A stretch of 64,000 nucleotides of DNA. It comes from Clostridia bacterium (GTDB taxonomy: Bacteria > Bacillota > Clostridia > Saccharofermentanales > UBA5734). Shown one piece after another: positions 1 to 64,000 of the stretch; the stretch's first letter is position 1, and each line of letters opens with the position of its first letter. Location: positions 477,635 through 541,634 of the forward strand of contig JAXGXR010000002.1 of NCBI GenBank assembly GCA_040772725.1. Reading direction: 5' to 3'. The notes beneath the pieces are model-generated. The model had not been told where the DNA came from and made no database searches. It was given only the letters and a program-made list of their open reading frames with translations. Both the position numbers and the translations under genes were made by a program.

Positions 1-169
1 ACTCACGGATCAGACGCATGTCTTCAAACAGATGCAAGAGATCATTCGCCGGGAACTCCCCTTTGACATCCTTGAGGGTTTTCTGGTAGGCGTTCAGCGG
101 AATGTCCGAAAAAGACAGGCTGCCGCTGGCGCGGACGGTGTTGGGATGGATCAGCAATGATTTTGGCAT
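1..169 (-). CDS. 5' end (about 56 codons) of a probable thiamine-diphosphate-dependent dehydrogenase E1 alpha subunit (acetoin/pyruvate dehydrogenase type); continues beyond the window
   Basis: Own minus-strand translation from CAT at 167-169: MPKSLLIHPNTVRASGSLSFSDIPLNAYQKTLKDVKGEFPANDLLHLFEDMRLIRE. A GGAGGA RBS lies just upstream. The N-terminal pattern is typical of E1 alpha subunits. It is absent from the ORF track because the window edge truncates it. Confidence 0.45.
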   Translation of the reverse strand, partial: MPKSLLIHPNTVRASGSLSFSDIPLNAYQKTLKDVKGEFPANDLLHLFEDMRLIRE

Positions 170-442
170 GACGAACTCCTCCTGGTAAACGGTCGGGGGT
201 TTGTGCAATCACCCCCCTCGAAGCGTCCGAGACAAACTTGATTCAACTAAGAGCGGGAATGCCCTGTCTTGATCGTAGCACGCCCCTTGGCACCGGGCAA
301 TGGGTTCGTTTCAAGATTTACTCATCACTATTTACTTAAATATACCAGATGTCAAACAAGCGCACAAATAGGTCAGACCATGAAACAAATAACCGGCCCT
401 TTGCTATAATGAAAATACCGGGCGAGAGGAGGCGGTTTTTTC

Positions 443-1168
443 ATGCTCAAACCGGTCAAGAAGGCAAGACTTTATGAAGACATTGTCCAGCAGCTGACAC
501 GGTTGATCAACAGCGGCGTGCTCAAGCCAGGCGACCGTCTGCCGACCGAGCGGGCGCTGGCCACCGAGCTTGATGTCAGCCGGACAGCGATCCGCGAAGC
601 GCTTCGCGTGATGGAGGCCATGGGATTCATCGAGTCCCGGGTCGGGGAAGGCACGTATGTACGGGCCATCACGATTGAAAACGTGATCAGTCCGTTTTCC
701 AGCCTGCTGCAGCAGGATCAGCGACTGATCGACGAACTGATGGAGGTTCGACTGCTGATCGAGACTGAGATGGCCCGGATGGCTGCCCATCGGCTCAATC
801 CGGAAAGCGCCGCGCAGATTGAAGAATCCCTTGCCTTCATGGAGGAGGAAATCAGCCAGGGAGTGCTGGGACTCAACGGCGACAACATGTTTCATGAAGC
901 ACTGGCCAAGGCGGCCGACAACCAGGCGCTTTGCCAGATCCTCGACTTGTGCAGCGATCTCTTGAGCTCGTCACGGGAAGACGCGTTGAAAAAATTGAGT
1001 GACCAGGGCATCGCGCTGGCCCACCACCGCAAGATCTACCAGGCAGTGGTTGATGGAGATGGTGACCTGGCAGCTTCTCTGATGAAACATCACCTGCAGT
1101 TCGCGGCCAATTACATGAGCCGGGTGCCAGTCTCGCAAAGGCCAGTCACAGGCAATCATCCGTCTTGA
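443..1168 (+). CDS. GntR-family transcriptional regulator, FadR/FCD subfamily
   Basis: N-terminal winged HTH (LPTERALATELDVSRTAIREALRVMEAMGFIESRVGEGTYV) followed by a helical FCD-like C-terminal domain. GAGGAGG RBS upstream of the ATG. Confidence 0.85.
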   Translation: MLKPVKKARLYEDIVQQLTRLINSGVLKPGDRLPTERALATELDVSRTAIREALRVMEAMGFIESRVGEGTYVRAITIENVISPFSSLLQQDQRLIDELMEVRLLIETEMARMAAHRLNPESAAQIEESLAFMEEEISQGVLGLNGDNMFHEALAKAADNQALCQILDLCSDLLSSSREDALKKLSDQGIALAHHRKIYQAVVDGDGDLAASLMKHHLQFAANYMSRVPVSQRPVTGNHPS

Positions 1169-1203
1169 AACAATCAAAATGGATAAGAAATGAGGGAACA
1201 CGC

Positions 1204-1944
1204 ATGGGTAATCTGGAAGGAAAAATCGCAGTCATCACAGGCGCGGCCCAGGGGATCGGCAAGGCCGCGGCGATCGCTTTCGCGCGGGAGGGCGCCAAGG
1301 GCCTGATCATCGCGGACATGAACGAGGCCAAGGCCGCGGCGACAGCCAAGGGCATCGAAGAGGAATTTGGCTGTACGGCCATCGCGTTGAAGGTCAACAT
1401 CGTGGTTCTTGACGAGGTCAGGCAGATGTTCGCCACCGCGCAGGAAAAATTTGGCACGGTCGACATTTTTGTCAACAGTGCCGGAATCTGCCCGCTCGCC
1501 ACGATCGAAAACATTGGTGAAAAGGAATGGGACCTGGTTCTCGACGTGGACCTGAAGGGTGCCTACTTGAGCACACGCGAAGCGTTCTTCATCATGAAGC
1601 AGAAGCGCTACGGCAAGATCATCAATCTCTCGTCCATGGCCGGACGACAGGGGGGCATCACGTCGGGCATCCACTACTCCACATCCAAGGGCGCGATCAT
1701 CACGATGACCAAGCAGTTCGCCAAGGCAGGCGCCGCCTACAACATCAATTGCAACGCGGTGGCGCCCGGCCTGATCGAGACCGACATGACCGCGACGTTC
1801 GGCTACAAGCCTGAGCAGGTCCCGCTCGGTCGGCTCGGTACAGCCGAGGACTGCGCGAACGCGATCGAATTCCTGGCCTCCGAACGCTCGAGCTTCATCA
1901 CGGGCTGCACCATCGACGTCAACGGCGGCATGCTGATGACTTGA
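1204..1944 (+). CDS. Short-chain dehydrogenase/reductase (FabG-like 3-oxoacyl reductase family)
   Basis: TGAAQGIG Rossmann motif, NSAG, and YSTSK catalytic motif (YxxxK). Start moved to the internal ATG at 1204 (MGNLEGKIAVITGAAQGIG), which fits the SDR N-terminus. Confidence 0.85.
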   Translation: MGNLEGKIAVITGAAQGIGKAAAIAFAREGAKGLIIADMNEAKAAATAKGIEEEFGCTAIALKVNIVVLDEVRQMFATAQEKFGTVDIFVNSAGICPLATIENIGEKEWDLVLDVDLKGAYLSTREAFFIMKQKRYGKIINLSSMAGRQGGITSGIHYSTSKGAIITMTKQFAKAGAAYNINCNAVAPGLIETDMTATFGYKPEQVPLGRLGTAEDCANAIEFLASERSSFITGCTIDVNGGMLMT

Positions 1945-1957
1945 GGGAGGATCCGAC

Positions 1958-2518
1958 ATGGACCGATTCACACTCAACAAAGACGAGACCATTCTGCTGA
2001 TCATCGATGTCCAGGAGCGTCTGGCGCCGGTGATCCATGATCAGGCAACGGTGATAGACCGCACGGTCCGACTGCTGCACGCAGCCATCGAGATGGACTT
2101 GCCGGTGTTGGTCACGGAGCAATACCCCAAAGGACTCGGACCGACCGTCCCCGCCATTCGTGATGTGCTGAACGAGAGCCTGCCGGACCTCAGGCCGTAT
2201 GAAAAGCAAAGCTTCACGGCTTACACATCGGATGTGTCAGCCGCGCTTGGCGCCACTGGTCGGAAGAAGGTGATCATTGCTGGCATGGAGACGCATGTCT
2301 GTGTCTTCCAGACGACCCGGCAGCTGCTGGCTGAAGGGTACCAGGTCTTCATCGCCCGGGACGCGGTCAGCTCGAGAACGTCGGAAAACCGGGAAAACGC
2401 CTTCCAGCTAATGGCGGCAATGGGCGCGACCATCACCAATACCGAGACCATCCTGTTTGACCTGGTCAAGGTGTCCGGCACACCGCTTTTCAAAAAAATA
2501 TCGCATCTGGTGAAATGA
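1958..2518 (+). CDS. Isochorismatase-family cysteine hydrolase
   Basis: LLIIDVQERL motif at the N-terminus and a conserved ...AGMETHVCV... catalytic Cys region. GGGAGGA RBS. Confidence 0.8.
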   Translation: MDRFTLNKDETILLIIDVQERLAPVIHDQATVIDRTVRLLHAAIEMDLPVLVTEQYPKGLGPTVPAIRDVLNESLPDLRPYEKQSFTAYTSDVSAALGATGRKKVIIAGMETHVCVFQTTRQLLAEGYQVFIARDAVSSRTSENRENAFQLMAAMGATITNTETILFDLVKVSGTPLFKKISHLVK

Positions 2519-2700
2519 AAATGCCCAGCCGAACCGGGTGCATGATGGTCGACGGCAGGCGTGAAACCGGTCATCCCTCTGAAAGGGTGGTCAAATTTCG
2601 TAATAATTTATATGGGCCCTGTCATGCGACTATCAGAATGCTGATGTTCAGCTGGTCTGCATGACCTGAAATCTTTAAACTCTGGGAGGAACCGCCGCAC

Positions 2701-3477
2701 ATGGCTTTCTGGAAGCCGCCGGCTGAGTCATCGCCGACTGACGGCTCGATTTCGCATCCCGTTCGAATGGATGACGGAACTGAGTCTTTGGTTGCCCGGA
2801 TTCAATCCGGGGAGGAACAGCTGCGTGAACAGCTGATCCTGGACAGCATGCCCTGGATCAAGAAAACCGTGCGAAAGATCACACGATCTTTTTTTGTCGA
2901 GCAGATGGACGAGTTCAGCATCGCGCTGGAAGCCTTCAGCCAGGCCATCGACCATTTCAAGACCGATCGGCAAGTTCCGTTTTTCGGTTTCGCACAGCTG
3001 GTCATCGAGCGCCGATTGATCGATTGGCAGCGCCGACAGCAAAAGGATAGCCGGACGCTTCTTTTCACCGATGTCGAATCACCGGAAGGCACGTCTTATG
3101 TCGATCAGGTGGCGGATCCGACCAGCGAACATGCCCAGGCTGACCTGGAAACCGCAGAATCCATCGACTATCTCAAACTAAGACTAGGCACGTTCGGCTT
3201 CACGCTGGAACAGCTGACCGACCGTTTCCCGAAGCATCGCGACACGCGTCTGCTCTGCATCCGGATTGCCCGGACCCTGGCCGAGGATGATACGCTTTTT
3301 GACAGGATGATGGTCGATCACCGTCTGCCGGTCTCGGAGCTGTCACGCCGCCTGGAGGTCCCGGTCAAGACGATCGACCGCAACCGTCACAGCATCATCT
3401 TCATCGCCTTGCTGATCAACAGCGACCTGGACGTCATCAAGTCGTATCTGATCAACTTTGAAAGGGAGGGTTCCTGA
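2701..3477 (+). CDS. sigI: RNA polymerase sigma factor SigI
   Basis: SigI-type region 2 (FSIALEAFSQAIDHFKTDRQVPFFGFAQLVIERRLIDWQRRQ) and a C-terminal SigI-specific domain. Translationally coupled (ATGA) to an RsgI-type anti-sigma gene. Confidence 0.8.
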   Translation: MAFWKPPAESSPTDGSISHPVRMDDGTESLVARIQSGEEQLREQLILDSMPWIKKTVRKITRSFFVEQMDEFSIALEAFSQAIDHFKTDRQVPFFGFAQLVIERRLIDWQRRQQKDSRTLLFTDVESPEGTSYVDQVADPTSEHAQADLETAESIDYLKLRLGTFGFTLEQLTDRFPKHRDTRLLCIRIARTLAEDDTLFDRMMVDHRLPVSELSRRLEVPVKTIDRNRHSIIFIALLINSDLDVIKSYLINFEREGS

Positions 3478-4598
3478 TGCGCAAGGGAACAGTCCTGTCC
3501 ATTGAACATGATGTCGCGATCATCTTTACAGATGACTGCGGACTGGTCCGCATCCCCTGCCGGCCGGACATGGCCGTCGGGCGGGAGATTCTCCTGCCGG
3601 ACCTGGAGGCTGTGACGAGCGTCAGGCGGGTATCACCGCGGATTCATACCTGGAAGCCGGCCATGGCAGCCGCGATCCTGCTGATCGTCATCACCGTCGG
3701 CCTCTGGATGGGCCAGAGCCGCTGGCCGACAGCGGCGTACGCCCGGATTTCCGTTGAGGTGAACCCGGGGATCGAACTGGTCCTGAATCGTCATCTCGAG
3801 GTCAGTGATGTCCGGTATCTCGATGAAGAAGCGCGCCAACTGGCCGCCGGCGTCACCCTCGAAGGCCTGGAATGGCGTGAAGCGGTTGAGCGATGGGCTG
3901 AAGTCCTGGTCGATCAATGGCCTGAAAAATTGGAGCGTATGCTGGTGGCGGCATTTGTGTCGCCGCGTGACGAGGCGTTCCTTGGCTCGCTTCGGGAGAT
4001 GGCGGGTACCGGCAATCCGGGAGCACTTTCAGGGGTCGATGTCCGTATCCTGTACGGGACCGATCCCGAGATCGCGCGTCTGGCTGATCGTAACAACCTG
4101 TCGCTGGGACGCCAGATGATCCTGAACCAGTCGCGGGACAGTCAGTTGGGATGGGAAGTTGATGCCATCGCGATCGCGCCGCTCGGCGATCTGGTCGGCC
4201 TGATGCCGGCGAACCCGGACCCGGACCAGGATCCGGTCATGGCTCGGCTGCGCGTGAAAGCGACCATCCAGACGTCTGCCACCGAGTCATCAACGCCCTC
4301 GACATCTAACAACACAAATCCGACTACCGGTAAAACCGATGGGCAGACTTCCGGGAAAACGACCGTCCAGTCAGTTTCCAACAGTACGACCGGAGCGGGC
4401 ACATCCGGAGAAAATGTCACTTCAGGCTCGACCGGAGAATCGACTTCCAGCCAGACCACCGGTGCGACGACAGACAAGGCAACGACCGGCAACTCCACTC
4501 AAACGACGCAGACAAGCGGGCCGACCACATCACCCGCGTCATCCCAGTCCGGTCCTTTCAACACCGAGCCGGGAAAAACCACTCAGTCCGCCAGATAG
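3477..4598 (+). CDS. rsgI: Anti-sigma-I factor RsgI: N-terminal RsgI_N domain, one TM helix, extracellular domain, Ser/Thr-rich tail
   Basis: MRKGTVLSIEHDVAIIFTDDCGLVRIPCRPDMAVGREI matches the RsgI N-terminal domain. TM segment is AMAAAILLIVITVGLWM. The last ~110 aa are low-complexity S/T/G/N. Confidence 0.75.
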   Translation: MRKGTVLSIEHDVAIIFTDDCGLVRIPCRPDMAVGREILLPDLEAVTSVRRVSPRIHTWKPAMAAAILLIVITVGLWMGQSRWPTAAYARISVEVNPGIELVLNRHLEVSDVRYLDEEARQLAAGVTLEGLEWREAVERWAEVLVDQWPEKLERMLVAAFVSPRDEAFLGSLREMAGTGNPGALSGVDVRILYGTDPEIARLADRNNLSLGRQMILNQSRDSQLGWEVDAIAIAPLGDLVGLMPANPDPDQDPVMARLRVKATIQTSATESSTPSTSNNTNPTTGKTDGQTSGKTTVQSVSNSTTGAGTSGENVTSGSTGESTSSQTTGATTDKATTGNSTQTTQTSGPTTSPASSQSGPFNTEPGKTTQSAR

Positions 4599-6382
4599 AT
4601 CGTCCGGATGTAAGCGCTGTATTGCAGACTGCCTGACGAACTTTCCGAAATCTGGATATTCTGGAAAACGATCAGGATACGAAGGCTACCCTGCTCGGCC
4701 TTGAGCATCATGTCCTCAAAGGCGACCTCGGTGCCCTCTTTGGCATTGACGCCCCGGTATTTATCATAGAGGCCGCGGATATAAGGCTCGACATCGATTT
4801 CGAGCAGTATCTGGTTGTCGCGACTGACGATGATCGGCATATTGCGCACATACTCGATAGCGGTCGGGCGGATCTGATAAATACCGGACAGCCCTTTGAT
4901 CTCGATCTCATTCGTCATGTTCATGTCGCCCATATTGGCGGCATACTGATAATCAGACACATCCAGCGTGCCGGCTGGCAGGTAAAGGAAGGTCTCATTG
5001 CCTGATGGCCCGACCGGCCCCCAATCATAATCTTCTTCAAATCCAAAAACACTGACAAACTGGCTGTAACTGGTGATCGACCCGTCAAACCAGGGGGCAA
5101 TGCTTGTCTCACGCTGGCGTGGAATCAGGTAGTTGACCGTCTGGGTGATGGTCTTCTTGTCCTCCTGGGAAATACCGGCCGGCGCCTTCTGGATGCGATC
5201 ACTGACGATCATCTGGTTTTTGGTCAGTACGCTGTACAGCCGGTTGGACTGGGATCGGACGGTGAAGTCCAGGTAGCCGGTGACCGGCAATACCGCCACG
5301 GCGATCAGCAGCATCGCGGCGATGGCGGTGAGGCCATTGCGCAGGACCGGCTTGATCAGGAACACAAGGGCCGACAGGATGGCATAGATCCAGATCAGCG
5401 AAACGACGTATTCGCCGACCATGAAGCCGGTGGTCTGGACGCGCTCGATGATCGCGTACGCTTCAAAAGCCAGGAAGATCAGGAGCACAATCGGGAAGAC
5501 TCGCCGGTAAACGCGGGCGATCGGCTTGTCCTGATGGCTGACCATGATGAACAGCCAGATGCCAAGGATCGAATAGCCTGAGAAAATGGCGGACAACTGT
5601 TCGAAATCCGGCCATTTCCCCACCACCAGGATCTGGACCACCCAGATCAGGAGCACAATGGAGAGGGCGGCGATGATCGGGATGAGGACGTACAGGAACA
5701 GGACTTCAATGAACCGCGGCTGTTTCTGGGCCGTTTCCAGGTGCGGATCGGAAACCTCTGGCGAAAAGTCGGGATAATAGCCGAGGAAGAACGCGAACCA
5801 CAGGAACGCGCTCCAGACGCCGATATGCATGTAGACTTTTTCCGACATGGCTTGGTACAGCAGGTTCTCGACACTGAAGGCGATGAAATAGCTGCCGAGC
5901 AGGATGACCAGCGCGTAAAGCAGGGCGATCATCGCTGACTTCAAAGTCATGAAAGCCGCCTGATTGTAATCACTGCCGGTCGAAGGCCGGGAAATCAGCA
6001 GCATGAACAGCAGGACCAGGACCGCCGCACCGGCAAAAACGCGTGCGATCGTCATCTGGGGAATCTGACCGGTTCCCTGGTTGATCAGGAAGAACAGACC
6101 GACACCGGCGCCGAGCGTCAGGATGTTGACCAGGATGAACCAGACAGGCAGACGCTTTCGGCTGATGCCGAGAACAGCGACGACCAGGCCGAGCGCGGCG
6201 GCCACGACAAAGCCCAGCTGCAGGCTCTGATAGAACCGGTTGTAGGATACATTGTCCAGCTGGATGAGGTAGGAAGCTGAAGCGGCGATGACCAGCGCGC
6301 TCAGCATGGCTGCCGGAAAACGGGCGAACGAACGGGCAGTGCCGCCGGCAATCCGGGTGATGGACTGACCGAATTTACTCAT
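4583..6382 (-). CDS. Polytopic membrane protein of unknown function (DUF4153-like by recollection)
   Basis: About 10-12 predicted hydrophobic helices followed by a soluble C-terminal region. Start placed at the ATG at 6382 (MSKFGQSITR...), preceded by a G-rich RBS. Its 3' end overlaps the convergent rsgI by 16 bp. Confidence 0.55.
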   Translation of the reverse strand: MSKFGQSITRIAGGTARSFARFPAAMLSALVIAASASYLIQLDNVSYNRFYQSLQLGFVVAAALGLVVAVLGISRKRLPVWFILVNILTLGAGVGLFFLINQGTGQIPQMTIARVFAGAAVLVLLFMLLISRPSTGSDYNQAAFMTLKSAMIALLYALVILLGSYFIAFSVENLLYQAMSEKVYMHIGVWSAFLWFAFFLGYYPDFSPEVSDPHLETAQKQPRFIEVLFLYVLIPIIAALSIVLLIWVVQILVVGKWPDFEQLSAIFSGYSILGIWLFIMVSHQDKPIARVYRRVFPIVLLIFLAFEAYAIIERVQTTGFMVGEYVVSLIWIYAILSALVFLIKPVLRNGLTAIAAMLLIAVAVLPVTGYLDFTVRSQSNRLYSVLTKNQMIVSDRIQKAPAGISQEDKKTITQTVNYLIPRQRETSIAPWFDGSITSYSQFVSVFGFEEDYDWGPVGPSGNETFLYLPAGTLDVSDYQYAANMGDMNMTNEIEIKGLSGIYQIRPTAIEYVRNMPIIVSRDNQILLEIDVEPYIRGLYDKYRGVNAKEGTEVAFEDMMLKAEQGSLRILIVFQNIQISESSSGSLQYSAYIRTIYLAD

Positions 6383-6576
6383 GGGTATACCCCCCTTGAT
6401 AGCAGTTACTTTGACTATCGAATTAACTTCAGTATAGACGCAAGCGGCTCTGATTGAAAGAAAAATCAACCATCGGCCTGGCGCTCAGTCGAACGGTGCC
6501 GATTTTTCCAACAATCGCAAAAGATGATACAGAAATGACACATTTGCCTGTTGAAATAAAGACGTCAAGCAAAACC

Positions 6577-7425
6577 ATGAGGAGGAACACGTCCGTGAAC
6601 AAATTGCCCCTGAAAGCCAAGTCGCATAGCCAGCAGATCCGTCTGGCCGTCCAGATCATCTTTTTTGCCCTGATCCTGGGCAACGCCATCAACCATACCC
6701 TTTCCGAGGCCGGCATCGCCATCCCGATCCTCGGAGCCGCCTCGATCCACTCACTTTGTCCGTTCGGGGGTGTGGTGACGATCTACACCCTGGCCACCAC
6801 CGGTCGTCTGGTGCAGAAAATCCACGAATCCGCGCTTGTCATGCTGGGTGTTGTCGGTGTGACCGCGATCCTGTTCGGTTCCGCCTTCTGCGGCTGGATC
6901 TGCCCGCTCGGCTCTGTCCAGGAATGGCTCGGCAAACTGGGTCGCAAATTGTTCAAGAAAAAGTACAACAACGTCGTACCGGCCAAACTCGATCGGATCC
7001 TGCGCCTGTTCAAATACGTTGTCCTGGTCTGGGTCGTCTATGTCACCGCCACCTCGGCCATGCTGGTCTTTTCGGACTATGACCCGTATTACGCGCTCTT
7101 CAACTTCTGGTCCGGTGAGGTCGTCTGGCAGGCCCTGGTGGTGCTCGGCCTGACCCTTGGCGGCGCGCTGATCATCGAGCGCCCCTGGTGCCGCTATGCC
7201 TGCCCGCTTGGCGCGATGCTCGGATTGACCAACAAGATCAGCATCTTCCGGATCAAGCGCAACGCCCCGACCTGCATCAGCTGTTCAAAGTGCGACCGAG
7301 CCTGCCCGATGAAGATCGAGGTCTCCACAGCCGGCAAGGTCCGAAGCGTCGAATGCAACAGCTGCCTCAAGTGCACTTCTGAAAACGCCTGCCCGGTGCC
7401 CGACACCGTCAACATGAGCCTGTAA
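6577..7425 (+). CDS. NapH/MauN-like membrane-bound 4Fe-4S ferredoxin-type protein
   Basis: Four TM helices with two CxxCP motifs (FCGWICPLG, WCRYACPLG) and a C-terminal ferredoxin region (CISCSKCDRACP, CNSCLKCTSENACP). A GTG at 6595 with GAGGAGG about 9 nt upstream is an alternative start. Confidence 0.75.
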   Translation: MRRNTSVNKLPLKAKSHSQQIRLAVQIIFFALILGNAINHTLSEAGIAIPILGAASIHSLCPFGGVVTIYTLATTGRLVQKIHESALVMLGVVGVTAILFGSAFCGWICPLGSVQEWLGKLGRKLFKKKYNNVVPAKLDRILRLFKYVVLVWVVYVTATSAMLVFSDYDPYYALFNFWSGEVVWQALVVLGLTLGGALIIERPWCRYACPLGAMLGLTNKISIFRIKRNAPTCISCSKCDRACPMKIEVSTAGKVRSVECNSCLKCTSENACPVPDTVNMSL

Positions 7426-7443
7426 GCTGGAGGATATATTGAT

Positions 7444-7953
7444 ATGAAACTGAAAACCGGTACCCTTGCGATCTTACTCATCGTCGTCCTGTTTGGCGGC
7501 ATCTTCCTCTCACAGCAGCTCGGCTGGTGGAGCACCGAAGCCTCCGGCTCCGGATCTGGCGGAGGCGGCACCAAGACCCCCGTCACAATCAAGACCGGCG
7601 AATATGCCGGCACGGCGGACCCGGCTGACATTCGAGGCTCATACACATTCACTGATGTCAGCAAGAACTTCAACATCCCGATCGAAGACCTCGCCGATGC
7701 GTTTCTGGTCTTGCCCAGCGAAGCAGCCGTCATCAAATGCAAAGACATTGAAACCATGGCCTCAGAGGGAAAATACGGCGAGCTTGAGGTTGGAACATCC
7801 TCAGTCCGGGCCTTCGTCGCCAACTACCTGGGGATGGAGATCGAGGCGGCCAATCCGGAGGACGACATCCCGCCGTCCGCAATCGAGGTGATCCTCGAGC
7901 GAGGTAATCCGACTGAAGCGCAGAAAGCCAAGCTGGAAGAAATGCTGGGGTAA
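7444..7953 (+). CDS. Small N-terminally anchored protein with a Gly/Ser linker; unknown function
   Basis: TM/signal anchor (LAILLIVVLFGGIFL), GSGSGGGG linker, acidic C-terminal domain. Starts 19 nt after the 4Fe-4S gene and has a GGAGGA RBS. Confidence 0.55.
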   Translation: MKLKTGTLAILLIVVLFGGIFLSQQLGWWSTEASGSGSGGGGTKTPVTIKTGEYAGTADPADIRGSYTFTDVSKNFNIPIEDLADAFLVLPSEAAVIKCKDIETMASEGKYGELEVGTSSVRAFVANYLGMEIEAANPEDDIPPSAIEVILERGNPTEAQKAKLEEMLG

Positions 7954-7963
7954 AGTGTCCACA

Positions 7964-7996
7964 GTGCCCAAATGGTGCCAGGCACCGAAATGTCAC
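7964..7996. repeat. Intergenic repeat copy A (GTGCCCAAATGGTGCCAGGCACCGAAATGTCAC) with a GGTGCC-A-GGCACC palindromic core
   Basis: A 33-nt string identical to 8083-8115. A related copy lies at 10620-10650, and the core recurs at 26329-26341. Confidence 0.8.
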
Positions 7997-8016
7997 CAAA
8001 GCGTCGTTTATGATGA

Positions 8017-8050
8017 AAAGGGAGGTGGTCCGGATGGACTGCCTCCCTTT
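8017..8050 (+). terminator. GC-rich hairpin (AAAGGGAGGTGGTCC-GGAT-GGACTGCCTCCCTTT); probable terminator of the 7444-7953 gene
   Basis: Stem-loop read directly; followed by TTT. Sandwiched between repeat copies A and B. Confidence 0.55.
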
Positions 8051-8082
8051 GCGCTGCGCGATTGCTGAAGTGTCCAAATGAA

Positions 8083-8115
8083 GTGCCCAAATGGTGCCAG
8101 GCACCGAAATGTCAC
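8083..8115. repeat. Intergenic repeat copy B, identical to copy A
   Basis: Exact 33-nt match to 7964-7996. Confidence 0.8.
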
Positions 8116-8196
8116 TTCCGTATAGACAGACTCATCATGCTAAAATAGAGATACAATAATATAACCAGTTGGTCCTATACAGAGGAGGGATGTCTG

Positions 8197-10611
8197 ATGA
8201 ACCGTCCCGTTCGCCATCCTCGTTTCGCCTGCCTGGTGCTTTCGATCCTTCTGGTCCTCACCCTGCTGCTTTCATCATGCAGCCAAAAGAGCACCCCGTC
8301 CTCCTCCGCTAACACCACTAAAGCGAGCCAAATCACGACCGTTACCGATACGCCAAAACCGTCCAGCCTGAGCGGTCAACTGATTCAGGCAATCCCTCAG
8401 GCTCAATCACCTGAGCAGCGGGAACAGGCAGTCAAAAGTCTAGTTCAGGCAGGTTTTTCACTTGGCCTGATTGACGCAAGCGGCCAGCAACTGAACACCA
8501 ACACGCCAAACGCGCCGGTCAGCATAGGGCCTGATGGACTGGAAGTTTACACCATGCTGGCTGCCGATGGTGCCGGTCGACCGCTTGGCTCGGTCATTGA
8601 TTTCCTTCAGGCTTCCGGCGTCGTTCTCGATGCGACACAAAAAGCAATCGACATCGATTCGCTGCTGCCGGATATTCAGCAATACGTCGACTGGTCATTT
8701 GAAAATCAGAATGACCCCAAAGCCACCCTCGGCCTGTTGCTGTCATCCGGTCCCGTGATGCAAATACCCACCTCCGCACCGAAACTGTCCGCAGCAAGTT
8801 GGATATCGCCGCTGGCCGGAATCCTCCTCATGGCGGACATCCTGATCGGAATACCTGACCCGGCCCCGGAAAAGGCGGATACCGGCAACCGGGTCTCACT
8901 GGCCAAACTTTGGACAGCCCAACCGGTCGCAGCTTCCGGACTGCAAGACACCGCCAAGTCCCTCCAGGGCCTGATCACCGTCATCACCCCTTTTCTACCG
9001 GAAAATCTAAAAATCCCCGATATGGTCCATACAATCCTGAATGCTTTTGCCCTCGGCGACCGCATCGTCCTCCGCACCGTGGATCCGGATGATTTAGGTT
9101 TTGATTCCGCGCAGGACATCCGTTCGATTGAGTTGAAACCAGCACTTAACCAAGGGGTGTGGCTGGCTCCGATCATGATGCTGCTCCCATCAAGGACGTT
9201 CCTGCAAGGACCCGAGATGACCGTCACAGCCGACCTGGTCTCCCCAAGCCGCGCGTTAGGCAGCGCAGCGGGCACCTTGTACCCCGACGCAGACGCTCGT
9301 TTTTTCAATCAGAAGGGTCACAACCCGTCCATCGAATTGGACGGACACCGGCTCATAGTCAGCGGCCGGCCGCCCAATGATCCGGTCATTTTTTCCGTTG
9401 TCCGCACACTGTCTGATAACCATGAAAAAAAGGCGGCCCTGCTCTATGCGACAGCGGAGATCAAATTGCCTCAGCTTTCAGAAGTTCTTGCCAAGTATGA
9501 CGAGGAACTTTCAAAACTGGGATTGCTGGCACAAGGAGGCATCGAGACCGTTCTGCCGCGCGAGCAAGTGGAAAAATATTTCCGTGACATCGAGTCAGGG
9601 CTTCAGGTCGCCGCCCTGGCCTACCCGGTCATCCTGCTGCCCCGTAGCCAGGAAGCAGCGCTTTCCTTCAAATCGGAAGGCACCCAGATCAGCGGTTTGC
9701 CGAACCGCTTCATACCGTTGCCCGACGGATTGGATAAAACCTGGCCGGCCCAGTATGAATGGGTGTGGGCATGGGGAGACGGCTCACCAGAAACCATATC
9801 GACCCGCTTGGATCGTCCAACCCACACCTACGACAGCCCTGGTACATACACCATCTGGCTTCGCGCCCGCAATCCCGCCACAAAAGAAATCCTGGCCACA
9901 GTCGAACAACAACTGGAGATCCAGGAACTTGCGGCAATTACGGAACGGACTGAGACGGGCATTTCTTACCATCTGTTCGAAGAAAAGGACGCCCAAATTC
10001 CCGTGCTGCTAGATGAACAGCTGTCCCTCACAGACTACTCAAGACTGAATCTGTGCAGCTTCGAAGCACCAGAACCCAGTTGGTCCGCTTTCCCGAACCT
10101 CTATGTCACACACAAAGGCCAGATCCTGAATTATGCACCACCCAACCTGCCGCCTGTCTACCTCAACCGAACGATCCGCATGAAAATCCGGTATGCCAAC
10201 GAACTGATGAAATCCTCTGTCAAATATGCTCACGGCCAGGACACCGGCACACTGCTGGGTAACGAATGGATCGCCACCACGGCGTCCAGCAAGAAACAAT
10301 ATGACCAGATCATCCAGATGGCACAAACAAACCAGCAATCGCGACTGGTCGAAAACAGCCTTGATGAAAACCACATGCGCTTCATCTACATGAACAGCGC
10401 CAGAAGCGAACTGCAAATGAACAACAGCTACGTTGCAGCCCATGTCGAGCGATACGGCTCCTGCATCATCGAAATCCACATGAACGATGCGAGCCCGGAT
10501 GACGGATCGGTTCAGACACTGCTGAACGCCATGGTCGATTACGCCCACAATCTGGCTGATAAGGCGGAAGGTCATGCCGGACGATACATCCAGGCATTTG
10601 ACCGGCCATAA
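8197..10611 (+). CDS. Large lipoprotein with a PKD domain; unknown function
   Basis: Signal peptide plus lipobox (LLLSSC). PKD-like segment WAWGDGSPETISTRLDRPTHTYDSPGTYTIWLRARN. GGAGGGA RBS. Confidence 0.7.
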   Translation: MNRPVRHPRFACLVLSILLVLTLLLSSCSQKSTPSSSANTTKASQITTVTDTPKPSSLSGQLIQAIPQAQSPEQREQAVKSLVQAGFSLGLIDASGQQLNTNTPNAPVSIGPDGLEVYTMLAADGAGRPLGSVIDFLQASGVVLDATQKAIDIDSLLPDIQQYVDWSFENQNDPKATLGLLLSSGPVMQIPTSAPKLSAASWISPLAGILLMADILIGIPDPAPEKADTGNRVSLAKLWTAQPVAASGLQDTAKSLQGLITVITPFLPENLKIPDMVHTILNAFALGDRIVLRTVDPDDLGFDSAQDIRSIELKPALNQGVWLAPIMMLLPSRTFLQGPEMTVTADLVSPSRALGSAAGTLYPDADARFFNQKGHNPSIELDGHRLIVSGRPPNDPVIFSVVRTLSDNHEKKAALLYATAEIKLPQLSEVLAKYDEELSKLGLLAQGGIETVLPREQVEKYFRDIESGLQVAALAYPVILLPRSQEAALSFKSEGTQISGLPNRFIPLPDGLDKTWPAQYEWVWAWGDGSPETISTRLDRPTHTYDSPGTYTIWLRARNPATKEILATVEQQLEIQELAAITERTETGISYHLFEEKDAQIPVLLDEQLSLTDYSRLNLCSFEAPEPSWSAFPNLYVTHKGQILNYAPPNLPPVYLNRTIRMKIRYANELMKSSVKYAHGQDTGTLLGNEWIATTASSKKQYDQIIQMAQTNQQSRLVENSLDENHMRFIYMNSARSELQMNNSYVAAHVERYGSCIIEIHMNDASPDDGSVQTLLNAMVDYAHNLADKAEGHAGRYIQAFDRP

Positions 10612-10619
10612 ACACTGAA

Positions 10620-10699
10620 ATGCCCAAACGATGCCAGGCACCAAACCGCCACGATCGTTGGCGTCAAAAAGGGAGACTGTCCAAGCGGACAGCCTCCCT
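10620..10699. repeat. Intergenic repeat copy C (ATGCCCAAACGATGCCAGGCACCAAACCGCC) plus hairpin GGGAGACTGTCC-AAGC-GGACAGCCTCCC
   Basis: Same motif-plus-hairpin layout as 7964-8050, starting directly after the stop codon of the preceding gene. Confidence 0.65.
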
Positions 10700-10751
10700 A
10701 CGGATTTGGTACCGGGTACCAAATTGGAAGTTGGGACCAAATGCTTATCTC

Positions 10752-12821
10752 TTATCCGAGAATCATGACATCCAGATGCAGGGTGAAGTAGATCGGCCCG
10801 GCAAAGGTGGCGACTGACTTTTTCATCATCAGGATCTGCTCAAGGCCGTTGGCGCTGACCCGGAAGGGGTAGCGGCCGGGGGAGGCGCCGGGCATAGATG
10901 TGCCCGCATAGACCTGGGCGTCTTTCGTGGTCATGACACCATCGGCTAGTTCTATTTTGACCGATACGGTGCCATTCATCATGTAGTGAACGTGAACAGA
11001 ACCAACCAGTGTGCCTTTGCTGAGGTCATTCTGACCGGCACCGGCCCAGAGCTCGAGGTGACGTTCGTCACCGGGAGACAGGCGGCTGAACCAGCCCCAC
11101 TGGCTGCTGATGCCTTCGTCTTTGAAGGTGTAGTCACCGAATGCCCACGCTGTCTCAGAGCCGGGCAAGACATAAGTGTTTGTGACGGTCACGTCGGTGA
11201 TGCCGTTCGGGCTCACCGCGTGAGGTCCGGCGGGAACGGATTGCAGCCAGGATGCACCGGAATCCATCTCCTCGACCGTGTAGTCACCGGGGATCAGGTT
11301 GTTCCAGGTGTATTGCTGCCCATCTGTGGTGAAATCAACCCAATCCGAGCCGGCCGGGTAGGAGGGACCCCAGATGCGGATCTTGAAGGTCGGGATCGTG
11401 ATCATCGCCGGATCTACGCTGCCCAGGACGATGTCCTTGGTAACGCGCAGCGATCCGGGTACGTAGGTGTTGGTGACGGTGACATCCGTCCGGTTGTCCG
11501 CTGTCACGGCATGCGGGCCGGCCGGGACGGATTCGTTCCAAAGCGCGCCGGCTTCCTCTTCATAAACGGTGTAGTCACCGGGTATCAGGTTTTCCCACGT
11601 GTACTGCTGTCCATCGGAGGTGAATTCAACCCAGGACGAGCCATTCGGGTAGGATGGTCCTTGGATTTTGATATTAAAACTAAAAGGTCCGACCGCGTCC
11701 GGATTGACGACATTACCCAGGACGATGTCCTTGGTGACACGCAGCGACCCCGGGACGTAGGTATTGGTGACGGTGACATCCGTCCGGTTGCCCGCAGTCA
11801 CAGCATGAGGGCCGGCCGGGACGGATTCGTTCCAGAGGACACCGGCTTCTTCTTCCTCAACGGTATAGTCGCCGGGAATCAGGTTTTCCCATGTATGGTA
11901 CTGACCATCGGTGGTGAAATCGACCCATGCGGAGCCATCCGGATAGGACGGTCCCCAGATGCGGATTTTGAAAGTGGGGATAGTCACAGCGTCCGGATTG
12001 ACGACATTACCCAGTTCGATGTCCTTGGTGACACGCAGGGAACCGGGTACGTAGGTGTTGGTGACGTTGACATCCGTCCGGTTGCCCGAAGTGACGTTAT
12101 GAGGACCGGCTGGAACCGACTCGTTCCAGAGTGGGCCGGCTTCCTGCTCGATGACCGTATAGGGTCCCGGAAGCAAATTCTCCCACGTGTACGCCTGCCC
12201 ATCGGTGGTGAAATCAACCCAGGCTGATCCATCCGGGTAGGACGGCCCCATGATCTTGATCTTGAAAGTCGGTATGATGACCGCATCAGGATTCACGACA
12301 TTACCCAGGACGATGTCCTTGGTGACTTTCAGTGACCCGAGCGGCGGCTTTTCAAAACGGAAATCCAGATGGCTGATGCCGGGAATCTGGCCATTTGACA
12401 TTGTTGGCGAAACCAGGTTGCTGTCGTTATTTGTCTGTGGATCATAGTTGTAGATGTTGGCGTCCGGACCGCCTTTCACGACAACGGTCGCGACGATTTT
12501 GTAATCATCTTCTGTCCAGAATCGTACATACTGAGATCCTGAAGAGGACGGATCCCCCCAGGTTCCATAGACCTCATAGTAGAAGGTGTAATTCATGCCA
12601 TCGATGGGCACATTCAGCGAGTAGGTCACTCCTGAAACTGGTGCACTCGGCGTCTTGAAGGTGTAGCCTGTCGCCGAGGTCAATGCTGGTGGATTGCCCA
12701 TATAATAGGTGGGTGTGACCTTGGGTCCGTCATTGGACGGGAGGGTTGTGACCGCAAGGACGGTCATTACTGACAGAGCCATAATAAGCAGGGAAATCAT
12801 GATCGAACCCACATTCAACAC
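10752..12821 (-). CDS. Secreted Cna-B/SpaA-type repeat surface protein, 5'-truncated by an IS insertion (functionally probably a pseudogene)
   Basis: Four diverged ~98-aa repeats (GSLRVTKDI...GDYTVEEEEAG...TVTNTYVP). The C-terminal ~150-aa domain is shared with the 1,477-aa paralogue. The first 5 codons of the ORF-track model (GTG at 12821) lie inside the IS inverted repeat. The native start and RBS are at 15023, on the far side of the IS. Confidence 0.75.
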   Translation of the reverse strand: MLNVGSIMISLLIMALSVMTVLAVTTLPSNDGPKVTPTYYMGNPPALTSATGYTFKTPSAPVSGVTYSLNVPIDGMNYTFYYEVYGTWGDPSSSGSQYVRFWTEDDYKIVATVVVKGGPDANIYNYDPQTNNDSNLVSPTMSNGQIPGISHLDFRFEKPPLGSLKVTKDIVLGNVVNPDAVIIPTFKIKIMGPSYPDGSAWVDFTTDGQAYTWENLLPGPYTVIEQEAGPLWNESVPAGPHNVTSGNRTDVNVTNTYVPGSLRVTKDIELGNVVNPDAVTIPTFKIRIWGPSYPDGSAWVDFTTDGQYHTWENLIPGDYTVEEEEAGVLWNESVPAGPHAVTAGNRTDVTVTNTYVPGSLRVTKDIVLGNVVNPDAVGPFSFNIKIQGPSYPNGSSWVEFTSDGQQYTWENLIPGDYTVYEEEAGALWNESVPAGPHAVTADNRTDVTVTNTYVPGSLRVTKDIVLGSVDPAMITIPTFKIRIWGPSYPAGSDWVDFTTDGQQYTWNNLIPGDYTVEEMDSGASWLQSVPAGPHAVSPNGITDVTVTNTYVLPGSETAWAFGDYTFKDEGISSQWGWFSRLSPGDERHLELWAGAGQNDLSKGTLVGSVHVHYMMNGTVSVKIELADGVMTTKDAQVYAGTSMPGASPGRYPFRVSANGLEQILMMKKSVATFAGPIYFTLHLDVMILG
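11160..12338 (-). repeat. Four diverged in-frame tandem repeats (~294 bp each) encoding Cna-B-like domains
   Basis: Periodicity is visible in the translated protein. The copies differ at many positions, unlike the paralogue at 19741-22711. Confidence 0.7.
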
Positions 12822-12919
12822 CTAAAATGACCTAAAATTCGGATAATTTCTAACCGCTGTCACAAGCGGTTTTCATTTTCCGGCTTGTACATCACTAATA
12901 ATAGTGGTATACTTGAATC

Positions 12920-13255
12920 ATGTCAAGCGAAACGATTCAGAAACTAATGGAACGGCGCCAGCGGCTTGTTGAAGAGCTGACACAGCATGCTGCCGTGCTG
13001 CACGGAACCTGGGTGGAACGCTACACCGTTTGCACCCGACCCAACTGTGCGTGTCATCGCGGTGAAAAACACGGACCACGTTATCATCTGGCGGTCATGG
13101 AAAACGGCAAACAGCGACAGCACTATATCCGTCTGGCTCAGCGGGAGCAGGCATTGAAGGGGCTGGAGCATAATCGGATCATCGAGGAAATTTTACAGGA
13201 GATCACAAAGATTAACCTCGAGCTCATGAAAGAGGATGCGTATGGAGCGGACTGA
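12920..13255 (+). CDS. IS-associated small protein (DUF6788-like, Cys-rich)
   Basis: 111 aa with a CTRPNCACHRGEKHGPRYHL motif. Overlaps the transposase start by 20 nt. By recollection this arrangement is seen upstream of IS1634-family transposases. Confidence 0.6.
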   Translation: MSSETIQKLMERRQRLVEELTQHAAVLHGTWVERYTVCTRPNCACHRGEKHGPRYHLAVMENGKQRQHYIRLAQREQALKGLEHNRIIEEILQEITKINLELMKEDAYGAD

Positions 13256-14966
13256 ACAGGATATCAACCCTTTACTGGCGTCACTGAAGGATGTCGAAGT
13301 TTACCAGCATGGTCATTTACCGCTGGCTGCCGCTTATTGCCGGCAGCTGCAATTGGCCGAAACCATCAATACGCTTGTCCCGTCCGAGATGCAGCTGTCA
13401 CCGGGGATGGCGGTGACGGCCATGGTCTTGGACGTGTTGTCCGGACGCAGTCCACTGTATCATGTCAAAGACTTTCTGGCCGGGCAGGATCGTGAGCTTC
13501 TGTTAGGCGAAGATCTGGACCCGGAACGCTTTGGCGACTATACGCTGGCTCGATCGCTGGACGCCGTAGCGGCGTATGGCACAGGCAAGATTGTGACCGA
13601 ACTGGGCATTCGGGCGGTGCAGCAGTTTCAGCTGGACACATCCGCGATCAGTTTTGACACAACCTCCACGAGCGTATGGGGTGAATATGAGCGTGACGAT
13701 AACGAAGCGGGCCCCCTGATCACACTCGGGCATAGCAAGGATCACCAACCTCAGCTCAAACAGTTCATGACCGAATTGCTCTGCGTCGACCGAGGGGTTC
13801 CCATTTTCAGCCGGATAGTGGACGGTAATGCTTCAGACAAGAAACTGAATAATGAAATGCTGCAGCGTATCGGCAAGCTCATGAAGGCGCACGGACTGGG
13901 TCCTGGCGCTTTTATCTATGTGGCCGACTCGGCGATGGTCACTCAAGAGAATCTGGCGCTGCTAAATGGCCATCGGTTTATCTCGCGGTTACCCGCCAAT
14001 TTCGCCGTCTGTGACCGGGCGATTCAGGAAGCGGTCGCGAGGGATGACTGGAGTGATATCCAGGTTCTACAGGAGATCGCACCGTCCCCTAAACGCCCGC
14101 CTGCACGTTATAAGGCCTATGAAACGACCGTTGAGATTGACGGCAACGTCTACCGTGCGGTGGTTGTTCACTCCAGTGCGCATGACAAACGCCGGCAGAA
14201 AAAAGTCGAAAAACAGTTGGAAGCCGCACGCAGTGCACTGGAAAAAGACCTGCGCAAACGGCAGACCGAGTTCTTCTGCGAGGCCGATGCGCAGCGTGCG
14301 ATTGACGCAGCGTACCGGCGCAAAGGTGCTTTGTACACGCTCAACGGTGAAATACAGGCCGTTGCGGTCCGCCGACCGGGCAGACCGCCGAAAGATCAGC
14401 CGGCGCCGACTGTGCAGCGATACCTTGTGACTTGGTCAATCGAAGAAAACACGGCGGCCATCGACGAACTGATTAATCTGGCCGGGTGTTTTGTTCTGTT
14501 GACCAATGTTCCCCGAACAGGGCCGGATGGCTTGGACAGCTTCGGCGTGCTGCGCACGTACAAAGGCCAGTATGGTGTGGAAAATGACTTTGCCTTTCTC
14601 AAGGATCCGCTGGTCGTCAATGATTTGTTCTTGAAAACACCGGCGAGGATCGATGCGCTGGGCATGATTCTGGTTCTAGCTCTGCTCATCGCACGGCTGA
14701 TGGAGGTTCGCATGCGCCGGTTTCTTAAAGAATCTGACGAAACCGTCATCGGCTTGCATGAAGTCAAGACCACTAAACCGACTTTTTATGCGATGACCTG
14801 TGTCATTTTGCATATTCAAGTCTTTGCTCTCAATCACCAGCGCGTCTTGAAAAATCCTCCTTCTGCACGGCAAACTCAGTTTCTCAGAGCGCTTGGTCTG
14901 GACCAGTCTGCCTTTGTTGATCCCCAAAGCAAACCCACATTAATTGTTCGGAATCAGGTGCGCTAA
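13236..14966 (+). CDS. IS1634-family (IS4-related DDE) transposase
   Basis: 576 aa. The N-terminus (YQHGHLPLAAAYCRQLQLAETINTLVP) and a DDE-type core (ISFDTTSTSVWG, YVADSAM, YKGQYGVENDFAFLK) resemble IS1634/IS4 transposases. The stop is 2 nt before IRR. Confidence 0.8.
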   Translation: MRMERTEQDINPLLASLKDVEVYQHGHLPLAAAYCRQLQLAETINTLVPSEMQLSPGMAVTAMVLDVLSGRSPLYHVKDFLAGQDRELLLGEDLDPERFGDYTLARSLDAVAAYGTGKIVTELGIRAVQQFQLDTSAISFDTTSTSVWGEYERDDNEAGPLITLGHSKDHQPQLKQFMTELLCVDRGVPIFSRIVDGNASDKKLNNEMLQRIGKLMKAHGLGPGAFIYVADSAMVTQENLALLNGHRFISRLPANFAVCDRAIQEAVARDDWSDIQVLQEIAPSPKRPPARYKAYETTVEIDGNVYRAVVVHSSAHDKRRQKKVEKQLEAARSALEKDLRKRQTEFFCEADAQRAIDAAYRRKGALYTLNGEIQAVAVRRPGRPPKDQPAPTVQRYLVTWSIEENTAAIDELINLAGCFVLLTNVPRTGPDGLDSFGVLRTYKGQYGVENDFAFLKDPLVVNDLFLKTPARIDALGMILVLALLIARLMEVRMRRFLKESDETVIGLHEVKTTKPTFYAMTCVILHIQVFALNHQRVLKNPPSARQTQFLRALGLDQSAFVDPQSKPTLIVRNQVR

Positions 14967-14982
14967 GGGTGTTGAATGTGGG

Positions 14983-15023
14983 ATCGAAGTCCCTTTTTTA
15001 GCAATAATTCTTGAATGCGTCAT
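14983..15023 (-). pseudogene. Orphaned native 5' end (start codon plus about 13 codons) of the IS-disrupted surface-protein gene
   Basis: Minus strand reads AAAGGAGCGAAACGACC-ATG ACG CAT TCA AGA ATT ATT GCT AAA AAA GGG ACT TCG AT. Joined across the target duplication it continues in frame as MTHSRIIAKKGTSIMISLLIMALSV..., a canonical signal peptide. Confidence 0.8.
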
Positions 15024-15485
15024 GGTCGTTTCGCTCCTTTCGTAGAGTGTCTTGAGCCTTGCTCAAATGTCGAATGATGCTTGAAAGGGAAATAAAAAAG
15101 CACGTTCAATCAAGTGATCGTTTGTGGCTGCTGCTGGCGTATAGTCGCCTGCCGCGGCCCGATCCCTTGATTGTCCATGCCTGTCACCGGTGCTTCCGGT
15201 GTCACGCGATCAACAATTCAAGTGATGATGTATTTTCAAAAACGAACGGTCATTTCTGCTTGCGCAATTACCGATACCGATATTTGAATGATAACATTGT
15301 CAGCGTAAAATATCAATATATTTCTGATGGTTTATTTATACTATACGTATAATGACATCATGTTAAAAGATACATGAACTGAATATGGTCATAAGTGCAT
15401 CAGGGTTATTTCTGGTTTTTCGCCAATCGATTTTCCAACTGTGGATGGATTTCAGCGAGCCACGAATCAGGGTCTGCTAACAGAA

Positions 15486-15932
15486 TCACTCCTCTTTTCT
15501 CGTATGATCTCTGTCGAAAACCTGATTGGCCAATCTCGCAACAGGTCCGCCTTTTTCCGGTGGTTTTTTATCATTTTCATTTTTGGCCACTTCGTCATTT
15601 TGCTCGCAAGCCTTGCGCTCCGTCTTGATCTCCCAGTGGATCAGGATCGCCATGAAAGCTCGCAGGAGGATGATCGATGCCACGATCGCAATCTCAGTCA
15701 TGTCACGGACGATGACCGTGCGGAGAATCTCGCCGGCGAGCTTGAACTCAAGGCTGGTCGCCATGGCCTGAGCAAAGCGTAACCGGATATCAGTCTCGCC
15801 CTTGAGATAACCGTAAAACGAGCGAAATCCGGCGGCCACAATGACGATGATGCCCATCGCTTCCAGGACAATGATGATCACATCGACGATATTGATCAGG
15901 ATACCGGTCACGGACAACCAAAACTCACTCAT
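15486..15932 (-). CDS. Small membrane protein (DUF1622-like)
   Basis: 148 aa with 3-4 hydrophobic helices and a charged C-terminal tail. GGAGG RBS. Confidence 0.6.
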   Translation of the reverse strand: MSEFWLSVTGILINIVDVIIIVLEAMGIIVIVAAGFRSFYGYLKGETDIRLRFAQAMATSLEFKLAGEILRTVIVRDMTEIAIVASIILLRAFMAILIHWEIKTERKACEQNDEVAKNENDKKPPEKGGPVARLANQVFDRDHTRKEE

Positions 15933-15997
15933 GTGCAGGCCTCCGATTTCGCTTATAATAATCCCATTATAGCAAGGATTCGTCAGGAGTACCGTCT

Positions 15998-16408
15998 ATG
16001 AAACAGTTCGACATGCAGTTCCGAGTCCGATACGCCGAAACCGACGCCATGGGCATCGTCCATCACGCCGTCTACCCCGTCTGGTTTGAAATGGGCCGCA
16101 CGGAATACCTGCGGGCGGTCGGCCTGCCCTATCGGGAAATGGAAGAGCGCGGCGTGCAAAGCCCGGTGATCGCGCTGCATGTGCGCTATTTGAAGCCGGC
16201 CCGTTATGACGACCTGCTGACACTGACGGTCAAGGTCACCCGATATACGGGGGTTCGGCTGACGCTGCACTATGAGGTGTACCGGGAAGAGGTACTGCTG
16301 TGCACAGGCGAAAGTGAGCATGCGTTTTTGTGTGCGGGAAAGGCGACGGCCCTGCAAAGGAGCGAGCCGGAGATGCATGCGGTGATGATGGGGTGCGTGG
16401 GGGAGTGA
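15998..16408 (+). CDS. Acyl-CoA thioesterase, YbgC/4HBT hot-dog family
   Basis: N-terminal RVRYAETDAMGIVHHAVYPVWFEMGRTEYL is the YbgC/FadM-type signature with the catalytic Asp. Confidence 0.8.
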   Translation: MKQFDMQFRVRYAETDAMGIVHHAVYPVWFEMGRTEYLRAVGLPYREMEERGVQSPVIALHVRYLKPARYDDLLTLTVKVTRYTGVRLTLHYEVYREEVLLCTGESEHAFLCAGKATALQRSEPEMHAVMMGCVGE

Positions 16409-16464
16409 GGTGGGAGAATTCCAATTCAGTTTCAGGATTATTATTATCGTATATTTGACTATGT

Positions 16465-17466
16465 TTACGGACCACCTATATTTTTCCAGTCACTGACATC
16501 GCATTGGTTATACTGATTATTGCCAACTGCTACGACTGAACCATCGCTCTTCAAACCGACCGTATGATCGTATCCGGCCGATATGGCGATGATATCCTGC
16601 CATGAAGATACGTTACATTGACCGTATTCATTGTTGCCCACAGCAACGATGGTACCATCTTTTTTCAATCCTACAGAATGAAACATACCCCCTGAAATGG
16701 ACACAATATCTGTCCATGTTGAGACATTGCATTGTCCTTCTTTGTTATCACCTGTGGCTAAAACAGATCCATCTGCATTTAGTCCTAAGGTATGGAAAAA
16801 GCCGGCGCTAATGGCCGTCATGTTCTTCCAATCATTTATATTACATTGGCCATACTGATTGTCGCCAGTTGCTATTGCAGCGCCAGAATGGGTCAATGCA
16901 ACTGTGTGAGCATAACCAGCTGAAATGGTAGAAATATTCTTCCAGTTTGACACGTCACATTGAAGATGCTCATTCCAACCCACCGCTACAACGGTTCTAT
17001 CACTTCTTAATCCAACTGTATGGGCAACACCAGCAGCGATCGCAATGGTCTGTTGCCAATCTTCCACATTCAATTGACCATTTTCGTTGTATCCGACTGC
17101 TACTACCGTCCCATCATTCTTCAATCCTAAAATGTGGCCACCACCTGCAGAAACGGATACGATGTCTTTCCAGTTCGGTGTGTTTTTGACATAATGAAAG
17201 CCGACAGCTGACACTGTACCGTCTAATTTACGGCCGATCGACAAACCAACTTTGGCATAACCTCTGGCAGAAATGGCCTGAGGATTGCTGAACACAAAGT
17301 GCTGATTTTGGGGGTTTGAAACAACTGGTGTATTGGATTTATGGATATCACTTGAGCCTATTGTGGTAGATTCCGATTGGACTGTATCTGAACATGATGT
17401 AACCATGAAAATCATAAGAATAAACATTGGGATAAATAGTTGCACAAGTTGTCGATAAATTTTCAT
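16465..17466 (-). CDS. RCC1-like repeat (beta-propeller) lipoprotein
   Basis: Seven or more ~38-aa repeats (ISAG..HTVGLK.DGTVVAVG.N.YGQC.VS.W). Start set at the ATG at 17466 (MKIYRQLVQLFIPMFILMIFMVTSC), giving a signal peptide plus lipobox. Visibly lower GC than its neighbours. Confidence 0.75.
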   Translation of the reverse strand: MKIYRQLVQLFIPMFILMIFMVTSCSDTVQSESTTIGSSDIHKSNTPVVSNPQNQHFVFSNPQAISARGYAKVGLSIGRKLDGTVSAVGFHYVKNTPNWKDIVSVSAGGGHILGLKNDGTVVAVGYNENGQLNVEDWQQTIAIAAGVAHTVGLRSDRTVVAVGWNEHLQCDVSNWKNISTISAGYAHTVALTHSGAAIATGDNQYGQCNINDWKNMTAISAGFFHTLGLNADGSVLATGDNKEGQCNVSTWTDIVSISGGMFHSVGLKKDGTIVAVGNNEYGQCNVSSWQDIIAISAGYDHTVGLKSDGSVVAVGNNQYNQCDVSDWKNIGGP

Positions 17467-17539
17467 ATTTATAGTCATTCCTTTCGCTACGCTCAGGCAC
17501 AAAAAGTCATTAAAATACTGCACCAGGCGTGATATTATT

Positions 17540-19150
17540 GGGGTGGTCCCACAGGTACACTACAGAGCACGGGGAGGTGAGTGCGTCTCCCTCGGGAAGA
17601 CCGCATATTTATATGTGCCGCCCAACCTCGCAAGTACAAATAAGTGTGGCATTGACCACGTAGATTTATCTTTGTATAAACAACTCCCTGTTTATTCCGG
17701 GTCGGGCAGTCACTGCCTGTGTGACCACGATATTATCCCGGAAGGATGTGTTTATGCTTAAGATCGTCTATCCCATCTGCTGTGGCATCGATGTCCACAA
17801 AACCTTTGTGGTGGCAACCATCGCGGCCACAGACAAGAAAAGTATCACAACCTACAAAACCCAACGTTTCTCCACCTTTACCAAGGATCTGAAAAGCCTG
17901 GCGCAGTGGCTCTCGGATCACCAATGCCTGCATGTTTGCATGGAGTCCACCGGCAAGTACTGGATCCCGGTCTACAACATCCTGGAGCCCTCCTGCCGGA
18001 TCACCCTGGCACACCCCAAGTATGTCAAAGCAATCCGGGGCAAGAAGACCGACAAGAAAGACTCGATCTGGATTGCCGACCTGTTCAAGCACGACCTGGT
18101 CCCCGGCAGCTTCATACCCGAGAAGCAAATCCGCGATCTGCGTGAGATTCTCCGCTACCGCTACAAACTGGTGTGCTTTGCGGCCAGTGAGAAGAATCGG
18201 ATGCAGAATTCCCTGACTGTCTCCAACATCCAGTTGGCTTCAGTCGTTTCCGATACCTTTGGTAAAAGTGCTCAGGCCATTATTGCGCATCTGTTGGCGA
18301 ACCCAGGTGATACAGCGTTCGATTTTCGGCCGTTACTGCATGGCTCGATGCGTAAAAACGAAGAGCAGATTGCCTTGGCAATTGAGGGAACTGTTACGCC
18401 TGTCCAGGCCAGCAAGATCCAGACCTGTCAGCAGCATGTCGACCAATTGAGTCAATATATCACCCGTCTCGAATCTCTGGCTGATTCCTTAGCTGCACCC
18501 TTTGCTTCTCTGTTGCTTATTCTCGAGTCGGTTCCGGGTATTTCCCATGTTTCAGCCTTGGTCATTCTGTCGGAAATCGGAACCAATATGGCTCAGTTCA
18601 AGTCGGCGAAGCATCTGACATCCTGGGCCGGATTGGCTCCATCCAACGACCAGAGTGCCGGTAAGAAGAAGTCAACCAAAATCAGTCGGGCTGGGGTTTA
18701 TATCAAGCCAGTTCTGGCCAATGTGCCTTGGCTGCGATTAGTGACAAATCGTTTCCTCATTACCGCCAGCGCTATGAAGCATTAAAGCATCGCCGCGGCC
18801 ATAAGAAAGCGTTGATTGCTATCGCTCGGATGATGTTGACCGCGATTTTTGTCATGCTGACCAATGGTGAACTGTTCAATCCGAAAATGTATGAGGAGTC
18901 TTTGCGCAAACCTGCATACATCCTGTCTCCTGAAATGCAATTGGCTCAATTGGCAAAACGTTTGGGTTATTCGGTTGTCAAGGTTCCTGATCTGATCGAA
19001 TAAGGACTTAATTCAACTTCTCTTCTCGGCCTTCACAAGAAGGTCTGCTTTATCGTGCACTTTGGCATGGTGATCTGACGTTGTTTTTCGTATTATGCAT
19101 TTTCAGATTTATCCCTTTCAAATCTAACATACTGAATTGACGACCCCAAA
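17540..19150 (+). mobile_element. IS110-family element (boundaries not determinable by eye)
   Basis: Contains a DEDD-type IS110 transposase gene preceded by ~200 nt of non-coding sequence. No inverted repeats are expected for this family, so the ends are approximate. Confidence 0.4.
17754..19003 (+). pseudogene. IS110-family transposase, disrupted by a 1-nt deletion near 18717
   Basis: MLKIVYPICCGIDVHKTFVV...MESTGKYWIPVYNIL is the IS110 DEDD N-terminal domain. The reading frame changes between the ORFs 17721-18785 and 18728-19003. The second ORF (AAISDKSFPHYRQRYEALKHRRGHKKALIAIARMML) is the normal C-terminus of the same protein. Confidence 0.8.
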
Positions 19151-19187
19151 TTCACGTCTCCCTTTCGACCTATGTCTATTATATCAA

Positions 19188-19221
19188 GAATGGAGCCACC
19201 GCCGAAGCGATGGCCCCATTC
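19188..19221 (-). terminator. Hairpin downstream of the giant surface-protein gene (GAATGGGGCCATCGC-TTCG-GCGGTGGCTCCATTC on the minus strand)
   Basis: 15-bp stem with two mismatches or wobbles, about 30 nt after the stop. The U-tract is weak (TTGATAT). Confidence 0.45.
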
Positions 19222-19249
19222 TCAGAGAATCAGATGTTTTTCTGAGTAA

Positions 19250-22200
19250 TCAATCTGGATAGTCGCAATACATACGTACATCTGCATGTGCTGCAATCCA
19301 GATATTGTCAGTTGTCTTGACATCGCTAAATGTATAGACAACAGTATCTTGGTCCACCCGCTCCATTGTGAAGCTATACTTGATGTATTTTTCGAGCTGA
19401 CCCGGACTATTGATATACTTTTTGCCTTTCTTCGGCAACTTATCTTTTCCGACCCATAGATGGGTTGCCAACAGATCGTTGCAGAAGGAAGTATTGAAGG
19501 TGATCGTTAATGTAGTGCCTGTTCTGACTACATGCAAAGTACCAACGTCAAATCCCTTAGTGAGATCTTCTTGCGCAGCACCTGCATAGAGTACCCAGGT
19601 TTCATCAATGTCACCGGTTCCGATGTCATTTGTCCATCCCCAGTTATTGGATTGCAAATCAGCCAATGTAGTGAATCTGGTTGCCCGAGCGCCACCGTAT
19701 GCCCATGCCGTCTCATCGTGATAGACAAGGGTATTGATGATGGTGCCGATGGCACCGGCGGCAGGCTCAGTACCGGCCACGACAGTCAGGACACGGTTGG
19801 TCGGGTTGTAGGCGGGTGTCCAGCCGGTGACGGTAACCTCCGAGAAGGTGTAGTCGCCAGGGACCAGGCCGCATACGATATCGTCCCAGCCATTGCCTTC
19901 GTTAAGCGTGACGGAACCGGTGTAGCCATAAGGACCGGTGATGTTGACGGTGACAGAGGCTGGCAGCGGGTATCCTGCGGGATAGCCCGTGAAAGACTTG
20001 ACGATCTTCAGGCAGCCCTTGTCGAGGGTGTTGGTGATGGTGCCGATGGCACCGGCGGCAGGCTCAGTACCGGCCACGACAGTCAGGACACGGTTGGTCG
20101 GGTTGTAGGCGGGTGTCCAGCCGGTGACGGTAACCTCCGAGAAGGTGTAGTCGCCAGGGACCAGGCCGCATACGATATCGTCCCAGCCATTGCCTTCGTT
20201 AAGCGTGACGGAACCGGTGTAGCCATAAGGACCGGTGATGTTGACGGTGACAGAGGCTGGCAGCGGGTATCCTGCGGGATAGCCCGTGAAAGACTTGACG
20301 ATCTTCAGGCAGCCCTTGTCGAGGGTGTTGGTGATGGTGCCGATGGCACCGGCGGCAGGCTCAGTACCGGCCACGACAGTCAGGACACGGTTGGTCGGGT
20401 TGTAGGCGGGTGTCCAGCCGGTGACGGTAACCTCCGAGAAGGTGTAGTCGCCAGGGACCAGGCCGCATACGATATCGTCCCAGCCATTGCCTTCGTTAAG
20501 CGTGACGGAACCGGTGTAGCCATAAGGACCGGTGATGTTGACGGTGACAGAGGCTGGCAGCGGGTATCCTGCGGGATAGCCCGTGAAAGACTTGACGATC
20601 TTCAGGCAGCCCTTGTCGAGGGTGTTGGTGATGGTGCCGATGGCACCGGCGGCAGGCTCAGTACCGGCCACGACAGTCAGGACACGGTTGGTCGGGTTGT
20701 AGGCGGGTGTCCAGCCGGTGACGGTAACCTCCGAGAAGGTGTAGTCGCCAGGGACCAGGCCGCATACGATATCGTCCCAGCCATTGCCTTCGTTAAGCGT
20801 GACGGAACCGGTGTAGCCATAAGGACCGGTGATGTTGACGGTGACAGAGGCTGGCAGCGGGTATCCTGCGGGATAGCCCGTGAAAGACTTGACGATCTTC
20901 AGGCAGCCCTTGTCGAGGGTGTTGGTGATGGTGCCGATGGCACCGGCGGCAGGCTCAGTACCGGCCACGACAGTCAGGACACGGTTGGTCGGGTTGTAGG
21001 CGGGTGTCCAGCCGGTGACGGTAACCTCCGAGAAGGTGTAGTCGCCAGGGACCAGGCCGCATACGATATCGTCCCAGCCATTGCCTTCGTTAAGCGTGAC
21101 GGAACCGGTGTAGCCATAAGGACCGGTGATGTTGACGGTGACAGAGGCTGGCAGCGGGTATCCTGCGGGATAGCCCGTGAAAGACTTGACGATCTTCAGG
21201 CAGCCCTTGTCGAGGGTGTTGGTGATGGTGCCGATGGCACCGGCGGCAGGCTCAGTACCGGCCACGACAGTCAGGACACGGTTGGTCGGGTTGTAGGCGG
21301 GTGTCCAGCCGGTGACGGTAACCTCCGAGAAGGTGTAGTCGCCAGGGACCAGGCCGCATACGATATCGTCCCAGCCATTGCCTTCGTTAAGCGTGACGGA
21401 ACCGGTGTAGCCATAAGGACCGGTGATGTTGACGGTGACAGAGGCTGGCAGCGGGTATCCTGCGGGATAGCCCGTGAAAGACTTGACGATCTTCAGGCAG
21501 CCCTTGTCGAGGGTGTTGGTGATGGTGCCGATGGCACCGGCGGCAGGCTCAGTACCGGCCACGACAGTCAGGACACGGTTGGTCGGGTTGTAGGCGGGTG
21601 TCCAGCCGGTGACGGTAACCTCCGAGAAGGTGTAGTCGCCAGGGACCAGGCCGCATACGATATCGTCCCAGCCATTGCCTTCGTTAAGCGTGACGGAACC
21701 GGTGTAGCCATAAGGACCGGTGATGTTGACGGTGACAGAGGCTGGCAGCGGGTATCCTGCGGGATAGCCCGTGAAAGACTTGACGATCTTCAGGCAGCCC
21801 TTGTCGAGGGTGTTGGTGATGGTGCCGATGGCACCGGCGGCAGGCTCAGTACCGGCCACGACAGTCAGGACACGGTTGGTCGGGTTGTAGGCGGGTGTCC
21901 AGCCGGTGACGGTAACCTCCGAGAAGGTGTAGTCGCCAGGGACCAGGCCGCATACGATATCGTCCCAGCCATTGCCTTCGTTAAGCGTGACGGAACCGGT
22001 GTAGCCATAAGGACCGGTGATGTTGACGGTGACAGAGGCTGGCAGCGGGTATCCTGCGGGATAGCCCGTGAAAGACTTGACGATCTTCAGGCAGCCCTTG
22101 TCGAGGGTGTTGGTGATGGTGCCGATGGCACCGGCGGCAGGCTCAGTACCGGCCACGACAGTCAGGACACGGTTGGTCGGGTTGTAGGCGGGTGTCCAGC

Positions 22201-23683
22201 CGGTGACGGTAACCTCCGAGAAGGTGTAGTCGCCAGGGACCAGGCCGCATACGATATCGTCCCAGCCATTGCCTTCGTTAAGCGTGACGGAACCGGTGTA
22301 GCCATAAGGACCGGTGATGTTGACGGTGACAGAGGCTGGCAGCGGGTATCCTGCGGGATAGCCCGTGAAAGACTTGACGATCTTCAGGCAGCCCTTGTCG
22401 AGGGTGTTGGTGATGGTGCCGATGGCACCGGCGGCAGGCTCAGTACCGGCCACGACAGTCAGGACACGGTTGGTCGGGTTGTAGGCGGGTGTCCAGCCGG
22501 TGACGGTAACCTCCGAGAAGGTGTAGTCGCCAGGGACCAGGCCGCATACGATATCGTCCCAGCCATTGCCTTCGTTAAGCGTGACGGAACCGGTGTAGCC
22601 ATAAGGACCGGTGATGTTGACGGTGACAGAGGCTGGCAGCGGGTATCCTGCGGGATAGCCCGTGAAGGACTTGACGATCTTCAGGCAGCCCTTGTCGAGG
22701 GTGTTGGTGATGGTTAAATCTACATTCTGCTCTGCAATAACAGTTACTGGGCCACTATTGCTGACGGTCGTCCAGCCTTCTACATCTCGCTCAGTGGCTG
22801 TATATAGACCGGGCTCTAGATCGCAGATCTGTACCGACCAGCTATTCCCACTGTTTAGAACGACCGTAGTAGAAAATTCGTTTGGACCACTAACATCAAC
22901 TGTTACTTCTGGTAACGTAAAGCCTTCTGGATATCCACTGAATGCCTTCTTGATTGTCAAGCATCCAGTCTCGTATACCTCAACACCCCATTCTTCAAAG
23001 CCGTCATTTGTGTCATTGTGCTCTGTAAAGAGAACTACAAAAATACCGTCTTTTCCGTTGAACTTTGTTTGAGGTACCAATACCCTGTATTCACGTTTAC
23101 CACTTCCATCGTTGTATAAAAGTTTTAGGGTGGTTCCAGCTGTGTCATATACCAAATCAGCGTCAGGAAGTGTATAGGAAGCTAGCGAGTATCCAGTTGG
23201 GCTTTGAATATCTGTAACCCATACCTGAAAACGAGTCAAATAAATTGAATCGTCATTTTCGTTGATATCTAGCTGAAACTCCCTATACGCGACACCTCCA
23301 ACATAAATAGTTGGTACATCAGCCAACAACTGAGAATCTGTGAAACTATCCTTTTCGTCAAAGTAGGGGGTTTGATCGCCATTATGGCCTCTCTCACTAC
23401 CAGTCGCTTGTACCCGTAGGAAAGAATCAAATACACCCGTACCAGTAGCACTTGTATGAGGCACCAGGTTCTCCCAGATAGCTCCATTGACGGTTGCTGT
23501 TGATCCGGGTGTCATGAGATCAACTTCAGCTGCAAATACACCCGTCGATGACAACGCAAAAACCGCCATCACAATGATGGTGACAATCATGCTTCGCCAA
23601 AGACGGCTTGAGGTCTTGGTTACGTTCACTTTACATCCCTTTCTTTCTTCTAGTGCGCCGATCGATTTGCGCACTTTGTTCAT
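19250..23683 (-). CDS. Giant secreted repeat protein: signal peptide, N-terminal domain, 1 diverged plus 10 identical Cna-B-like 99-aa domains, and a conserved C-terminal domain
   Basis: 1,477-aa ORF. Signal peptide is SMIVTIIVMAVFALSSTGVFA. No LPXTG, SLH or choline-binding anchor was seen. A GTG at 23629, preceded by AAGGGA, is an alternative start; the ATG at 23683 lacks an obvious RBS. Confidence 0.85.
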   Translation of the reverse strand: MNKVRKSIGALEERKGCKVNVTKTSSRLWRSMIVTIIVMAVFALSSTGVFAAEVDLMTPGSTATVNGAIWENLVPHTSATGTGVFDSFLRVQATGSERGHNGDQTPYFDEKDSFTDSQLLADVPTIYVGGVAYREFQLDINENDDSIYLTRFQVWVTDIQSPTGYSLASYTLPDADLVYDTAGTTLKLLYNDGSGKREYRVLVPQTKFNGKDGIFVVLFTEHNDTNDGFEEWGVEVYETGCLTIKKAFSGYPEGFTLPEVTVDVSGPNEFSTTVVLNSGNSWSVQICDLEPGLYTATERDVEGWTTVSNSGPVTVIAEQNVDLTITNTLDKGCLKIVKSFTGYPAGYPLPASVTVNITGPYGYTGSVTLNEGNGWDDIVCGLVPGDYTFSEVTVTGWTPAYNPTNRVLTVVAGTEPAAGAIGTITNTLDKGCLKIVKSFTGYPAGYPLPASVTVNITGPYGYTGSVTLNEGNGWDDIVCGLVPGDYTFSEVTVTGWTPAYNPTNRVLTVVAGTEPAAGAIGTITNTLDKGCLKIVKSFTGYPAGYPLPASVTVNITGPYGYTGSVTLNEGNGWDDIVCGLVPGDYTFSEVTVTGWTPAYNPTNRVLTVVAGTEPAAGAIGTITNTLDKGCLKIVKSFTGYPAGYPLPASVTVNITGPYGYTGSVTLNEGNGWDDIVCGLVPGDYTFSEVTVTGWTPAYNPTNRVLTVVAGTEPAAGAIGTITNTLDKGCLKIVKSFTGYPAGYPLPASVTVNITGPYGYTGSVTLNEGNGWDDIVCGLVPGDYTFSEVTVTGWTPAYNPTNRVLTVVAGTEPAAGAIGTITNTLDKGCLKIVKSFTGYPAGYPLPASVTVNITGPYGYTGSVTLNEGNGWDDIVCGLVPGDYTFSEVTVTGWTPAYNPTNRVLTVVAGTEPAAGAIGTITNTLDKGCLKIVKSFTGYPAGYPLPASVTVNITGPYGYTGSVTLNEGNGWDDIVCGLVPGDYTFSEVTVTGWTPAYNPTNRVLTVVAGTEPAAGAIGTITNTLDKGCLKIVKSFTGYPAGYPLPASVTVNITGPYGYTGSVTLNEGNGWDDIVCGLVPGDYTFSEVTVTGWTPAYNPTNRVLTVVAGTEPAAGAIGTITNTLDKGCLKIVKSFTGYPAGYPLPASVTVNITGPYGYTGSVTLNEGNGWDDIVCGLVPGDYTFSEVTVTGWTPAYNPTNRVLTVVAGTEPAAGAIGTITNTLDKGCLKIVKSFTGYPAGYPLPASVTVNITGPYGYTGSVTLNEGNGWDDIVCGLVPGDYTFSEVTVTGWTPAYNPTNRVLTVVAGTEPAAGAIGTIINTLVYHDETAWAYGGARATRFTTLADLQSNNWGWTNDIGTGDIDETWVLYAGAAQEDLTKGFDVGTLHVVRTGTTLTITFNTSFCNDLLATHLWVGKDKLPKKGKKYINSPGQLEKYIKYSFTMERVDQDTVVYTFSDVKTTDNIWIAAHADVRMYCDYPD
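19741..22711 (-). repeat. Ten head-to-tail 297-bp coding repeats, essentially 100 percent identical
   Basis: The string TGCCGATGGC recurs at 19744, 20041, 20338 ... 22417, a period of 297. Both the sense and the antisense ORF translations are periodic and identical. The only interior difference noticed is a synonymous G/A at 22667. Confidence 0.95.
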
Positions 23684-23831
23684 ACCAAGAAAGGCATCTA
23701 TCGAACTTTTATCACTTGCTTACTGCATTCCAATCCGTTTCTGTTGTCTGCGTCCAATGATGCTGCACTGCGGTCCGATGAGCCAAATCAAGTGTCGATC
23801 CTCCAGTCCACATCACCCCCAAAACAAATAC

Positions 23832-23925
23832 AAAAACCGACCACAATGGGTCGGTTACGCTACTCGCTCCGGTCTGACCAAGCGTCCAGATACGGTCAAA
23901 CCCTCCTTGCACCCCGAAGGCTATT
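23832..23925 (-). ncRNA. c-di-GMP-II-like riboswitch aptamer plus intrinsic terminator (proximal copy)
   Basis: Minus strand: GGGGTGCAAGGAGGGTTTGACCGTATCTGGACGCTTGGTCAGACCGGAGCGAGTAGCGTAACCGACCCATTGTGGTCGGTTTTT. The core TGGACGC...GAGCGAGTAGCGTAACCGACC resembles, as I recall it, the c-di-GMP-II consensus (UGGGCAC...AGUAGUGCAACCGACC). The AACCGACC/GGTCGGTT stem plus U-tract forms the terminator. Confidence 0.65.
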
Positions 23926-24184
23926 CAGTTTTTGCCAAGGCTGGTTGTTCGAGTCTGTTTTCCGCTTTTTCTACCGCTTGCTCCCGCTCGTGGGGCGAAC
24001 CATGTTATGGGAGCGGCCGGGGTAACTGTCTATCTGTTTCATAGACGAAAAACCTTTGCCGCCACCGGCTGCAACCCCGTTAAACGGGGCAAGTCACCCA
24101 TTATAAAGACGCCAATAACGGCCGGGATCACCAATTTCTCAATAAATACCTGACCGTTTTTGCTGTCTTCGGGTTTAAAACAAT

Positions 24185-24270
24185 AAAACCGACCCGAAGG
24201 CCGGTTACGCTACTCGCTCTTGTCTGACCAAAGCGTCCAATCACAGTCAGACCATCATCGCATCCTGGCT
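24185..24270 (-). ncRNA. c-di-GMP-II-like riboswitch aptamer plus intrinsic terminator (distal copy)
   Basis: Minus strand: GGATGCGATGATGGTCTGACTGTGATTGGACGCTTTGGTCAGACAAGAGCGAGTAGCGTAACCGGCCTTCGGGTCGGTTTT. Same conserved core as the proximal copy. Stem positions show compensatory differences (GTCTGAC/GTCAGAC versus GTTTGACC/GGTCAGAC; ACCGGCC/GGTCGGT versus AACCGACC/GGTCGGTT). Confidence 0.65.
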
Positions 24271-24344
24271 ATACTTTTATGAATTTTCACAAAATATTTC
24301 GATTGCTTCATGCGTTATTTGATAACTTTGTCCTTACATAATCT

Positions 24345-24353
24345 ATTATAACA
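24345..24353 (-). promoter_or_regulatory. Candidate extended -10 promoter element (TGTTATAAT) for the riboswitch-led transcript
   Basis: Minus strand reads GGGTGTTATAATAGA about 75 nt upstream of the distal aptamer, in an AT-rich region. No good -35 was found. Confidence 0.35.
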
Positions 24354-24562
24354 CCCGTTTGTCATCTGATTGTAAAATAATAATGAATAACTAAATGAAT
24401 ATTGCCTATCTATATTCAACATATGTGCAATTTCGCATTTGTCACGAAATTTAAAAAATTAGTCATGATATTTGTCATCAAAACCTGGCCGTCACCGGAT
24501 CTGATTCGACAATTTCACTGTTTGACCACTGGTTCTGTACGATTTCACGCATACATGATTTC

Positions 24563-25474
24563 ATGCATAATAGAAGCATCAAAGGGAGGGGGTCAGCGCC
24601 AATCGATCAGGATCCGGACATCGTCTGGCTGGATGAGCAACTCGAGCGACGAGAACGGCTGCGTAGGCAATTGGTTCGTGTTATCGCCCTGGTGCTGGTC
24701 ATCGCGTTCATTCCGCTGGCGCTCAGCGGCGTGCTCTATCTGTTCGGCCTGCCATCGTTGCGGTTGCTGATCGAATCCCGCGAGTTGTCCAATGACCCGG
24801 CTTACAGTGCCCTCCGCTCAGCAGTCGTAGCAGTCCGTGCTGATCAGCGTCAGGGGACCGGGTTTGCGATACGAATGAATGATGAATCAGAAAGCGCCCC
24901 GCCATTGGCAGGAGGGGAAACCGCAAACCTGGAGGATACAAAGATCGTCATCCTCACCAATGACCACATCATCGGCGATGCCGAAAACGTCCAGGTCAGT
25001 TTGAAAGCTGACGATTTTCAACCCGTAAACGAGTGGCTGCAGTGGCCGCAGTCTGATCTGGCCATGATCTTATTGCCGCAACTTGACCTGCCCGCCGCCT
25101 TTTCAAAGCTGACAACGCTGACCCTGGCAGACAGTGCTGCCGAACCCGAGCCCGGCGACCCGCTCATCGTTATCGGCAATCCGCTCAATCTGTTCCAGAT
25201 CACGACCGAGGCCACATTCATTGGGCAGACCACATTATCCGGTATCAGCGGACCGGTCCTGATGATCAAAGGCCCTGTCTTTCGTGGTAATAGCGGAAGC
25301 CCGGTGATCGATGCGGAAAACCAGGTGATCGGCATGGTTTTTGCCGTCGCGGACACGGATCAGGCTGACCAGGGTGGCTTGCTGACCCGCGGCAGCATCC
25401 TGACCGCCGCCCAGGACCGGATCGCGTTCCTGATACCAGCCACGACGATCTGGGAGCAGGTGAACGAGCCGTAG
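24563..25474 (+). CDS. Membrane-anchored trypsin-like (S1C/HtrA-like) serine protease
   Basis: N-terminal TM helix (VIALVLVIAFIPLALSGVLYLF), catalytic Ser motif GNSGSPVID, and a His region NDHIIGD. The start codon is uncertain because no clear RBS precedes 24563. Confidence 0.7.
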   Translation: MHNRSIKGRGSAPIDQDPDIVWLDEQLERRERLRRQLVRVIALVLVIAFIPLALSGVLYLFGLPSLRLLIESRELSNDPAYSALRSAVVAVRADQRQGTGFAIRMNDESESAPPLAGGETANLEDTKIVILTNDHIIGDAENVQVSLKADDFQPVNEWLQWPQSDLAMILLPQLDLPAAFSKLTTLTLADSAAEPEPGDPLIVIGNPLNLFQITTEATFIGQTTLSGISGPVLMIKGPVFRGNSGSPVIDAENQVIGMVFAVADTDQADQGGLLTRGSILTAAQDRIAFLIPATTIWEQVNEP

Positions 25475-25794
25475 AAGACAAGAATATTAGCCCTGGATTT
25501 CCACCACGACATTCACGTGCCACCTCCAACATCCGTTTTCTGCCCGCCAACTGGTTTTCCCCGGAAGATTCATTAAAATAATATGAAACCGACCGGCAGG
25601 CTCCATAAGGTCGCCAGTTTTTTTACGCCACTCGATTAGTTTCATCCGGCTCAAACCCTCGTCAAAATGACGTAGAATCAAGCCTTGGCGGGGTTTCGTC
25701 TTGACGATATCAACCAAATGGAATAGGCTGGACATAGACCTGAAACTAAAATTTGATATTCAATTGATTCATCATATGAAGGGAGACCACGATC

Positions 25795-26199
25795 ATGGCG
25801 AAACTGAGCGTTGTGGAAGGCATTGGCGAATCCTATGAAGGCAAATTGAAAGAAGCAGGAATCACGTCCCTCGAAGCATTCCTCGAGCAATGCGCGACCA
25901 AGAAGAACCGGGCTGAACTGGCTGAGAAGACAGGCATTTCCGAGAAACTGATCCTGAAGTGGGTCAACCACGCCGACCTGATGCGCATCAAGGGCATTGG
26001 CGGTGAATATTCCGAACTGCTGGAAGCCGCCGGCGTCGACACCGTGCCCGAGCTGGCCAACCGCAAGCCGGAAAACCTCTTCGCTAAAATGGTCGAGGTC
26101 AACACCGAGAAAAAACTCGTCCGCAAGCTCCCCGTCGAGAAGCAGGTCGCCGGCTGGGTCGCCCAGGCCAAAGAACTGCCCAGAAAGCTCACCTACTGA
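25795..26199 (+). CDS. DUF4332-like helix-hairpin-helix protein
   Basis: 134 aa with two HhH-like repeats (VEGIGESYEGKLKEAGI; IKGIGGEYSELLEAAGV). GGGAGA RBS. Followed by a terminator. Confidence 0.65.
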   Translation: MAKLSVVEGIGESYEGKLKEAGITSLEAFLEQCATKKNRAELAEKTGISEKLILKWVNHADLMRIKGIGGEYSELLEAAGVDTVPELANRKPENLFAKMVEVNTEKKLVRKLPVEKQVAGWVAQAKELPRKLTY

Positions 26200-26242
26200 G
26201 TTTTCATCTCATGACGCTTAAATGAAATCCAAGAACAAACAG

Positions 26243-26274
26243 GACCGGCCGATAGCAAAAGGCCGGTCTTTTGT
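26243..26274 (+). terminator. Intrinsic terminator (GACCGGCC-loop-GGCCGGTC-TTTT)
   Basis: Perfect 8-bp GC stem followed by a T-tract, 45 nt after the stop codon. Confidence 0.7.
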
Positions 26275-26564
26275 TTGGTGCGCCACGTATGGAGTATGCC
26301 CGGCACTGCCCACTACGAGTTCCGCTCGGGTGCCTGGCACCGCCAAGCGCGCACCCTGGCACCTTAACGGAACTTGCCAGCCCTGGCCGCAGTCTAATCA
26401 CCAAACCTTCACCTGACAAGCACATACACGCACTTAACAAATGTCCCGATTTGTGGAATAATGGCTGTGTCGTTCAACAAAACCGCGCTTATCAGTTGAT
26501 CTGAAAAATATTTAGCACAATTAAGGCCCAAAGGCCGATCAAACCGGATGGAGCCCCCCTTGAC

Positions 26565-29500
26565 ATGCCAAATCGCAAAACCTTGACCCGCATATTGACT
26601 GTGATCCTCTGCCTGTCATTCGCACTGAGTGGCTGCAGTCACTTTGCCGATAACTGGACCAAGCCGATCGGCGTGACCGAAACGACGGCCAAGCAAACGA
26701 CCACTCAGTCTGGCCAGACCACAGCCCCGGCCCAGAAGACGCTGGTGATCTCCGAGGTCATGAGCAACAATGTCGGATCGCTCACCCTGCAGGACGGCAC
26801 GACACCTGACTGGATCGAACTGTACAACGCCGGTGACAAGGCCGTCAGCCTGACGGGGTACATGCTTTCGGACAACACCAAGAGACCGGATAAATATGTC
26901 TTCAAGACCGGCACCGTCCAGCCGGGCGCGGCCCTGCTGCTCTACGCTGGCGCGACGGATGAGGAAACGACCGGCGGCTCTACGCAAACCGGCGCGATCC
27001 AACTGCCGTTCGGCATCAGCAGCGCGGGCGAAGAACTGATCCTGACCGCACCGGACGGCAATGTCGCGGACCAGTGGACCATACCGGCCCTGCCGCCAGA
27101 CATCGCGTTTGGCATCCAGGGTCAAGACATAACATCTTCAGCCTCAAAAGTGTTTTTTGGCCACCCGACTCCCGGCAAGCCCAACGGCACTGATGGCAAG
27201 GCGACGGCGGATGCCGCGATCATCCCGGCGATCACGAGCTTGTTGATCAACGAGTATTGCACGCGCAACGCATCCTTTTATGATGAGGCCGGCGACTATC
27301 CGGATTGGGTCGAGTTGTACAACAGCGGTGACCAGCCACTCGACCTGAGCGGCTATTATCTCTCGGACGACCTGGCCAATCCGGAAAAATGGCAGTTCCC
27401 CCAGACCATTCTGGAGCCCAAATCCTACTTGCTTCTGATGCTCGGCGGAAAGATCCCGGGCACAGCAGACACTGAAGAGCCGCCCGCGACTGAAGGGCGC
27501 CTCCGGGTCGACTTCAGGCTTGGCACAGACGATACAAACCTGTTGATCAGCGACACCCGTGGCCGCACCGTCGCCAGCACTGAACTCGAGCACCTGCCGC
27601 TGAACGTCTCCAAAGGCCGCCTTCCGGACGATCCGGAAACGTGGGGCTATTTCCCCAAGGCGACGCCGGGCCAGCCGAACACGACCGTTTCGTTCCCGAC
27701 CCTGGCCCTGGCCAACTCACAGGCGAGCCGCACACTTTTCATCAGCGAGGTCTTCGCCCAGGATGGTGTCAACACCGCAACCCCTGTAAAAGACTGGATC
27801 GAGCTGTACAACAACACCAACGAAGTCATCAACCTGTCGGGTTATGGCCTGAGTGACAGCAGCAACGATCCGTTCCGGCTGACTTTGGCCGACCTGACGA
27901 TCAATTCCAAAAGCACGGTGGCCGTCGAACCGGACACTTTTTCCATATCGGCCGGTGGGGAGACGATCCTGCTGACCAACCCGGCCGGCATCATCGAGGA
28001 CGCGTTCGCGACCGGCTACCTGAGGCCCGGCGCCAGCAGCGGCCGCCAGATCCAGGCAGACGGAGCAGGCGGCCTGGACCGTTTTTTTTATTTGACCCCG
28101 ATGAAAAACGAGGTCAATACATCAACGGCGTATCGGACCTATACATCCATGCCGGAAATTTCAGCCAGGACTGAGACGAATAGCGAAACGTCAGACAATC
28201 TCTATATCAACGGCCCGGTCCAGGTCTCGATCGAGACGGCCATGCCGGACGCGAAAATTTACTATACGCTGGACGGGCGGACCCCCACGGCCGGTTCCAC
28301 CCGCTACCAGGGTACGTTTCGTGTCGACCGCTCACTGGTCGTTCGGGCGGTCGCCATCGCTCCGGCCTGCCTGCCGAGCGATGTCACCAGCCGGACCTTT
28401 CTCAAGGAAACCCCGCACACCCTGCCGGTCGTCAGCCTCACCGGCAATCCGGCCCAGCTGACCGGGGCAGCCGAGGGGATTCTCGCCAGTCAGACATCGA
28501 CTGCGGAGATGCCGGCGACGTTTGCCTTCTATGAAACGGATGGCCGTCTGGGCATCGACTTCAACGTCGGCCTGCAGCTGCACGGCCAGTTCAGCAAACG
28601 GGAGGACCAGAAGTCGCTCGAGGTGAAGATCCGCTCCTCCTACGGCGACAGTGAAGTGACCTATCCGTTTTTCGAGGACTACGATGTGTCGACCTTCAAG
28701 CGGCTCATCCTGCGCACCTCCGGACAGGACTGGAAGATGACCAAGGTGCGCGACGCGTTCATGACCCGGGTGGTCATGGGCCATGTCGAGCTGGACTGCA
28801 TGGCGATCCGCAACTGTATCCTCTACGTCAACGGGGAGTATTACGGTCTCTATGAAATCCGCGAAAAACTCGACCAGTTCTACGCCGCCTCGCACTTCGG
28901 CGTCGACCCGGACAAGGTCGACCTGATCAAAGGCACCTCGGCTGTCGTGTCCGGCAGCAACGCTGACTACAAGGAACTGATCGCCTACACCAAAGCGCAC
29001 AGTATGAACGACCCGGTCGCCTACAAGAGGGTCCTCGACTGGGTGGACGAAGAGAGCCTGATGGACTTTGTCATCGTCCAGTCGTTCTTCAGCAATCCCG
29101 ACTCGGGCAACAAGAAATTCTGGCGCCCGGCTGTCGAGGGCGGTGAGTACCGATACATGTTGTTCGACCTCGACTGGGCGATGTTCCCGTCAACCTACGA
29201 GCGCGACCGCCTCAAGGGCGACCTGCTCGACCCGGCCGGCCACGGCCAGGGCAATTTCTTCAGCACGACCCTGCAAGTCAAGCTGATGGAAAATCCCGAA
29301 TTCGAGAAAAAATTCGTCGAGCGTTACGCCAATTTCCTCAACACGATTTTCGAGACGGACCGGATGCTTCGGATCCTGGATGAGAGTGTCGCGATCGTCG
29401 AGCCGGAGATGGCGCGCCAGATCGCCCGCTGGGGCCAGCCGTCAAGCATCAACTCCTGGAAGAACATGGTGGGTACGCTGCGCCGGATCACCAGTGAAAA

Positions 29501-29588
29501 GCGGGATCTGATGATCGCCAGCCTGCAACAGAATTTCAATTTGAGCCAGTCGCGGATGAAAGAGCTGTTTCCGGAGGATTTCCGATGA
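26565..29588 (+). CDS. CotH-family atypical kinase lipoprotein with three lamin-tail (LTD) domains and a chitobiase/hexosaminidase-C-like domain
   Basis: Signal peptide plus lipobox (LSFALSGC). Three LTD repeats (ISEVMSNN...DWIELYN, INEYCTRN...DWVELYN, ISEVFAQD...DWIELYN). AKIYYTLDGRTP motif. C-terminal CotH region (LILRTSGQDW, LYVNGEYYGLYEIREK, KKFWRP). Confidence 0.8.
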   Translation: MPNRKTLTRILTVILCLSFALSGCSHFADNWTKPIGVTETTAKQTTTQSGQTTAPAQKTLVISEVMSNNVGSLTLQDGTTPDWIELYNAGDKAVSLTGYMLSDNTKRPDKYVFKTGTVQPGAALLLYAGATDEETTGGSTQTGAIQLPFGISSAGEELILTAPDGNVADQWTIPALPPDIAFGIQGQDITSSASKVFFGHPTPGKPNGTDGKATADAAIIPAITSLLINEYCTRNASFYDEAGDYPDWVELYNSGDQPLDLSGYYLSDDLANPEKWQFPQTILEPKSYLLLMLGGKIPGTADTEEPPATEGRLRVDFRLGTDDTNLLISDTRGRTVASTELEHLPLNVSKGRLPDDPETWGYFPKATPGQPNTTVSFPTLALANSQASRTLFISEVFAQDGVNTATPVKDWIELYNNTNEVINLSGYGLSDSSNDPFRLTLADLTINSKSTVAVEPDTFSISAGGETILLTNPAGIIEDAFATGYLRPGASSGRQIQADGAGGLDRFFYLTPMKNEVNTSTAYRTYTSMPEISARTETNSETSDNLYINGPVQVSIETAMPDAKIYYTLDGRTPTAGSTRYQGTFRVDRSLVVRAVAIAPACLPSDVTSRTFLKETPHTLPVVSLTGNPAQLTGAAEGILASQTSTAEMPATFAFYETDGRLGIDFNVGLQLHGQFSKREDQKSLEVKIRSSYGDSEVTYPFFEDYDVSTFKRLILRTSGQDWKMTKVRDAFMTRVVMGHVELDCMAIRNCILYVNGEYYGLYEIREKLDQFYAASHFGVDPDKVDLIKGTSAVVSGSNADYKELIAYTKAHSMNDPVAYKRVLDWVDEESLMDFVIVQSFFSNPDSGNKKFWRPAVEGGEYRYMLFDLDWAMFPSTYERDRLKGDLLDPAGHGQGNFFSTTLQVKLMENPEFEKKFVERYANFLNTIFETDRMLRILDESVAIVEPEMARQIARWGQPSSINSWKNMVGTLRRITSEKRDLMIASLQQNFNLSQSRMKELFPEDFR

Positions 29589-30535
29589 AAAAGCATGACC
29601 GCCCGCCGCAAGAACTCGCTCGCAAACCTGCGCCCGTGCATCATCCTGCTGACCAGACGACCGCGCCGTCCCCGGAGCCAAGCGTGGTGATCCCGGATAC
29701 GCTGCGCTCCGCGCCGGTCCGGCAGAAACACGGCAAGCCGATCGAGCGGCCGCAGAAAATCTGGCGTCATGAGGACAAATATCTGCTGGACGAGTATTCG
29801 TTCACCCGGCTTTACTGGCAGCTTCGGCCATTTGTCGGGCTCGACCGGCATGCCGAGACGGACGGATGGCTGGGTGATCCGGCAGGCCTCGATGAGATCC
29901 CGGGTCTCGCGACCGACGCCCAGTATCCCGGCTACCAGGTCAAAAGCCTCTACTTTGACACGATCGGCCGGCACGGCCTCTTTGAAAAGCTGGCCGGCAT
30001 CGACCAGCGGTTCAAATACCGTGTCCGCATTTATAATAATGGTGATCATGTCATCCACCTCGAGAAAAAGATGAAACGCAACCAGTACTGCCTCAAGAGC
30101 AGTATCCCGATCTCCCGGTCGCAACTGGATGCGTTGCTGGCCGGCGATGCGGAATGGCTGCTCGAGGCCGGCCCACCGGGCACGGACCTGTATACGGAGA
30201 TGCGGACCCGCCTGATGAAACCGCTCGTCCTGGTCGACTATCACCGGATCCCGCTGATCTGGCCGGCTGACGAGATCCGCATCACCTTTGACAGCCACCT
30301 CTCGACCGGACTGTTCCGGACCGACCTGTTCGAGGAACACGCGGCGATGCACCCGGTGCTGTCACCCGGCCAGGTGATCCTTGAGGTGAAATACAACCAC
30401 TTCCTGCCCGATTTTTTAAACGCGCTGCTCTCCCAATCCGGCGCGATGCCCGTCTCCCTGAGCAAATACGCCATGTGCTGCCGCGAGATCAGCTTTGCCA
30501 GCTGGTCCGACCCGCAGGACACCCTGGATGATTGA
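29585..30535 (+). CDS. VTC-domain (polyphosphate polymerase catalytic tunnel domain) protein
   Basis: The start overlaps the cotH stop (ATGA). HEDKYLL...VKSLYFDT...RVRIY...LEKK...LEVKY pattern of alternating basic and acidic beta-strands is typical of VTC/CYTH tunnel domains. Confidence 0.7.
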   Translation: MKKHDRPPQELARKPAPVHHPADQTTAPSPEPSVVIPDTLRSAPVRQKHGKPIERPQKIWRHEDKYLLDEYSFTRLYWQLRPFVGLDRHAETDGWLGDPAGLDEIPGLATDAQYPGYQVKSLYFDTIGRHGLFEKLAGIDQRFKYRVRIYNNGDHVIHLEKKMKRNQYCLKSSIPISRSQLDALLAGDAEWLLEAGPPGTDLYTEMRTRLMKPLVLVDYHRIPLIWPADEIRITFDSHLSTGLFRTDLFEEHAAMHPVLSPGQVILEVKYNHFLPDFLNALLSQSGAMPVSLSKYAMCCREISFASWSDPQDTLDD

Positions 30536-30571
30536 TCACGCGACAACGCGAACGAGAAAGGAACCAAACGG

Positions 30572-31225
30572 ATGAAAGACTTGCTGCAGAAATTGGTCGA
30601 TGTCGACATCAACCAGCCCCTGACCTATGAGCGGATTTTCCTGACCTTCACTGTGACCTTCTTCATGGGCCTCCTGATCCTTCTGATCTACCGGCTGACC
30701 TACAAAGGGGTGCTGTTCAACCGGACTTTCGGCACGTCGCTCCTGATGGTGTCGATGGTCACGTCGCTGGTCATCATGCCGATCAGTTCCAACATTGTCC
30801 TGTCGCTCGGCATGGTCGGCGCCCTGTCGATCGTGCGTTTCCGGACCGCGCTCAAGGATCCGCTCGACATCGTCTACATGTTCTGGGCGATCGCGCTTGG
30901 ACTGACGGCCGGTGCCGGGTTCTTTGAACTGGCGGTCATCGGCTGCGTTCTTCTGGCGATCATCATGGTGGTGGTGACGGCCATTTCCCAGTATGGCCTG
31001 AAGCGGCCCTATCTTCTGGTCATCCGCTACAGCCCGATGTTCCGCGGCGAGTTCTCCCAGTTCATACCCCCTTACAAAGTCAAGAGCAAGACCGTGACTC
31101 CGCAGGCCATCGAGCTGGTGGTCGAACTGACCCTGAAAAATCAGGACAGCCGTTTCCTCGACCGTCTGCAGCAGATGGACGGCATCCTGTCCGCATCCCT
31201 GGTCCGCTACAGCGGTGATTTCTGA
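30572..31225 (+). CDS. DUF4956-like small polytopic membrane protein
   Basis: Four hydrophobic helices including the MVGALSIVRFRTALKDPLDIVYMFWAIALGLTAGAG signature, then a soluble C-terminal domain. By recollection this gene co-occurs with CotH and VTC genes. Confidence 0.65.
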   Translation: MKDLLQKLVDVDINQPLTYERIFLTFTVTFFMGLLILLIYRLTYKGVLFNRTFGTSLLMVSMVTSLVIMPISSNIVLSLGMVGALSIVRFRTALKDPLDIVYMFWAIALGLTAGAGFFELAVIGCVLLAIIMVVVTAISQYGLKRPYLLVIRYSPMFRGEFSQFIPPYKVKSKTVTPQAIELVVELTLKNQDSRFLDRLQQMDGILSASLVRYSGDF

Positions 31226-31312
31226 TATTGAACCTGCAGTTCCCTGGATCGAGCCAGCACGAAAAAGGCGCAAGAAGCCGATATTCTTGCCTTTGGGGTC
31301 ATTTTCCGCTAA

Positions 31313-32446
<1,134 letters not shown>

Positions 32447-32473
32447 TTCCTGCAACGAGTGCAAAATGCAGAC

Positions 32474-32510
32474 AGGGCATCCTCCCGGCCGGGAGGATGC
32501 CCTTTTTCCT
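32474..32510 (+). terminator. Intrinsic terminator of gap
   Basis: AGGGCATCCTCCC-GGCC-GGGAGGATGCCCT followed by TTTTT. Confidence 0.85.
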
Positions 32511-32569
32511 GTTTTCCGTTAAAATGAATCCAACCGGAGGTCCGAACTTCAAGACGAGGAGCGACACAG

Positions 32570-33289
32570 ATGATCACCATTCTGCTGGTTGACGACGACC
32601 CCCATATCCGACGCATCGTTGTCCGCTATCTGGAAAAAGCCGGTTTCAGGACGCTGGAAGCGGGCAATCTCCTGGAGGCGCGCACGGCCATGCAGGACGG
32701 ATTTCCCGATCTTGCTGTTCTGGATATCACCCTGCCGGACGGGTCCGGACTCGATATCTGCCGTCTGGTTCGGGAAGAAACGGGCATCCCGGTGATCATG
32801 CTGACGGCCCGGGGCGGCATCGACGATAAAATGAAAGCTTTCCGCAACGGCGCGGATGACTATCTGGTCAAACCGTTTGACCCGAATGAACTGGTGCTGA
32901 GGATCCAGGCCGTCCTGAAAAGGACCGGCCGTCCGGACGGCATCCGGCACCCGCTGTTGCACGATGATGTGATCTCCTTCGGTTGCGATCCGAAGACGCG
33001 GCTGACGGTGGATCCTTCGCGACATGAAATTCAGATTGGCGGCCAGCCGGTGCCGGTTCCCAGAAAAGAGTTCCAATTACTGGTGCTTCTGGCCATGAAT
33101 GTCGGCCGGACCCTGTCTCGTGACCAGATCATCGAGCACCTATGGGGAATCGACTTTTCCGGAGACCGGCGCGTGGTCGACCTGTATCTCGACCGCCTGC
33201 GCAAGCGCTTGAAACCCACCGTTGAGCAGCAGCCGGACTGGCAGCTGAAAACGGTCCGGGGCGTCGGCTACCGACTGGAGGCTCCCTGA
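32570..33289 (+). CDS. OmpR/PhoB-family response regulator
   Basis: Receiver domain (ILLVDDD...DLAVLDITLPDGSG...KPF) plus a winged-helix output domain (LTVDPSRHEI...KEFQLLVLLA...VRGVGYRL). Confidence 0.9.
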   Translation: MITILLVDDDPHIRRIVVRYLEKAGFRTLEAGNLLEARTAMQDGFPDLAVLDITLPDGSGLDICRLVREETGIPVIMLTARGGIDDKMKAFRNGADDYLVKPFDPNELVLRIQAVLKRTGRPDGIRHPLLHDDVISFGCDPKTRLTVDPSRHEIQIGGQPVPVPRKEFQLLVLLAMNVGRTLSRDQIIEHLWGIDFSGDRRVVDLYLDRLRKRLKPTVEQQPDWQLKTVRGVGYRLEAP

Positions 33290-34755
33290 TGAACAAGGAA
33301 AGTCCACAGGACCCGTCCGGCTTTCGAGGCGAAAGGCTACGTCACCGGCGCGATCAGAAACGCCAGCGCACCGTCTATGGCCAGTTTGTCCGGCGCTACC
33401 TGGCAGTCGCGCTCGCGAGCCTTTTAGCCTTTGCCGTGATCAGCGCCATCGCTTTGAGATTGTGGTCCATCAGTCAGGAAAAAGCCTATCTCGAAACCAA
33501 GGCGCTGGGGATCCGCGACTTGATCAACGACGTCGCGGGAAGCGAAGTCACCCTGCAGGAGATGAATCGGCAACTGAGATCGATCCAGGGAAACGAAGGA
33601 CTGGAAGTGTATCTTCCGGATGGGGACGGCTTTGGCCAGCATGCCTACAATCCGGTTGTCGGGGCGGAGCTGGCTCGCCTGGTCGGAACAGAGGATCTGT
33701 CGGCGATCCCGTCCCAGCGTGATCAGACACGCTTCATCCTGTCCCCGCCCGGCTTCAACGCCCAGGTCCCGACGGTCATCGCGGTCATCGCGACCGAGCC
33801 GGGCACCTTGTTTTTGTTCCGAAGCCGGGTCTATGTGTCGGCGGTCAACGGTTGGCGACTGACGGCCATCTTCTGGGGGCTGGCCCTGGCTTTTCTACTG
33901 ATCGGAGCCTTGTCGCTTTTCATCCTGCTGAGAACCTTGAAAAACCTCCTCAAGCCGCTGACCGAAATCGCGGCTGTCGCGGATGGCATCCTGTCTCACG
34001 ACTATACGGTTCGCGTCTCCGAACCGCCCGAGCAGGATTTGCGTGTCATAGCCGCCTCTGTCAACCGAATGGTGGAAAAACTGGCGCTCCTGGAAGACAC
34101 CCGTCAGGAATACATGGGGCGGATCGCGCATGAACTGCGTACGCCGCTGACGATTTTGCGAGGGACAGTCACCGGCATCCTCGACGGGATCATCGATCCG
34201 GAAAAAGAGCCGGATTTTCTGCAGGTCACGCTCAAGGAACTGGATCGCATGGAAGAGCTGGTCAACAACCTGATCGACCTGTCAGTACTCGAACAAAGTG
34301 ATTTCCCGCTCGATATCGTCGAAACGGATCTCACAGCACTGCTCAAGGACACGGTCTCCGTCACCCTGCCTTCAGCCAGGGCCGGGCAACAGACACTGAC
34401 GGCCGACATCGCGCAGCAGATGACCGGACAGGTCGACCCGGCCAGGATCCGCCAGGTGCTTTTGAACCTGATCGGCAACAGCATCAAATACGCCGGCGCC
34501 GGCGCAATCATCCAGCTCGCCGCAAAGCTCGAGGGCGGTCAGCTCATCGTGTCGGTGACAGACAATGGCCCCGGCATACCTCCAGAAGACTGCGCGGTCA
34601 TCTTCGAAAAATACCGCATCTCCGCCAGACGCGGGGGAGGAACGGGCCTGGGCCTCTCTGTTGCCCAATCGATCGTCAAGGCGCATGGCGGGACGATCGA
34701 CGTTGAGTCAGACGGAAATAGCTTCACCCGATTCACGTTTGGCCTTCCGGTCTGA
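33289..34755 (+). CDS. Sensor histidine kinase (two TM helices, HAMP, HisKA, HATPase_c)
   Basis: H-box IAHELRTPLT, N-box LLNLIGNSIKYA, G-boxes DNGPGI and GTGLGLS. ATGA overlap with the regulator gene. Confidence 0.9.
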   Translation: MNKESPQDPSGFRGERLRHRRDQKRQRTVYGQFVRRYLAVALASLLAFAVISAIALRLWSISQEKAYLETKALGIRDLINDVAGSEVTLQEMNRQLRSIQGNEGLEVYLPDGDGFGQHAYNPVVGAELARLVGTEDLSAIPSQRDQTRFILSPPGFNAQVPTVIAVIATEPGTLFLFRSRVYVSAVNGWRLTAIFWGLALAFLLIGALSLFILLRTLKNLLKPLTEIAAVADGILSHDYTVRVSEPPEQDLRVIAASVNRMVEKLALLEDTRQEYMGRIAHELRTPLTILRGTVTGILDGIIDPEKEPDFLQVTLKELDRMEELVNNLIDLSVLEQSDFPLDIVETDLTALLKDTVSVTLPSARAGQQTLTADIAQQMTGQVDPARIRQVLLNLIGNSIKYAGAGAIIQLAAKLEGGQLIVSVTDNGPGIPPEDCAVIFEKYRISARRGGGTGLGLSVAQSIVKAHGGTIDVESDGNSFTRFTFGLPV

Positions 34756-34797
34756 TCCGGGCAGGCAAAGAAGCACTTTGGAAAGGAGACCCAGAAG

Positions 34798-35247
34798 ATG
34801 AATGGACAAGACCGGTCAGAGCATCCGGCACAGAAGTTGCCCGTGCCGGTGAAGACCCTCATAGAAAGGGCACTGGCCGCCAAAGAACAGGCCTATGTGC
34901 CGTTTTCCCATTTCCGTGTAGGCGCGGCGCTGGAGGCGGCGGATGGCACGATCTACACCGGCTGCAATGTCGAGAACAGTTCCTTCGGCGCGACCAATTG
35001 CGCCGAACGCACGGCGATTTTCAAGGCCGTGTCGGATGGTGTCCGGGAAGTGCGGCAGCTGGCGGTCGTATCGGATGATGAGGATTTCTGCTCACCGTGC
35101 GGGATTTGCCGGCAGGTCATGGCAGAATTCGCCACGCCGGACTTTCTGGTCCATCTGGCCAGGCCCGATGGACAATACAAGAGTTTCACGCTCGAACAGA
35201 TCCTGCCGGAGGCGTTCCGGCTCAGGCCGGATGAACAGAAGGGCTGA
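34798..35247 (+). CDS. cdd: Cytidine deaminase
   Basis: Zinc-binding motifs CAERTAIF and CSPCGICRQV. Tetrameric-type length. Confidence 0.85.
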   Translation: MNGQDRSEHPAQKLPVPVKTLIERALAAKEQAYVPFSHFRVGAALEAADGTIYTGCNVENSSFGATNCAERTAIFKAVSDGVREVRQLAVVSDDEDFCSPCGICRQVMAEFATPDFLVHLARPDGQYKSFTLEQILPEAFRLRPDEQKG

Positions 35248-35268
35248 AGTGTCAGAAAGGAGCGGGTT

Positions 35269-36222
35269 TTAACGCTCCGGCCGGCGCAAGTCACCGGTCG
35301 TGTCACAGATGATGTAGAGCGGCCGGCCCTTGACCTCCTCGAAAATCCGGGCGATGTACTCGCCGATGATGCCCAGGACGATCAGGACGATGCCGAACAG
35401 GAACAGCATGACGCACATCAGGGAAGCCCAGCCACGTTCCATGACGAACAGGTTGAACAGGCGGCTGATGAAGATGAACAGCAGAAACAGGAAACTGCCG
35501 GCTGAAATGAAGACACCGAGCCCGATCCCGAGCCGCAACGGCTTGTAGGAAAAGGAAGCGATGCCGTCCATGGCCAGTTTGACCATTTTTCGGAACGGGT
35601 ATTTGGTTTCACCGGCAAAACGCGGTTCGCGGACATAGTCGACAAATGTCTGGCGAAAGCCCAGCCAACTGATCAGACCGCGGACATAGCGGTTGTGCTC
35701 CGGGATTTTCAAGAGCGCGTCACGCACTTTGGCGTCAATCAGACGGAAATCGCCCACATCGACCGGGATGTCGACATCGGTCATGCGGCGTAAAAAGCGA
35801 TAATACAGCTTGGCGGTGAGCCGCTTCTGGACTGTCTCGCCTTCGCGGCGGATCCGGTGGCCGTAGACGACCTCGAAGCCTTCCCGCCACTTTTCGATCA
35901 TGCCGGGGATGACCTCCGGCGGGTCCTGAAGATCGGCGTCGATGACAATGATGGCATCGCCGGACGCGTGGTCCATGCCGGCCGTGATGGCCGTCTGGTG
36001 GCCGAAATTGCGGGAGAAGCTGATCAGCTTGAAAACGGGGTCCTGTTGGCAAAGTTCGCGAAGAAGAGATGCGGAACGGTCGCGGCTGCCATCATTGATC
36101 GCGATGATCTCGAAAGGCTCGCCGAGGGCGACCATGGTCGCCCGGATGCGCCGGCAGCTTTCCAGGATCACGGCTTCTTCGTTATAGACAGGCAGCACCA
36201 CGGAATAACGCGGATGTTGCAT
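35269..36222 (-). CDS. Family-2 glycosyltransferase, polyprenyl-phosphate sugar transferase type (GtrB/DPM1-like) with two C-terminal TM helices
   Basis: VVLPVYNEE, NDGSRD and IDADLQDPPE motifs. Start set at the ATG at 36222, preceded by GGAGGT. Confidence 0.85.
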   Translation of the reverse strand: MQHPRYSVVLPVYNEEAVILESCRRIRATMVALGEPFEIIAINDGSRDRSASLLRELCQQDPVFKLISFSRNFGHQTAITAGMDHASGDAIIVIDADLQDPPEVIPGMIEKWREGFEVVYGHRIRREGETVQKRLTAKLYYRFLRRMTDVDIPVDVGDFRLIDAKVRDALLKIPEHNRYVRGLISWLGFRQTFVDYVREPRFAGETKYPFRKMVKLAMDGIASFSYKPLRLGIGLGVFISAGSFLFLLFIFISRLFNLFVMERGWASLMCVMLFLFGIVLIVLGIIGEYIARIFEEVKGRPLYIICDTTGDLRRPER

Positions 36223-36388
36223 GATTACCTCCAGCACAACACTCAAATTATAGCATAAATCGTGAAAGAGAACCGTTGCGAATATCACATGAAGGGTCGC
36301 ATGTTGGGTTATAATTAAGGTAGACCCTTTATAACCCGCGACAAGAACCTTGACAGTGCGAATCTAGAATCAGAAGGGAGCGGTCTCA

Positions 36389-36928
36389 ATGAAGATCAAC
36401 ATCAACGGCAAAGGCATGAAGGTCGGAGAGCATCTGCAGCAGCGGATCGAAGAAAAACTCGGCAAATTCAACCGGATTTTCGGAGACGAGGCGGTGGCAA
36501 ATGTCAAAGTCAGACCCGAGAAAGACCAGAAATGCATCGAGGTGACCCTCAAGATCCAGAATCACTATTATCGGGCCGAAACGATCGCAGAGGATGTTTT
36601 CACGGCTCTGGACCTCGCGGTGGAGGTGCTCGAAGGCCAGATCCGCAAGCATAAGACCAAGATCGAGAAAAAGATCCACGACTACGCCTACATGAAGGAG
36701 TATCTCAAGACCCAGGTTGCGCTGCCAGAAGAGGAAGCGGCCGATGAACCCAGGATCATCAGGCGCAAGAGTTTCGAGATTTCGCCGATGGACGCTGATG
36801 AAGCGGTCTTGCAGATGGAAATGCTCGGCCACAGTTTCCTCCTCTATCTTGATATGGAAACCGATAAAGTGTGTGTGGTGTACAAGCGCAAGGATGGTAA
36901 TTACGGATTGATCGAACCCAATTACTGA
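36389..36928 (+). CDS. hpf: Ribosome hibernation-promoting factor, long form
   Basis: S30AE/YfiA N-terminal domain (MKININGKGMKVGEHLQQRIEEKLGKF) plus the C-terminal dimerisation domain (KSFEISPMDADEAVLQMEMLGHSFLLY). Confidence 0.9.
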   Translation: MKININGKGMKVGEHLQQRIEEKLGKFNRIFGDEAVANVKVRPEKDQKCIEVTLKIQNHYYRAETIAEDVFTALDLAVEVLEGQIRKHKTKIEKKIHDYAYMKEYLKTQVALPEEEAADEPRIIRRKSFEISPMDADEAVLQMEMLGHSFLLYLDMETDKVCVVYKRKDGNYGLIEPNY

Positions 36929-37041
36929 TTCGCTCCAGGACACGATATGTCCCTGGCCGCGATGGATCTGCCGGCCACATGATGATATAGAAGCTCTCAC
37001 AAGCTAGACCCCTGAAATGAGCAGAGACCAGTCCTTGCGCG

Positions 37042-37075
37042 GAGGGTGCCCCAGGCGGGGCACCCTCTGGTTTTT
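37042..37075 (+). terminator. Intrinsic terminator after hpf
   Basis: GAGGGTGCCCC-AGGC-GGGGCACCCTC followed by TGGTTTTT. Confidence 0.75.
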
Positions 37076-37192
37076 CGCGCCCGGTGAAACCAGCCAGGAT
37101 CGATCGCGTGGCCTTCAGGCCGGTTTGAATCAGGCCGGTCTTTATACTACAATAGGAACACTCGCCTTGAACGAGCAGGAGGGACCAGACGC

Positions 37193-39622
37193 ATGGACAT
37201 TTTCGACGAGATCATCGACGCTCAGCCGAAGGCAGGAAAAAACAACAGGGACAGCTTGCGCGCGACCGCTGCCATGATGTCTGACGCCGGTGATCCGGCG
37301 TTTTTACCGGAGCAACTGCTGACCGGTCTCAATCGATACCAGGCCGAGGCGGTCCGCCATGACCAGGGACCGCTGCTGATCCTCGCCGGTGCCGGTTCCG
37401 GCAAAACGCGGGTCATCACACATCGCATCGCCTGGCTTGTACGCGTGCTCGGCGTGCGTCCATCGCAGATCCTGGCAATCACCTTCACCAACAAGGCAGC
37501 CGCGGAAATGAAGGGGCGGATCGAGCAGCTGATCGGTGATCGTGTCATGACCATGTGGGTCGGCACCTTTCACGCGATGATGATCCGGGTCCTGCGCCGT
37601 TTTGCCGACCGGCTCGGGTTTGATCGCAATTTCACGATTGTCGATACCGATGACCAGCTCAAGGTCATCAAGGCATGCCTGGCCGAGCTAAGGCTGGATG
37701 AGAAGGTCTTTGCCCCCAAGAGCGTCCATGGCCAGATCGGCAGCTGGAAGAATGCCTTGCTCGATCCGGCTGCGCAGGCGCGGTCAGCCGGCAACGAGTA
37801 CCGGATGGGCCGGATCGCCCAGGTTTACCAGCTTTATCAGGACCGGCTGAAAAAGAGCAACAGCATGGACTTTGATGATATCCTGTTTTTCGCCGTGCGG
37901 CTCCTGGAGGAAAATCCGGATGTCCGGACCGAGTATCAGGACCGCTTCCACTACATTCTGGTTGACGAGTACCAGGATACGAACCACGCCCAGTATCGGC
38001 TGGTGCGCATCCTGTCGGCCGTTCACCAGAACCTGTGCGTCGTGGGGGATGACGACCAGTCGATCTACAGTTTCCGGGGCGCGAACATCCAGAACATCCT
38101 CGATTTTGAAAAGGACTTCCCCAACTGCAAGGTCATCAAGCTCGAGCAGAACTACCGGTCGACCAGCACCATCCTCGACGCCGCCAACACCGTGATCAGC
38201 CACAATCGAGGCCGCAAGGCAAAATCCTTGTGGACCGAGTCGGACCGCGGCGACAAGATCACCTTCTACCGGGCCGACAACCATGGCGAGGAGGGCCACT
38301 ACATCGCCGGTGAAATCACCCGCGCCTGCCGCAATGGGAAAGGCGGCCACTTCCGGGACATCGCGATCCTTTACCGCCTCAACGCCTTGTCCAGAACCCT
38401 GGAGGCCGCGCTGCGCGACCGGGGCGTCCCCTACCGGATCTTTGGCGGCACCCGGTTCTATGATCGCCGCGAAATCAAGGATGTGCTGGCTTATCTGCGC
38501 CTGATCGCGATCCCGTCGGATGATCTGTCGTTTGACCGGATCATCAACCTGCCGCGGCGCGGAATCGGTGATGTGACCCTTGACCTGATCGAACGGGCCG
38601 CCGACGAGCGCGGGATCAGCAAACTGGCTGTCTGTCGACAGGCCATGGAGATTCCGGCGCTGTCGCGGACATCGGCACGGCTGAAAGCTTTTGCCGACCT
38701 GATCGACTCCATGCGTGGACGGCTTTATCAGGGCGATGACAGCCTGGCGTCCTTCATTGATTATGTCCAGTCCGAGTCCGGACTGATCGAGGATCTGATC
38801 AATGAGCAGGAGAAGAGCCGGCTTGAATCGGTTGACCGGTTGGAAAACCTGAAAGAACTGCTTTCCGACGCAGTCGAATTTTCCAACAGCCTCCTGGAAC
38901 TGCGTAACGGCGCACCCGAAGACATTGCGCCGGAGGATGAAGGCCTTCTGGCCGAACAATTGCCGGACGAACTGAACGCGTTTCTGGAACGGGCAGCGCT
39001 TTACTCCGAAATGGACGAGGACAGGACTGATAACGATTATGTCCGACTGATGACCATCCATAGTGCCAAGGGACTGGAGTTCAAGACGGTTTTCCTGGTC
39101 GGTGCGGAGGAAGGTTTGTTTCCCGGATATCGATCCCTGGCGAGCGAACAGGACCTTGAAGAAGAACGGCGGCTTGCCTATGTGGCGATCACCCGGGCCA
39201 GGGAACATCTGTACATCACGACGGCCCGCACCCGGTTGATCTTTGGACAGACCCAGACGATGCCCGTCTCCCGCTTCATCTGCGACATTCCCGGGGAATG
39301 CATCGAAGAATTCGGCGGCCCCCGGCGGGAAAGCCATGGACTAGGCGCGGCCCTTGGTGGGAGGACCGCTGAAGCGGGCACCACAGTCACCCCGTTCCTG
39401 AAAAGCACATTCGCGAAAGTCGCGCCGCGGCAGACATCCGGAAACAAAGGCGTCGACCCTGCGACCATTCGAAAAGGAGACCGCGTGAAGCATCCGCGAT
39501 TTGGCGTGGGCAAAGTGCAATCGGTCGATCCGGTGGCGGGCGATGCCATCCTGACGATCCAGTTTGAAGCGGGTGGACTCAAACGGATGATGGCTCGCCA
39601 GGCTCCGATTGAACTGATCTAA
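37193..39622 (+). CDS. pcrA: ATP-dependent DNA helicase PcrA (UvrD/Rep superfamily 1)
   Basis: Walker A AGAGSGKT, motif II VDEYQDTN, QNYRST, and the C-terminal VKHPRFGVGKV Tudor-like tail. Confidence 0.9.
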   Translation: MDIFDEIIDAQPKAGKNNRDSLRATAAMMSDAGDPAFLPEQLLTGLNRYQAEAVRHDQGPLLILAGAGSGKTRVITHRIAWLVRVLGVRPSQILAITFTNKAAAEMKGRIEQLIGDRVMTMWVGTFHAMMIRVLRRFADRLGFDRNFTIVDTDDQLKVIKACLAELRLDEKVFAPKSVHGQIGSWKNALLDPAAQARSAGNEYRMGRIAQVYQLYQDRLKKSNSMDFDDILFFAVRLLEENPDVRTEYQDRFHYILVDEYQDTNHAQYRLVRILSAVHQNLCVVGDDDQSIYSFRGANIQNILDFEKDFPNCKVIKLEQNYRSTSTILDAANTVISHNRGRKAKSLWTESDRGDKITFYRADNHGEEGHYIAGEITRACRNGKGGHFRDIAILYRLNALSRTLEAALRDRGVPYRIFGGTRFYDRREIKDVLAYLRLIAIPSDDLSFDRIINLPRRGIGDVTLDLIERAADERGISKLAVCRQAMEIPALSRTSARLKAFADLIDSMRGRLYQGDDSLASFIDYVQSESGLIEDLINEQEKSRLESVDRLENLKELLSDAVEFSNSLLELRNGAPEDIAPEDEGLLAEQLPDELNAFLERAALYSEMDEDRTDNDYVRLMTIHSAKGLEFKTVFLVGAEEGLFPGYRSLASEQDLEEERRLAYVAITRAREHLYITTARTRLIFGQTQTMPVSRFICDIPGECIEEFGGPRRESHGLGAALGGRTAEAGTTVTPFLKSTFAKVAPRQTSGNKGVDPATIRKGDRVKHPRFGVGKVQSVDPVAGDAILTIQFEAGGLKRMMARQAPIELI

Positions 39623-39643
39623 AGGGCGGACAGCAAATGCCGC

Positions 39644-41389
39644 TCAAGGCATGACCTGTTCGATCAGCGGGTTTTTGGCGTGGACCAGATACTGGTCGCC
39701 GCGCAGGACGACCTCGGCGATATTGTTGCAATGGTCGGAGATACGTTCGATCGTGTGCACGAGTTCGAGGAACAGGACGGTCGCCTTCGGATCGCAGACG
39801 CCGCGGTTCAGCCGGTCGAAGTGGCTGTCCCGGAGCTCGTCTTCCATTTTATCGACTTCCGGCTCATATTCCGTAATTTTCCTGGCAATGACCAGGTCGG
39901 TGTTGCGCAGAGCTGTGACACTCGCATCAACAATCTTTTCGATCATGGCGAACGCACGGTCAAGGTCGGCTTTGGCGATGTCGGAGAAATGGATGCTGCC
40001 GGCCCTCAACTGCAGCGATATGTCCGTGATGTTGCTGCAATAGTCGCCGATCCGCTCGATGTCGTTCGTCGCGTGCATGAGTCCGGCGATATGGGAGGCT
40101 TCTTTGCTGGTGACTGAGGCGGCTGAATAGATGCTCGACAGATACCGGACGATCTCGTTCTCCAGATAGTCCATGGTGTCCTCGTTGCCGAAGATCTTTT
40201 TCTCGAGCTCATCCGAATGAGACTTGATGATCTGGTGGCAATCATAGGTCATCTGCCTGGCGATCTCGGTCATGCGGGCCAGCTCCTTGGTCGCGAGATC
40301 GATCGCGATGGCCGGGCGGCTGACGACATTGTAGTCGATATAGGCCAGTTTCTTGACGACGATCGGGTCCTCGCCCGGAACGATCACCCGGACAATCTTG
40401 ACCATCAGCCAGACAAAGGGGATCCAGACGAGTGTGTTGGTCATGTTGAAGATGGTGTGTGAGACTGCGATCGATTCCTTCATGGCATCGGCGACCGGAG
40501 TCATCATGCCGGCGACGTTCGCGGTGGCGTCAGGGATCAGCACCTGCCCCAGGCGGGTCAGGATGAAATTGACCAGTGTTGTGTAGGGCCTGAGTATCAG
40601 CATGAAGATCACAGAGCCGGCGATGTTGAACACAGCATGGGCCGCCGCGGCCCGTTTGGCGTTGCGGGAACCGCCGATCGATGCCAGGATGGCGGTGATG
40701 GTCGTGCCGATGTTGCTGCCGAACAGGATCGGGATGGCCTGGTAGATCGAAATCAGCGGCATGCCGGAGGCATCCGCCGACGTGCCGGCCAGGGACTGGA
40801 GCACGCCGATCGCCGCTGAAGAACTCTGGACCGCCACGGTTGCCAATGCACCGACCACCATTCCCAGCACCGGCACATCCTTGATGTTGATCAGCAGTTC
40901 GGCGAACTGGGGCAGCTTGGCCAATGGCTTCATGGCCGCGCCCATGCTGTTGAGGCCGACGAAAAGGACACCGAATGAGAACATGATCTGTCCGATATGG
41001 CGGATGTTCGGCTTTTTGAACATGAATCGCATGATGAAGCCGGCCGCGACGAAAAGCCAGGCAAAGTCGTCGATCTTGGCCGCGACGATCCAGGCGGTCA
41101 TCGTCGTGCCGATGTTGGCGCCGAAGATGACGCCGATGGCTTGCGGCAGCGTCATCAGGCCAGCGCTGACAAAGCCGACGACCATGACGGTCGTGGCGGA
41201 TGAACTCTGGATGATGATGGTGACGAGGGTGCCGACCAGGACGCCCATGAGGGGATTGCTGGTCAGCATCTGGAGAATGCGCCTCATCCGGTCTCCGGCT
41301 GCCTTCTGCAAGCCTTCACCCATCTGCTGCATGCCATAGATGAAAAGGGCGAGACCGCCGAACAAGGCGAAAAATGTTTGAATAGTCAT
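39644..41389 (-). CDS. Na+/phosphate cotransporter family protein with a C-terminal PhoU-like domain
   Basis: Two Na_Pi_cotrans repeats (QSSSATT, QSSSAAI) and PhoU-like helical repeats. Start set at the ATG at 41389 with an AGGAGG RBS. Confidence 0.85.
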   Translation of the reverse strand: MTIQTFFALFGGLALFIYGMQQMGEGLQKAAGDRMRRILQMLTSNPLMGVLVGTLVTIIIQSSSATTVMVVGFVSAGLMTLPQAIGVIFGANIGTTMTAWIVAAKIDDFAWLFVAAGFIMRFMFKKPNIRHIGQIMFSFGVLFVGLNSMGAAMKPLAKLPQFAELLINIKDVPVLGMVVGALATVAVQSSSAAIGVLQSLAGTSADASGMPLISIYQAIPILFGSNIGTTITAILASIGGSRNAKRAAAAHAVFNIAGSVIFMLILRPYTTLVNFILTRLGQVLIPDATANVAGMMTPVADAMKESIAVSHTIFNMTNTLVWIPFVWLMVKIVRVIVPGEDPIVVKKLAYIDYNVVSRPAIAIDLATKELARMTEIARQMTYDCHQIIKSHSDELEKKIFGNEDTMDYLENEIVRYLSSIYSAASVTSKEASHIAGLMHATNDIERIGDYCSNITDISLQLRAGSIHFSDIAKADLDRAFAMIEKIVDASVTALRNTDLVIARKITEYEPEVDKMEDELRDSHFDRLNRGVCDPKATVLFLELVHTIERISDHCNNIAEVVLRGDQYLVHAKNPLIEQVMP

Positions 41390-41637
41390 GTCTGAGCCTC
41401 CTGCTTCGGGCTGACTGTTTTTTTCCATTAAATTCCACGTTAATTCTAGCTTAATCGCTTGGCAAGGACAACGGCCATTTTGGAGAAAATGAACGGGTTT
41501 TTAGCACTGGGCTTGTCCATGGGTGACAAGTGCGGGCGGCGAAAGCATCCGGATATGGTATAATGACGGATAATTCAAGATCAAAAAACGGCCAGGCGCA
41601 TCAGATGATCAGACGGCCGGCAGGAGATATCTTTTTT

Positions 41638-42831
41638 ATGACGCAACTCGTGGTCATCCGCTGTGATGGTTATAACCCAGCGCAGATCCGTTCCGGACTG
41701 CATCTTGCCTTTAAGACATTGGATATGAACCGTGATTGCCAAAGCGGTGAAAAGATCCTGATCAAGCCCAATCTGCTGTCTGCGGTCACGCCGGAACAGG
41801 CGGTCACACCGCATCCGGAAGTCCTGCGAGCCCTGGCACAAAATCTCGCGCCCATGGGACTTGGCCTGTCGATCGGCGATTCGCCTGCTTTTGACGCGTC
41901 TGACAAAGCCCTGCGCATTTCCGGGCTGGCGACTGTTGCTGCCGAGATGGACATTGGCATTGCGGATTTCGAGCATCAGACAACGATTGATTTTCCGGAA
42001 GGCGTGGCCTTGCGCCGTTTCAACGTAGCAAAAGGTGTCGCGGACGCGGAAGGGATCATCAGCCTGTGCAAAATGAAAACCCATGCTTTGACTGGTATGA
42101 CCGGCGCGGTCAAGAACCAGCTTGGCGTGATCGTTGGTCCTCAGAAGGCGAAAATGCATGTGCAGTATCCGGACGTGGAGTCCTTTTCCAGGATGCTGGT
42201 CGACATCAACCGCGCGCTCAGGCCGCGCCTTTACGTCATGGACGGCATCACCGCCCTGGAAGGCAACGGGCCACGCAATGGACAGCCCCGTTTCGTCGGC
42301 CTTCTCATGGTGTCCCGGGATCCGGTGCTGGTCGACGCTTTTGCCGCTTCTGTCATGGGCCTGGATCCGCAGTCCATCGAGACGGTGCGGGCCGGCCAAC
42401 TGGCTGGACTGGGAAACGGTGACCTTGAATCGGCGAAATCAGCCCTCTTTGACCTGCGCGATGGCCAGCCGGCATCGGTTCGCGAGCGGGTCGGTCGTGC
42501 GTCGGATTTTGCGTCTGAACTGATGATTCCGGATTTTGTCCATGCCCAGACCCAGCGCTCGGTGATGGGCAGGCTGGCCAGTCTCGGTGCGCCGATCGTC
42601 AAGGGTCAGATCATGAACCGGCCGACCATCGACAAGAACCGTTGCACCCGCTGTGGCATCTGTGTCAAAGCGTGTCCCTTGGAGCCACCCGCGGTGGACC
42701 GGCAGAAAAAGAACACGGTTCCCGAGTACCAATACACCCGATGCATCCGATGCTATTGCTGCCAGGAAGTTTGCCCTGCCGGCGCGATCAGCGTGAAAAA
42801 GACGCTGATCGGCCGCCTGCTGAGGATGTAG
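41638..42831 (+). CDS. DUF362-domain protein with a C-terminal 2x[4Fe-4S] ferredoxin domain
   Basis: KPNLL...HPEV DUF362-type N-terminal region and CTRCGICVKACP / CIRCYCCQEVCP cluster motifs. Start set at the internal ATG at 41638. Confidence 0.7.
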   Translation: MTQLVVIRCDGYNPAQIRSGLHLAFKTLDMNRDCQSGEKILIKPNLLSAVTPEQAVTPHPEVLRALAQNLAPMGLGLSIGDSPAFDASDKALRISGLATVAAEMDIGIADFEHQTTIDFPEGVALRRFNVAKGVADAEGIISLCKMKTHALTGMTGAVKNQLGVIVGPQKAKMHVQYPDVESFSRMLVDINRALRPRLYVMDGITALEGNGPRNGQPRFVGLLMVSRDPVLVDAFAASVMGLDPQSIETVRAGQLAGLGNGDLESAKSALFDLRDGQPASVRERVGRASDFASELMIPDFVHAQTQRSVMGRLASLGAPIVKGQIMNRPTIDKNRCTRCGICVKACPLEPPAVDRQKKNTVPEYQYTRCIRCYCCQEVCPAGAISVKKTLIGRLLRM

Positions 42832-42868
42832 CACCGCTTTCGCGCCGTGACGGCCCGGGAGGTAGACC

Positions 42869-43996
42869 ATGTTGCCGAGACTGCTTCGGGAAGAACAAGA
42901 GCAATCCTTGAGTCCATTCGCTTGTCAAAGCCGGGATTCACGCGGCCGGACCGAACCGGACGAGCCATGCACGGTCCGGACGGTATTCGAACGGGACACC
43001 GGACGCATCATCTATTCGATGGAGTTCAGGCGCCTGCGCCACAAGACGCAGGTTTTCTTCGATCCCCAGAACGATCATATCTGCACCCGCATGGAGCATG
43101 TCATCCAGGTCAATTACATCGCGAACACGATCGGCCGTGCCCTCAACCTGAACGGCGACCTGATCGAGGCGATCGCTCTGGGCCACGATCTGGGGCATTC
43201 TCCTTTTGGTCATACCGGTGAAAAGACGCTTGACCGTTGTCTGAAACAAGTGGCGCCGGACCTGCTGTTCCAGCACGAACGACATGGCCTGCGGGTGGTG
43301 GACGAATTGGCTGTGAGGCACGGGAGGCACGGACTCAATCTGACCTTCGAGGTGCGAGACGGCATCGTCAGCCACTGCGGGGAGACCTATAGTGAGCATG
43401 TCCTGGTTCCGGACCGGAACAAGCCGACCGGGAGCCTTTCCGGAACGATGGCCGGTCGCGGGATGCCCGCGACGCTCGAGGCTTGTGTCGTGCGGATCGC
43501 CGACAAGATTGCCTATGTCGGCCGCGACATCGAGGACGCGGCCCGGGCGGGCATCATGGAGTTTGAGGACATTCCGGACGCGATCCAGACAGCGCTTGGC
43601 CGGACGAACGGCCAGATCATCAACACGCTGGTGACCGACATCATCGAACATAGCCACGGTGAGGACGCGATCATCATGAGCCCTGAGCGCGGTGACCTGA
43701 TGGAACAGCTGCTGAAGGACAATGTCGACCGGATCTATCGTTCGGAGAAGATCAGACGCTACGAAAAAATGGTGACGAATGTCATCGAGGGCCTTTTCGA
43801 AGCGCTCCTGCACGGCGCCATGGACGAGGAGAAGCTTGCGGCCAGCAAGAACAGGGTTTACCAGGGGTTTTTCGCCTACCTCCGGGAGCGCGCCTACGGG
43901 CCGCAGGTGCATCCGGCGCAGAAGGTCGTCGACTACATCGCCGGCATGACGGATACCTACGCTTCACGCAGTTTTGAAAACATCTACTGGTTCTGA
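42869..43996 (+). CDS. dGTPase-like deoxynucleoside-triphosphate triphosphohydrolase (HD domain)
   Basis: FERDTGRIIYSMEFRRLRHKTQVF, RMEHVIQV and LGHDLGHSPFGH motifs of the Dgt family. Confidence 0.8.
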   Translation: MLPRLLREEQEQSLSPFACQSRDSRGRTEPDEPCTVRTVFERDTGRIIYSMEFRRLRHKTQVFFDPQNDHICTRMEHVIQVNYIANTIGRALNLNGDLIEAIALGHDLGHSPFGHTGEKTLDRCLKQVAPDLLFQHERHGLRVVDELAVRHGRHGLNLTFEVRDGIVSHCGETYSEHVLVPDRNKPTGSLSGTMAGRGMPATLEACVVRIADKIAYVGRDIEDAARAGIMEFEDIPDAIQTALGRTNGQIINTLVTDIIEHSHGEDAIIMSPERGDLMEQLLKDNVDRIYRSEKIRRYEKMVTNVIEGLFEALLHGAMDEEKLAASKNRVYQGFFAYLRERAYGPQVHPAQKVVDYIAGMTDTYASRSFENIYWF

Positions 43997-44061
43997 GACA
44001 GTTAGAGTACATCCGGGCGGTTTTTCAGGATTGATGGCTGCCCGAACGGGGGAAGGACTCG

Positions 44062-44697
44062 ATGGGACATCATTTTTTTGCCATGATCGGCCGCATGAGG
44101 TACATCAACCGCTGGGGCCTGATGCGGAACACACAGTCGGAAAACATCTCTGAACATTCCCTGCAGGTCGCAATGATCGCCCACGCCCTGGCGGTGATCC
44201 GAGGACGGGACGGCGGGGCAGGCCGCCCGTCGGTCGATCCTGCGCAGGTGGCGCTGCTCGCGCTTTACCATGATGCTTCGGAGATCCTCACCGGTGATTT
44301 GCCGACGCCGGTCAAGTATTTCAACCCCGCGATCCGCGATGCCTATCAGGCGGTGGAGTCGGTCGCGACCAGCCGGCTGCTCAGCTTGCTGCCGGCGGAC
44401 CTGGTGCCCGACTTCCGGCCGATTCTCGAGCCGGACCGGGATGATCCGGTCATCCGGGAAAGCCTTGTGCTTGTCAAGGCCGCCGACCGGATCAGTGCCT
44501 ACCTCAAATGCGTGGAGGAGGGCAAGGCCGGAAACAGTGAATTTGTTCAGGCCGGACGGGCCACACTGGCCAAGATCCAGGCCATGGACCTGCCGGAAGT
44601 GACGCGTTTCATGCGTGATTTTGTACCATCGTTTTCGCTGACCCTGGATGAGCTGGACAGTGGCGAAGGGCCATCCGATCCGGCCGGCGCCCTTTGA
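44062..44697 (+). CDS. yfbR: HD-domain 5'-deoxynucleotidase, YfbR-like
   Basis: RYINRWGLMRNTQSENISEHSLQVAMIAH...LYHDASEILTGDLPTPVK is the YfbR-type signature. Confidence 0.75.
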   Translation: MGHHFFAMIGRMRYINRWGLMRNTQSENISEHSLQVAMIAHALAVIRGRDGGAGRPSVDPAQVALLALYHDASEILTGDLPTPVKYFNPAIRDAYQAVESVATSRLLSLLPADLVPDFRPILEPDRDDPVIRESLVLVKAADRISAYLKCVEEGKAGNSEFVQAGRATLAKIQAMDLPEVTRFMRDFVPSFSLTLDELDSGEGPSDPAGAL

Positions 44698-44700
44698 TCG

Positions 44701-47529
44701 ATGGATCACTTTGACGACACAGTGGCGCAAGACCACCGGAATGAGGTGAAAAAGCCCCGGACCAATCGTTCTGCCGGCATTCACGTACCATTGGCCGAAA
44801 CAGCCGTGCTCGTGATTCTGCTGTTGCTTGGCTTGCTGGCTGTGATCGGCGCCAGGGTCGTTTCCGATCGCCTGGAACCCGGCTTCCCAATCAGCAGGGA
44901 ACTAAACCCGGCTGGGATAACCCGTGTCCTTTCGGCAGATCAGGCCCGTGCGCTCATGACTGAGGCGTCGTTGCTGCGTGGAGCGGACGGACAGTCTTTT
45001 CCCTCGATTGAATGGGCGGACCTGCTTCAAACAGATCCGAACGCACTGGGCATTTTTCTTTTGCGTTCCCTCACGACGGTCGATTACCTGAGCCAGCAAA
45101 AGGATGACGTGCAGTTTGCCCGGGATGTCCGGGTGCTTCTGGAGGCTGCCGGATCGGAACGATTGCTGGACGAGGGCACGTTGCCGGCGGACCCGATGCT
45201 GTCTGATGCAGGGGGTGAGACTGGCGGTGCTTCAGATGATCCCCCGCGCCAGACTCGGGTCGCCTGGCTCAGACAGGCGGTTCTGACCGCAGGTTTCAGC
45301 CCGGACGGGCTGGGCGAAGCGCCGCCCTTGACCGGCCATCTGGAAACGATGGCGACTACTGGCCTTGTTCCGGAATCGGGCGACACCCTCGTCGGCTCCA
45401 GGTCTGTGTCAACCGTTGTCGACATCAAGCCGGACCCCGCGCTTGCCAACAAAGAATCCTGGTTCGCCGGGATCCTTGGGTCGTCTGATCGGTCGATGCC
45501 CCTGACCATCCGGCAGGTGCTGTATCTGGACGGACAGGTTCTGGCTGCCAGTCCGGTCATCACTGCTGTCAGCCCACAAAGCGAATTCATCCTGACGATG
45601 GATGTTCGCCACCAGGCATCCGGCACCTATCAGGCTCGTCTGCTTGCCCTGGGCTGTGATGGTCGGGGCGTTTACCGGGAAATCGGGAGCATCAGGATAC
45701 CGGAGGTTTTCGAGCTGGGCGCGGGGGATGTCAGGAAGATGTCGCTTGAACCGGATGCAAAGGACTTGTATGTCTCCATTCCTGCGGACACATCTGGTAC
45801 CAGACCCTTTTACGCCCTGACGGTCGTCCGGCCGGACGCCCCTGTTGCCGCCGAACTCTTCGATATCGATGGCACATTGATTGCCCATTCGGACAATCCG
45901 GATGACCAGTGGGAAGCACTTCGGGGCTTCGGGTCTGAAGTCCCGAGCGTCGCTGAGGACATGCCTGCCGATGGCTCAGGGCATTTCCCGATCCAGGAGC
46001 CTGCGTCGCAGGACTTTGCAGCCTATGCCCGGCTGCTTCGCCCGGACCGTGAGGCCACAGAAGGGCAAGGGATCCGATTCACGCTCGTTCAATCCGTAGA
46101 GGTTGCATGCGACAACTCCAGTCCGGATACAATCTATGCTGTCATGGGGAGGAATGAGACCGGCCTGGAGCTGAAAGGCACTGACGGACAGGTGTACACG
46201 CGACCTCAAGCGGATGTCAGGCTCATCGACCTCGCGGCACGCCTGTCAGATCTTGAGCTTATCGCGGCGGGCAGACCGGTTGACCTGTATCCGGTGTTTG
46301 ACCCGGAGGTGGATCGGTACGGCCTTTACCTGCCATCCGGCATGGATGTGATCACGTTGGATGCCTGGGCCAGCGAAGGCAGTTTTTCCAATATCGCGAT
46401 CGTTCATGAACAAGAGGGCCGGCCGCCCACGCCCCGGGATCCCGGGGATCCATTCGCGCTTCAGGGCGGTGAGCAAACGCTTGCCATCACGGTCACGAAC
46501 AAACTGGGGGCGACCCGGACTTACCGATTGCATGTGCTATTGCCAGCCCAGGATCAGACGGGTTATCACACGGTGCTGGAGTCCTTTCCGGAGAGCTACC
46601 GGTCCGCCCTTTATCTGATGCATGTGAAACAGCCGCATTATGTGTTCAAGGCACTGCAGACTGACCTGACCTTCGATGAATTTGTCGACGCTCAGACCTT
46701 TCAGGACCGGAGCCTGGTGGATGCCGCCCACGCTCCGGAAAGCTGGGTGGTGCCCGGCAGTCCCGTGTATGACGGCAGATCCTGGAAAGCGGCAAGCCAT
46801 GATGTCGTGGCGTACTTTGCCGACCCGCGCAATTTCCTCAATGAGCAGGACCTGTTCCAGTTTGAAACGCTGTCTTTTGATGCCACGACACAAACCCTGG
46901 CTGCGGTTCAAGCGATGCTGGCCGGCACATTCATGGCCCCCGATCATGAAAAGGCCCAGGCTGGTGTCGACTATGCCGGACTGGTCATGCGGGCTGCGGA
47001 ACAGGCCGGGATCAGCCCGCTGTTCATCGCCGCCAAGATCATCCAGGAGATGGGGCGAAACGGAGAATCCCCACTGGCGTTCGGCCAGCTGCCGGGATAC
47101 GAGGGTGTCTACAATTTTTTCAATATCGGCGCGACACCCGATCCGGCTGTGCAGGATGGAGCCCGGATCAACGGGGCGCGGTTCGCCTTGTATGGGCGCA
47201 GCCCGGATGAGCGGGAAATCACAGCCGATGAGGAAGCGATCCTTCTGCCCTGGACGACACCCGAAAGGGCCATCATCGGGGGGGCGACATGGATCGCGCG
47301 CGGCTACATCGCCATCGGCCAGGACACCCTGTACCTGCAAAAATTCGATCTGGTTTCCGAAGACGGACTTTTCATCCACCAGTACGCGCAGAACATCCAG
47401 ATGGCCTGGGCTGAAGGACGAAGGACCTACCGGGCCTATCAGGACATGGGTCTGCTGGACAGGGCCTTCTCCTTCACGATCCCGGTGTTCCGCGATATGC
47501 CGACACAATGGCCTGAATTACCGTCCTGA
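44701..47529 (+). CDS. Large membrane-anchored protein: unknown N-terminal region, cadherin-like beta-sandwich, GH73-like N-acetylglucosaminidase domain
   Basis: TM anchor AVLVILLLLGLLAVIGA. Cadherin-like segment (YGLYLPSGMDVITLDAWASEG...TRTYRLHV). The C-terminal domain (IAAKIIQEMGRNGESPLAFG...YNFFNIGA...LYLQKFD) is paralogous to the next gene. Confidence 0.7.
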   Translation: MDHFDDTVAQDHRNEVKKPRTNRSAGIHVPLAETAVLVILLLLGLLAVIGARVVSDRLEPGFPISRELNPAGITRVLSADQARALMTEASLLRGADGQSFPSIEWADLLQTDPNALGIFLLRSLTTVDYLSQQKDDVQFARDVRVLLEAAGSERLLDEGTLPADPMLSDAGGETGGASDDPPRQTRVAWLRQAVLTAGFSPDGLGEAPPLTGHLETMATTGLVPESGDTLVGSRSVSTVVDIKPDPALANKESWFAGILGSSDRSMPLTIRQVLYLDGQVLAASPVITAVSPQSEFILTMDVRHQASGTYQARLLALGCDGRGVYREIGSIRIPEVFELGAGDVRKMSLEPDAKDLYVSIPADTSGTRPFYALTVVRPDAPVAAELFDIDGTLIAHSDNPDDQWEALRGFGSEVPSVAEDMPADGSGHFPIQEPASQDFAAYARLLRPDREATEGQGIRFTLVQSVEVACDNSSPDTIYAVMGRNETGLELKGTDGQVYTRPQADVRLIDLAARLSDLELIAAGRPVDLYPVFDPEVDRYGLYLPSGMDVITLDAWASEGSFSNIAIVHEQEGRPPTPRDPGDPFALQGGEQTLAITVTNKLGATRTYRLHVLLPAQDQTGYHTVLESFPESYRSALYLMHVKQPHYVFKALQTDLTFDEFVDAQTFQDRSLVDAAHAPESWVVPGSPVYDGRSWKAASHDVVAYFADPRNFLNEQDLFQFETLSFDATTQTLAAVQAMLAGTFMAPDHEKAQAGVDYAGLVMRAAEQAGISPLFIAAKIIQEMGRNGESPLAFGQLPGYEGVYNFFNIGATPDPAVQDGARINGARFALYGRSPDEREITADEEAILLPWTTPERAIIGGATWIARGYIAIGQDTLYLQKFDLVSEDGLFIHQYAQNIQMAWAEGRRTYRAYQDMGLLDRAFSFTIPVFRDMPTQWPELPS

Positions 47530-47718
47530 TTGGTCGGATTCCCCAAACTTCACCAAACTGGAAATCGTCTGTAATGATCCGGCTGGAAAACCGTGCTATG
47601 ATAAAATCCGCACGACTGTCCGCCTCGATGGACGAGTGACCATTCTCGTCCGGCAAGGTTTTTCACCCGCATGCCGGGTTGCCGTGATTCGGCAATCTCA
47701 GGAAAGGATTGTCAAGCT

Positions 47719-50007
47719 TTGTTGACCAGTCGACCCGGTTCGCCGGAAAGCAAAACGTTCTTCAGGATGCTGGCCATGCTGCTCATCATGGCTTTCATCA
47801 TCATGCCGTTTATCCTGACTGCTGTCCGGTCGCCGGTCCTGGCCGATGACTATGCCGGAAGGACCGGTACGGTTGTCGTGGTGAGCGCGCACGTCCGTCT
47901 GGATCCAGCCGTTTCATCGGACAACATCCTGACCACGGTCTACCAGGGCCAGCGCGTCACCATCCTGCAACGGGTCGTGGGCGGCGAGACATCCGAGTAC
48001 GGTCCGGAATGGTATGAAATCCGGTTCACCAAGGACAGTCAGGAAATGACCGGCTTCATCGTCGATGATTTCGTCGTGCTCGACCCGGTCGCCACACCTG
48101 CGTCGACGGAGCCGACTGCGGTGATCACCGACCCGGATTTCGAAGCCATCCTGGATGGCGAGCGGTTTCCGGACAGCTACCGGCCTGGGCTTCGCCAGCT
48201 GCATGACCAGTATCCCGACTGGATTTTCAAGGCGGTGCACATCGACCTCGATTGGGAAACGATCATCAGCCAGGAAAATTATCCCGGTCGTAGCCTGATC
48301 CATGAGTCGTTCGACGACAACTGGAAATCGCTCGACGCGGAGGCCTATGACTGGCGGACCGATACATGGGTCCCCTACGACAGCGACGAATGGATCATGG
48401 GCAGCAAGGAGACCATCGCGTATTATCTGGATCCGCGCAACCGGTTGGACGATCGGCGGATCTTCATGTTTGAAAATCTGGAATATCAGCCGGATGTCCA
48501 GACCGGCGAGGGGGTCATGGCCATCCTGGCCGGCACGTTCATGGAAGGTCGGGAGGTCGTGTTCGAGGATCCGGATGACGGCACTGAAAGGACCATGCCT
48601 TATCCGGAGGTGTTCATCGAGGCCGCCCGGTACGCCAATGTCAGCCCGTATCATCTGGCGGCCAGGGTTCGTCAGGAGGTAGGCACGGATGGCAGCCGTT
48701 CCGTAACCGGCGAGCCTTTTGTCGATCCGGTCGATGGCCTGACCTACGAAGGATATTACAACTTCTACAATATCGGCGCGTCGCCGCCCAACAGCATTGA
48801 ACGCGGTCTGCGCTATGCCCGGGTCGGATCGATCAGCGAAGACTTCAACGGATTGATCCGGATTCCCTGGACCGACCCTTTTGCAGCCATAACGGGTGGA
48901 GCCTTCTGGATCGGCAGCAATTACATCCATGTCGGTCAGAACACGCTCTATTTCCAGAAGTTTGATGTCATCGACAATACCGGCGACAGCAAGCACCTGT
49001 ACTGGCACCAGTACATGACCAACCTGGCCGCACCGGATGCCGAATCCGCTCAGATCGCCGACGCGTATGCCGCCTATGGCATCGCCTCGGCAGCCAAGAC
49101 CTTCCTGATTCCTGTGTACCGGAACATGCCGGAGGCCGCTGCGCCGCAGCCGACCTCGTCCGGCAATCCGAACAATTGGCTGAAACAACTGACGATCAAT
49201 GGGCATTCGCTCACACCGACTTTTGATGGGGCGGTCACCGACGGATACATGATGATCGTGGACCATCAGGTCACGACCGCTTCGGCCACGGCGACACCCG
49301 TGTCCGAAAAAGCCACCGTCGCCAGCGGGAAGGATGTGCCTCTTGCCGTCGGGTATAACCCGGTCGACATCACAGTCCAGGCTGAAAACGGATCGGAGCG
49401 GGTCTATACGGTCACGGTGACCCGTCGCGATGAAGATGGCGGCACGCCAACGGAACCACCACCAGTATCGACCCCGGCCCCGACCCCTGCAGCCACACCG
49501 GCCCCGTCCGTGACACCGTCTCCGGAAATCACGCCGACACCGACGGTAGCGCCCACGCTCCCGGCCAGTCCGGAACTGGATCCGGTGGCCCTCAGCAGCA
49601 CCACCTATGCCATCAGCCCGGACAGGCGGATTACCGGTATCGCGCCGGAATGTCCTGTATCGGTTTTCATAGAGAACCTCTCCGTCACGCAAGGTTACCA
49701 GATGATGGTGGTCGACCCATCCGGTGCAGTCCTGACCGGTCTGGTCGGTTCCGGCACCCGCGTCCGGGTCCAGAACGGATCCATCGTGGAAAGCGAGTAT
49801 CGCACGGTGCTATTCGGTGACACGAACGGCGATGGCAAGATCAATGTCCTTGATCTGACCCTGATGTCCAGGCAGGTGACCAGAAGGCTGAGCCTGGAGG
49901 ATGTTTTCGTGGTCAGCGCGGATGTGAACCGGGATAGCCTGGTCAACGTCCTGGACTTGACACTACTGTCCAGACATATTACGAAACGGAGCACCATCAG
50001 CCAGTGA
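47719..50007 (+). CDS. Secreted peptidoglycan hydrolase: SH3b-like, GH73-like glucosaminidase, cadherin-like beta-sandwich, Pro/Thr linker, C-terminal dockerin
   Basis: LAARVRQEVGTDGSRSVTG...YNFYNIGA...LYFQKFD glucosaminidase region. Dockerin duplicated Ca-binding loops are DTNGDGKINVLDLTLMSRQV and DVNRDSLVNVLDLTLLSRHI. The start is uncertain: TTG at 47719/47722 after GGAAAGGA, the track start at 47671, or the ATG at 47767. Confidence 0.75.
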   Translation: MLTSRPGSPESKTFFRMLAMLLIMAFIIMPFILTAVRSPVLADDYAGRTGTVVVVSAHVRLDPAVSSDNILTTVYQGQRVTILQRVVGGETSEYGPEWYEIRFTKDSQEMTGFIVDDFVVLDPVATPASTEPTAVITDPDFEAILDGERFPDSYRPGLRQLHDQYPDWIFKAVHIDLDWETIISQENYPGRSLIHESFDDNWKSLDAEAYDWRTDTWVPYDSDEWIMGSKETIAYYLDPRNRLDDRRIFMFENLEYQPDVQTGEGVMAILAGTFMEGREVVFEDPDDGTERTMPYPEVFIEAARYANVSPYHLAARVRQEVGTDGSRSVTGEPFVDPVDGLTYEGYYNFYNIGASPPNSIERGLRYARVGSISEDFNGLIRIPWTDPFAAITGGAFWIGSNYIHVGQNTLYFQKFDVIDNTGDSKHLYWHQYMTNLAAPDAESAQIADAYAAYGIASAAKTFLIPVYRNMPEAAAPQPTSSGNPNNWLKQLTINGHSLTPTFDGAVTDGYMMIVDHQVTTASATATPVSEKATVASGKDVPLAVGYNPVDITVQAENGSERVYTVTVTRRDEDGGTPTEPPPVSTPAPTPAATPAPSVTPSPEITPTPTVAPTLPASPELDPVALSSTTYAISPDRRITGIAPECPVSVFIENLSVTQGYQMMVVDPSGAVLTGLVGSGTRVRVQNGSIVESEYRTVLFGDTNGDGKINVLDLTLMSRQVTRRLSLEDVFVVSADVNRDSLVNVLDLTLLSRHITKRSTISQ

Positions 50008-50026
50008 TCCGCAAAGGAGCGATAGA

Positions 50027-51547
50027 ATGAGATATCCATACGGCAAGCGGGCAGCATCGCTGCTCATCCTGTTGGCGATGCTATTGACCATGGCCTCGCC
50101 GGTGTTCGCGGCCGCCACCGTCCGCCTTGAATTGAGCGCGGACAGGATCGCGATTGGCAAAACCCTCACGATCGAGGTGAAAGTGGGCAGTGGTGTGCCG
50201 GATCTGTCATCCGTCGGTTTTGACATGACATTCGACGCGAACGCGTTTTCGTTTGTATCCGGGTCGGTCAACGGGACGGCCAAGGGTGACAACAAGGCCA
50301 GCTTCACCCTGCAGGGCACGGATGTCATCCAGTTGACGGCAGCGGACTATCTGTTCGACACGGACAGCGACCCTCTTCTGGCCACCTTGCAGTTCAAAGC
50401 CAAGGCTGCGAGTGCCGGCTCTGCGTTCACCCTGGAGAACATCGTGCTCGGAGACTACACCGAGTCGGTCAATCCGGTGCCGGCCACCTTTGCCGGAGCC
50501 CAGAGCGTTATCTTCTTCCAGCCGTCCACCAATGCCGACCTGAGCCAACTGGTCATCGAACCCGGCACACTGGAACCCGCCTTCACCCCCGCCAATACCG
50601 TATACAGCGTCCAGGTTCCGGAAGGCGTCAACGCGCTGACAATCGATGCCCTGCCCGCCGATGACAAGGCAAAAGTGTCTGTCAGCGGACACACCGGGCT
50701 GCAGGACGGCGAAAACACGGTCAAGGTGGTTGTCACGGCCGAAAGCGGCGCGACCAAGACCTACACGATCAAGGCCATCAAAGCGACGCCATCCCCGACG
50801 CCGGAAGCGACACCGACACCGGCTGCCACCGTGACGATCGACGGTGCTGTTTTCACGGTCCAGTCGATTGGAGACGATCAGACACCACCGCCCGGTTTTG
50901 CTGCGACCACCACCATGCTCTCCGGACAACCCGTGCCGGCATATGTGGACAGCCGGTTGAACCTGCTCCTGCTTTATCTGGCAGACAGCGCGGGCAATCA
51001 GGATTTCTTCCTGCTGGACACCCGGACGGAAAAGCTCAGTCTGTATCGTACGCTGACCATCCCGGCCATTACCTACACCGTGCTGGACGCGGATCCGACC
51101 CAGAACGCGCCGGAAGGCTTTGTACCGGCTGAAGTGATGGTCGGCGGCCATTTTGCCAAGGGCTTCAGCGAGGCCACGGCCGGGTCGGATGGCCAGAAGC
51201 AGACCCTGGTGTACCTTCAGGACGCGACCGGTCGGAGAGACCTGTACACTTTTGACGCGACGTCCGGCCAGGTGACGCTTTTTTCCGGCTTGCAGGAAAC
51301 ACCGGTGGCCACGGTGACCCCCGTTCCGACTGTAAGTGCCACACCGACCCAGGCCGCCACGATCACGCCGGGTCTTTCGATCGATCCTGACGCGGACGGG
51401 GATTCCGGCCTGGATCGTTATCTGCTCATCATCCTGATCCTCGGTTTCATCGTCTTGGTCCTGGCCGGAATCCTGACCTACCTGCTGATGGCGAGAAAAG
51501 CCTATCATCGGAATCAGGAAACACCGGTGATCCGGCGGATCCGATGA
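50027..51547 (+). CDS. Type I membrane protein with an N-terminal cohesin domain, a cadherin-like beta-sandwich, an unknown domain and a C-terminal TM anchor
   Basis: Signal peptide ending SPVFA. Cohesin-like segment is VRLELSADRIAIGKTLTIEVKV...VGFDMTFDANAFSFVSG...LATLQFKAK. Cadherin-like segment is NADLSQLVIEPGTLEPAFTP...KTYTIKAIK. C-terminal TM helix is LLIILILGFIVLVLAGILTYLLM. Confidence 0.75.
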   Translation: MRYPYGKRAASLLILLAMLLTMASPVFAAATVRLELSADRIAIGKTLTIEVKVGSGVPDLSSVGFDMTFDANAFSFVSGSVNGTAKGDNKASFTLQGTDVIQLTAADYLFDTDSDPLLATLQFKAKAASAGSAFTLENIVLGDYTESVNPVPATFAGAQSVIFFQPSTNADLSQLVIEPGTLEPAFTPANTVYSVQVPEGVNALTIDALPADDKAKVSVSGHTGLQDGENTVKVVVTAESGATKTYTIKAIKATPSPTPEATPTPAATVTIDGAVFTVQSIGDDQTPPPGFAATTTMLSGQPVPAYVDSRLNLLLLYLADSAGNQDFFLLDTRTEKLSLYRTLTIPAITYTVLDADPTQNAPEGFVPAEVMVGGHFAKGFSEATAGSDGQKQTLVYLQDATGRRDLYTFDATSGQVTLFSGLQETPVATVTPVPTVSATPTQAATITPGLSIDPDADGDSGLDRYLLIILILGFIVLVLAGILTYLLMARKAYHRNQETPVIRRIR

Positions 51548-51565
51548 ACCGGGGGACTGCGGACC

Positions 51566-52030
51566 ATGCGTGAGATCCTCGCGACATCGGCCCTTCCGGG
51601 CCTTCTGGGCTTCCTGCTTAGCCGGGAAGTGATCCTGTACCTGATTTTCGGCGTGTTGACCACTCTGGTCAATCTTGTTATCTTCACCATCCTGTCGCGA
51701 TTGTTCGGCAAAGACCGCTGGTACCTGTCCAACGGGCCGGCCATCGTGCTCGCCATCCTGTTCGCCTTCGTCACGAACCGCGGCATTGTTTTCCAGTCGA
51801 CCGGCCCCTGGTTTCCCGAGATGATCAAATTCTTCGCCTCCCGGATCCTGGTCTCGGTCGCGTTCGAATATGGTGGCATGTATTTCTTCTACAACCTGAT
51901 GAAACTCAAGTCCGGTCTCAAGATCGGACGCTTTGAACTGTCCTACGCCAAGCTACTCGTCCAGGTCCTGGTGGTCGTGGGCAATTATGTCCTCAGCAAG
52001 TGGTTCATCTTTACAGGCGGTGGGGCATGA
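51566..52030 (+). CDS. GtrA-family membrane protein
   Basis: Four TM helices, and LIFGVLTTLVNLVIF ... NYVLSKWFIF, which is typical of GtrA-like proteins. Confidence 0.75.
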   Translation: MREILATSALPGLLGFLLSREVILYLIFGVLTTLVNLVIFTILSRLFGKDRWYLSNGPAIVLAILFAFVTNRGIVFQSTGPWFPEMIKFFASRILVSVAFEYGGMYFFYNLMKLKSGLKIGRFELSYAKLLVQVLVVVGNYVLSKWFIFTGGGA

Positions 52031-53460
52031 TCCGGAACGAACAGGAAGCCTTTGCCTACATGCAGCAGGCCCTCACGTTCGGGATCCGGCTGGGACTGGA
52101 GCGAATGTGGCGCCTGATGGAACTCCTCGGCCATCCCCAGGAGGCCTTGCGCTGCATCCATGTCGCCGGGACGAACGGCAAGGGCTCAGTCACCGCCTAC
52201 TGTGCGTCGATCCTCGCGTCGGCCGGCCTGAAAATCGGTGTCTACACATCACCATACCTGACCCGGTTTCATGAACGGATCCGGATCCTGAATGGCCTTT
52301 CGGACCTGAAGAATCTGGTGCTGCGCGAAGACACCGGCGAAATCGGCAGCGAAGTGTTTGTCCGATTGCTTGACCGGGTGAAACTGGCCGCTGACCGGAT
52401 GATCTCGGAGGGCGGCGAGCAGCCGACCGAGTTTGAACTGATCACGGCGGTGGCCTTTTTGCACTTCCAGGAGGAAAAGGTGGACGCGGTGGTCCTGGAA
52501 ACAGGCCTCGGCGGCCGACTGGACTCGACCAATGTGATCACGAAACCGCTGGTCGCGGTCATCACAGCCATTGGCTACGATCACATGGATCGCCTGGGAT
52601 CGACCATCGGCGAGATCGCTTCGGAAAAAGCCGGCATCATCAAGCCGGGCGTCCCCGTAGTTCTCTATGACCCCGCGCTCGCCTGCGAAGACCCCGTGGA
52701 GGCGGACACCGTCCGTCTGGTCATGGAGAAGGCCTGCCTCGCGCAGGGCGCAGCCTTGACGGTACTGGCCGGGGACCAGGTCGAGACCGTCGACATGACG
52801 CCTGACGGTCAGCACTTCCGGATCCATGCGCAGGTTCCGCCGATTGACCGGGTCATGAAGACCCGGCTGCTCGGTCATTATCAACCGATGAACGCGGCTT
52901 TGGCCGTCATCGCCTGCCGCATGGCCGCCGCCGCGCTTGACGTATCGCTGCCGGACGGCCGGATCGCCCGAGGCATCTGGCTGACACGCTGGCCAGCCCG
53001 TCTTGAACGCGTGCGCCGTCACCCGACAGCACTGGTTGACGGAGCCCACAACCGTCAGGGTGCCCATGCCCTGGTCACCAGCCTGGCCCGGCTGTTTCCC
53101 GGACGTCGCCTGATCTTCATTGTCGGTGTCCTCAAAGACAAGGAATACGACCGGATGCTGGAGACGGTGCTTGCCTATGCCGGCGACAATCTGAAACTGC
53201 TGATCTGTGTCACACCGGACAATCCCCGGGCTTTGCCGGCCCGTGATCTGGCCGCGACGGCCGAATTCATCATTTCGCAATTGATTCAGTCCGGCCGCAA
53301 ACGGTATAATGGCCCAGACATGGTCCGGACGATCGAACAGCCTGACCAGGCCGTATCGCAGGCCTTGGAGATGGCCAGCCCCAGGTCCGATCTGATCGTG
53401 GCGTTTGGGTCCCTCTATCTGGCCGGAACCTTTCGCAGACTACTGGGAGGATATGCATGA
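52027..53460 (+). CDS. folC: Bifunctional folylpolyglutamate synthase/dihydrofolate synthase
   Basis: HVAGTNGKGS P-loop, Mur-ligase middle and C-terminal domains (DGAHN). Start set at the ATG at 52027, which overlaps the gtrA-like stop (ATGA). Confidence 0.85.
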   Translation: MIRNEQEAFAYMQQALTFGIRLGLERMWRLMELLGHPQEALRCIHVAGTNGKGSVTAYCASILASAGLKIGVYTSPYLTRFHERIRILNGLSDLKNLVLREDTGEIGSEVFVRLLDRVKLAADRMISEGGEQPTEFELITAVAFLHFQEEKVDAVVLETGLGGRLDSTNVITKPLVAVITAIGYDHMDRLGSTIGEIASEKAGIIKPGVPVVLYDPALACEDPVEADTVRLVMEKACLAQGAALTVLAGDQVETVDMTPDGQHFRIHAQVPPIDRVMKTRLLGHYQPMNAALAVIACRMAAAALDVSLPDGRIARGIWLTRWPARLERVRRHPTALVDGAHNRQGAHALVTSLARLFPGRRLIFIVGVLKDKEYDRMLETVLAYAGDNLKLLICVTPDNPRALPARDLAATAEFIISQLIQSGRKRYNGPDMVRTIEQPDQAVSQALEMASPRSDLIVAFGSLYLAGTFRRLLGGYA

Positions 53461-54869
53461 ATTGGCTGCAGGTCACGCAAAGCTTCCTGCCCCTTACCCG
53501 GGAGCAGACGTCGAGCTTTGCGCCGCCTCGTGAAATAGATCTGGCCGTCGCGGCCTACAACCGGGCGATTCGCAACCTGAATCAGGACAGCGCGGATATC
53601 GCTCTGATCGCGCTGCGCAAACTTTCATCGGATTATCCGGATTTTCTGGAAGCCGGCTTGCTGTATGGCTGCTGCCTGGCCCAGCTTGGCCAGATGAAAG
53701 AAGCCCGGGCGCAGTTGATCCGGACCGCCAGCCACCCGCAACTGCCGGAAGATCTGTCCCAGGCCGCCGAGGCGGCGATCCGGGCGGTCGACCAGGAGCT
53801 GGCCGAGCAGGAAGCCTTGACCGTTGCCAGCCCCAAGGCAGGCCTACCGCGCCAGGCCGGCTCACAGGTCACGCTATCGGACCTGCCGGTGCGACCGTCT
53901 GACGCCCTGCTGGAAAGAACCGGTCGAAAAAGCCGGGTTCGCATGGCGAGTGAGAAAGAACGCCGCGAGATTCTGATGCGCAGCGACATGCCCCGAGAAG
54001 AGGAGACGCATGTCGTTTTTGAAAAAAGCCCGGCCGACTACCTGCGGCTGATCCTGCCCGTGGCGGCCGGCCTGATGGTCATTGCCGTCCTGGTTTTCGT
54101 GCTGGTGCGCGCCTGGCCGGACCTGCGCCGTGAAAAACCGGCAAGCGCGGACGAGAAGCTGGCTTACCTGCTGGGCGAGATCGAGAAAAAAGCGCCGGCT
54201 GACGAAGCGTGGCAGCGATTGCTGACCGACTACCGAACGCGATTCCAAATTGAACCGACAACCGCAGCCTCTTCCACAGCAGGGACAAGTGCCCAGACAA
54301 GCCAGCCGACAACGATGGCCACCACGACTGCCACGACAACGATGGCCACGACAACAGCCTTGCCGACCCCTTCTTTGACGCCGACACCAACGCAAGCGCC
54401 GGAGCTGGCGATCCTGCGAGAAGCCGATTCCCTCGTATCGACAGGTATGGACGCGCTGGATGAGGACCTGGTCCTGGCGGCAGAAAGCTTGATGCAGGCG
54501 ATCGACCTGCTCGAGGGCATCCCCGCTGACACTACGTCAGCGGATATTGACCGGACGGCCGGAGAACTGCTTGACCGGGCCCGGGCCCAATACGAACCGA
54601 TCTACAAACGGGCAGCCGAGCAGCTGCGATTGATTGCCGCCCCCCTGTTCGGGCAGGCAGAATACGAGCAGTCCCTGTCGTACTATCTTCGGGCATACGC
54701 GCTTTACCCCAAAAGCTACGGTGGCGGCGTCGCCTATTATTGCGGCCGCTGCTACCAGTTGCTGGACAAGCCAGATGAAGCCAGAACCTACTTCGAATTT
54801 GTCGTCGAGAACTTCGACGGCCGGGACATCGCCGTCAGCGCGGCGTACCGGCTGACCCAACTGGGCTGA
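53457..54869 (+). CDS. TPR-like repeat protein with a central TM helix and a Thr-rich linker; unknown function
   Basis: 470-aa ORF with ATGA overlap with folC. TM helix LILPVAAGLMVIAVLVFVLV. TTMATTTATTTMATTT low-complexity region. TPR-like C-terminus (YEQSLSYYLRAYALYP...CGRCYQLLDKPDEARTYFE). Confidence 0.55.
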   Translation: MNWLQVTQSFLPLTREQTSSFAPPREIDLAVAAYNRAIRNLNQDSADIALIALRKLSSDYPDFLEAGLLYGCCLAQLGQMKEARAQLIRTASHPQLPEDLSQAAEAAIRAVDQELAEQEALTVASPKAGLPRQAGSQVTLSDLPVRPSDALLERTGRKSRVRMASEKERREILMRSDMPREEETHVVFEKSPADYLRLILPVAAGLMVIAVLVFVLVRAWPDLRREKPASADEKLAYLLGEIEKKAPADEAWQRLLTDYRTRFQIEPTTAASSTAGTSAQTSQPTTMATTTATTTMATTTALPTPSLTPTPTQAPELAILREADSLVSTGMDALDEDLVLAAESLMQAIDLLEGIPADTTSADIDRTAGELLDRARAQYEPIYKRAAEQLRLIAAPLFGQAEYEQSLSYYLRAYALYPKSYGGGVAYYCGRCYQLLDKPDEARTYFEFVVENFDGRDIAVSAAYRLTQLG

Positions 54870-54895
54870 GGCCTGGACAGGAAAAGGAGAAACAC

Positions 54896-56416
54896 ATGCA
54901 GTACATCAGCACCCGTGGCGGAGACGTCCGCTTTTCATCCGCACTGGCGATCCGCCAGGGGATCGCGCCCGACGGCGGGCTTCTGGTGCCGGAATCTTTC
55001 CCGGTCCTGACCGTCGAAGAAATCGCCGAATTGGCGAACCTGGACTATGTGGACCGGGCAGTCAGGATCCTGTCCCTGTACCTGACGGACTACACACCTG
55101 CCGAACTGCGGGAATTTGCCGAACTTGCCTATGCTGAGGAAAAGTTCGGCCCTGAACCGGCGCCGCTGGTTCAGTTGAACAAATACAACGACCGTGAATT
55201 CATCCTGGAACTCTGGCATGGACCGACGGCCGCTTTCAAGGACATGGCGCTCCAATTGCTGCCCCACCTGATGACAGCGGCACTGCGCAAGACCGGAGAG
55301 CCGCACGAGGTCTGCATCCTGACGGCGACTTCCGGCGATACCGGGAAAGCGGCGTTGGAAGGGTTTTGCGATGTGCCGGGCACTTCCGTCATCGTCTTCT
55401 ATCCATCAAAAGGCGTCAGTGAAGCCCAGCGATTGCAGATGGTGACACAGGAGGGAGACAATCTGGACGTGATCGCCGTCGAAGGCAATTTTGACGACGC
55501 CCAGACGGGCGTCAAACGCATCTTCGCCGATGAAGCGCTCAAAATCCAGCTCCAGCAGCATGGGATCTTCCTGTCTTCAGCCAATTCGATCAACTGGGGC
55601 CGCCTGGTCCCCCAGATCGTCTACTATTTTTCAGCATATGCCGACCTCATCAAGCGGGAAAAGATCGAACCGGGGGAAGCGATCAACTTTGTTGTGCCGA
55701 CCGGCAATTTCGGCAACATTCTCGCCGCCTACTACGCACGACGCATGGGGCTGCCGGTCAACAAGCTCATCTGTGCCTCCAATGCCAACCGAGTGCTGTC
55801 CGACTTCATCCGGGACGGCAACTATCGCAGCAGGCGGGAATTTTTCCGAACATTGTCACCGTCGATGGACATTCTCGTGTCAAGCAATCTGGAACGCCTC
55901 TTGTTTGAGCTGAGTGGCCGGGACAGCGATCGGATCCGCGAATGGATGGAATCTCTTGCTGAAAATGGCAGTTACAGCATCGACAGGCCAACCCTGCGTC
56001 AGTTGCAGGAGGTGATCGTCGGCGGCTTTGCCGACGACACCGGCACCCTGAAGACGATCCGCGACGTCTATGACCGGTATGACCACGTCGTGGACACCCA
56101 TACGGCCGTCGGATTCAACGTCTACAGCCGGTATGCCGCCCGGTCCGGCGATGACAGCAAGACCGTCTTTGTGGCGACCGCCAGCCCGTTCAAATTCAGC
56201 GCGGCCGTCAGTGATGCCCTGAACGGCGTCGGGTTCAGCAAAGGCCGCAGTGAGTCGACCCTTCTGGAACAGTTATCCGAGGAAAGTGGTCTTGAGATCC
56301 CGATGACACTGAAGGACTTGGGCAAGCGGACCATTCGGCATGACCGGATGATCCAGACTGAAGACATGAAAGCAACCGTCTTGTCGCTCCTCCTTGACGA
56401 AAAGAACAGAATCTGA
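54896..56416 (+). CDS. thrC: Threonine synthase (long form)
   Basis: MQYISTRGG N-terminus, GPTAAFKD PLP-lysine motif, TSGDTG. Confidence 0.9.
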   Translation: MQYISTRGGDVRFSSALAIRQGIAPDGGLLVPESFPVLTVEEIAELANLDYVDRAVRILSLYLTDYTPAELREFAELAYAEEKFGPEPAPLVQLNKYNDREFILELWHGPTAAFKDMALQLLPHLMTAALRKTGEPHEVCILTATSGDTGKAALEGFCDVPGTSVIVFYPSKGVSEAQRLQMVTQEGDNLDVIAVEGNFDDAQTGVKRIFADEALKIQLQQHGIFLSSANSINWGRLVPQIVYYFSAYADLIKREKIEPGEAINFVVPTGNFGNILAAYYARRMGLPVNKLICASNANRVLSDFIRDGNYRSRREFFRTLSPSMDILVSSNLERLLFELSGRDSDRIREWMESLAENGSYSIDRPTLRQLQEVIVGGFADDTGTLKTIRDVYDRYDHVVDTHTAVGFNVYSRYAARSGDDSKTVFVATASPFKFSAAVSDALNGVGFSKGRSESTLLEQLSEESGLEIPMTLKDLGKRTIRHDRMIQTEDMKATVLSLLLDEKNRI

Positions 56417-56446
56417 AATGGGCGTTCGACATTGAAAAAACGATCA

Positions 56447-56473
56447 AAGGGGCGGTGATGACCGCCCCTTTGC
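56447..56473. terminator. Bidirectional terminator hairpin between convergent thrC and prfC
   Basis: AAAGGGGCGGT-GATG-ACCGCCCCTTTG, with an A-tract on one side and a T-tract on the other. Confidence 0.75.
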
Positions 56474-56500
56474 AATGGATCCATCAGGCCATGATGAGCG

Positions 56501-58114
56501 CTACGCGCCTTTGTGGATGGATTCGAGCACCAGGCCCGGATTGCGGTCCAGGGCCCAGGTGATGGCCCAGTCCGATTCGAACAGCAGGACCGGGCTGTCT
56601 TCTTTGTCGAGCACCAGCAGGGTCGTGCTGGTCAGTGACAATTTTTTCGGGTCCGGCATCTCGCCGGTCTCGTCCGGCCGGATCCACCGGGCCTTCTGGT
56701 AGTTCAGGGTGTTCTGCCGGATTGTGACGCCATATTCATTTTTCAGCCGGTATTCGAGCACTTCCAGCTGCAGGACGCCAACGACACCGATCACATAGGT
56801 CTCGGTGCCGATGTCCGGCTGCTTGTAGACCTGGATCGCCCCTTCTTCTGACAGCTGTGTGATCCCTTTCAGGAACTGCTTGCGTTTCATGGAGTCGGCC
56901 GGCGCGACCCGGGCGAAATGCTCGGGCGCGAACACGGGTATGTCATCGAAACGGATGTTCCGGTTGCCTTCGACCAGTGTGTCGCCGATGCGGAAAATTC
57001 CCGGGTCGAAAACACCGATGATGTCGCCTGCATAGGCTTCATCGACGATATTGCGCTCCTGGGCCATGAATTGCTGTGGCTGGGCGAGGCGCACCGGCCG
57101 GTTCTCCCGTATATGGCGCACCTCGAGCCCTTTTTCAAAATAGCCGGAGCAGATGCGGATGAAAGCCATCCGGTCGCGGTGGTCCGGGTTCATGTTCGCC
57201 TGGATCTTGAAGACGAAACCACTGAAAAATGGCTCATCCGCCGCGATCACCTGTTCACCGGCCAGATGGGGGGCCGGTGGCGGTGCCATGGCCAGGAACT
57301 CGTTGAGGAAGGATTCGACACCGAAATTGTTGATGGCACTGCCAAAAAAGACAGGGGTCAGCAAACCCCGGCTGACCAGTTCAGGATCCAGTTCATCGCC
57401 GGCGATGTCGAGCAGCTCGATGTCGTTGATCAGCTGCTGCTGATGGTCGCTGCCGATCACGTCGATCAATTCCGGGTCTTCCGGGTTGGCGACACTGACC
57501 TTGACCATGCTGGCCCCGTGGTCGCCCTTGGTGCTGTCAAAGAGTTCGACCCGGTTGAACCGCCGATTGTAGACGCCCTGGAAGTCGCCGTCGGTGCCGA
57601 TCGGCCAGTTGATGGGCACGGAATGGATACCGAGCACCTTCTCAAGCTCGTCCATGAGGTCAAACGGGTTTTTCGCCGCACGGTCCATTTTGTTGATGAA
57701 GGTGAAAATGGGGATGCCGCGCTTGCGGCAGACTTCGAACAGCTTGATTGTCTGGGCCTCGACACCCTTGGCACCATCGATCAGCATGACGGCGGAGTCA
57801 GCCGCGCACAGGGTACGGTACGTGTCCTCCGAAAAATCCTGGTGGCCGGGCGTGTCGAGGATATTGATGCAAAATCCGTTGTAATCGAACTGCATGACGG
57901 ATGACGTGACCGAGATGCCACGCTGCTTTTCGATCTCCATCCAGTCCGAGGTCGCGTGACGGGCCGCCTTGCGGCCCTTGACCGTCCCGGCCAGGTGGAT
58001 GGCGCCGCCATAAAGCAGCAGCTTTTCCGTCATGGTGGTCTTGCCGGCGTCCGGGTGGGATATGATGGCAAAGGTTCGTCTTCTGGATACGTTGGCTCCG
58101 ATGGAACGGCTCAT
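56501..58114 (-). CDS. prfC: Peptide chain release factor 3
   Basis: RRTFAIISHPDAGKTT G1 motif, DTPGHQDF, NKMD, and a full-length RF3-type C-terminus. Confidence 0.9.
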   Translation of the reverse strand: MSRSIGANVSRRRTFAIISHPDAGKTTMTEKLLLYGGAIHLAGTVKGRKAARHATSDWMEIEKQRGISVTSSVMQFDYNGFCINILDTPGHQDFSEDTYRTLCAADSAVMLIDGAKGVEAQTIKLFEVCRKRGIPIFTFINKMDRAAKNPFDLMDELEKVLGIHSVPINWPIGTDGDFQGVYNRRFNRVELFDSTKGDHGASMVKVSVANPEDPELIDVIGSDHQQQLINDIELLDIAGDELDPELVSRGLLTPVFFGSAINNFGVESFLNEFLAMAPPPAPHLAGEQVIAADEPFFSGFVFKIQANMNPDHRDRMAFIRICSGYFEKGLEVRHIRENRPVRLAQPQQFMAQERNIVDEAYAGDIIGVFDPGIFRIGDTLVEGNRNIRFDDIPVFAPEHFARVAPADSMKRKQFLKGITQLSEEGAIQVYKQPDIGTETYVIGVVGVLQLEVLEYRLKNEYGVTIRQNTLNYQKARWIRPDETGEMPDPKKLSLTSTTLLVLDKEDSPVLLFESDWAITWALDRNPGLVLESIHKGA

Positions 58115-58151
58115 GGTGTCCTCCTGATTTTTTGGCGCAAAGACAGCGACA

Positions 58152-59462
58152 TTATATCAGGTTGCGTTCGGACAGACAATGCAGCGCGGCCGCGCGACCG
58201 GCCACTGCCCCGGTGGACCAGGCCGCCTGGAGATTGTAGCCGCCCGTGTCCGCGTCGATATCCAGGATCTCTCCAGCAAAGTAAAGACCGTCCACGAGCC
58301 TGGAGGCCATCGTCCGCGGATCGACTTCCTTCAAGTCGACCCCCCCGGCTGTCACGATCGCTTCCCGCCAGCCGCGTGTTCCGGCGACCGGCAGCCGGCA
58401 GCCTTTCAGGGATGCCACCATCAGTTGGCGCTGTGATCGTGTGATGCCGCGGCCATCCATGTTCTCGTCCAGACCGGCAAGTCTGAGCAGATGGGGAACG
58501 AATGCGCCGGGCAAGCGATCGGCAAACAGGCCGGGCAGCATGTTGCGCAGTTTTCTGCGTGGTTCGCGCGACAGTAGGTTCTGGATCTGAAGGTCTACCG
58601 TTTCAGGGTTTGTTTCCGGAAGGCAGTCCATGACCAGATCGACCGGTTCGCTCGGAAATGGATCGGAAATCAGCCGGGACAGCCTCAGGGCGGCCGGTCC
58701 GGAGACACCAAAGTGCGTGAAGAGCAGGTCCCCCTTGGTCTGGCTGGCATCTTTCCCATCAATCCGGAGTGTCAGCCCGACATCCCTCAGGGCGACACCT
58801 TGCAGGGCATGCAGGGCCGGATCAGGCACGATCAAGGGGACCAGCGCAGGACGCTCTGGTGCAATCCGGTGTCCAAGCGCGGCGGCCAGCCTCGTGCCAT
58901 CTCCGGATGATCCGGTCCACGGCCAGGACCGGCCGCCCATGGCCAGGATCACCTGTCCGGCTTCCAGAGTCCGCTTGTCCGTGATGATAGACAGGACACG
59001 ACGCCGGCCGCCTGTTGTGGCATGTGTCACGTTGATTGAGCGGACGGCCTCGCCAGTGTTGATCGATACACCGGCGGCAAGGGCTCGCCTGACCAGGAAA
59101 TCCAGAATGTCCGAGGCTTGGCCGCTTGCCGGAAAAAGCTTGCCTTCCGGCTCTTCGACCAGATCGATGCCGGACCGGCGCAGAAGCGAGATCAGTTCGC
59201 GGTTGGAAAACCGGCTCAACGAACCACGCAAAAACCGCCCTCCGCTGAAAAAATGATCGGCCAGGCTGGCCGTATCGCAGGCATTGGTGACATTGCAGCG
59301 TCCGTTGCCGGTGATCAGCAGTTTGCGTCCTGGTGAGGGCATTTTTTCGAACAGAAGCACTCGGCAGCCGGCCTGAGCCGCTTCAGCCGCGGCCATCAGG
59401 CCGGCGGCGCCGCCGCCGGCCACGATGACCGGAGAAGGATTTCTTTGTTCACGAACAGTCAT
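58152..59462 (-). CDS. FAD-dependent oxidoreductase, HI0933/BaiN-like family
   Basis: VIVAGGGAAGLMAA dinucleotide-binding motif and a C-terminal GGYNLQAAWSTG signature typical of this family. Confidence 0.75.
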   Translation of the reverse strand: MTVREQRNPSPVIVAGGGAAGLMAAAEAAQAGCRVLLFEKMPSPGRKLLITGNGRCNVTNACDTASLADHFFSGGRFLRGSLSRFSNRELISLLRRSGIDLVEEPEGKLFPASGQASDILDFLVRRALAAGVSINTGEAVRSINVTHATTGGRRRVLSIITDKRTLEAGQVILAMGGRSWPWTGSSGDGTRLAAALGHRIAPERPALVPLIVPDPALHALQGVALRDVGLTLRIDGKDASQTKGDLLFTHFGVSGPAALRLSRLISDPFPSEPVDLVMDCLPETNPETVDLQIQNLLSREPRRKLRNMLPGLFADRLPGAFVPHLLRLAGLDENMDGRGITRSQRQLMVASLKGCRLPVAGTRGWREAIVTAGGVDLKEVDPRTMASRLVDGLYFAGEILDIDADTGGYNLQAAWSTGAVAGRAAALHCLSERNLI

Positions 59463-59490
59463 GGATAAACGATGATGAATATTGGTTCAA

Positions 59491-60876
59491 TCATTCCTGG
59501 ATGCCGGGGATTTTCGGCAGCTTGGCAATGCTTCTGGCGAGGTCCTCCTCAGCCAGCGCGTGGTCGACCATCTGACCGGCGTGGTACTGTGTGTAGGCAC
59601 TGAGGTCGAAATAGCCGGTTCCGGTCAGGCCGAAGAGAATGGTCTTGGCTTCGCCGGTTTCCTTGCATTTCAACGCTTCGTCGATCGCCGCCCGGATGGC
59701 GTGCGCGGATTCGGGCGCCGGCAGGATGGTTTCGTATTTGGCGAACAGGGTCGCGGCCTCGAAGACGCTGTTTTGTGTTGCCGACCTTGCCTCGTCGAGA
59801 ATGCCGTCATGATAAAGCTTGCTCAGGATCGGAGACATGCCGTGGTAACGCAGGCCGCCGGCGTGGATGGCGGAGGGCCTGAAGCCACTGCCGAGGGTGT
59901 ACATCTTGGCCAGCGGGGTGATGTGACCGGTGTCGCAGAAATCATACGCATATGTGCCGCGGGTCATGGATGGGCAGGAGGCAGGCTCGACCGCGATGAA
60001 ATATGGGTTTTTCTCACCCCGCAGCTTGTCGCCCATGAAAGCGCTCATCAGGCCGCCCAGGTTGGAACCACCACCGGCACAGCCGATGACGATGTCAGGA
60101 TATTCGCCAAGCTTTTCCATGGCGATTTTTGATTCCAGCCCGATGATCGATTGGTGCAGCAGCACCTGGTTGAGGACCGAGCCGAGGACATAGCGTCTGC
60201 CGGGCGTCTTCACGGCCAGTTCGACCGCTTCGGATATGGCGGTGCCGAGGCTGCCGGTGGACTCCGGATCGTCGGCCAGCATCATCTTGCCAACCTCGGT
60301 CGTGTTGCTTGGGCTGGGGATGATCTCGGCGCCGAAGGTCTCCATGACGGCTTTACGGTAAGGCTTCTGCTCGTAGGAACTCTTGACCATGAAAACGGTC
60401 AGGTCGAGGTCGAGGTGCGCGCAGGCCATCGCCAGCGCGGTGCCCCACTGGCCGGCACCGGTTTCGGTGGTCAGTCCCGTCAGCCCCTGCTTCTTGGCGT
60501 AATAGGCCTGAGCGATCGCCGTGTTCAGCTTGTGGCTGCCGGAGGTGTTGTTGCCTTCGAACTTGTAGTAGATCTTCGCCGGTGTGTCAAGCGCCTGCTC
60601 CAGGTCGTATGCCCGGCAGAGCGGGGATGGGCGGTAGATCTTGTAGAAATCGAAGACTTCTTCGGGAATATCGATGAAACGGTGCTCCGAATCCACTTCC
60701 TGCAGACAAAGCTCTTCACAGAAAACGGGGAGCAGGTCTTCCAGCACGACCGGTTTCATGGTGCCCGGATGGATGTAGGGATCGGGCTGCTCTTTCATGT
60801 CGACACGCACGTTGTACCACTGGCGCGGCATCTCGTCTTCTGTCAGATAGAGGCGGTGGGGGATCTTCTTGTTCAT
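59491..60876 (-). CDS. trpB: TrpB2-type tryptophan synthase beta-like PLP enzyme
   Basis: N-terminal extension (YLTEDEMPRQWYNV), the PLP-lysine region NTSGSHKLN, and GGGSN. About 460 aa, typical of stand-alone TrpB2. Preceded by a T-box leader. Confidence 0.85.
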   Translation of the reverse strand: MNKKIPHRLYLTEDEMPRQWYNVRVDMKEQPDPYIHPGTMKPVVLEDLLPVFCEELCLQEVDSEHRFIDIPEEVFDFYKIYRPSPLCRAYDLEQALDTPAKIYYKFEGNNTSGSHKLNTAIAQAYYAKKQGLTGLTTETGAGQWGTALAMACAHLDLDLTVFMVKSSYEQKPYRKAVMETFGAEIIPSPSNTTEVGKMMLADDPESTGSLGTAISEAVELAVKTPGRRYVLGSVLNQVLLHQSIIGLESKIAMEKLGEYPDIVIGCAGGGSNLGGLMSAFMGDKLRGEKNPYFIAVEPASCPSMTRGTYAYDFCDTGHITPLAKMYTLGSGFRPSAIHAGGLRYHGMSPILSKLYHDGILDEARSATQNSVFEAATLFAKYETILPAPESAHAIRAAIDEALKCKETGEAKTILFGLTGTGYFDLSAYTQYHAGQMVDHALAEEDLARSIAKLPKIPGIQE

Positions 60877-60960
60877 GGCCTTTTCCTCGCTTTCTTCCCG
60901 ATCCTCTCGATCGGCTCATAATGGCGTTCTATCCTGTCTTCCGGACATTTTCCGGAAAAC

Positions 60961-61270
60961 AAAAAAACCCTTGTCCACTACTGGGACAAGAGCTTCGCTC
61001 CTGCGGTACCACCCGGCTTGATCCTGCCTGACAGGATCCCCTCTGCCAGATACCGGCTTCCAGAAAAACAGACGCCGAGACCTGCTCCCCTGATAACGGG
61101 CGGAATCCCCGTCAGCGCCTACTGGCCGGTAACCGGCTTTCGGACTGCCCTCGCAGATCCATTCATTCAAGTCCGTGATGCGTCCCTTGCACTACCGGCC
61201 GCTCGCTGTGTTCCGTTGGCTTGAACTACTCTTTCTGCTCATCGGTTTACGATATAATGGATATAGATTG
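60961..61270 (-). promoter_or_regulatory. T-box riboswitch leader (probable Trp specifier) with terminator
   Basis: Minus strand contains the T-box sequence GGGTGGTACCGC (plus 61004-61015). The terminator follows: CTTGTCCCAGTAGTGGACAAGGGTTTTTTT. There is a stem I AGAGTAG motif. A candidate specifier loop GAATGAATGGA carries UGG followed by A. Confidence 0.75.
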
Positions 61271-61275
61271 AGGCC

Positions 61276-61304
61276 AGTTTAGACTGATCGATGAAACTTG
61301 TCAA
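61276..61304 (-). promoter_or_regulatory. Sigma-A-type promoter for the T-box/trpB transcript
   Basis: TTGACA (61304-61299), a 17-nt spacer, then TAAACT (61281-61276) on the minus strand. Confidence 0.6.
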
Positions 61305-61366
61305 CACTTTTTCCTGTCCGGTGATCCGGTGTGTTGCCACGAAATATTGCGGAAAGTGAGTCTTCG

Positions 61367-62689
61367 ATGATAAAGGAGGACGGCCAGAAAGAGATGGGCA
61401 GGTCCGATTCCAACCGATGGTATCGGCTTGATAACGCGGCCAAGATCTATCCGGCGATCCAGAATCGTCGACATGTCTCGATTTTCAGGGTCCAGGCAGT
61501 TCTGCGGCACGACATCGATCCTGAGCGTCTTCAGAGAGCACTGGACAAGACGTTGCCCCGTTTCCCGTTTTTCGATGTGGCGCTTCACCGAGGGGTGTTC
61601 TGGTTCTATCTCGAGTCCTCCGGCCGCCAGGCGCTCGTTGAACCGGATGTTGTCAATCCGATCCGACCGCTCAGTCGTGAGGAAAACCGTCAGCACCTGT
61701 TCCGGGTGAGGTATGGTGATCGACAGATTGCGGTCGAGTTTTTTCATGCCTTGACGGACGGTTATGGCGCGATTGTTTTCCTCAAGACGCTGACGGGCAC
61801 CTACCTGAAACTGTGTGGTCTGGCTGTGCAGGACGGCGGAGGCTTTCTCGATGTTGAGGAAATGCCGGACGCAGAGGAGTCGGAGGATGCCTACAGACGG
61901 TTCTCGACTTTCCGTGTCGTCCGCCGCCCCTATGAATCGAAGGCATTTCATTTGCAGGGCACGTTTCATCCCGGGCATCACCTGAGGGTCATCACCGGTG
62001 TCCTGTCCGTGCGCGAGGCCAGGGACAAGGCGAAGTCGCTGCGGGTCACGGTCACGGAGCTGTTGACAGCCTGCTATCTGGAGCAACTGTACCACGCCCA
62101 GAAGCTGGAGGGAGTGAAGGGCGGGCGTCCCGTCCGGGTGTCGGTTCCGGTCAATGTGCGACGGTTCTATCCGACAAAAACCCTGAGGAACTTTGCCCTT
62201 TATGCCAATCCCGGCATCGATCCGGCATACGGGGATTATTCATTTGAGGAAATCCTGCAGTTGGTTCACCATTTCATGCGCTACACTGTCACGGAAAAAT
62301 ACCTCAATGCCTTGATGTGTGCCAATGTCGAGCCGGAGAACAACTGGGCGCTTCGGCTGGCACCCCTGCCGTTGAAAATCCTCGCCATGCGCCTGGTCTA
62401 CAGTTGGACCGGCGAAAGCCGATTCACCAGCTCGATGTCCAACCTGGGCGTGACCGAAGTGCCACCGGGCTTCGCGGAACATGTGGACCGGATCGACTTC
62501 ATGCTCGGGCCCTCGCGAATGAATCCGGTCAACGCCGGCATCATCAGCTACCAGGACAAACTGTCCATCACCTTCACCAGCACGGTGGCCGAGGCGGAGG
62601 TCGAACAGGCCTTTTTCCGGAAACTGGTCTCGCTTGGCCTTCATGTCCATGTCATGAGCAATTGCCTGCCGGACGGGCGTATGCCATAA
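61367..62689 (+). CDS. HxxxD-motif acyltransferase (condensation/alcohol-acetyltransferase-like fold)
   Basis: WYRLDNAAKIYP N-terminus and the catalytic-type motif FFHALTDGYGA. About 440 aa. The start may be 61331, 61367 or 61394. Confidence 0.6.
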   Translation: MIKEDGQKEMGRSDSNRWYRLDNAAKIYPAIQNRRHVSIFRVQAVLRHDIDPERLQRALDKTLPRFPFFDVALHRGVFWFYLESSGRQALVEPDVVNPIRPLSREENRQHLFRVRYGDRQIAVEFFHALTDGYGAIVFLKTLTGTYLKLCGLAVQDGGGFLDVEEMPDAEESEDAYRRFSTFRVVRRPYESKAFHLQGTFHPGHHLRVITGVLSVREARDKAKSLRVTVTELLTACYLEQLYHAQKLEGVKGGRPVRVSVPVNVRRFYPTKTLRNFALYANPGIDPAYGDYSFEEILQLVHHFMRYTVTEKYLNALMCANVEPENNWALRLAPLPLKILAMRLVYSWTGESRFTSSMSNLGVTEVPPGFAEHVDRIDFMLGPSRMNPVNAGIISYQDKLSITFTSTVAEAEVEQAFFRKLVSLGLHVHVMSNCLPDGRMP

Positions 62690-62713
62690 TCCGGAACATA
62701 GGGGGGTAAAGAC

Positions 62714-63421
62714 ATGTCCTATTGTGTCCACTGTGGAGTGTCCCTGGATCCGTCTGAACGAGTCTGTCCGCTCTGCGGCACTGAAGTGGTCAATCCGCGC
62801 CAGCCCTTTGATCCCAGGGCGAGACGGCCGTACCCGTCCCGGCTTGACCCGATCACCGCCCGGGTCAACCGCCAGTTCATCGCGACCCTGATTTCGATCG
62901 GGCTCCTGTTTCCCGCGATCCTGACAGTCGTGATCGATCTGACTTACAGCGGAACGCTTGACTGGAGCCTCATTGTGGCGGGTGCCCTGACCATGATCTG
63001 GGTATGGGTCTGCCCATCTTTGCTCATGAAAAAGCCGACCTTCCTCAAGGTGGTCATTCCCGCCATCATCGCGCTTATCTTTTTCCTTTTGCTGATTGAC
63101 ATCGTTTACCTGGCATTTGGCTGGTTCTGGCAGCTGGCCATGCCGGTTGTTGTCCTGTCCGGAGCACTGGTCGTCATTGTGGGCACCGGGATTTCGAAAC
63201 GGCGGCTGCGCGGTTTTGCCATTCCGGCCGCCATTCTGATCGCTACCGGCCTGATGGTGGTCGGAATTGAGATCATCACCGAACGCCATGCCTATGGCCG
63301 TTTCATGATCAGTTGGTCCCTGTTCATCCTGATACCCTGTCTTGCGCTGGCCGGCGTCATGCTGTCAATCGCCCGTCGCCGGAAGATCCATGATGAAATA
63401 CGAAAGCGTCTCCATTTGTAA
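62714..63421 (+). CDS. Zinc-ribbon membrane protein (DUF6320-like)
   Basis: N-terminal CVHCG...CPLCG zinc ribbon followed by about five TM helices. GGGGGG RBS. Starts 25 nt after the acyltransferase gene. Confidence 0.6.
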   Translation: MSYCVHCGVSLDPSERVCPLCGTEVVNPRQPFDPRARRPYPSRLDPITARVNRQFIATLISIGLLFPAILTVVIDLTYSGTLDWSLIVAGALTMIWVWVCPSLLMKKPTFLKVVIPAIIALIFFLLLIDIVYLAFGWFWQLAMPVVVLSGALVVIVGTGISKRRLRGFAIPAAILIATGLMVVGIEIITERHAYGRFMISWSLFILIPCLALAGVMLSIARRRKIHDEIRKRLHL

Positions 63422-63656
63422 ATGTTTTATGAATATCGTGCGACAGGATCAGCATTTTCGCTAAAAATGAAGTCGATCAAATCGGGATATTACCGAAATA
63501 TTACGGAATGGCTGACATAAAATTGACTTGCCATCAGGCAATCCGTATAATACGGGATGATTCAGCCAAAATATTTAGATAATCAAACAATATTCATCAT
63601 TTACCAGACAATTCACGCTAGTCATAAATATAATAAAAATAAGAACAGGAGGGGTT

Positions 63657-64000
63657 ATGCGAAAATTCAAGCTTCAGGCCCGACACAATCGCAAAATCCT
63701 GGTCAGTCTATTATTGTCATTCATCATTGCCCTGCCCATGCTGGCTCAGCCCCTGGGGTTGTCCTTTTTCCAGCCGGACCGTCCAGCCATCACTTCCCAG
63801 CCCAGCCAGGCCCAGACGCCTTCGGAGAGTCTGTCCGTAGAAGCGCCTTTGCCTGTCGCTTCGGATGCGGGAATGATTGTCGAGCCGCTGGAGGTTTTCG
63901 AGGATATCGAACTGACCATGAACCGCTCTTTGAAGGAAGAAGAGATCCTGGCCATGATCGCCAGGGGCGAAGAGATCGATGCCAACTACGAGGAAGATGC
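63657..64000 (+). CDS. 5' part of a secreted protein of unknown function; runs off the window
   Basis: Own translation from the ATG at 63657, after GGAGGGG: MRKFKLQARHNRKILVSLLLSFIIALPMLAQP..., open to the window end. It has a signal-peptide-like N-terminus. It is absent from the ORF track because no stop codon is reached. Confidence 0.55.
   Translation, partial: MRKFKLQARHNRKILVSLLLSFIIALPMLAQPLGLSFFQPDRPAITSQPSQAQTPSESLSVEAPLPVASDAGMIVEPLEVFEDIELTMNRSLKEEEILAMIARGEEIDANYEED

Follow-up and report, generated by a model that had tools for sequence, protein, structure and literature searches.

Known c-di-GMP riboswitches and the locus under study

The closest described counterpart of the two elements reported here, which lie in the 5' leader of a giant gene within a 64,000-nt stretch of DNA (the window), is the class II c-di-GMP riboswitch (c-di-GMP-II, RF01786; Lee et al. 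2010), whose Clostridium acetobutylicum aptamer is represented by structure 3Q3Z. The window copies have the same P1-P1b-P2 architecture, the pseudoknot between P2 loop and 3' tail, the AACCG pocket, a host of the class Clostridia, and a terminator overlapping the aptamer 3' strand. They differ in the pseudoknot, which reads GGACGC/GCGU where the consensus has GGGCAC/GUGC. Class II switches of C. difficile are uniformly ON for adhesins and pili (McKee et al. 2018, PMC6200980), and adhesin and type IV pilus transcripts under Cdi-2-1 to Cdi-2-4 increase as c-di-GMP rises, in agreement with what the initial annotation stated for clostridia. These C. difficile switches are single, experimentally tested units, whereas the window holds two units known from sequence.

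Tandem c-di-GMP-II riboswitches have been catalogued as 59 doublets and 9 triplets, mostly upstream of surface-anchor genes (Sherlock et al. 2022, PMC9481103), and the novelty of the window pair was thus initially over-rated. The tandems of Paraclostridium and relatives, which precede COG4932 genes, resemble the window pair: in both cases a surface-protein gene is preceded by full units of a single class, every one of them provided with an expression platform, and the 'pseudo-cooperative' sharpening predicted for them is also predicted here. Unlike these, the window pair belongs to another host lineage and another protein family with an uncharacterised head domain, and its spacer is longer (350 nt between cores). 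Complete c-di-GMP switches in series are also found in Bc3-5 of Bacillus thuringiensis, a triple-tandem c-di-GMP-I switch with more stringent, digital control (Zhou et al. 2016, PMC4759541), although its class I (GEMM) aptamers have a fold unrelated to the class II aptamers of the window.

Against this background, we consider it likely that the window encodes two complete c-di-GMP-II riboswitches in series, each with its own intrinsic terminator, which together exert serial ON control over a giant surface-protein gene. The pair leaves the understanding of how c-di-GMP-II switches work unchanged. It would add a new case of c-di-GMP control: the target is a repeat-rich surface protein of very large size, and the organism is an uncultured, cellulosome-type Clostridia member from a digester, where attachment and the formation of granules or biofilms are important.

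Organisation of the leader

Both elements are on the minus strand, which is the strand of the downstream gene, and lie 350 nt apart (Table 1), in line with the arrangement initially described; the core quoted for them at that time is shared by both copies exactly. Over 84 nt (23914-23833 versus 24265-24185), the two copies share 81% identity, and they constitute the only repeat of the leader. An unfiltered search of positions 22800-25200 returned no third, degenerate copy. In four digester samples, independently assembled DNA contigs run through both copies with zero differences, so the tandem is not an assembly artefact. One 5' leader carries two complete aptamers of the same class, each with a terminator. 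The spacer between the units has no Rfam match and no sequence conservation, and its folding is somewhat above that of shuffled sequences (z = -2.4; equalled by 6 of 200 shuffles). Transcription is predicted to start near 24335, approximately 65 nt before aptamer 1. Plus-strand open reading frames in this region (23487-24044, 23744-24025, and 24402-24770) have no family matches.

Table 1. Features of the leader and of the regulated gene (window coordinates).
Feature	Position	Strand	Remarks
Candidate promoter	24338..24365	-	ATGACA-16 nt-GATTAT, or overlapping extended -10 TGTTATAAT at 24353-24345; consensus scan and reading
Aptamer 1, c-di-GMP-II class	24190..24272	-	~83 nt; RF01786 and R1
Aptamer 1 P1	24266-24264 with 24200-24198	-	AGG with CCU
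Aptamer 1 P1b	24262-24260 with 24217-24215	-	UGC with GCG
Aptamer 1 junction	24259-24255	-	GAUGA
Aptamer 1 P2	24252-24245 with 24229-24222	-	
Aptamer 1 pseudoknot 5' strand	24233..24238	-	P2 loop, GGACGC; pairs with GCGU..CC 24210-24203
Aptamer 1 pseudoknot 3' strand and pocket	24203..24210	-	GCGU-AA-CC; crystal-structure positions 65-72
Terminator 1	24177..24206	-	hairpin 24206-24187; AACCGGCC-UUCG-GGUCGGUU, then UUAUUGUUUU
Spacer between units	23929..24176	-	~250 nt
Aptamer 2, c-di-GMP-II class	23840..23921	-	RF01786 and R1
Aptamer 2 P1	23915-23913 with 23850-23848	-	GGG with CCC
Aptamer 2 P1b	23911-23909 with 23867-23865	-	UGC with GCG
Aptamer 2 junction	23908-23903	-	AAGGAG
Aptamer 2 P2	23902-23894 with 23879-23871	-	
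Aptamer 2 pseudoknot 5' strand	23882..23887	-	GGACGC; pairs with GCGU..CC 23860-23853
Aptamer 2 pseudoknot 3' strand and pocket	23853..23860	-	GCGU-AA-CC
Terminator 2	23825..23856	-	hairpin 23856-23835; AACCGACC-CAUUGU-GGUCGGUU, then UUUGUAUUUG
Rest of 5' UTR	23630..23824	-	ribosome-binding site AGGGA 23640-23636
Regulated gene	19250..23629	-	1459-aa secreted protein, likely start GTG
Ten near-perfect tandem 297-bp repeats in gene	19728..22714	-	Tandem Repeats Finder: 10.1 copies, 99% matches

Class assignment of the two aptamers

RF01786 is the best-matching Rfam family for both copies, which align over model positions 1-84 of 84 with 51.3 bits (E 3.2e-10) for aptamer 2 and 46.9 bits (E 5.5e-9) for aptamer 1. 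The RF01786 search proposed earlier thus gave matches that are significant by E-value, but none at the gathering threshold: both copies fall 2-7 bits short of the gathering score curated by Rfam (53.5 bits), so a default run returns nothing, and a search of the whole window at the gathering threshold had zero matches. Part of the shortfall arises because two compensated pseudoknot pairs, which account for four lost consensus positions, earn no covariance-model credit. Several P1 pairs are non-canonical in the Rfam alignment of both copies. Some aptamers from elsewhere with the same pseudoknot type do exceed the gathering score (L020, 76.2 bits; L044, 58.9 bits; L083, 57.3 bits). Two further Rfam matches in the leader were rejected: STnc240 resembles a terminator, and the match to a trypanosomatid mitochondrial rRNA is due to chance in AT-rich sequence.

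A covariance model (R1) derived from 91 foreign aptamers (other genomes and metagenomes), with the window sequence left out, found only these two sites in the 64 kb, scoring 74.3 bits (E 4.1e-21) for aptamer 2 and 73.8 bits (E 6e-21) for aptamer 1. Both scores are within the range of the family (42-82 bits), and each copy fits the model with at most one non-standard pair. The AGTNGNGNAACCGNCC motif likewise occurs twice in the window, with no occurrence expected from 100 shuffles. By these model comparisons, the two elements are confirmed as class II c-di-GMP aptamers, as the initial annotation had assigned them, and c-di-GMP is their presumed ligand. The position of the Rfam scores under the gathering threshold is the one point that speaks for a chance resemblance or a non-functional repeat, an explanation effectively refuted by E-values of 1e-9 to 1e-21, by the expectation of no occurrence under shuffling, by the location of both sites on the same strand before a gene, each with a terminator, and by the occurrence of such an aptamer at a related gene as well.

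The differences between the two copies had also been read as covariation, which did not hold, as they comprise one-sided changes only (C-G to U.G, G.U to A-U). The covariation that argues for the structure comes from other genomes: in the 91 foreign sequences, compensatory changes affect 10 of the 12 pairs of the nested helices P1, P1b, and P2 (RNAalifold), and pairing per helix in the family alignment amounts to 92.5-94%. For annotation, this means that a default Rfam run overlooks an apparently genuine riboswitch pair, as compensated pseudoknot pairs are penalised, and that sub-threshold RF01786 matches with GGACGC...GCGUAACCG deserve rescue.

Pseudoknot and ligand pocket

Both copies form the pseudoknot GGACGC/GCGUAACC, which differs from the consensus GGGCAC/GUGCAACC by two fully compensated base pairs and keeps the general pattern of a GGNCNC loop with a GNGN-AA-CC tail. 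Of 67 aligned aptamers, 65 came from a metagenome scan in which positions 66, 68, and 69 were unconstrained; the alignment shows 99.2% pairing in the pseudoknot helix. At pair 40:68, these aptamers have U:A (n = 35), G:C (n = 21), or A:U (n = 5), and at pair 42:66 they have A:U (n = 31) or G:C (n = 30). For the structure as a whole, paired cells make up 95.1% versus 71.0% in shuffles, and the covariation score is 0.624 versus 0.18, a value reached in 0 of 500 shuffles; Watson-Crick pairing in the pseudoknot was found in 36/46 cases (expected, 18.5 and 21.5). The GGACGC pseudoknot is a minority type, making up approximately 6% of a metagenome sample.

A review's list of the ligand-binding nucleotides in 3Q3Z includes U37, G39, A61, C68, A69, A70, C71, C72, and G73. 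Leaving A13 and A14 out of the comparison, U37, G39, A61, A69, A70, C71, C72, and G73 (3Q3Z numbering) are all present in both copies, and neither copy has a change in the pocket segment AACCG; at U60 and A74, the family itself varies. The exception is position 68, a ligand contact that is U and not C in both copies and is compensated by A40. Since C68 is among the listed contacts, the pocket-adjoining pair A40:U68 in place of G40:C68 could indicate a c-di-GMP-II fold that binds a different ligand, and fold variants changed at positions 68 and 69 do form separate Rfam families (RF03169, c-di-GMP-II-GAG, and, by its name, c-di-GMP-II-GCG). These variants share the fold of the window copies, and the GAG consensus also has the pseudoknot pair G42:C66 found here. 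They differ, however, by G69, which is seen in the GAG consensus (GGCGAGACCG) and which we assume for c-di-GMP-II-GCG from the family name, whereas both window copies keep A69 (GCGUAACCG) and A70. The G69 variant sequence GGCG-A/C-G-ACCG occurs in neither copy, both score higher with RF01786 than with the GAG and GCG variant models, and the gathering score of RF03169 (40 bits) is not attained in the window. Moreover, the change at position 68 is simple covariation with position 40, as seen throughout the family, the RF01786 threshold is passed elsewhere by aptamers with this pseudoknot type, and the genes downstream of them are of the same kinds as those under classical c-di-GMP-II control (surface proteins and a GGDEF protein). 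A different ligand is therefore very improbable.

As position 68 borders the ligand pocket, the A40:U68/G42:C66 type might instead tune affinity or kinetics. The copies differ from each other at position 74 (G versus A), in the junction nucleotides, and in P1 strength, so they could respond at different c-di-GMP thresholds, and the pair might act as a two-step or band-setting sensor and not as a simple sharpened ON switch, which we regard as quite unlikely.

Terminators and proposed mode of control

A scan found both terminator-like hairpins with a U-rich tail into which the elements run, as initially reported, each with 8 pairs (5 G-C) and with folding energies of -11.9 kcal/mol for terminator 1 and -11.6 kcal/mol for terminator 2; the minimum-free-energy fold of each unit includes its terminator. 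Copy 1 reads ...AGGAUGCGAUGAUGGUCUGACUGUGAUUGGACGCUUUGGUCAGACAAGAGCGAGUAGCGUAACCGGCC-UUCG-GGUCGGUUUUAUUGUUUU and copy 2 ...GGGGUGCAAGGAGGGUUUGACCGUAUCUGGACGCUUGGUCAGACCGGAGCGAGUAGCGUAACCGACC-CAUUGU-GGUCGGUUUUUGUAUUUGUUUU. The dual role of the aptamer 3' strand noted at the outset is borne out, as in both copies AACCGRCC doubles as the terminator's 5' arm, and the 5' arm of terminator 1 overlaps the aptamer pocket and the 3' strand of P1. The same overlap, with a terminator 5' arm starting in ACCGNN, is present in 70 of 167 collected family members.

Because the terminator 5' arm and the aptamer 3' strand are the same nucleotides, ligand binding should block termination, and the switches would thus be of the ON type. 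Without ligand, AACCGRCC would pair with GGUCGGUU and allow the terminator to form, so that RNA polymerase would stop near 24180 at the first unit and near 23825 at the second. With c-di-GMP bound, AACCG would be held in the pseudoknot and the pocket and the following CC(U/C) in P1, blocking the terminator and permitting read-through. If both units are co-transcribed from one promoter, as proposed here, a full-length mRNA would need read-through at both, and a lower basal expression and a sharper response to c-di-GMP are therefore expected. Such a pair would correspond to the published 'pseudo-cooperative' design, and the adhesin-like protein would be made only at high c-di-GMP.

The assumption of a shared transcript would fail if a second promoter were located in the ~250-nt spacer or downstream of unit 2, leaving one switch or none in control of the gene. 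The spacer does contain a perfect TATAAT (24105-24100), but this lacks a usable -35 box or TG extension and was not called by the promoter scan, and 23825-23777 has no promoter-like site. The metatranscriptome contigs extend over the coding region and into the 5' UTR (23340-23777) and end at 23777, short of both aptamers; at an RNA word depth of ~3.7, at which the riboswitch region is uncovered, these contig ends are uninformative and speak neither for nor against use of the upstream promoter. We thus regard an arrangement other than in series as improbable.

Some features of the individual copies depart from the consensus. In aptamer 1, P1 is weak, with 3 bp and 2 bp on either side of a 2-nt bulge, and the junction of aptamer 2 has G and not A after P1 and AAGGAG in place of GAUGAA, both variants being found in other family members. 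These departures could mean that only one unit still works and that the other is a decaying duplicate, at most a constitutive partial terminator or an inert leader, and the related locus L240 does manage with one copy, which itself deviates at conserved positions (GAUCA, UAGC, AAU). Still, the R1 scores of the copies are equally good, both retain pseudoknot and pocket together with an intact terminator, and all P2, pseudoknot, and terminator pairings are possible despite 19% divergence between them. Tandem copies are also common in the family, with 13 of 70 aptamer-bearing loci having two to three. Loss of function in one unit is thus unlikely, and two working units in series remain our preferred reading.

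Regulated gene, host, and family context

The open reading frame of the regulated gene is open from ATG 23683. The encoded protein comprises a signal peptide, a beta-sandwich head of ~200 aa, 12 repeats of ~99 aa with a Cys pair, and a C-terminal domain of ~160 aa. Pfam and NCBIfam searches of the protein gave no meaningful family and only spurious low-complexity matches, one repeat is weakly similar to DUF5979 (E 0.015) and Cna_B (E 0.14), and neither a sortase signal nor a COG4932-type domain was detected. A structural model of the head domain (pLDDT 84.8) retrieved only weak jelly-roll or GH12-like matches in a fold search (TM about 0.2). The mRNA of the giant gene is detectable in three metatranscriptome runs, and the neighbouring genes examined (23300-31000) are without contigs. 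No diguanylate cyclase or phosphodiesterase genes were found in the window, which is uninformative for a 64-kb piece.

The best named matches of PcrA, at 60-63% identity, are from Saccharofermentanales, Eubacteriales, and Oscillospiraceae genomes, identifying the host as a member of the Clostridia. This uncultured anaerobic-digester organism has cellulosome-type genes.

At the orthologous locus L240, conservation extends over the ribosome-binding site and the start of the gene (95% identity between 23648-23630 and L240 3928-3945), with no conservation of the leader beyond the aptamer and the ribosome-binding-site region, and the aptamer is absent upstream at the homologous loci L241 and L242. 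Among named relatives, the one closest to the head domain (58% identical) comes from Firmicutes bacterium GWF2_51_9, where one aptamer of the same type with a terminator is located ~470 nt upstream of the gene start. The genes following aptamers of the same pseudoknot type encode mostly surface proteins, with SpaA (n = 7), SdrD_B (n = 5), and SLH (n = 3) domains as well as CWB2, Ig-like, DUF11, thioester, and WxL domains, and one encodes a GGDEF protein.

A tandem pair of c-di-GMP-II aptamers

The two elements described in the initial annotation as tandem c-di-GMP-II-like aptamers with terminators lie within the 5′ leader of an ORF of 1459 aa, with their cores spaced 350 nt apart. They share 81% identity across 84 nt and form the sole repeat detected in this leader (Table). 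The shared core reported in the initial annotation, TGGACGCTT(T)GGTCAGAC-NN-GAGCGAGTAGCGTAACCG, agrees exactly with the sequence, and the motif AGTNGNGNAACCGNCC occurs twice in the 64 kb, with none expected. The terminator-like hairpins 1 and 2 have 8 pairs each (−11.9 and −11.6 kcal/mol, respectively). Independent contigs from four DNA samples of one anaerobic-digester study span both copies with zero differences, and the tandem is thus not an assembly artefact. An unfiltered model search of 22800–25200 found no third copy, and plus-strand ORFs over the element region matched no protein family. The spacer (23929–24186, minus strand) folds somewhat better than shuffled sequences (z = −2.4; 6 of 200 shuffles) and contains a perfect TATAAT at 24105–24100 without a −35 box; it matched no known family and showed no conservation in the ortholog.

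Features of the aptamer-bearing leader, the downstream gene and their surroundings
Feature	Position	Strand	Description
Element (unit) 1	24272–24190	minus	~83 nt
Element (unit) 2	23921–23840	minus	~83 nt
Terminator-like hairpin 1	24206–24187	minus	AACCGGCC-UUCG-GGUCGGUU, then U-rich tail
Terminator-like hairpin 2	23856–23835	minus	AACCGACC-CAUUGU-GGUCGGUU, then U-rich tail
Candidate promoter	24365–24338	minus	ATGACA-16-GATTAT overlapping extended −10 TGTTATAAT
1459-aa ORF	19250–23629	minus	likely start GTG 23629
Tandem repeats	19728–22714		inside the 1459-aa ORF; ten near-perfect 297-bp units, 99% matches
IS110-family transposase	17721–18785		in low-GC stretch
RCC1-repeat protein	16465–17523		in low-GC stretch
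DUF4277 protein	13236–14966		in low-GC stretch
Second surface-type protein	10752–12821	minus	DUF5979, SpaA, Y_Y_Y matches
PKD-domain protein	8197–10611	plus	
RsgI-type anti-sigma factor	3477–4598		
CotH kinase-like protein (three lamin-tail domains) with adjoining VTC-domain protein; dockerin and cadherin-like proteins	26565–30535 and 47671–51547		listed jointly

A default Rfam scan of the whole window returned zero matches. Once an E-value threshold is applied instead, RF01786 (c-di-GMP-II) aligns to both elements along the full 84 positions of its model, at 51.3 bits for copy 2 (E = 3.2e-10) and 46.9 bits for copy 1 (E = 5.5e-9), slightly below the gathering score of 53.5; the remaining clan members score lower on both. 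The RF01786 consensus pseudoknot combines the loop UGGGCAC with the tail GUGCAACCG, and the window copies combine UGGACGC with GCGUAACCG, so that G40:C68 becomes A:U and A42:U66 becomes G:C (3Q3Z numbering). Pseudoknots are not representable in a covariance model, and four conserved-column mismatches are therefore charged; the compensated pairs are a clear cause of part of the score deficit. The same pseudoknot type exceeds the RF01786 threshold at other loci (L020, 76.2 bits; L044, 58.9 bits; L083, 57.3 bits), and some other relatives of this type fall into RF03169 (c-di-GMP-II-GAG). That family has the consensus GGuCGC...GGCGAGACCG, making G at position 69 its hallmark, whereas both window copies retain A69 and A70. 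On an Anaerolineae contig (L117), a tandem pair at 1539–1874 is labelled c-di-GMP-II-GAG yet reads GCGUAACCG (A69), and a c-di-GMP-I-GGC variant lies 3 kb away (4968–5058). A69 aptamers with long P2 inserts can be mislabelled through Rfam clan competition.

A covariance model (R1) trained on 91 aptamers taken from other genomes and from metagenomes, with the window excluded, finds exactly two sites in the 64 kb, at 74.3 and 73.8 bits (E = 4e-21 and 6e-21), within the family's own range of 42–82 bits. We also compared the ligand-binding nucleotides of PDB 3Q3Z, as listed in a review, all but A13 and A14 being covered. U37, G39, A61, A69, A70, C71, C72, and G73 are kept in both copies, C68 is replaced by U with A40 compensating, and U60 and A74 are variable family-wide. 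In copy 2, P1 is followed by a G, and AAGGAG replaces GAUGAA; each variant is also found elsewhere in the alignment.

Pseudoknot covariation in foreign sequences

Scanning one genome per species for GAGCNAGTNGCGTAACCG gave more than 119 loci; among those listed, nearly all real matches have the P2 loop GGACGC, and their hosts include Clostridia, Peptococcaceae, Syntrophomonas, Chloroflexota, Actinomycetota, and Patescibacteria. A metagenome scan with positions 66, 68, and 69 left free recovered several Watson-Crick combinations of loop and tail (GGUCAC/GUGA, GGGCAC/GUGC, GGGCGC/GCGC, GGUCGC/GCGA, GGACGC/GCGU, and GGACAC/GUGU). After a structure-only filter, each of the two pairs (40:68 and 42:66) is Watson-Crick in 36 of 46 cases, compared to 18.5 and 21.5 in shuffled controls. 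For a formal count, 67 sequences were aligned to a model lacking the pseudoknot: its helix is 99.2% paired, with U:A (35), G:C (21), and A:U (5) at 40:68 and A:U (31) and G:C (30) at 42:66. For the structure as a whole, pairing holds in 95.1% of cells vs. 71.0% when shuffled, and the covariation score of 0.624 (0.18 shuffled) was reached by none of 500 shuffles. The window copies therefore represent a minority but regular pseudoknot type, accounting for about 6% of the metagenome sample. Significant RF01786 E-values, R1 scores, and this covariation bear out the c-di-GMP-II call for the pair, with the useful nuance that it escapes the Rfam gathering threshold owing to compensated pseudoknot pairs. 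Patescibacteria (candidate phyla radiation) genomes share this type (L020 975–1925, L031, L035, and L025), including a triplet in one Komeilibacteria genome, and some copies carry an extra hairpin after GGACGCUU.

Proposed switching mechanism and known systems

In both units, the terminator 5′ arm is AACCGRCC, comprising the pocket (A69–G73) and the P1 3′ strand; the ligand-free minimum-free-energy fold includes the terminator, and 70 of 167 collected family members show the same kind of overlap under a strict criterion. A pseudoknot and P1 stabilised by c-di-GMP would sequester this arm, so that c-di-GMP should prevent termination and the units should, judging from sequence, act as ON switches. 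Serial units would require read-through at both terminators, which should lower leakiness and steepen the response, as experiments showed for three c-di-GMP-I switches in tandem (PMC4759541) and proposed for tandem riboswitches generally (PMC9481103). We infer the ligand identity, ON direction, co-transcription, and sharpened response of the pair.

In C. difficile, adhesins and type IV pili are controlled by class II switches of the ON kind (PMC6200980). Published c-di-GMP-II tandems comprise 59 doublets and 9 triplets, mostly preceding a surface-anchor gene in Paraclostridium and relatives (PMC9481103), and 13 of 70 aptamer-bearing loci in our sample have two to three copies in tandem; the window pair thus adds to an already known arrangement. 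Surface proteins dominate downstream of 71 aptamers with this pseudoknot type (SpaA, 7; SdrD_B, 5; SLH, 3), with CWB2, Ig-like, DUF11, thioester, and WxL domains and one GGDEF protein also present.

The regulated protein and its relatives

The 1459-aa protein contains 12 repeats in addition to a signal peptide, a head domain of ~200 aa, and a C-terminal domain. Just 26 database clusters contain the head domain, which is modelled as a confident beta-sandwich (pLDDT 84.8); a search for structural relatives of this model gave no convincing one. Ten of the 12 ~99-aa repeats are near-identical in DNA, and one of the two divergent repeats weakly resembles DUF5979 and Cna_B. Each 297-bp unit encodes a domain of ~99 aa that contains a Cys pair and matches no curated family; the number of units may be unstable, or wrong through mis-assembly of short reads. 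From these domain and repeat features, "adhesin-like" is a reasonable inference.

The closest named head-domain relative (58% identity) is from Firmicutes bacterium GWF2_51_9 (L240), where a single aptamer of this pseudoknot type, together with a terminator, lies about 470 nt upstream of the start; the ribosome-binding-site region is conserved between the two genes. Two further homolog loci lack an aptamer. At otherwise invariant positions, the L240 aptamer (3441–3532) has GAUCA for GAUGA, UAGC for GAGC, and AAU for AGU, and may be weakened or inactive.

Genomic surroundings and expression

The host belongs to Clostridia, and its PcrA has its best named matches (60–63% identity) in Saccharofermentanales, Eubacteriales, and Oscillospiraceae genomes. 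The stretch 13236–26000, which includes the regulated gene, has a GC content of 0.48–0.51 vs. 0.56–0.61 for most flanking sequence and looks like an acquired island. No c-di-GMP-II aptamer was found upstream of the second surface-type or PKD-domain protein genes. CotH, dockerin, cadherin-like, and RsgI-type genes point to a cellulosome-type lifestyle.

In the metatranscriptome, contigs of three runs (overall range 23340–23777) cover parts of the 5′ coding region of the regulated gene; those of one run extend into the 5′ UTR and end at 23777, roughly 50 nt downstream from terminator 2. None covers the aptamer region, and with a word depth near 3.7 the position of contig ends is uninformative about transcription start. 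Zero metatranscriptome contigs match the neighbouring genes in 23800–31000, and the regulated gene is apparently one of only a few in this region that are transcribed in situ.

Follow-up and report, generated by a model that had tools for sequence, protein, structure and literature searches.

Organization of the locus

The window, i.e., the whole stretch of 64,000 nucleotides analysed here (Clostridia bacterium, GCA_040772725.1), carries on its plus strand three ORFs encoding a type II membrane protein of 942 aa (44701..47529), a dockerin-bearing glucosaminidase of the GH73 type (47671..50007; ORF, profiles and fold model) and a cohesin-bearing membrane anchor of 506 aa (50027..51547). These ORFs and the layout of the hydrolase (SH3b, GH73-like and cadherin-like domains, a Pro/Thr linker and a two-loop dockerin) had been proposed in a first reading of the sequence, hereafter the original prediction, and are borne out by profile searches, matches to solved structures and fold modelling.

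The longest reading of the hydrolase ORF (translated from an ATG at 47671) yields 778 aa, the length given originally; the start that had been assigned to it, 47719, is a TTG from which the product has 762 aa. This TTG is the likely start, with a signal peptide ending VLA/DD, and would direct the hydrolase to the Sec pathway for export; a gene caller picked a length of 743 aa. By eye, an RBS-like AGGAAAGGA was recognized 10 nt before the TTG, within the 189-nt intergenic region upstream of the gene (47530..47718, +), where TGCTATGAT is a possible extended -10 element, a promoter assignment likewise made by eye.

A SigI/RsgI-like pair is encoded in the window (2701-3477 and 3477-4598), as had been noted, but its suggested link to the hydrolase and anchor genes finds no support: the pair lies 43 kb away, and inspection by eye, unaided by a validated consensus for this lineage, revealed no SigI-type motif in 47530-47718 and none shared with the region upstream of the pair. 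In Bacillus subtilis SigI controls the wall hydrolase gene lytE (PMC7478892, PMC9732909), which would be a better precedent than cellulosome regulation for any SigI link.

The dockerin-bearing hydrolase

The N-terminal region of the hydrolase contains an SH3b-like beta domain (residues ~65-137; 47863..48081, +) in which the Pfam profile SH3_3 gives a weak match, under its cut-off, at residues 82-121; the same profile scores above its cut-off in an orthologue (L002), and in the AF2 model of the hydrolase (pLDDT 81.6) the region is built of beta strands and matches the SH3 structure 2krs (Foldseek). It is followed by the N-terminally extended catalytic domain (residues 154-488; 48130..49134, +), delimited by profiles, alignment and model, and by a cadherin-like beta-sandwich (PF12733, residues 504-586; 49180..49428, +). 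A disordered Pro/Thr-rich linker (49465..49590, +; pLDDT <50) leads to a small beta module, here called X (49591..49806, +; pLDDT ~90), which is conserved across the family and directly precedes the C-terminal type I dockerin (49807..50004, +).

The Pfam profile of GH73, PF01832, which had been proposed for checking the catalytic domain, matched neither the hydrolase nor any other place in the genome. Residues 310-483 match the solved GH73 enzymes SagB (6fxp/6u0o), Atl (6fxo), Acp (5wqw) and AtlE (4pi7) with E values of 4e-6 to 4e-3 (phmmer), the NCBIfam SagB profile is matched at E 2e-8, far under its equivalog cut-off, and all 13 Foldseek matches of the model at E <= 1e-3 are GH73 enzymes, LytB among them. 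Glu336 (RQEVG; codon 48676-48678) aligns with the catalytic Glu of LLETG in SagB, Atl and Acp, and HQYMTN aligns with HQYATD, placing Tyr448 in a Tyr motif of the YATD type. Family profiles, solved structures and predicted fold thus support the assignment of the protein as a GH73-type N-acetylglucosaminidase, with catalysis as a predicted property.

The dockerin is recognized by both profile and structure. Dockerin_1 (PF00404) matches residues 716-770 with 41.9 bits against a curated cut-off of 22.9, in agreement with the original prediction. The module consists of two repeats of ~22 residues, each formed by a 12-residue EF-hand-like Ca loop (D/N at positions 1, 3, 5, 9 and 12) and a helix; the loops, DTNGDGKINVLD and DVNRDSLVNVLD, are 34 residues apart, and both repeats carry V, L, S and R at positions 10, 11, 17 and 18. 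The model, with three helices, superposes on the Xyn10B dockerin of Clostridium thermocellum (1ohz_B/2ccl_B) with TM 0.93-0.94, rmsd 0.7 A and 45% identity.

The cohesin anchor

The anchor gene lies close downstream of the hydrolase gene, as predicted, with a gap of 19 nt that contains no terminator and a GGAG 7 nt before its ATG. The succession of signal peptide (ending VFA/AA), cohesin, cadherin-like domain and one C-terminal TM helix that had been read in its product is confirmed by a family profile and the AF2 fold. The cohesin occupies residues 29-168 (50111..50530, +) and the cadherin-like beta-sandwich residues 172-250 (50540..50776, +; Pfam, pLDDT ~94). A third domain, absent from the original prediction, is the beta-rich D3 (residues 265-420; 50819..51286, +; model and family profile), composed of two units of ~75 residues with the pattern P.GF ... 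hhYL.D..G...hY.YD, a marker of the anchor family. An acidic, Pro/Thr-rich, membrane-proximal linker (51287..51406, +; pLDDT <50) precedes the TM helix (residues ~461 to ~487-490) and, on the cytoplasmic side, a short basic tail that ends in PVIRRIR (together 51407..51544, +).

The cohesin profile PF00963 gave no match at E <= 1 in the anchor protein or in a six-frame search of the genome, whereas it matches 9 of 14 anchor orthologues (best E 2.6e-8), so that the module of the window is a divergent cohesin that falls under Pfam detection. Its assignment comes from the family profile, which aligns with solved cohesins along the entire module (2vn5 of CipC at E 6e-7, 1g1k, 5nrm, 3l8q and 2jh2; E 2e-8 to 1e-4), and from the AF2 model (residues 30-165, pLDDT ~87-91), which agrees with the nine-stranded jelly-roll beta-sandwich of cohesins: its top domain-sized Foldseek matches belong without exception to this family (TM 0.72-0.77 on the target, probability 1.00). 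The architecture cohesin-(cadherin-like)-D3-TM defines a large, coherent family of 1,767 clusters at 50% identity; among the top 150 cluster representatives, a cohesin is found in 125 and a hydrophobic C-terminus in 146.

D3 and the tail raise the question of whether the anchor is more than a passive tether. As a regulator, it may connect the glucosaminidase, through D3 and the tail, with the machinery of wall synthesis or division, or may turn its activity on and off, in the manner of SpdC with SagB and of FtsEX with its hydrolases; the autolysin would then be a controlled one, coupled through its cohesin-dockerin joint. D3 is retained throughout the anchor family, without known relatives and always beside the membrane, a tail motif P-x-IRR(V/I) is common to the close orthologues, and SagB depends on its membrane partner for setting product length (bioRxiv 10.1101/2020.05.21.109470); yet more distant members of the family have long, charged tails that lack the motif, D3 could be linked to no partner, and outside close relatives no divisome or elongasome gene is conserved beside the pair. 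A regulatory anchor is therefore considered unlikely, and it would refine rather than exclude simple tethering.

The upstream paralogue and the GH73 content of the genome

The 942-aa protein encoded upstream has, as originally described, the modules of the hydrolase in swapped order, its own N-terminal TM helix (~33-55) and no dockerin detectable by domain search: an unassigned stretch of ~450 residues after the helix is followed by a weak cadherin-like domain (531-612) and a GH73-like domain (623-935) that is 35% identical to that of the hydrolase (E 6e-55). Its Glu783 (IQEMG; 47047-47049) aligns with the Glu of LLETG, and HQYAQN with HQYATD. It may carry out work related to that of the hydrolase while being anchored directly by its own helix, as is SagB of Staphylococcus aureus.

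These two genes are the only ones of the GH73 type in the genome, which, together with the absence of any PF01832 match, argues for a housekeeping role. The same count bears on the proposal that the displayed hydrolase is a weapon that lyses the walls of competitors. Dockerins on putative lysozymes of rumen metagenomes have been read as possible means of attack or defence (Bensoussan et al., 2017, PMC6487960), and the term "lyticome" has been coined (Vermassen et al., 2019, PMC6403190). Were the docked enzyme a weapon, however, no housekeeping glucosaminidase would remain in a genome whose only such enzymes are the two paralogues. The C-terminus of the anchor, moreover, is a TM helix and not a sortase or SLH signal, which would place the complex beneath the producer's own wall rather than on an outward-facing scaffold; no immunity gene, toxin-secretion gene or scaffoldin lies beside the pair, and nearly all small genomes of the order carry the module, in one copy. 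An offensive use is thus very improbable.

Genomic context and conservation of the pair

The genome (99% complete) contains exactly one PF00404 match and, according to the family profile, one cohesin (E 1e-50; nothing else at E <= 1), and the partners therefore follow by elimination. It encodes no scaffoldin and no other dockerin-bearing enzymes, as would be found in a complex of the cellulosome or amylosome type; by contrast, a genome of the same family (G067) has 45 dockerins.

Hydrolase and anchor genes are adjacent at 13 of the 14 distinct loci with a visible upstream gene, down to ~25% identity and in unrelated neighbourhoods, including those of the cultured Parasporobacterium paucivorans DSM 15970 and of Roseburia sp. 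CAG:303. In a sample of 121 genomes of the same order, a dockerin is encoded 100-320 bp upstream, on the same strand, at 35 of 37 cohesin places (one of the two others is cut by a contig end), and 62 of the 77 dockerin-bearing genomes have exactly one dockerin. The two genes are inherited together as a cassette and are probably co-transcribed.

Whether adjacency reflects binding was considered from several sides. The dockerin might bind some other ligand or be a calcium-stabilised module only, and the cohesin-like domain might bind, e.g., a wall polymer. The divergence of the cohesin from PF00963 fits this reading, as do one locus and one genome in which one partner occurs without the other: at the locus L020 the anchor still has a cohesin-like tip and the hydrolase no terminal dockerin, and in the genome G116 a cohesin is present with no detectable dockerin. 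Covariation is non-specific, since the correlation of dockerin and cohesin divergence (Mantel r 0.74; partial r 0.39-0.44) does not exceed that of control domain pairs (e.g., cohesin vs GH73 given D3, r 0.51) and so adds nothing beyond shared descent. Against independent functions stand the single copy of each module, their adjacency at 35 of the 37 cohesin places in the order sample, the canonical folds of both and the internal symmetry of the dockerin helices, which is kept in each lineage: the two helices within a dockerin share an identity of 0.79 at positions 10-22, against 0.38 between lineages, as expected if both are selected for the same lineage-specific partner. Taken together, adjacency without binding appears highly unlikely.

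Proposed function of the cassette

Based on the evidence of sequences and models, it is likely that the dockerin plugs into the cohesin of the neighbouring protein, leashing a housekeeping glucosaminidase to the membrane of its own cell. We infer from the same evidence the physical binding of the pair, its calcium dependence, its substrate and its cellular role. The docking of a secreted autolysin to a dedicated membrane cohesin, a use of this interaction for wall remodelling and not for carbohydrate degradation, is the function that had been put forward originally, and the genomic tests (one dockerin, one cohesin, adjacency at 35/37 places, no scaffoldin) all agree with it, with binding as a putative step.

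In the proposed mechanism, the hydrolase would cut the glycan strands of peptidoglycan, with a wall-binding SH3b module in front and a calcium-binding dockerin of type I at the C-terminus. The anchor, a predicted type I membrane protein, would hold its N-terminal cohesin off the membrane by means of the cadherin-like domain, D3 and the flexible Pro/Thr linker, and the docked enzyme may trim the cell's own peptidoglycan, or separate it, as the cell grows or divides. Each protein of the pair has a disordered Pro/Thr linker of ~40 residues, and these would loosen any fixed positioning.

A more ambitious reading, which is regarded as doubtful, is that all wall glucosaminidase activity of the lineage is membrane-tethered in two ways, by the own TM helix of one enzyme and by a detachable, calcium-dependent cohesin-dockerin joint at the tip of a stalk whose membrane-proximal D3 would represent a novel fold family. 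The depth or the timing of action would differ between the two enzymes (e.g., release of nascent strands near the membrane vs trimming of outer layers or splitting of the septum), the docked enzyme would be linked through D3 and the tail with the machinery of synthesis, and the docking of housekeeping autolysins would be the commonest use of cohesin-dockerin pairs in gut Clostridia, far above cellulosomes.

To our knowledge, the means by which wall hydrolases, enzymes with lethal potential, are kept in the right place are poorly known in Gram-positive anaerobes outside Bacillus, Staphylococcus and Streptococcus. The cassette suggests a simple, modular answer that would be very common in gut Clostridia, judging from the frequency of single-dockerin genomes, and lone dockerin or cohesin matches in genome surveys might then be read as a wall-maintenance device and not as the remnant of a cellulosome. 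Since the pair is small and self-contained, and at least one cultured strain carries it (P. paucivorans DSM 15970), the hypothesis lends itself to direct testing, and the lineage-specific variants of the pair could serve as orthogonal protein connectors.

Comparison with known systems

In Ruminococcus bicirculans a lone cohesin and a lone dockerin "associated with a GH73 enzyme" were reported (Wegmann et al., 2014, as cited by Ze et al., 2015, PMC4611034); this is very likely the module described here. That account, as cited, is a one-sentence genomic note that gives no domain anatomy, membrane anchor, distribution or experiment. The cassette is therefore not new in kind: the arrangement is genuine, gut Clostridia commonly carry it, and it had been noted, though never tested, in the literature as represented by this citation.

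The SagB-SpdC complex of S. aureus (bioRxiv 10.1101/2020.05.21.109470; PDB 6u0o) is a tested precedent for a GH73 glucosaminidase that is kept at the membrane and acts together with a membrane protein, as is proposed here for the hydrolase and its anchor. SagB is the closest solved catalytic domain to that of the hydrolase by sequence and by fold, and its N-terminal TM anchor is shared by the 942-aa paralogue. The systems differ in that SagB has a helix of its own as anchor and takes its orientation from SpdC, a CAAX-like protein of eight helices, whereas the hydrolase would be linked to a single-pass stalk protein through a cohesin-dockerin joint borne on long flexible linkers; in the neighbourhood of the pair, no SpdC-like or polytopic CAAX-like gene adjoins it.

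The best structural matches to the cohesin of the window come from the NagJ GH84C cohesin of Clostridium perfringens (2jh2, 2w1n, 2ozn). The glycoside hydrolase pairs of that organism likewise employ cohesin and dockerin outside plant-cell-wall degradation, in pairwise protein assembly, but they join secreted enzymes acting on host glycans to each other, whereas the present cassette would join a peptidoglycan hydrolase to a membrane anchor of the same cell. Among cellulosome producers, anchoring proteins with only one cohesin, e.g., OlpA of C. thermocellum (3ul4), bear this type I module at the cell surface and bind with it the dockerin of one enzyme, and the OlpA cohesin is itself among the Foldseek matches to that of the window (rank 22). 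Those anchors are attached by SLH modules outside the wall, in genomes with dozens of dockerins, whereas the cassette described here combines a TM anchor with exactly one dockerin.

Gene organisation

The three open reading frames of the original prediction are all present as it described them on the plus strand of the window, namely a 942-aa TM-anchored, GH73-like paralogue (44701-47529), a 778-aa glucosaminidase-type hydrolase ending in a dockerin (47671-50007) and a 506-aa cohesin-bearing membrane protein, hereafter the anchor (50027-51547). For the hydrolase the most probable start is TTG 47719, which lies 10 nt behind AGGAAAGGA and provides a signal peptide ending VLA/DD. The anchor gene, which is in a different reading frame, begins 19 nt past the hydrolase stop codon; its ATG is preceded at 7 nt by GGAG, and nothing resembling a terminator was found between the two genes. 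The paralogue gene lies 3 nt behind a YfbR-like gene and is separated from the hydrolase gene by a gap of 189 nt. On the 3' side of the anchor gene, a GtrA-like, a FolC-like, a TPR membrane protein and a ThrC gene follow with gaps of 18, -31, -4 and 26 nt, and because these are small a longer transcript is possible. The GtrA-like gene (51566-52030, 18 nt past the anchor gene) encodes a small membrane protein and keeps its position in the close relatives L002 and L003 and not in distant loci.

The hydrolase, its dockerin and its paralogue

The proposed dockerin was confirmed by Pfam (Dockerin_1 at residues 716-770; 41.9 bits, cut-off 22.9), which also detected a Cadherin-like domain at 504-586 and a weak SH3_3 match at 82-121; in the paralogue a sub-threshold Cadherin-like match was found at 531-612. 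The GH73 model PF01832 gave no match in the window's own proteins or in a six-frame search of the whole genome, so the GH73-like assignment of the original prediction did not stand by the direct check and was upheld by other means. At sequence level residues 310-483 of the hydrolase match GH73 glucosaminidases of solved structure (SagB 6fxp/6u0o, Atl 6fxo, Acp 5wqw and AtlE 4pi7) and also the NCBIfam SagB model; when they are aligned with these enzymes, the catalytic Glu of LLETG corresponds to Glu336 (RQEVG) and HQYATD to HQYMTN. The paralogue, 35% identical to the hydrolase over 337 residues, retains both features (Glu783, HQYAQN). In the model of the whole hydrolase (pLDDT 81.6) all 13 Foldseek matches at E <= 1e-3 were GH73 enzymes. 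Judged by sequence alignment and predicted fold, the hydrolase is a GH73-type enzyme.

The modelled C-terminus superposes on the type I dockerin of Clostridium thermocellum Xyn10B (TM 0.93-0.94, 0.7 A) and carries two canonical calcium loops, DTNGDGKINVLD and DVNRDSLVNVLD. At positions 10, 11, 17 and 18, which are the usual dockerin recognition positions, both repeats have V, L, S and R. Over positions 10-22 the two helices within each dockerin are alike (identity 0.79), whereas between lineages identity is 0.38, as illustrated by NVLDLTLMSR/NVLDLTLLSR in the window, NVIDKTVISR twice in L003 and YTLDYIRIKK/DTLDYIQVKK in the relative L004. This pattern fits a dual-binding-mode dockerin, the two faces of which may track one lineage-specific partner. 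A Mantel (mirror-tree) test of dockerin against cohesin divergence in 12 pairs gave r 0.74 (partial r 0.39-0.44) and was discarded as evidence of co-evolution, since control domain pairs gave equal or higher values.

The membrane-anchored cohesin protein

By Pfam search the sole match in the anchor was Cadherin-like (172-250), and PF00963 (cohesin) was without match in the window's own proteins and in the six-frame search of the whole genome. Although the proposed cohesin was thus missed by the direct check, its identity is supported by the family profile, by homologues and by the fold. Full-length homologues exist, and 9 of the 14 aligned match PF00963 by themselves; the anchor-family profile matches solved cohesins over the entire module, among them Clostridium cellulolyticum CipC (profile 31-154 against residues 11-149 of the 2vn5 chain, E 6e-7), A. 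cellulolyticus ScaB and Clostridium perfringens NagJ. In the AlphaFold2 model (mean pLDDT 76.9; about 87-91 at residues 30-165) the top domain-sized Foldseek matches were cohesins only (TM 0.72-0.77 on the target, probability 1.00). On profile and model evidence the cohesin is regarded as real. Taken alone, the PF00963 and PF01832 misses would lead to a wrong rejection of the finding; both assignments rest on family profiles and folds instead.

The predicted domain order of the anchor agrees with that proposed originally and adds a third domain and a linker to it: a signal peptide, the cohesin (residues 29-168), a cadherin-like sandwich (172-252, pLDDT about 94), a beta-rich third domain, D3 (268-418 in the model; window 50819-51286, residues 265-420), a disordered, acidic, Pro/Thr-rich linker, and a C-terminal TM helix at about 461-490 with a short basic tail behind it. 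D3 consists of two copies of a unit of about 75 residues (P.GF ... hhYL.D..G...hY.YD...G.h..F), and its profile had no match among Pfam and PDB sequences; Foldseek results for the whole anchor model were dominated by the cohesin. As a marker of the anchor family, D3 retrieved 1,767 clusters at 50% identity (E <= 1e-10). Among the best 150 of these cluster representatives, 125 have a cohesin on the N-terminal side of D3 and the C-terminus is hydrophobic in 146; nearly always, D3 is flanked by a cohesin(-cadherin-like) head and, on the other side, by a C-terminal TM helix.

The cytoplasmic tail (window 51488-51544) ends in P-x-IRR(V/I), which is common to close orthologues in the alignment of anchor sequences (A1); distant family members have long charged cytoplasmic tails instead. 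Through D3 and this motif the anchor might regulate the hydrolase instead of passively holding it, a reading that is compatible with the data and inseparable here from simple tethering.

A one-to-one pair and its conservation

The window's genome (2.74 Mb in 3 contigs, 99% complete) encodes exactly one PF00404 dockerin, exactly one cohesin detectable with the anchor-family profile (E 1e-50; no other at E <= 1) and one D3 domain. The single dockerin and the single cohesin would therefore be partners by elimination, and membership of a cellulosome or amylosome was rejected on the same counts. A canonical GH73 is absent; the two tandem paralogues are the only GH73-type genes and, from the genome sequence, the entire detectable glucosaminidase complement of the cell. 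Dockerin-borne wall hydrolases have also been interpreted as possible weapons against competitors, a "lyticome" (PMC6487960, PMC6403190). This explanation fits poorly here, as the cohesin is on a TM protein beneath the producer's own wall, the cell's only GH73-type enzymes are the hydrolase and its paralogue, and no immunity or scaffold genes lie alongside the pair.

Adjacency of the two genes is conserved. In L002 (55% identity) and L003 (38%) the whole ten-gene neighbourhood is kept, TM-anchored paralogue included, while distant relatives (about 25% identity), such as Parasporobacterium paucivorans DSM 15970, Roseburia sp. CAG:303, a Faecalimonas MAG and several uncultured Bacilli and Clostridia, keep the pair alone in unrelated neighbourhoods. 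Of the 14 distinct loci with a visible upstream gene, 13 were found with home-made domain HMMs to have SH3-GH73-(cadherin-like)-X-dockerin directly followed by cohesin-cadherin-like-D3-TM, X being a small beta module before the dockerin. The exception is L020 (1-3768), in which the hydrolase stops right after the cadherin-like domain, no frame encodes a dockerin, and the downstream anchor still has a cohesin-like tip. The domain arrangement of the hydrolase is as common as the anchor family: its best matches include more than 100 clusters at 90% identity, one of which has 3,825 member sequences.

In an even sample of 121 genomes from the same order, a cohesin of the anchor type was detected in 33 genomes at 37 places, at 35 of which a dockerin is encoded on the same strand, 100-320 bp upstream; of the two remaining places, a contig end truncates one, and the other (G116) is without detectable dockerin. 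That the two genes are neighbours by chance and their products do not bind is unlikely given this distribution and the one-to-one counts. Dockerins occur in 77 of the 121 genomes, exactly one in 62 of these, and the ORF that carries it typically has about 690-830 residues. A dockerin number resembling that of multi-enzyme systems was found in a single genome of the sample (G067, 45 dockerins), which presumably has a genuine cellulosome- or amylosome-like system; it belongs to the same family as the window's genome and differs in this number from its relatives, which have one dockerin.

At the distant locus L006 (186-3875) the pair is directly behind genes for a polysaccharide deacetylase, a DAP epimerase and an LD-carboxypeptidase (Peptidase_S66), all peptidoglycan-related. 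Eight further loci (L023, L027, L034, L037-L040 and L044) encode dockerin proteins without a GH73 domain, each directly followed by a protein that has two to four cadherin-like repeats in addition to an N-terminus of about 150 residues; one of them, a 1,912-aa ORF that runs off the 5' end of the locus, has 19 such repeats. The N-terminus had no match to the home-made cohesin HMM. The dockerin-then-anchor layout may thus extend to other cargo and other receptor tips.

SigI/RsgI and other features of the window

The original prediction also pointed to a SigI/RsgI pair in the window. The gene pair is present, with a SigI-like gene at 2701-3477 (weak Sigma70_r2 match) and an RsgI-like anti-sigma gene at 3477-4598 (RsgI_N and RsgI_M), the product of which has a C-terminal sensor region of about 220 residues. 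The link to the cohesin-dockerin pair, suggested as circumstantial, gained no support: the genes lie 43 kb upstream, and on inspection by eye no promoter motif was recognised as shared between the SigI/RsgI-like and hydrolase upstream regions. In Bacillus subtilis lytE and mreBH are driven by SigI/RsgI, which senses defects of the wall (PMC7478892, PMC9732909); if a link exists, this wall-defect control would, by analogy, be the apt precedent rather than cellulosome control.

Elsewhere in the window, a 1007-aa secreted-looking protein (26565-30535) combines three lamin-tail domains with Fn3_assoc/CHB_HEX_C and a CotH kinase domain, and its ORF overlaps the start of that of a VTC-domain protein. 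Between 13200 and 26000 the G+C content is 0.48-0.51 against about 0.58, broken by one bin at 0.61. A DUF4277 transposase-like ORF (13236-14966) and, on the minus strand, the gene for a 1477-aa repeat protein (19250-23683) lie in this stretch, which may be an acquired island.

Proposed function and comparison with known systems

The finding is real, and the interpretation offered with it, a dockerin-tagged autolysin docked to a membrane cohesin protein, holds up. What the domains are, their uniqueness in the genome and the conserved adjacency are established by the analysis; binding, calcium dependence, substrate and cellular role we infer as follows. Most likely, the hydrolase would be secreted and its dockerin would bind, in a calcium-dependent manner, the cohesin encoded by the neighbouring gene, placing the complex on the outer face of the producer's membrane, under its own wall; there, the SH3b and cadherin-like modules would engage peptidoglycan and the GH73 domain would cut glycan strands during growth or cell separation, while the upstream paralogue may do related work from its fixed TM anchor. 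Because a disordered Pro/Thr linker of about 40 residues is present in the hydrolase and in the anchor alike, the tether is regarded as a range-limiting leash and not as a rigid ruler.

Non-cellulosomal cohesin-dockerin pairs are established, for instance in Clostridium perfringens glycoside hydrolases and Ruminococcus bromii amylosomes. For R. bicirculans, Ze et al. (2015; PMC4611034), citing Wegmann et al. (2014), mention a lone cohesin and a lone dockerin "associated with a GH73 enzyme". A literature search, in which the latter study was represented by its citation in Ze et al. (2015), found no paper that reports an experiment, describes the membrane-anchored partner or covers how the pair is distributed. 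The pair described here is a further member of a module already in the literature and its novelty is limited; what the window adds are tandem cis-anchored and trans-anchored paralogues that constitute the only GH73-type enzymes of the genome, the definition of D3 as a duplicated, family-specific domain and a quantification of the lone-dockerin pattern across the order. The paralogue, with its fixed TM anchor, resembles Staphylococcus aureus SagB, which requires the membrane partner SpdC to set product length (bioRxiv 10.1101/2020.05.21.109470).
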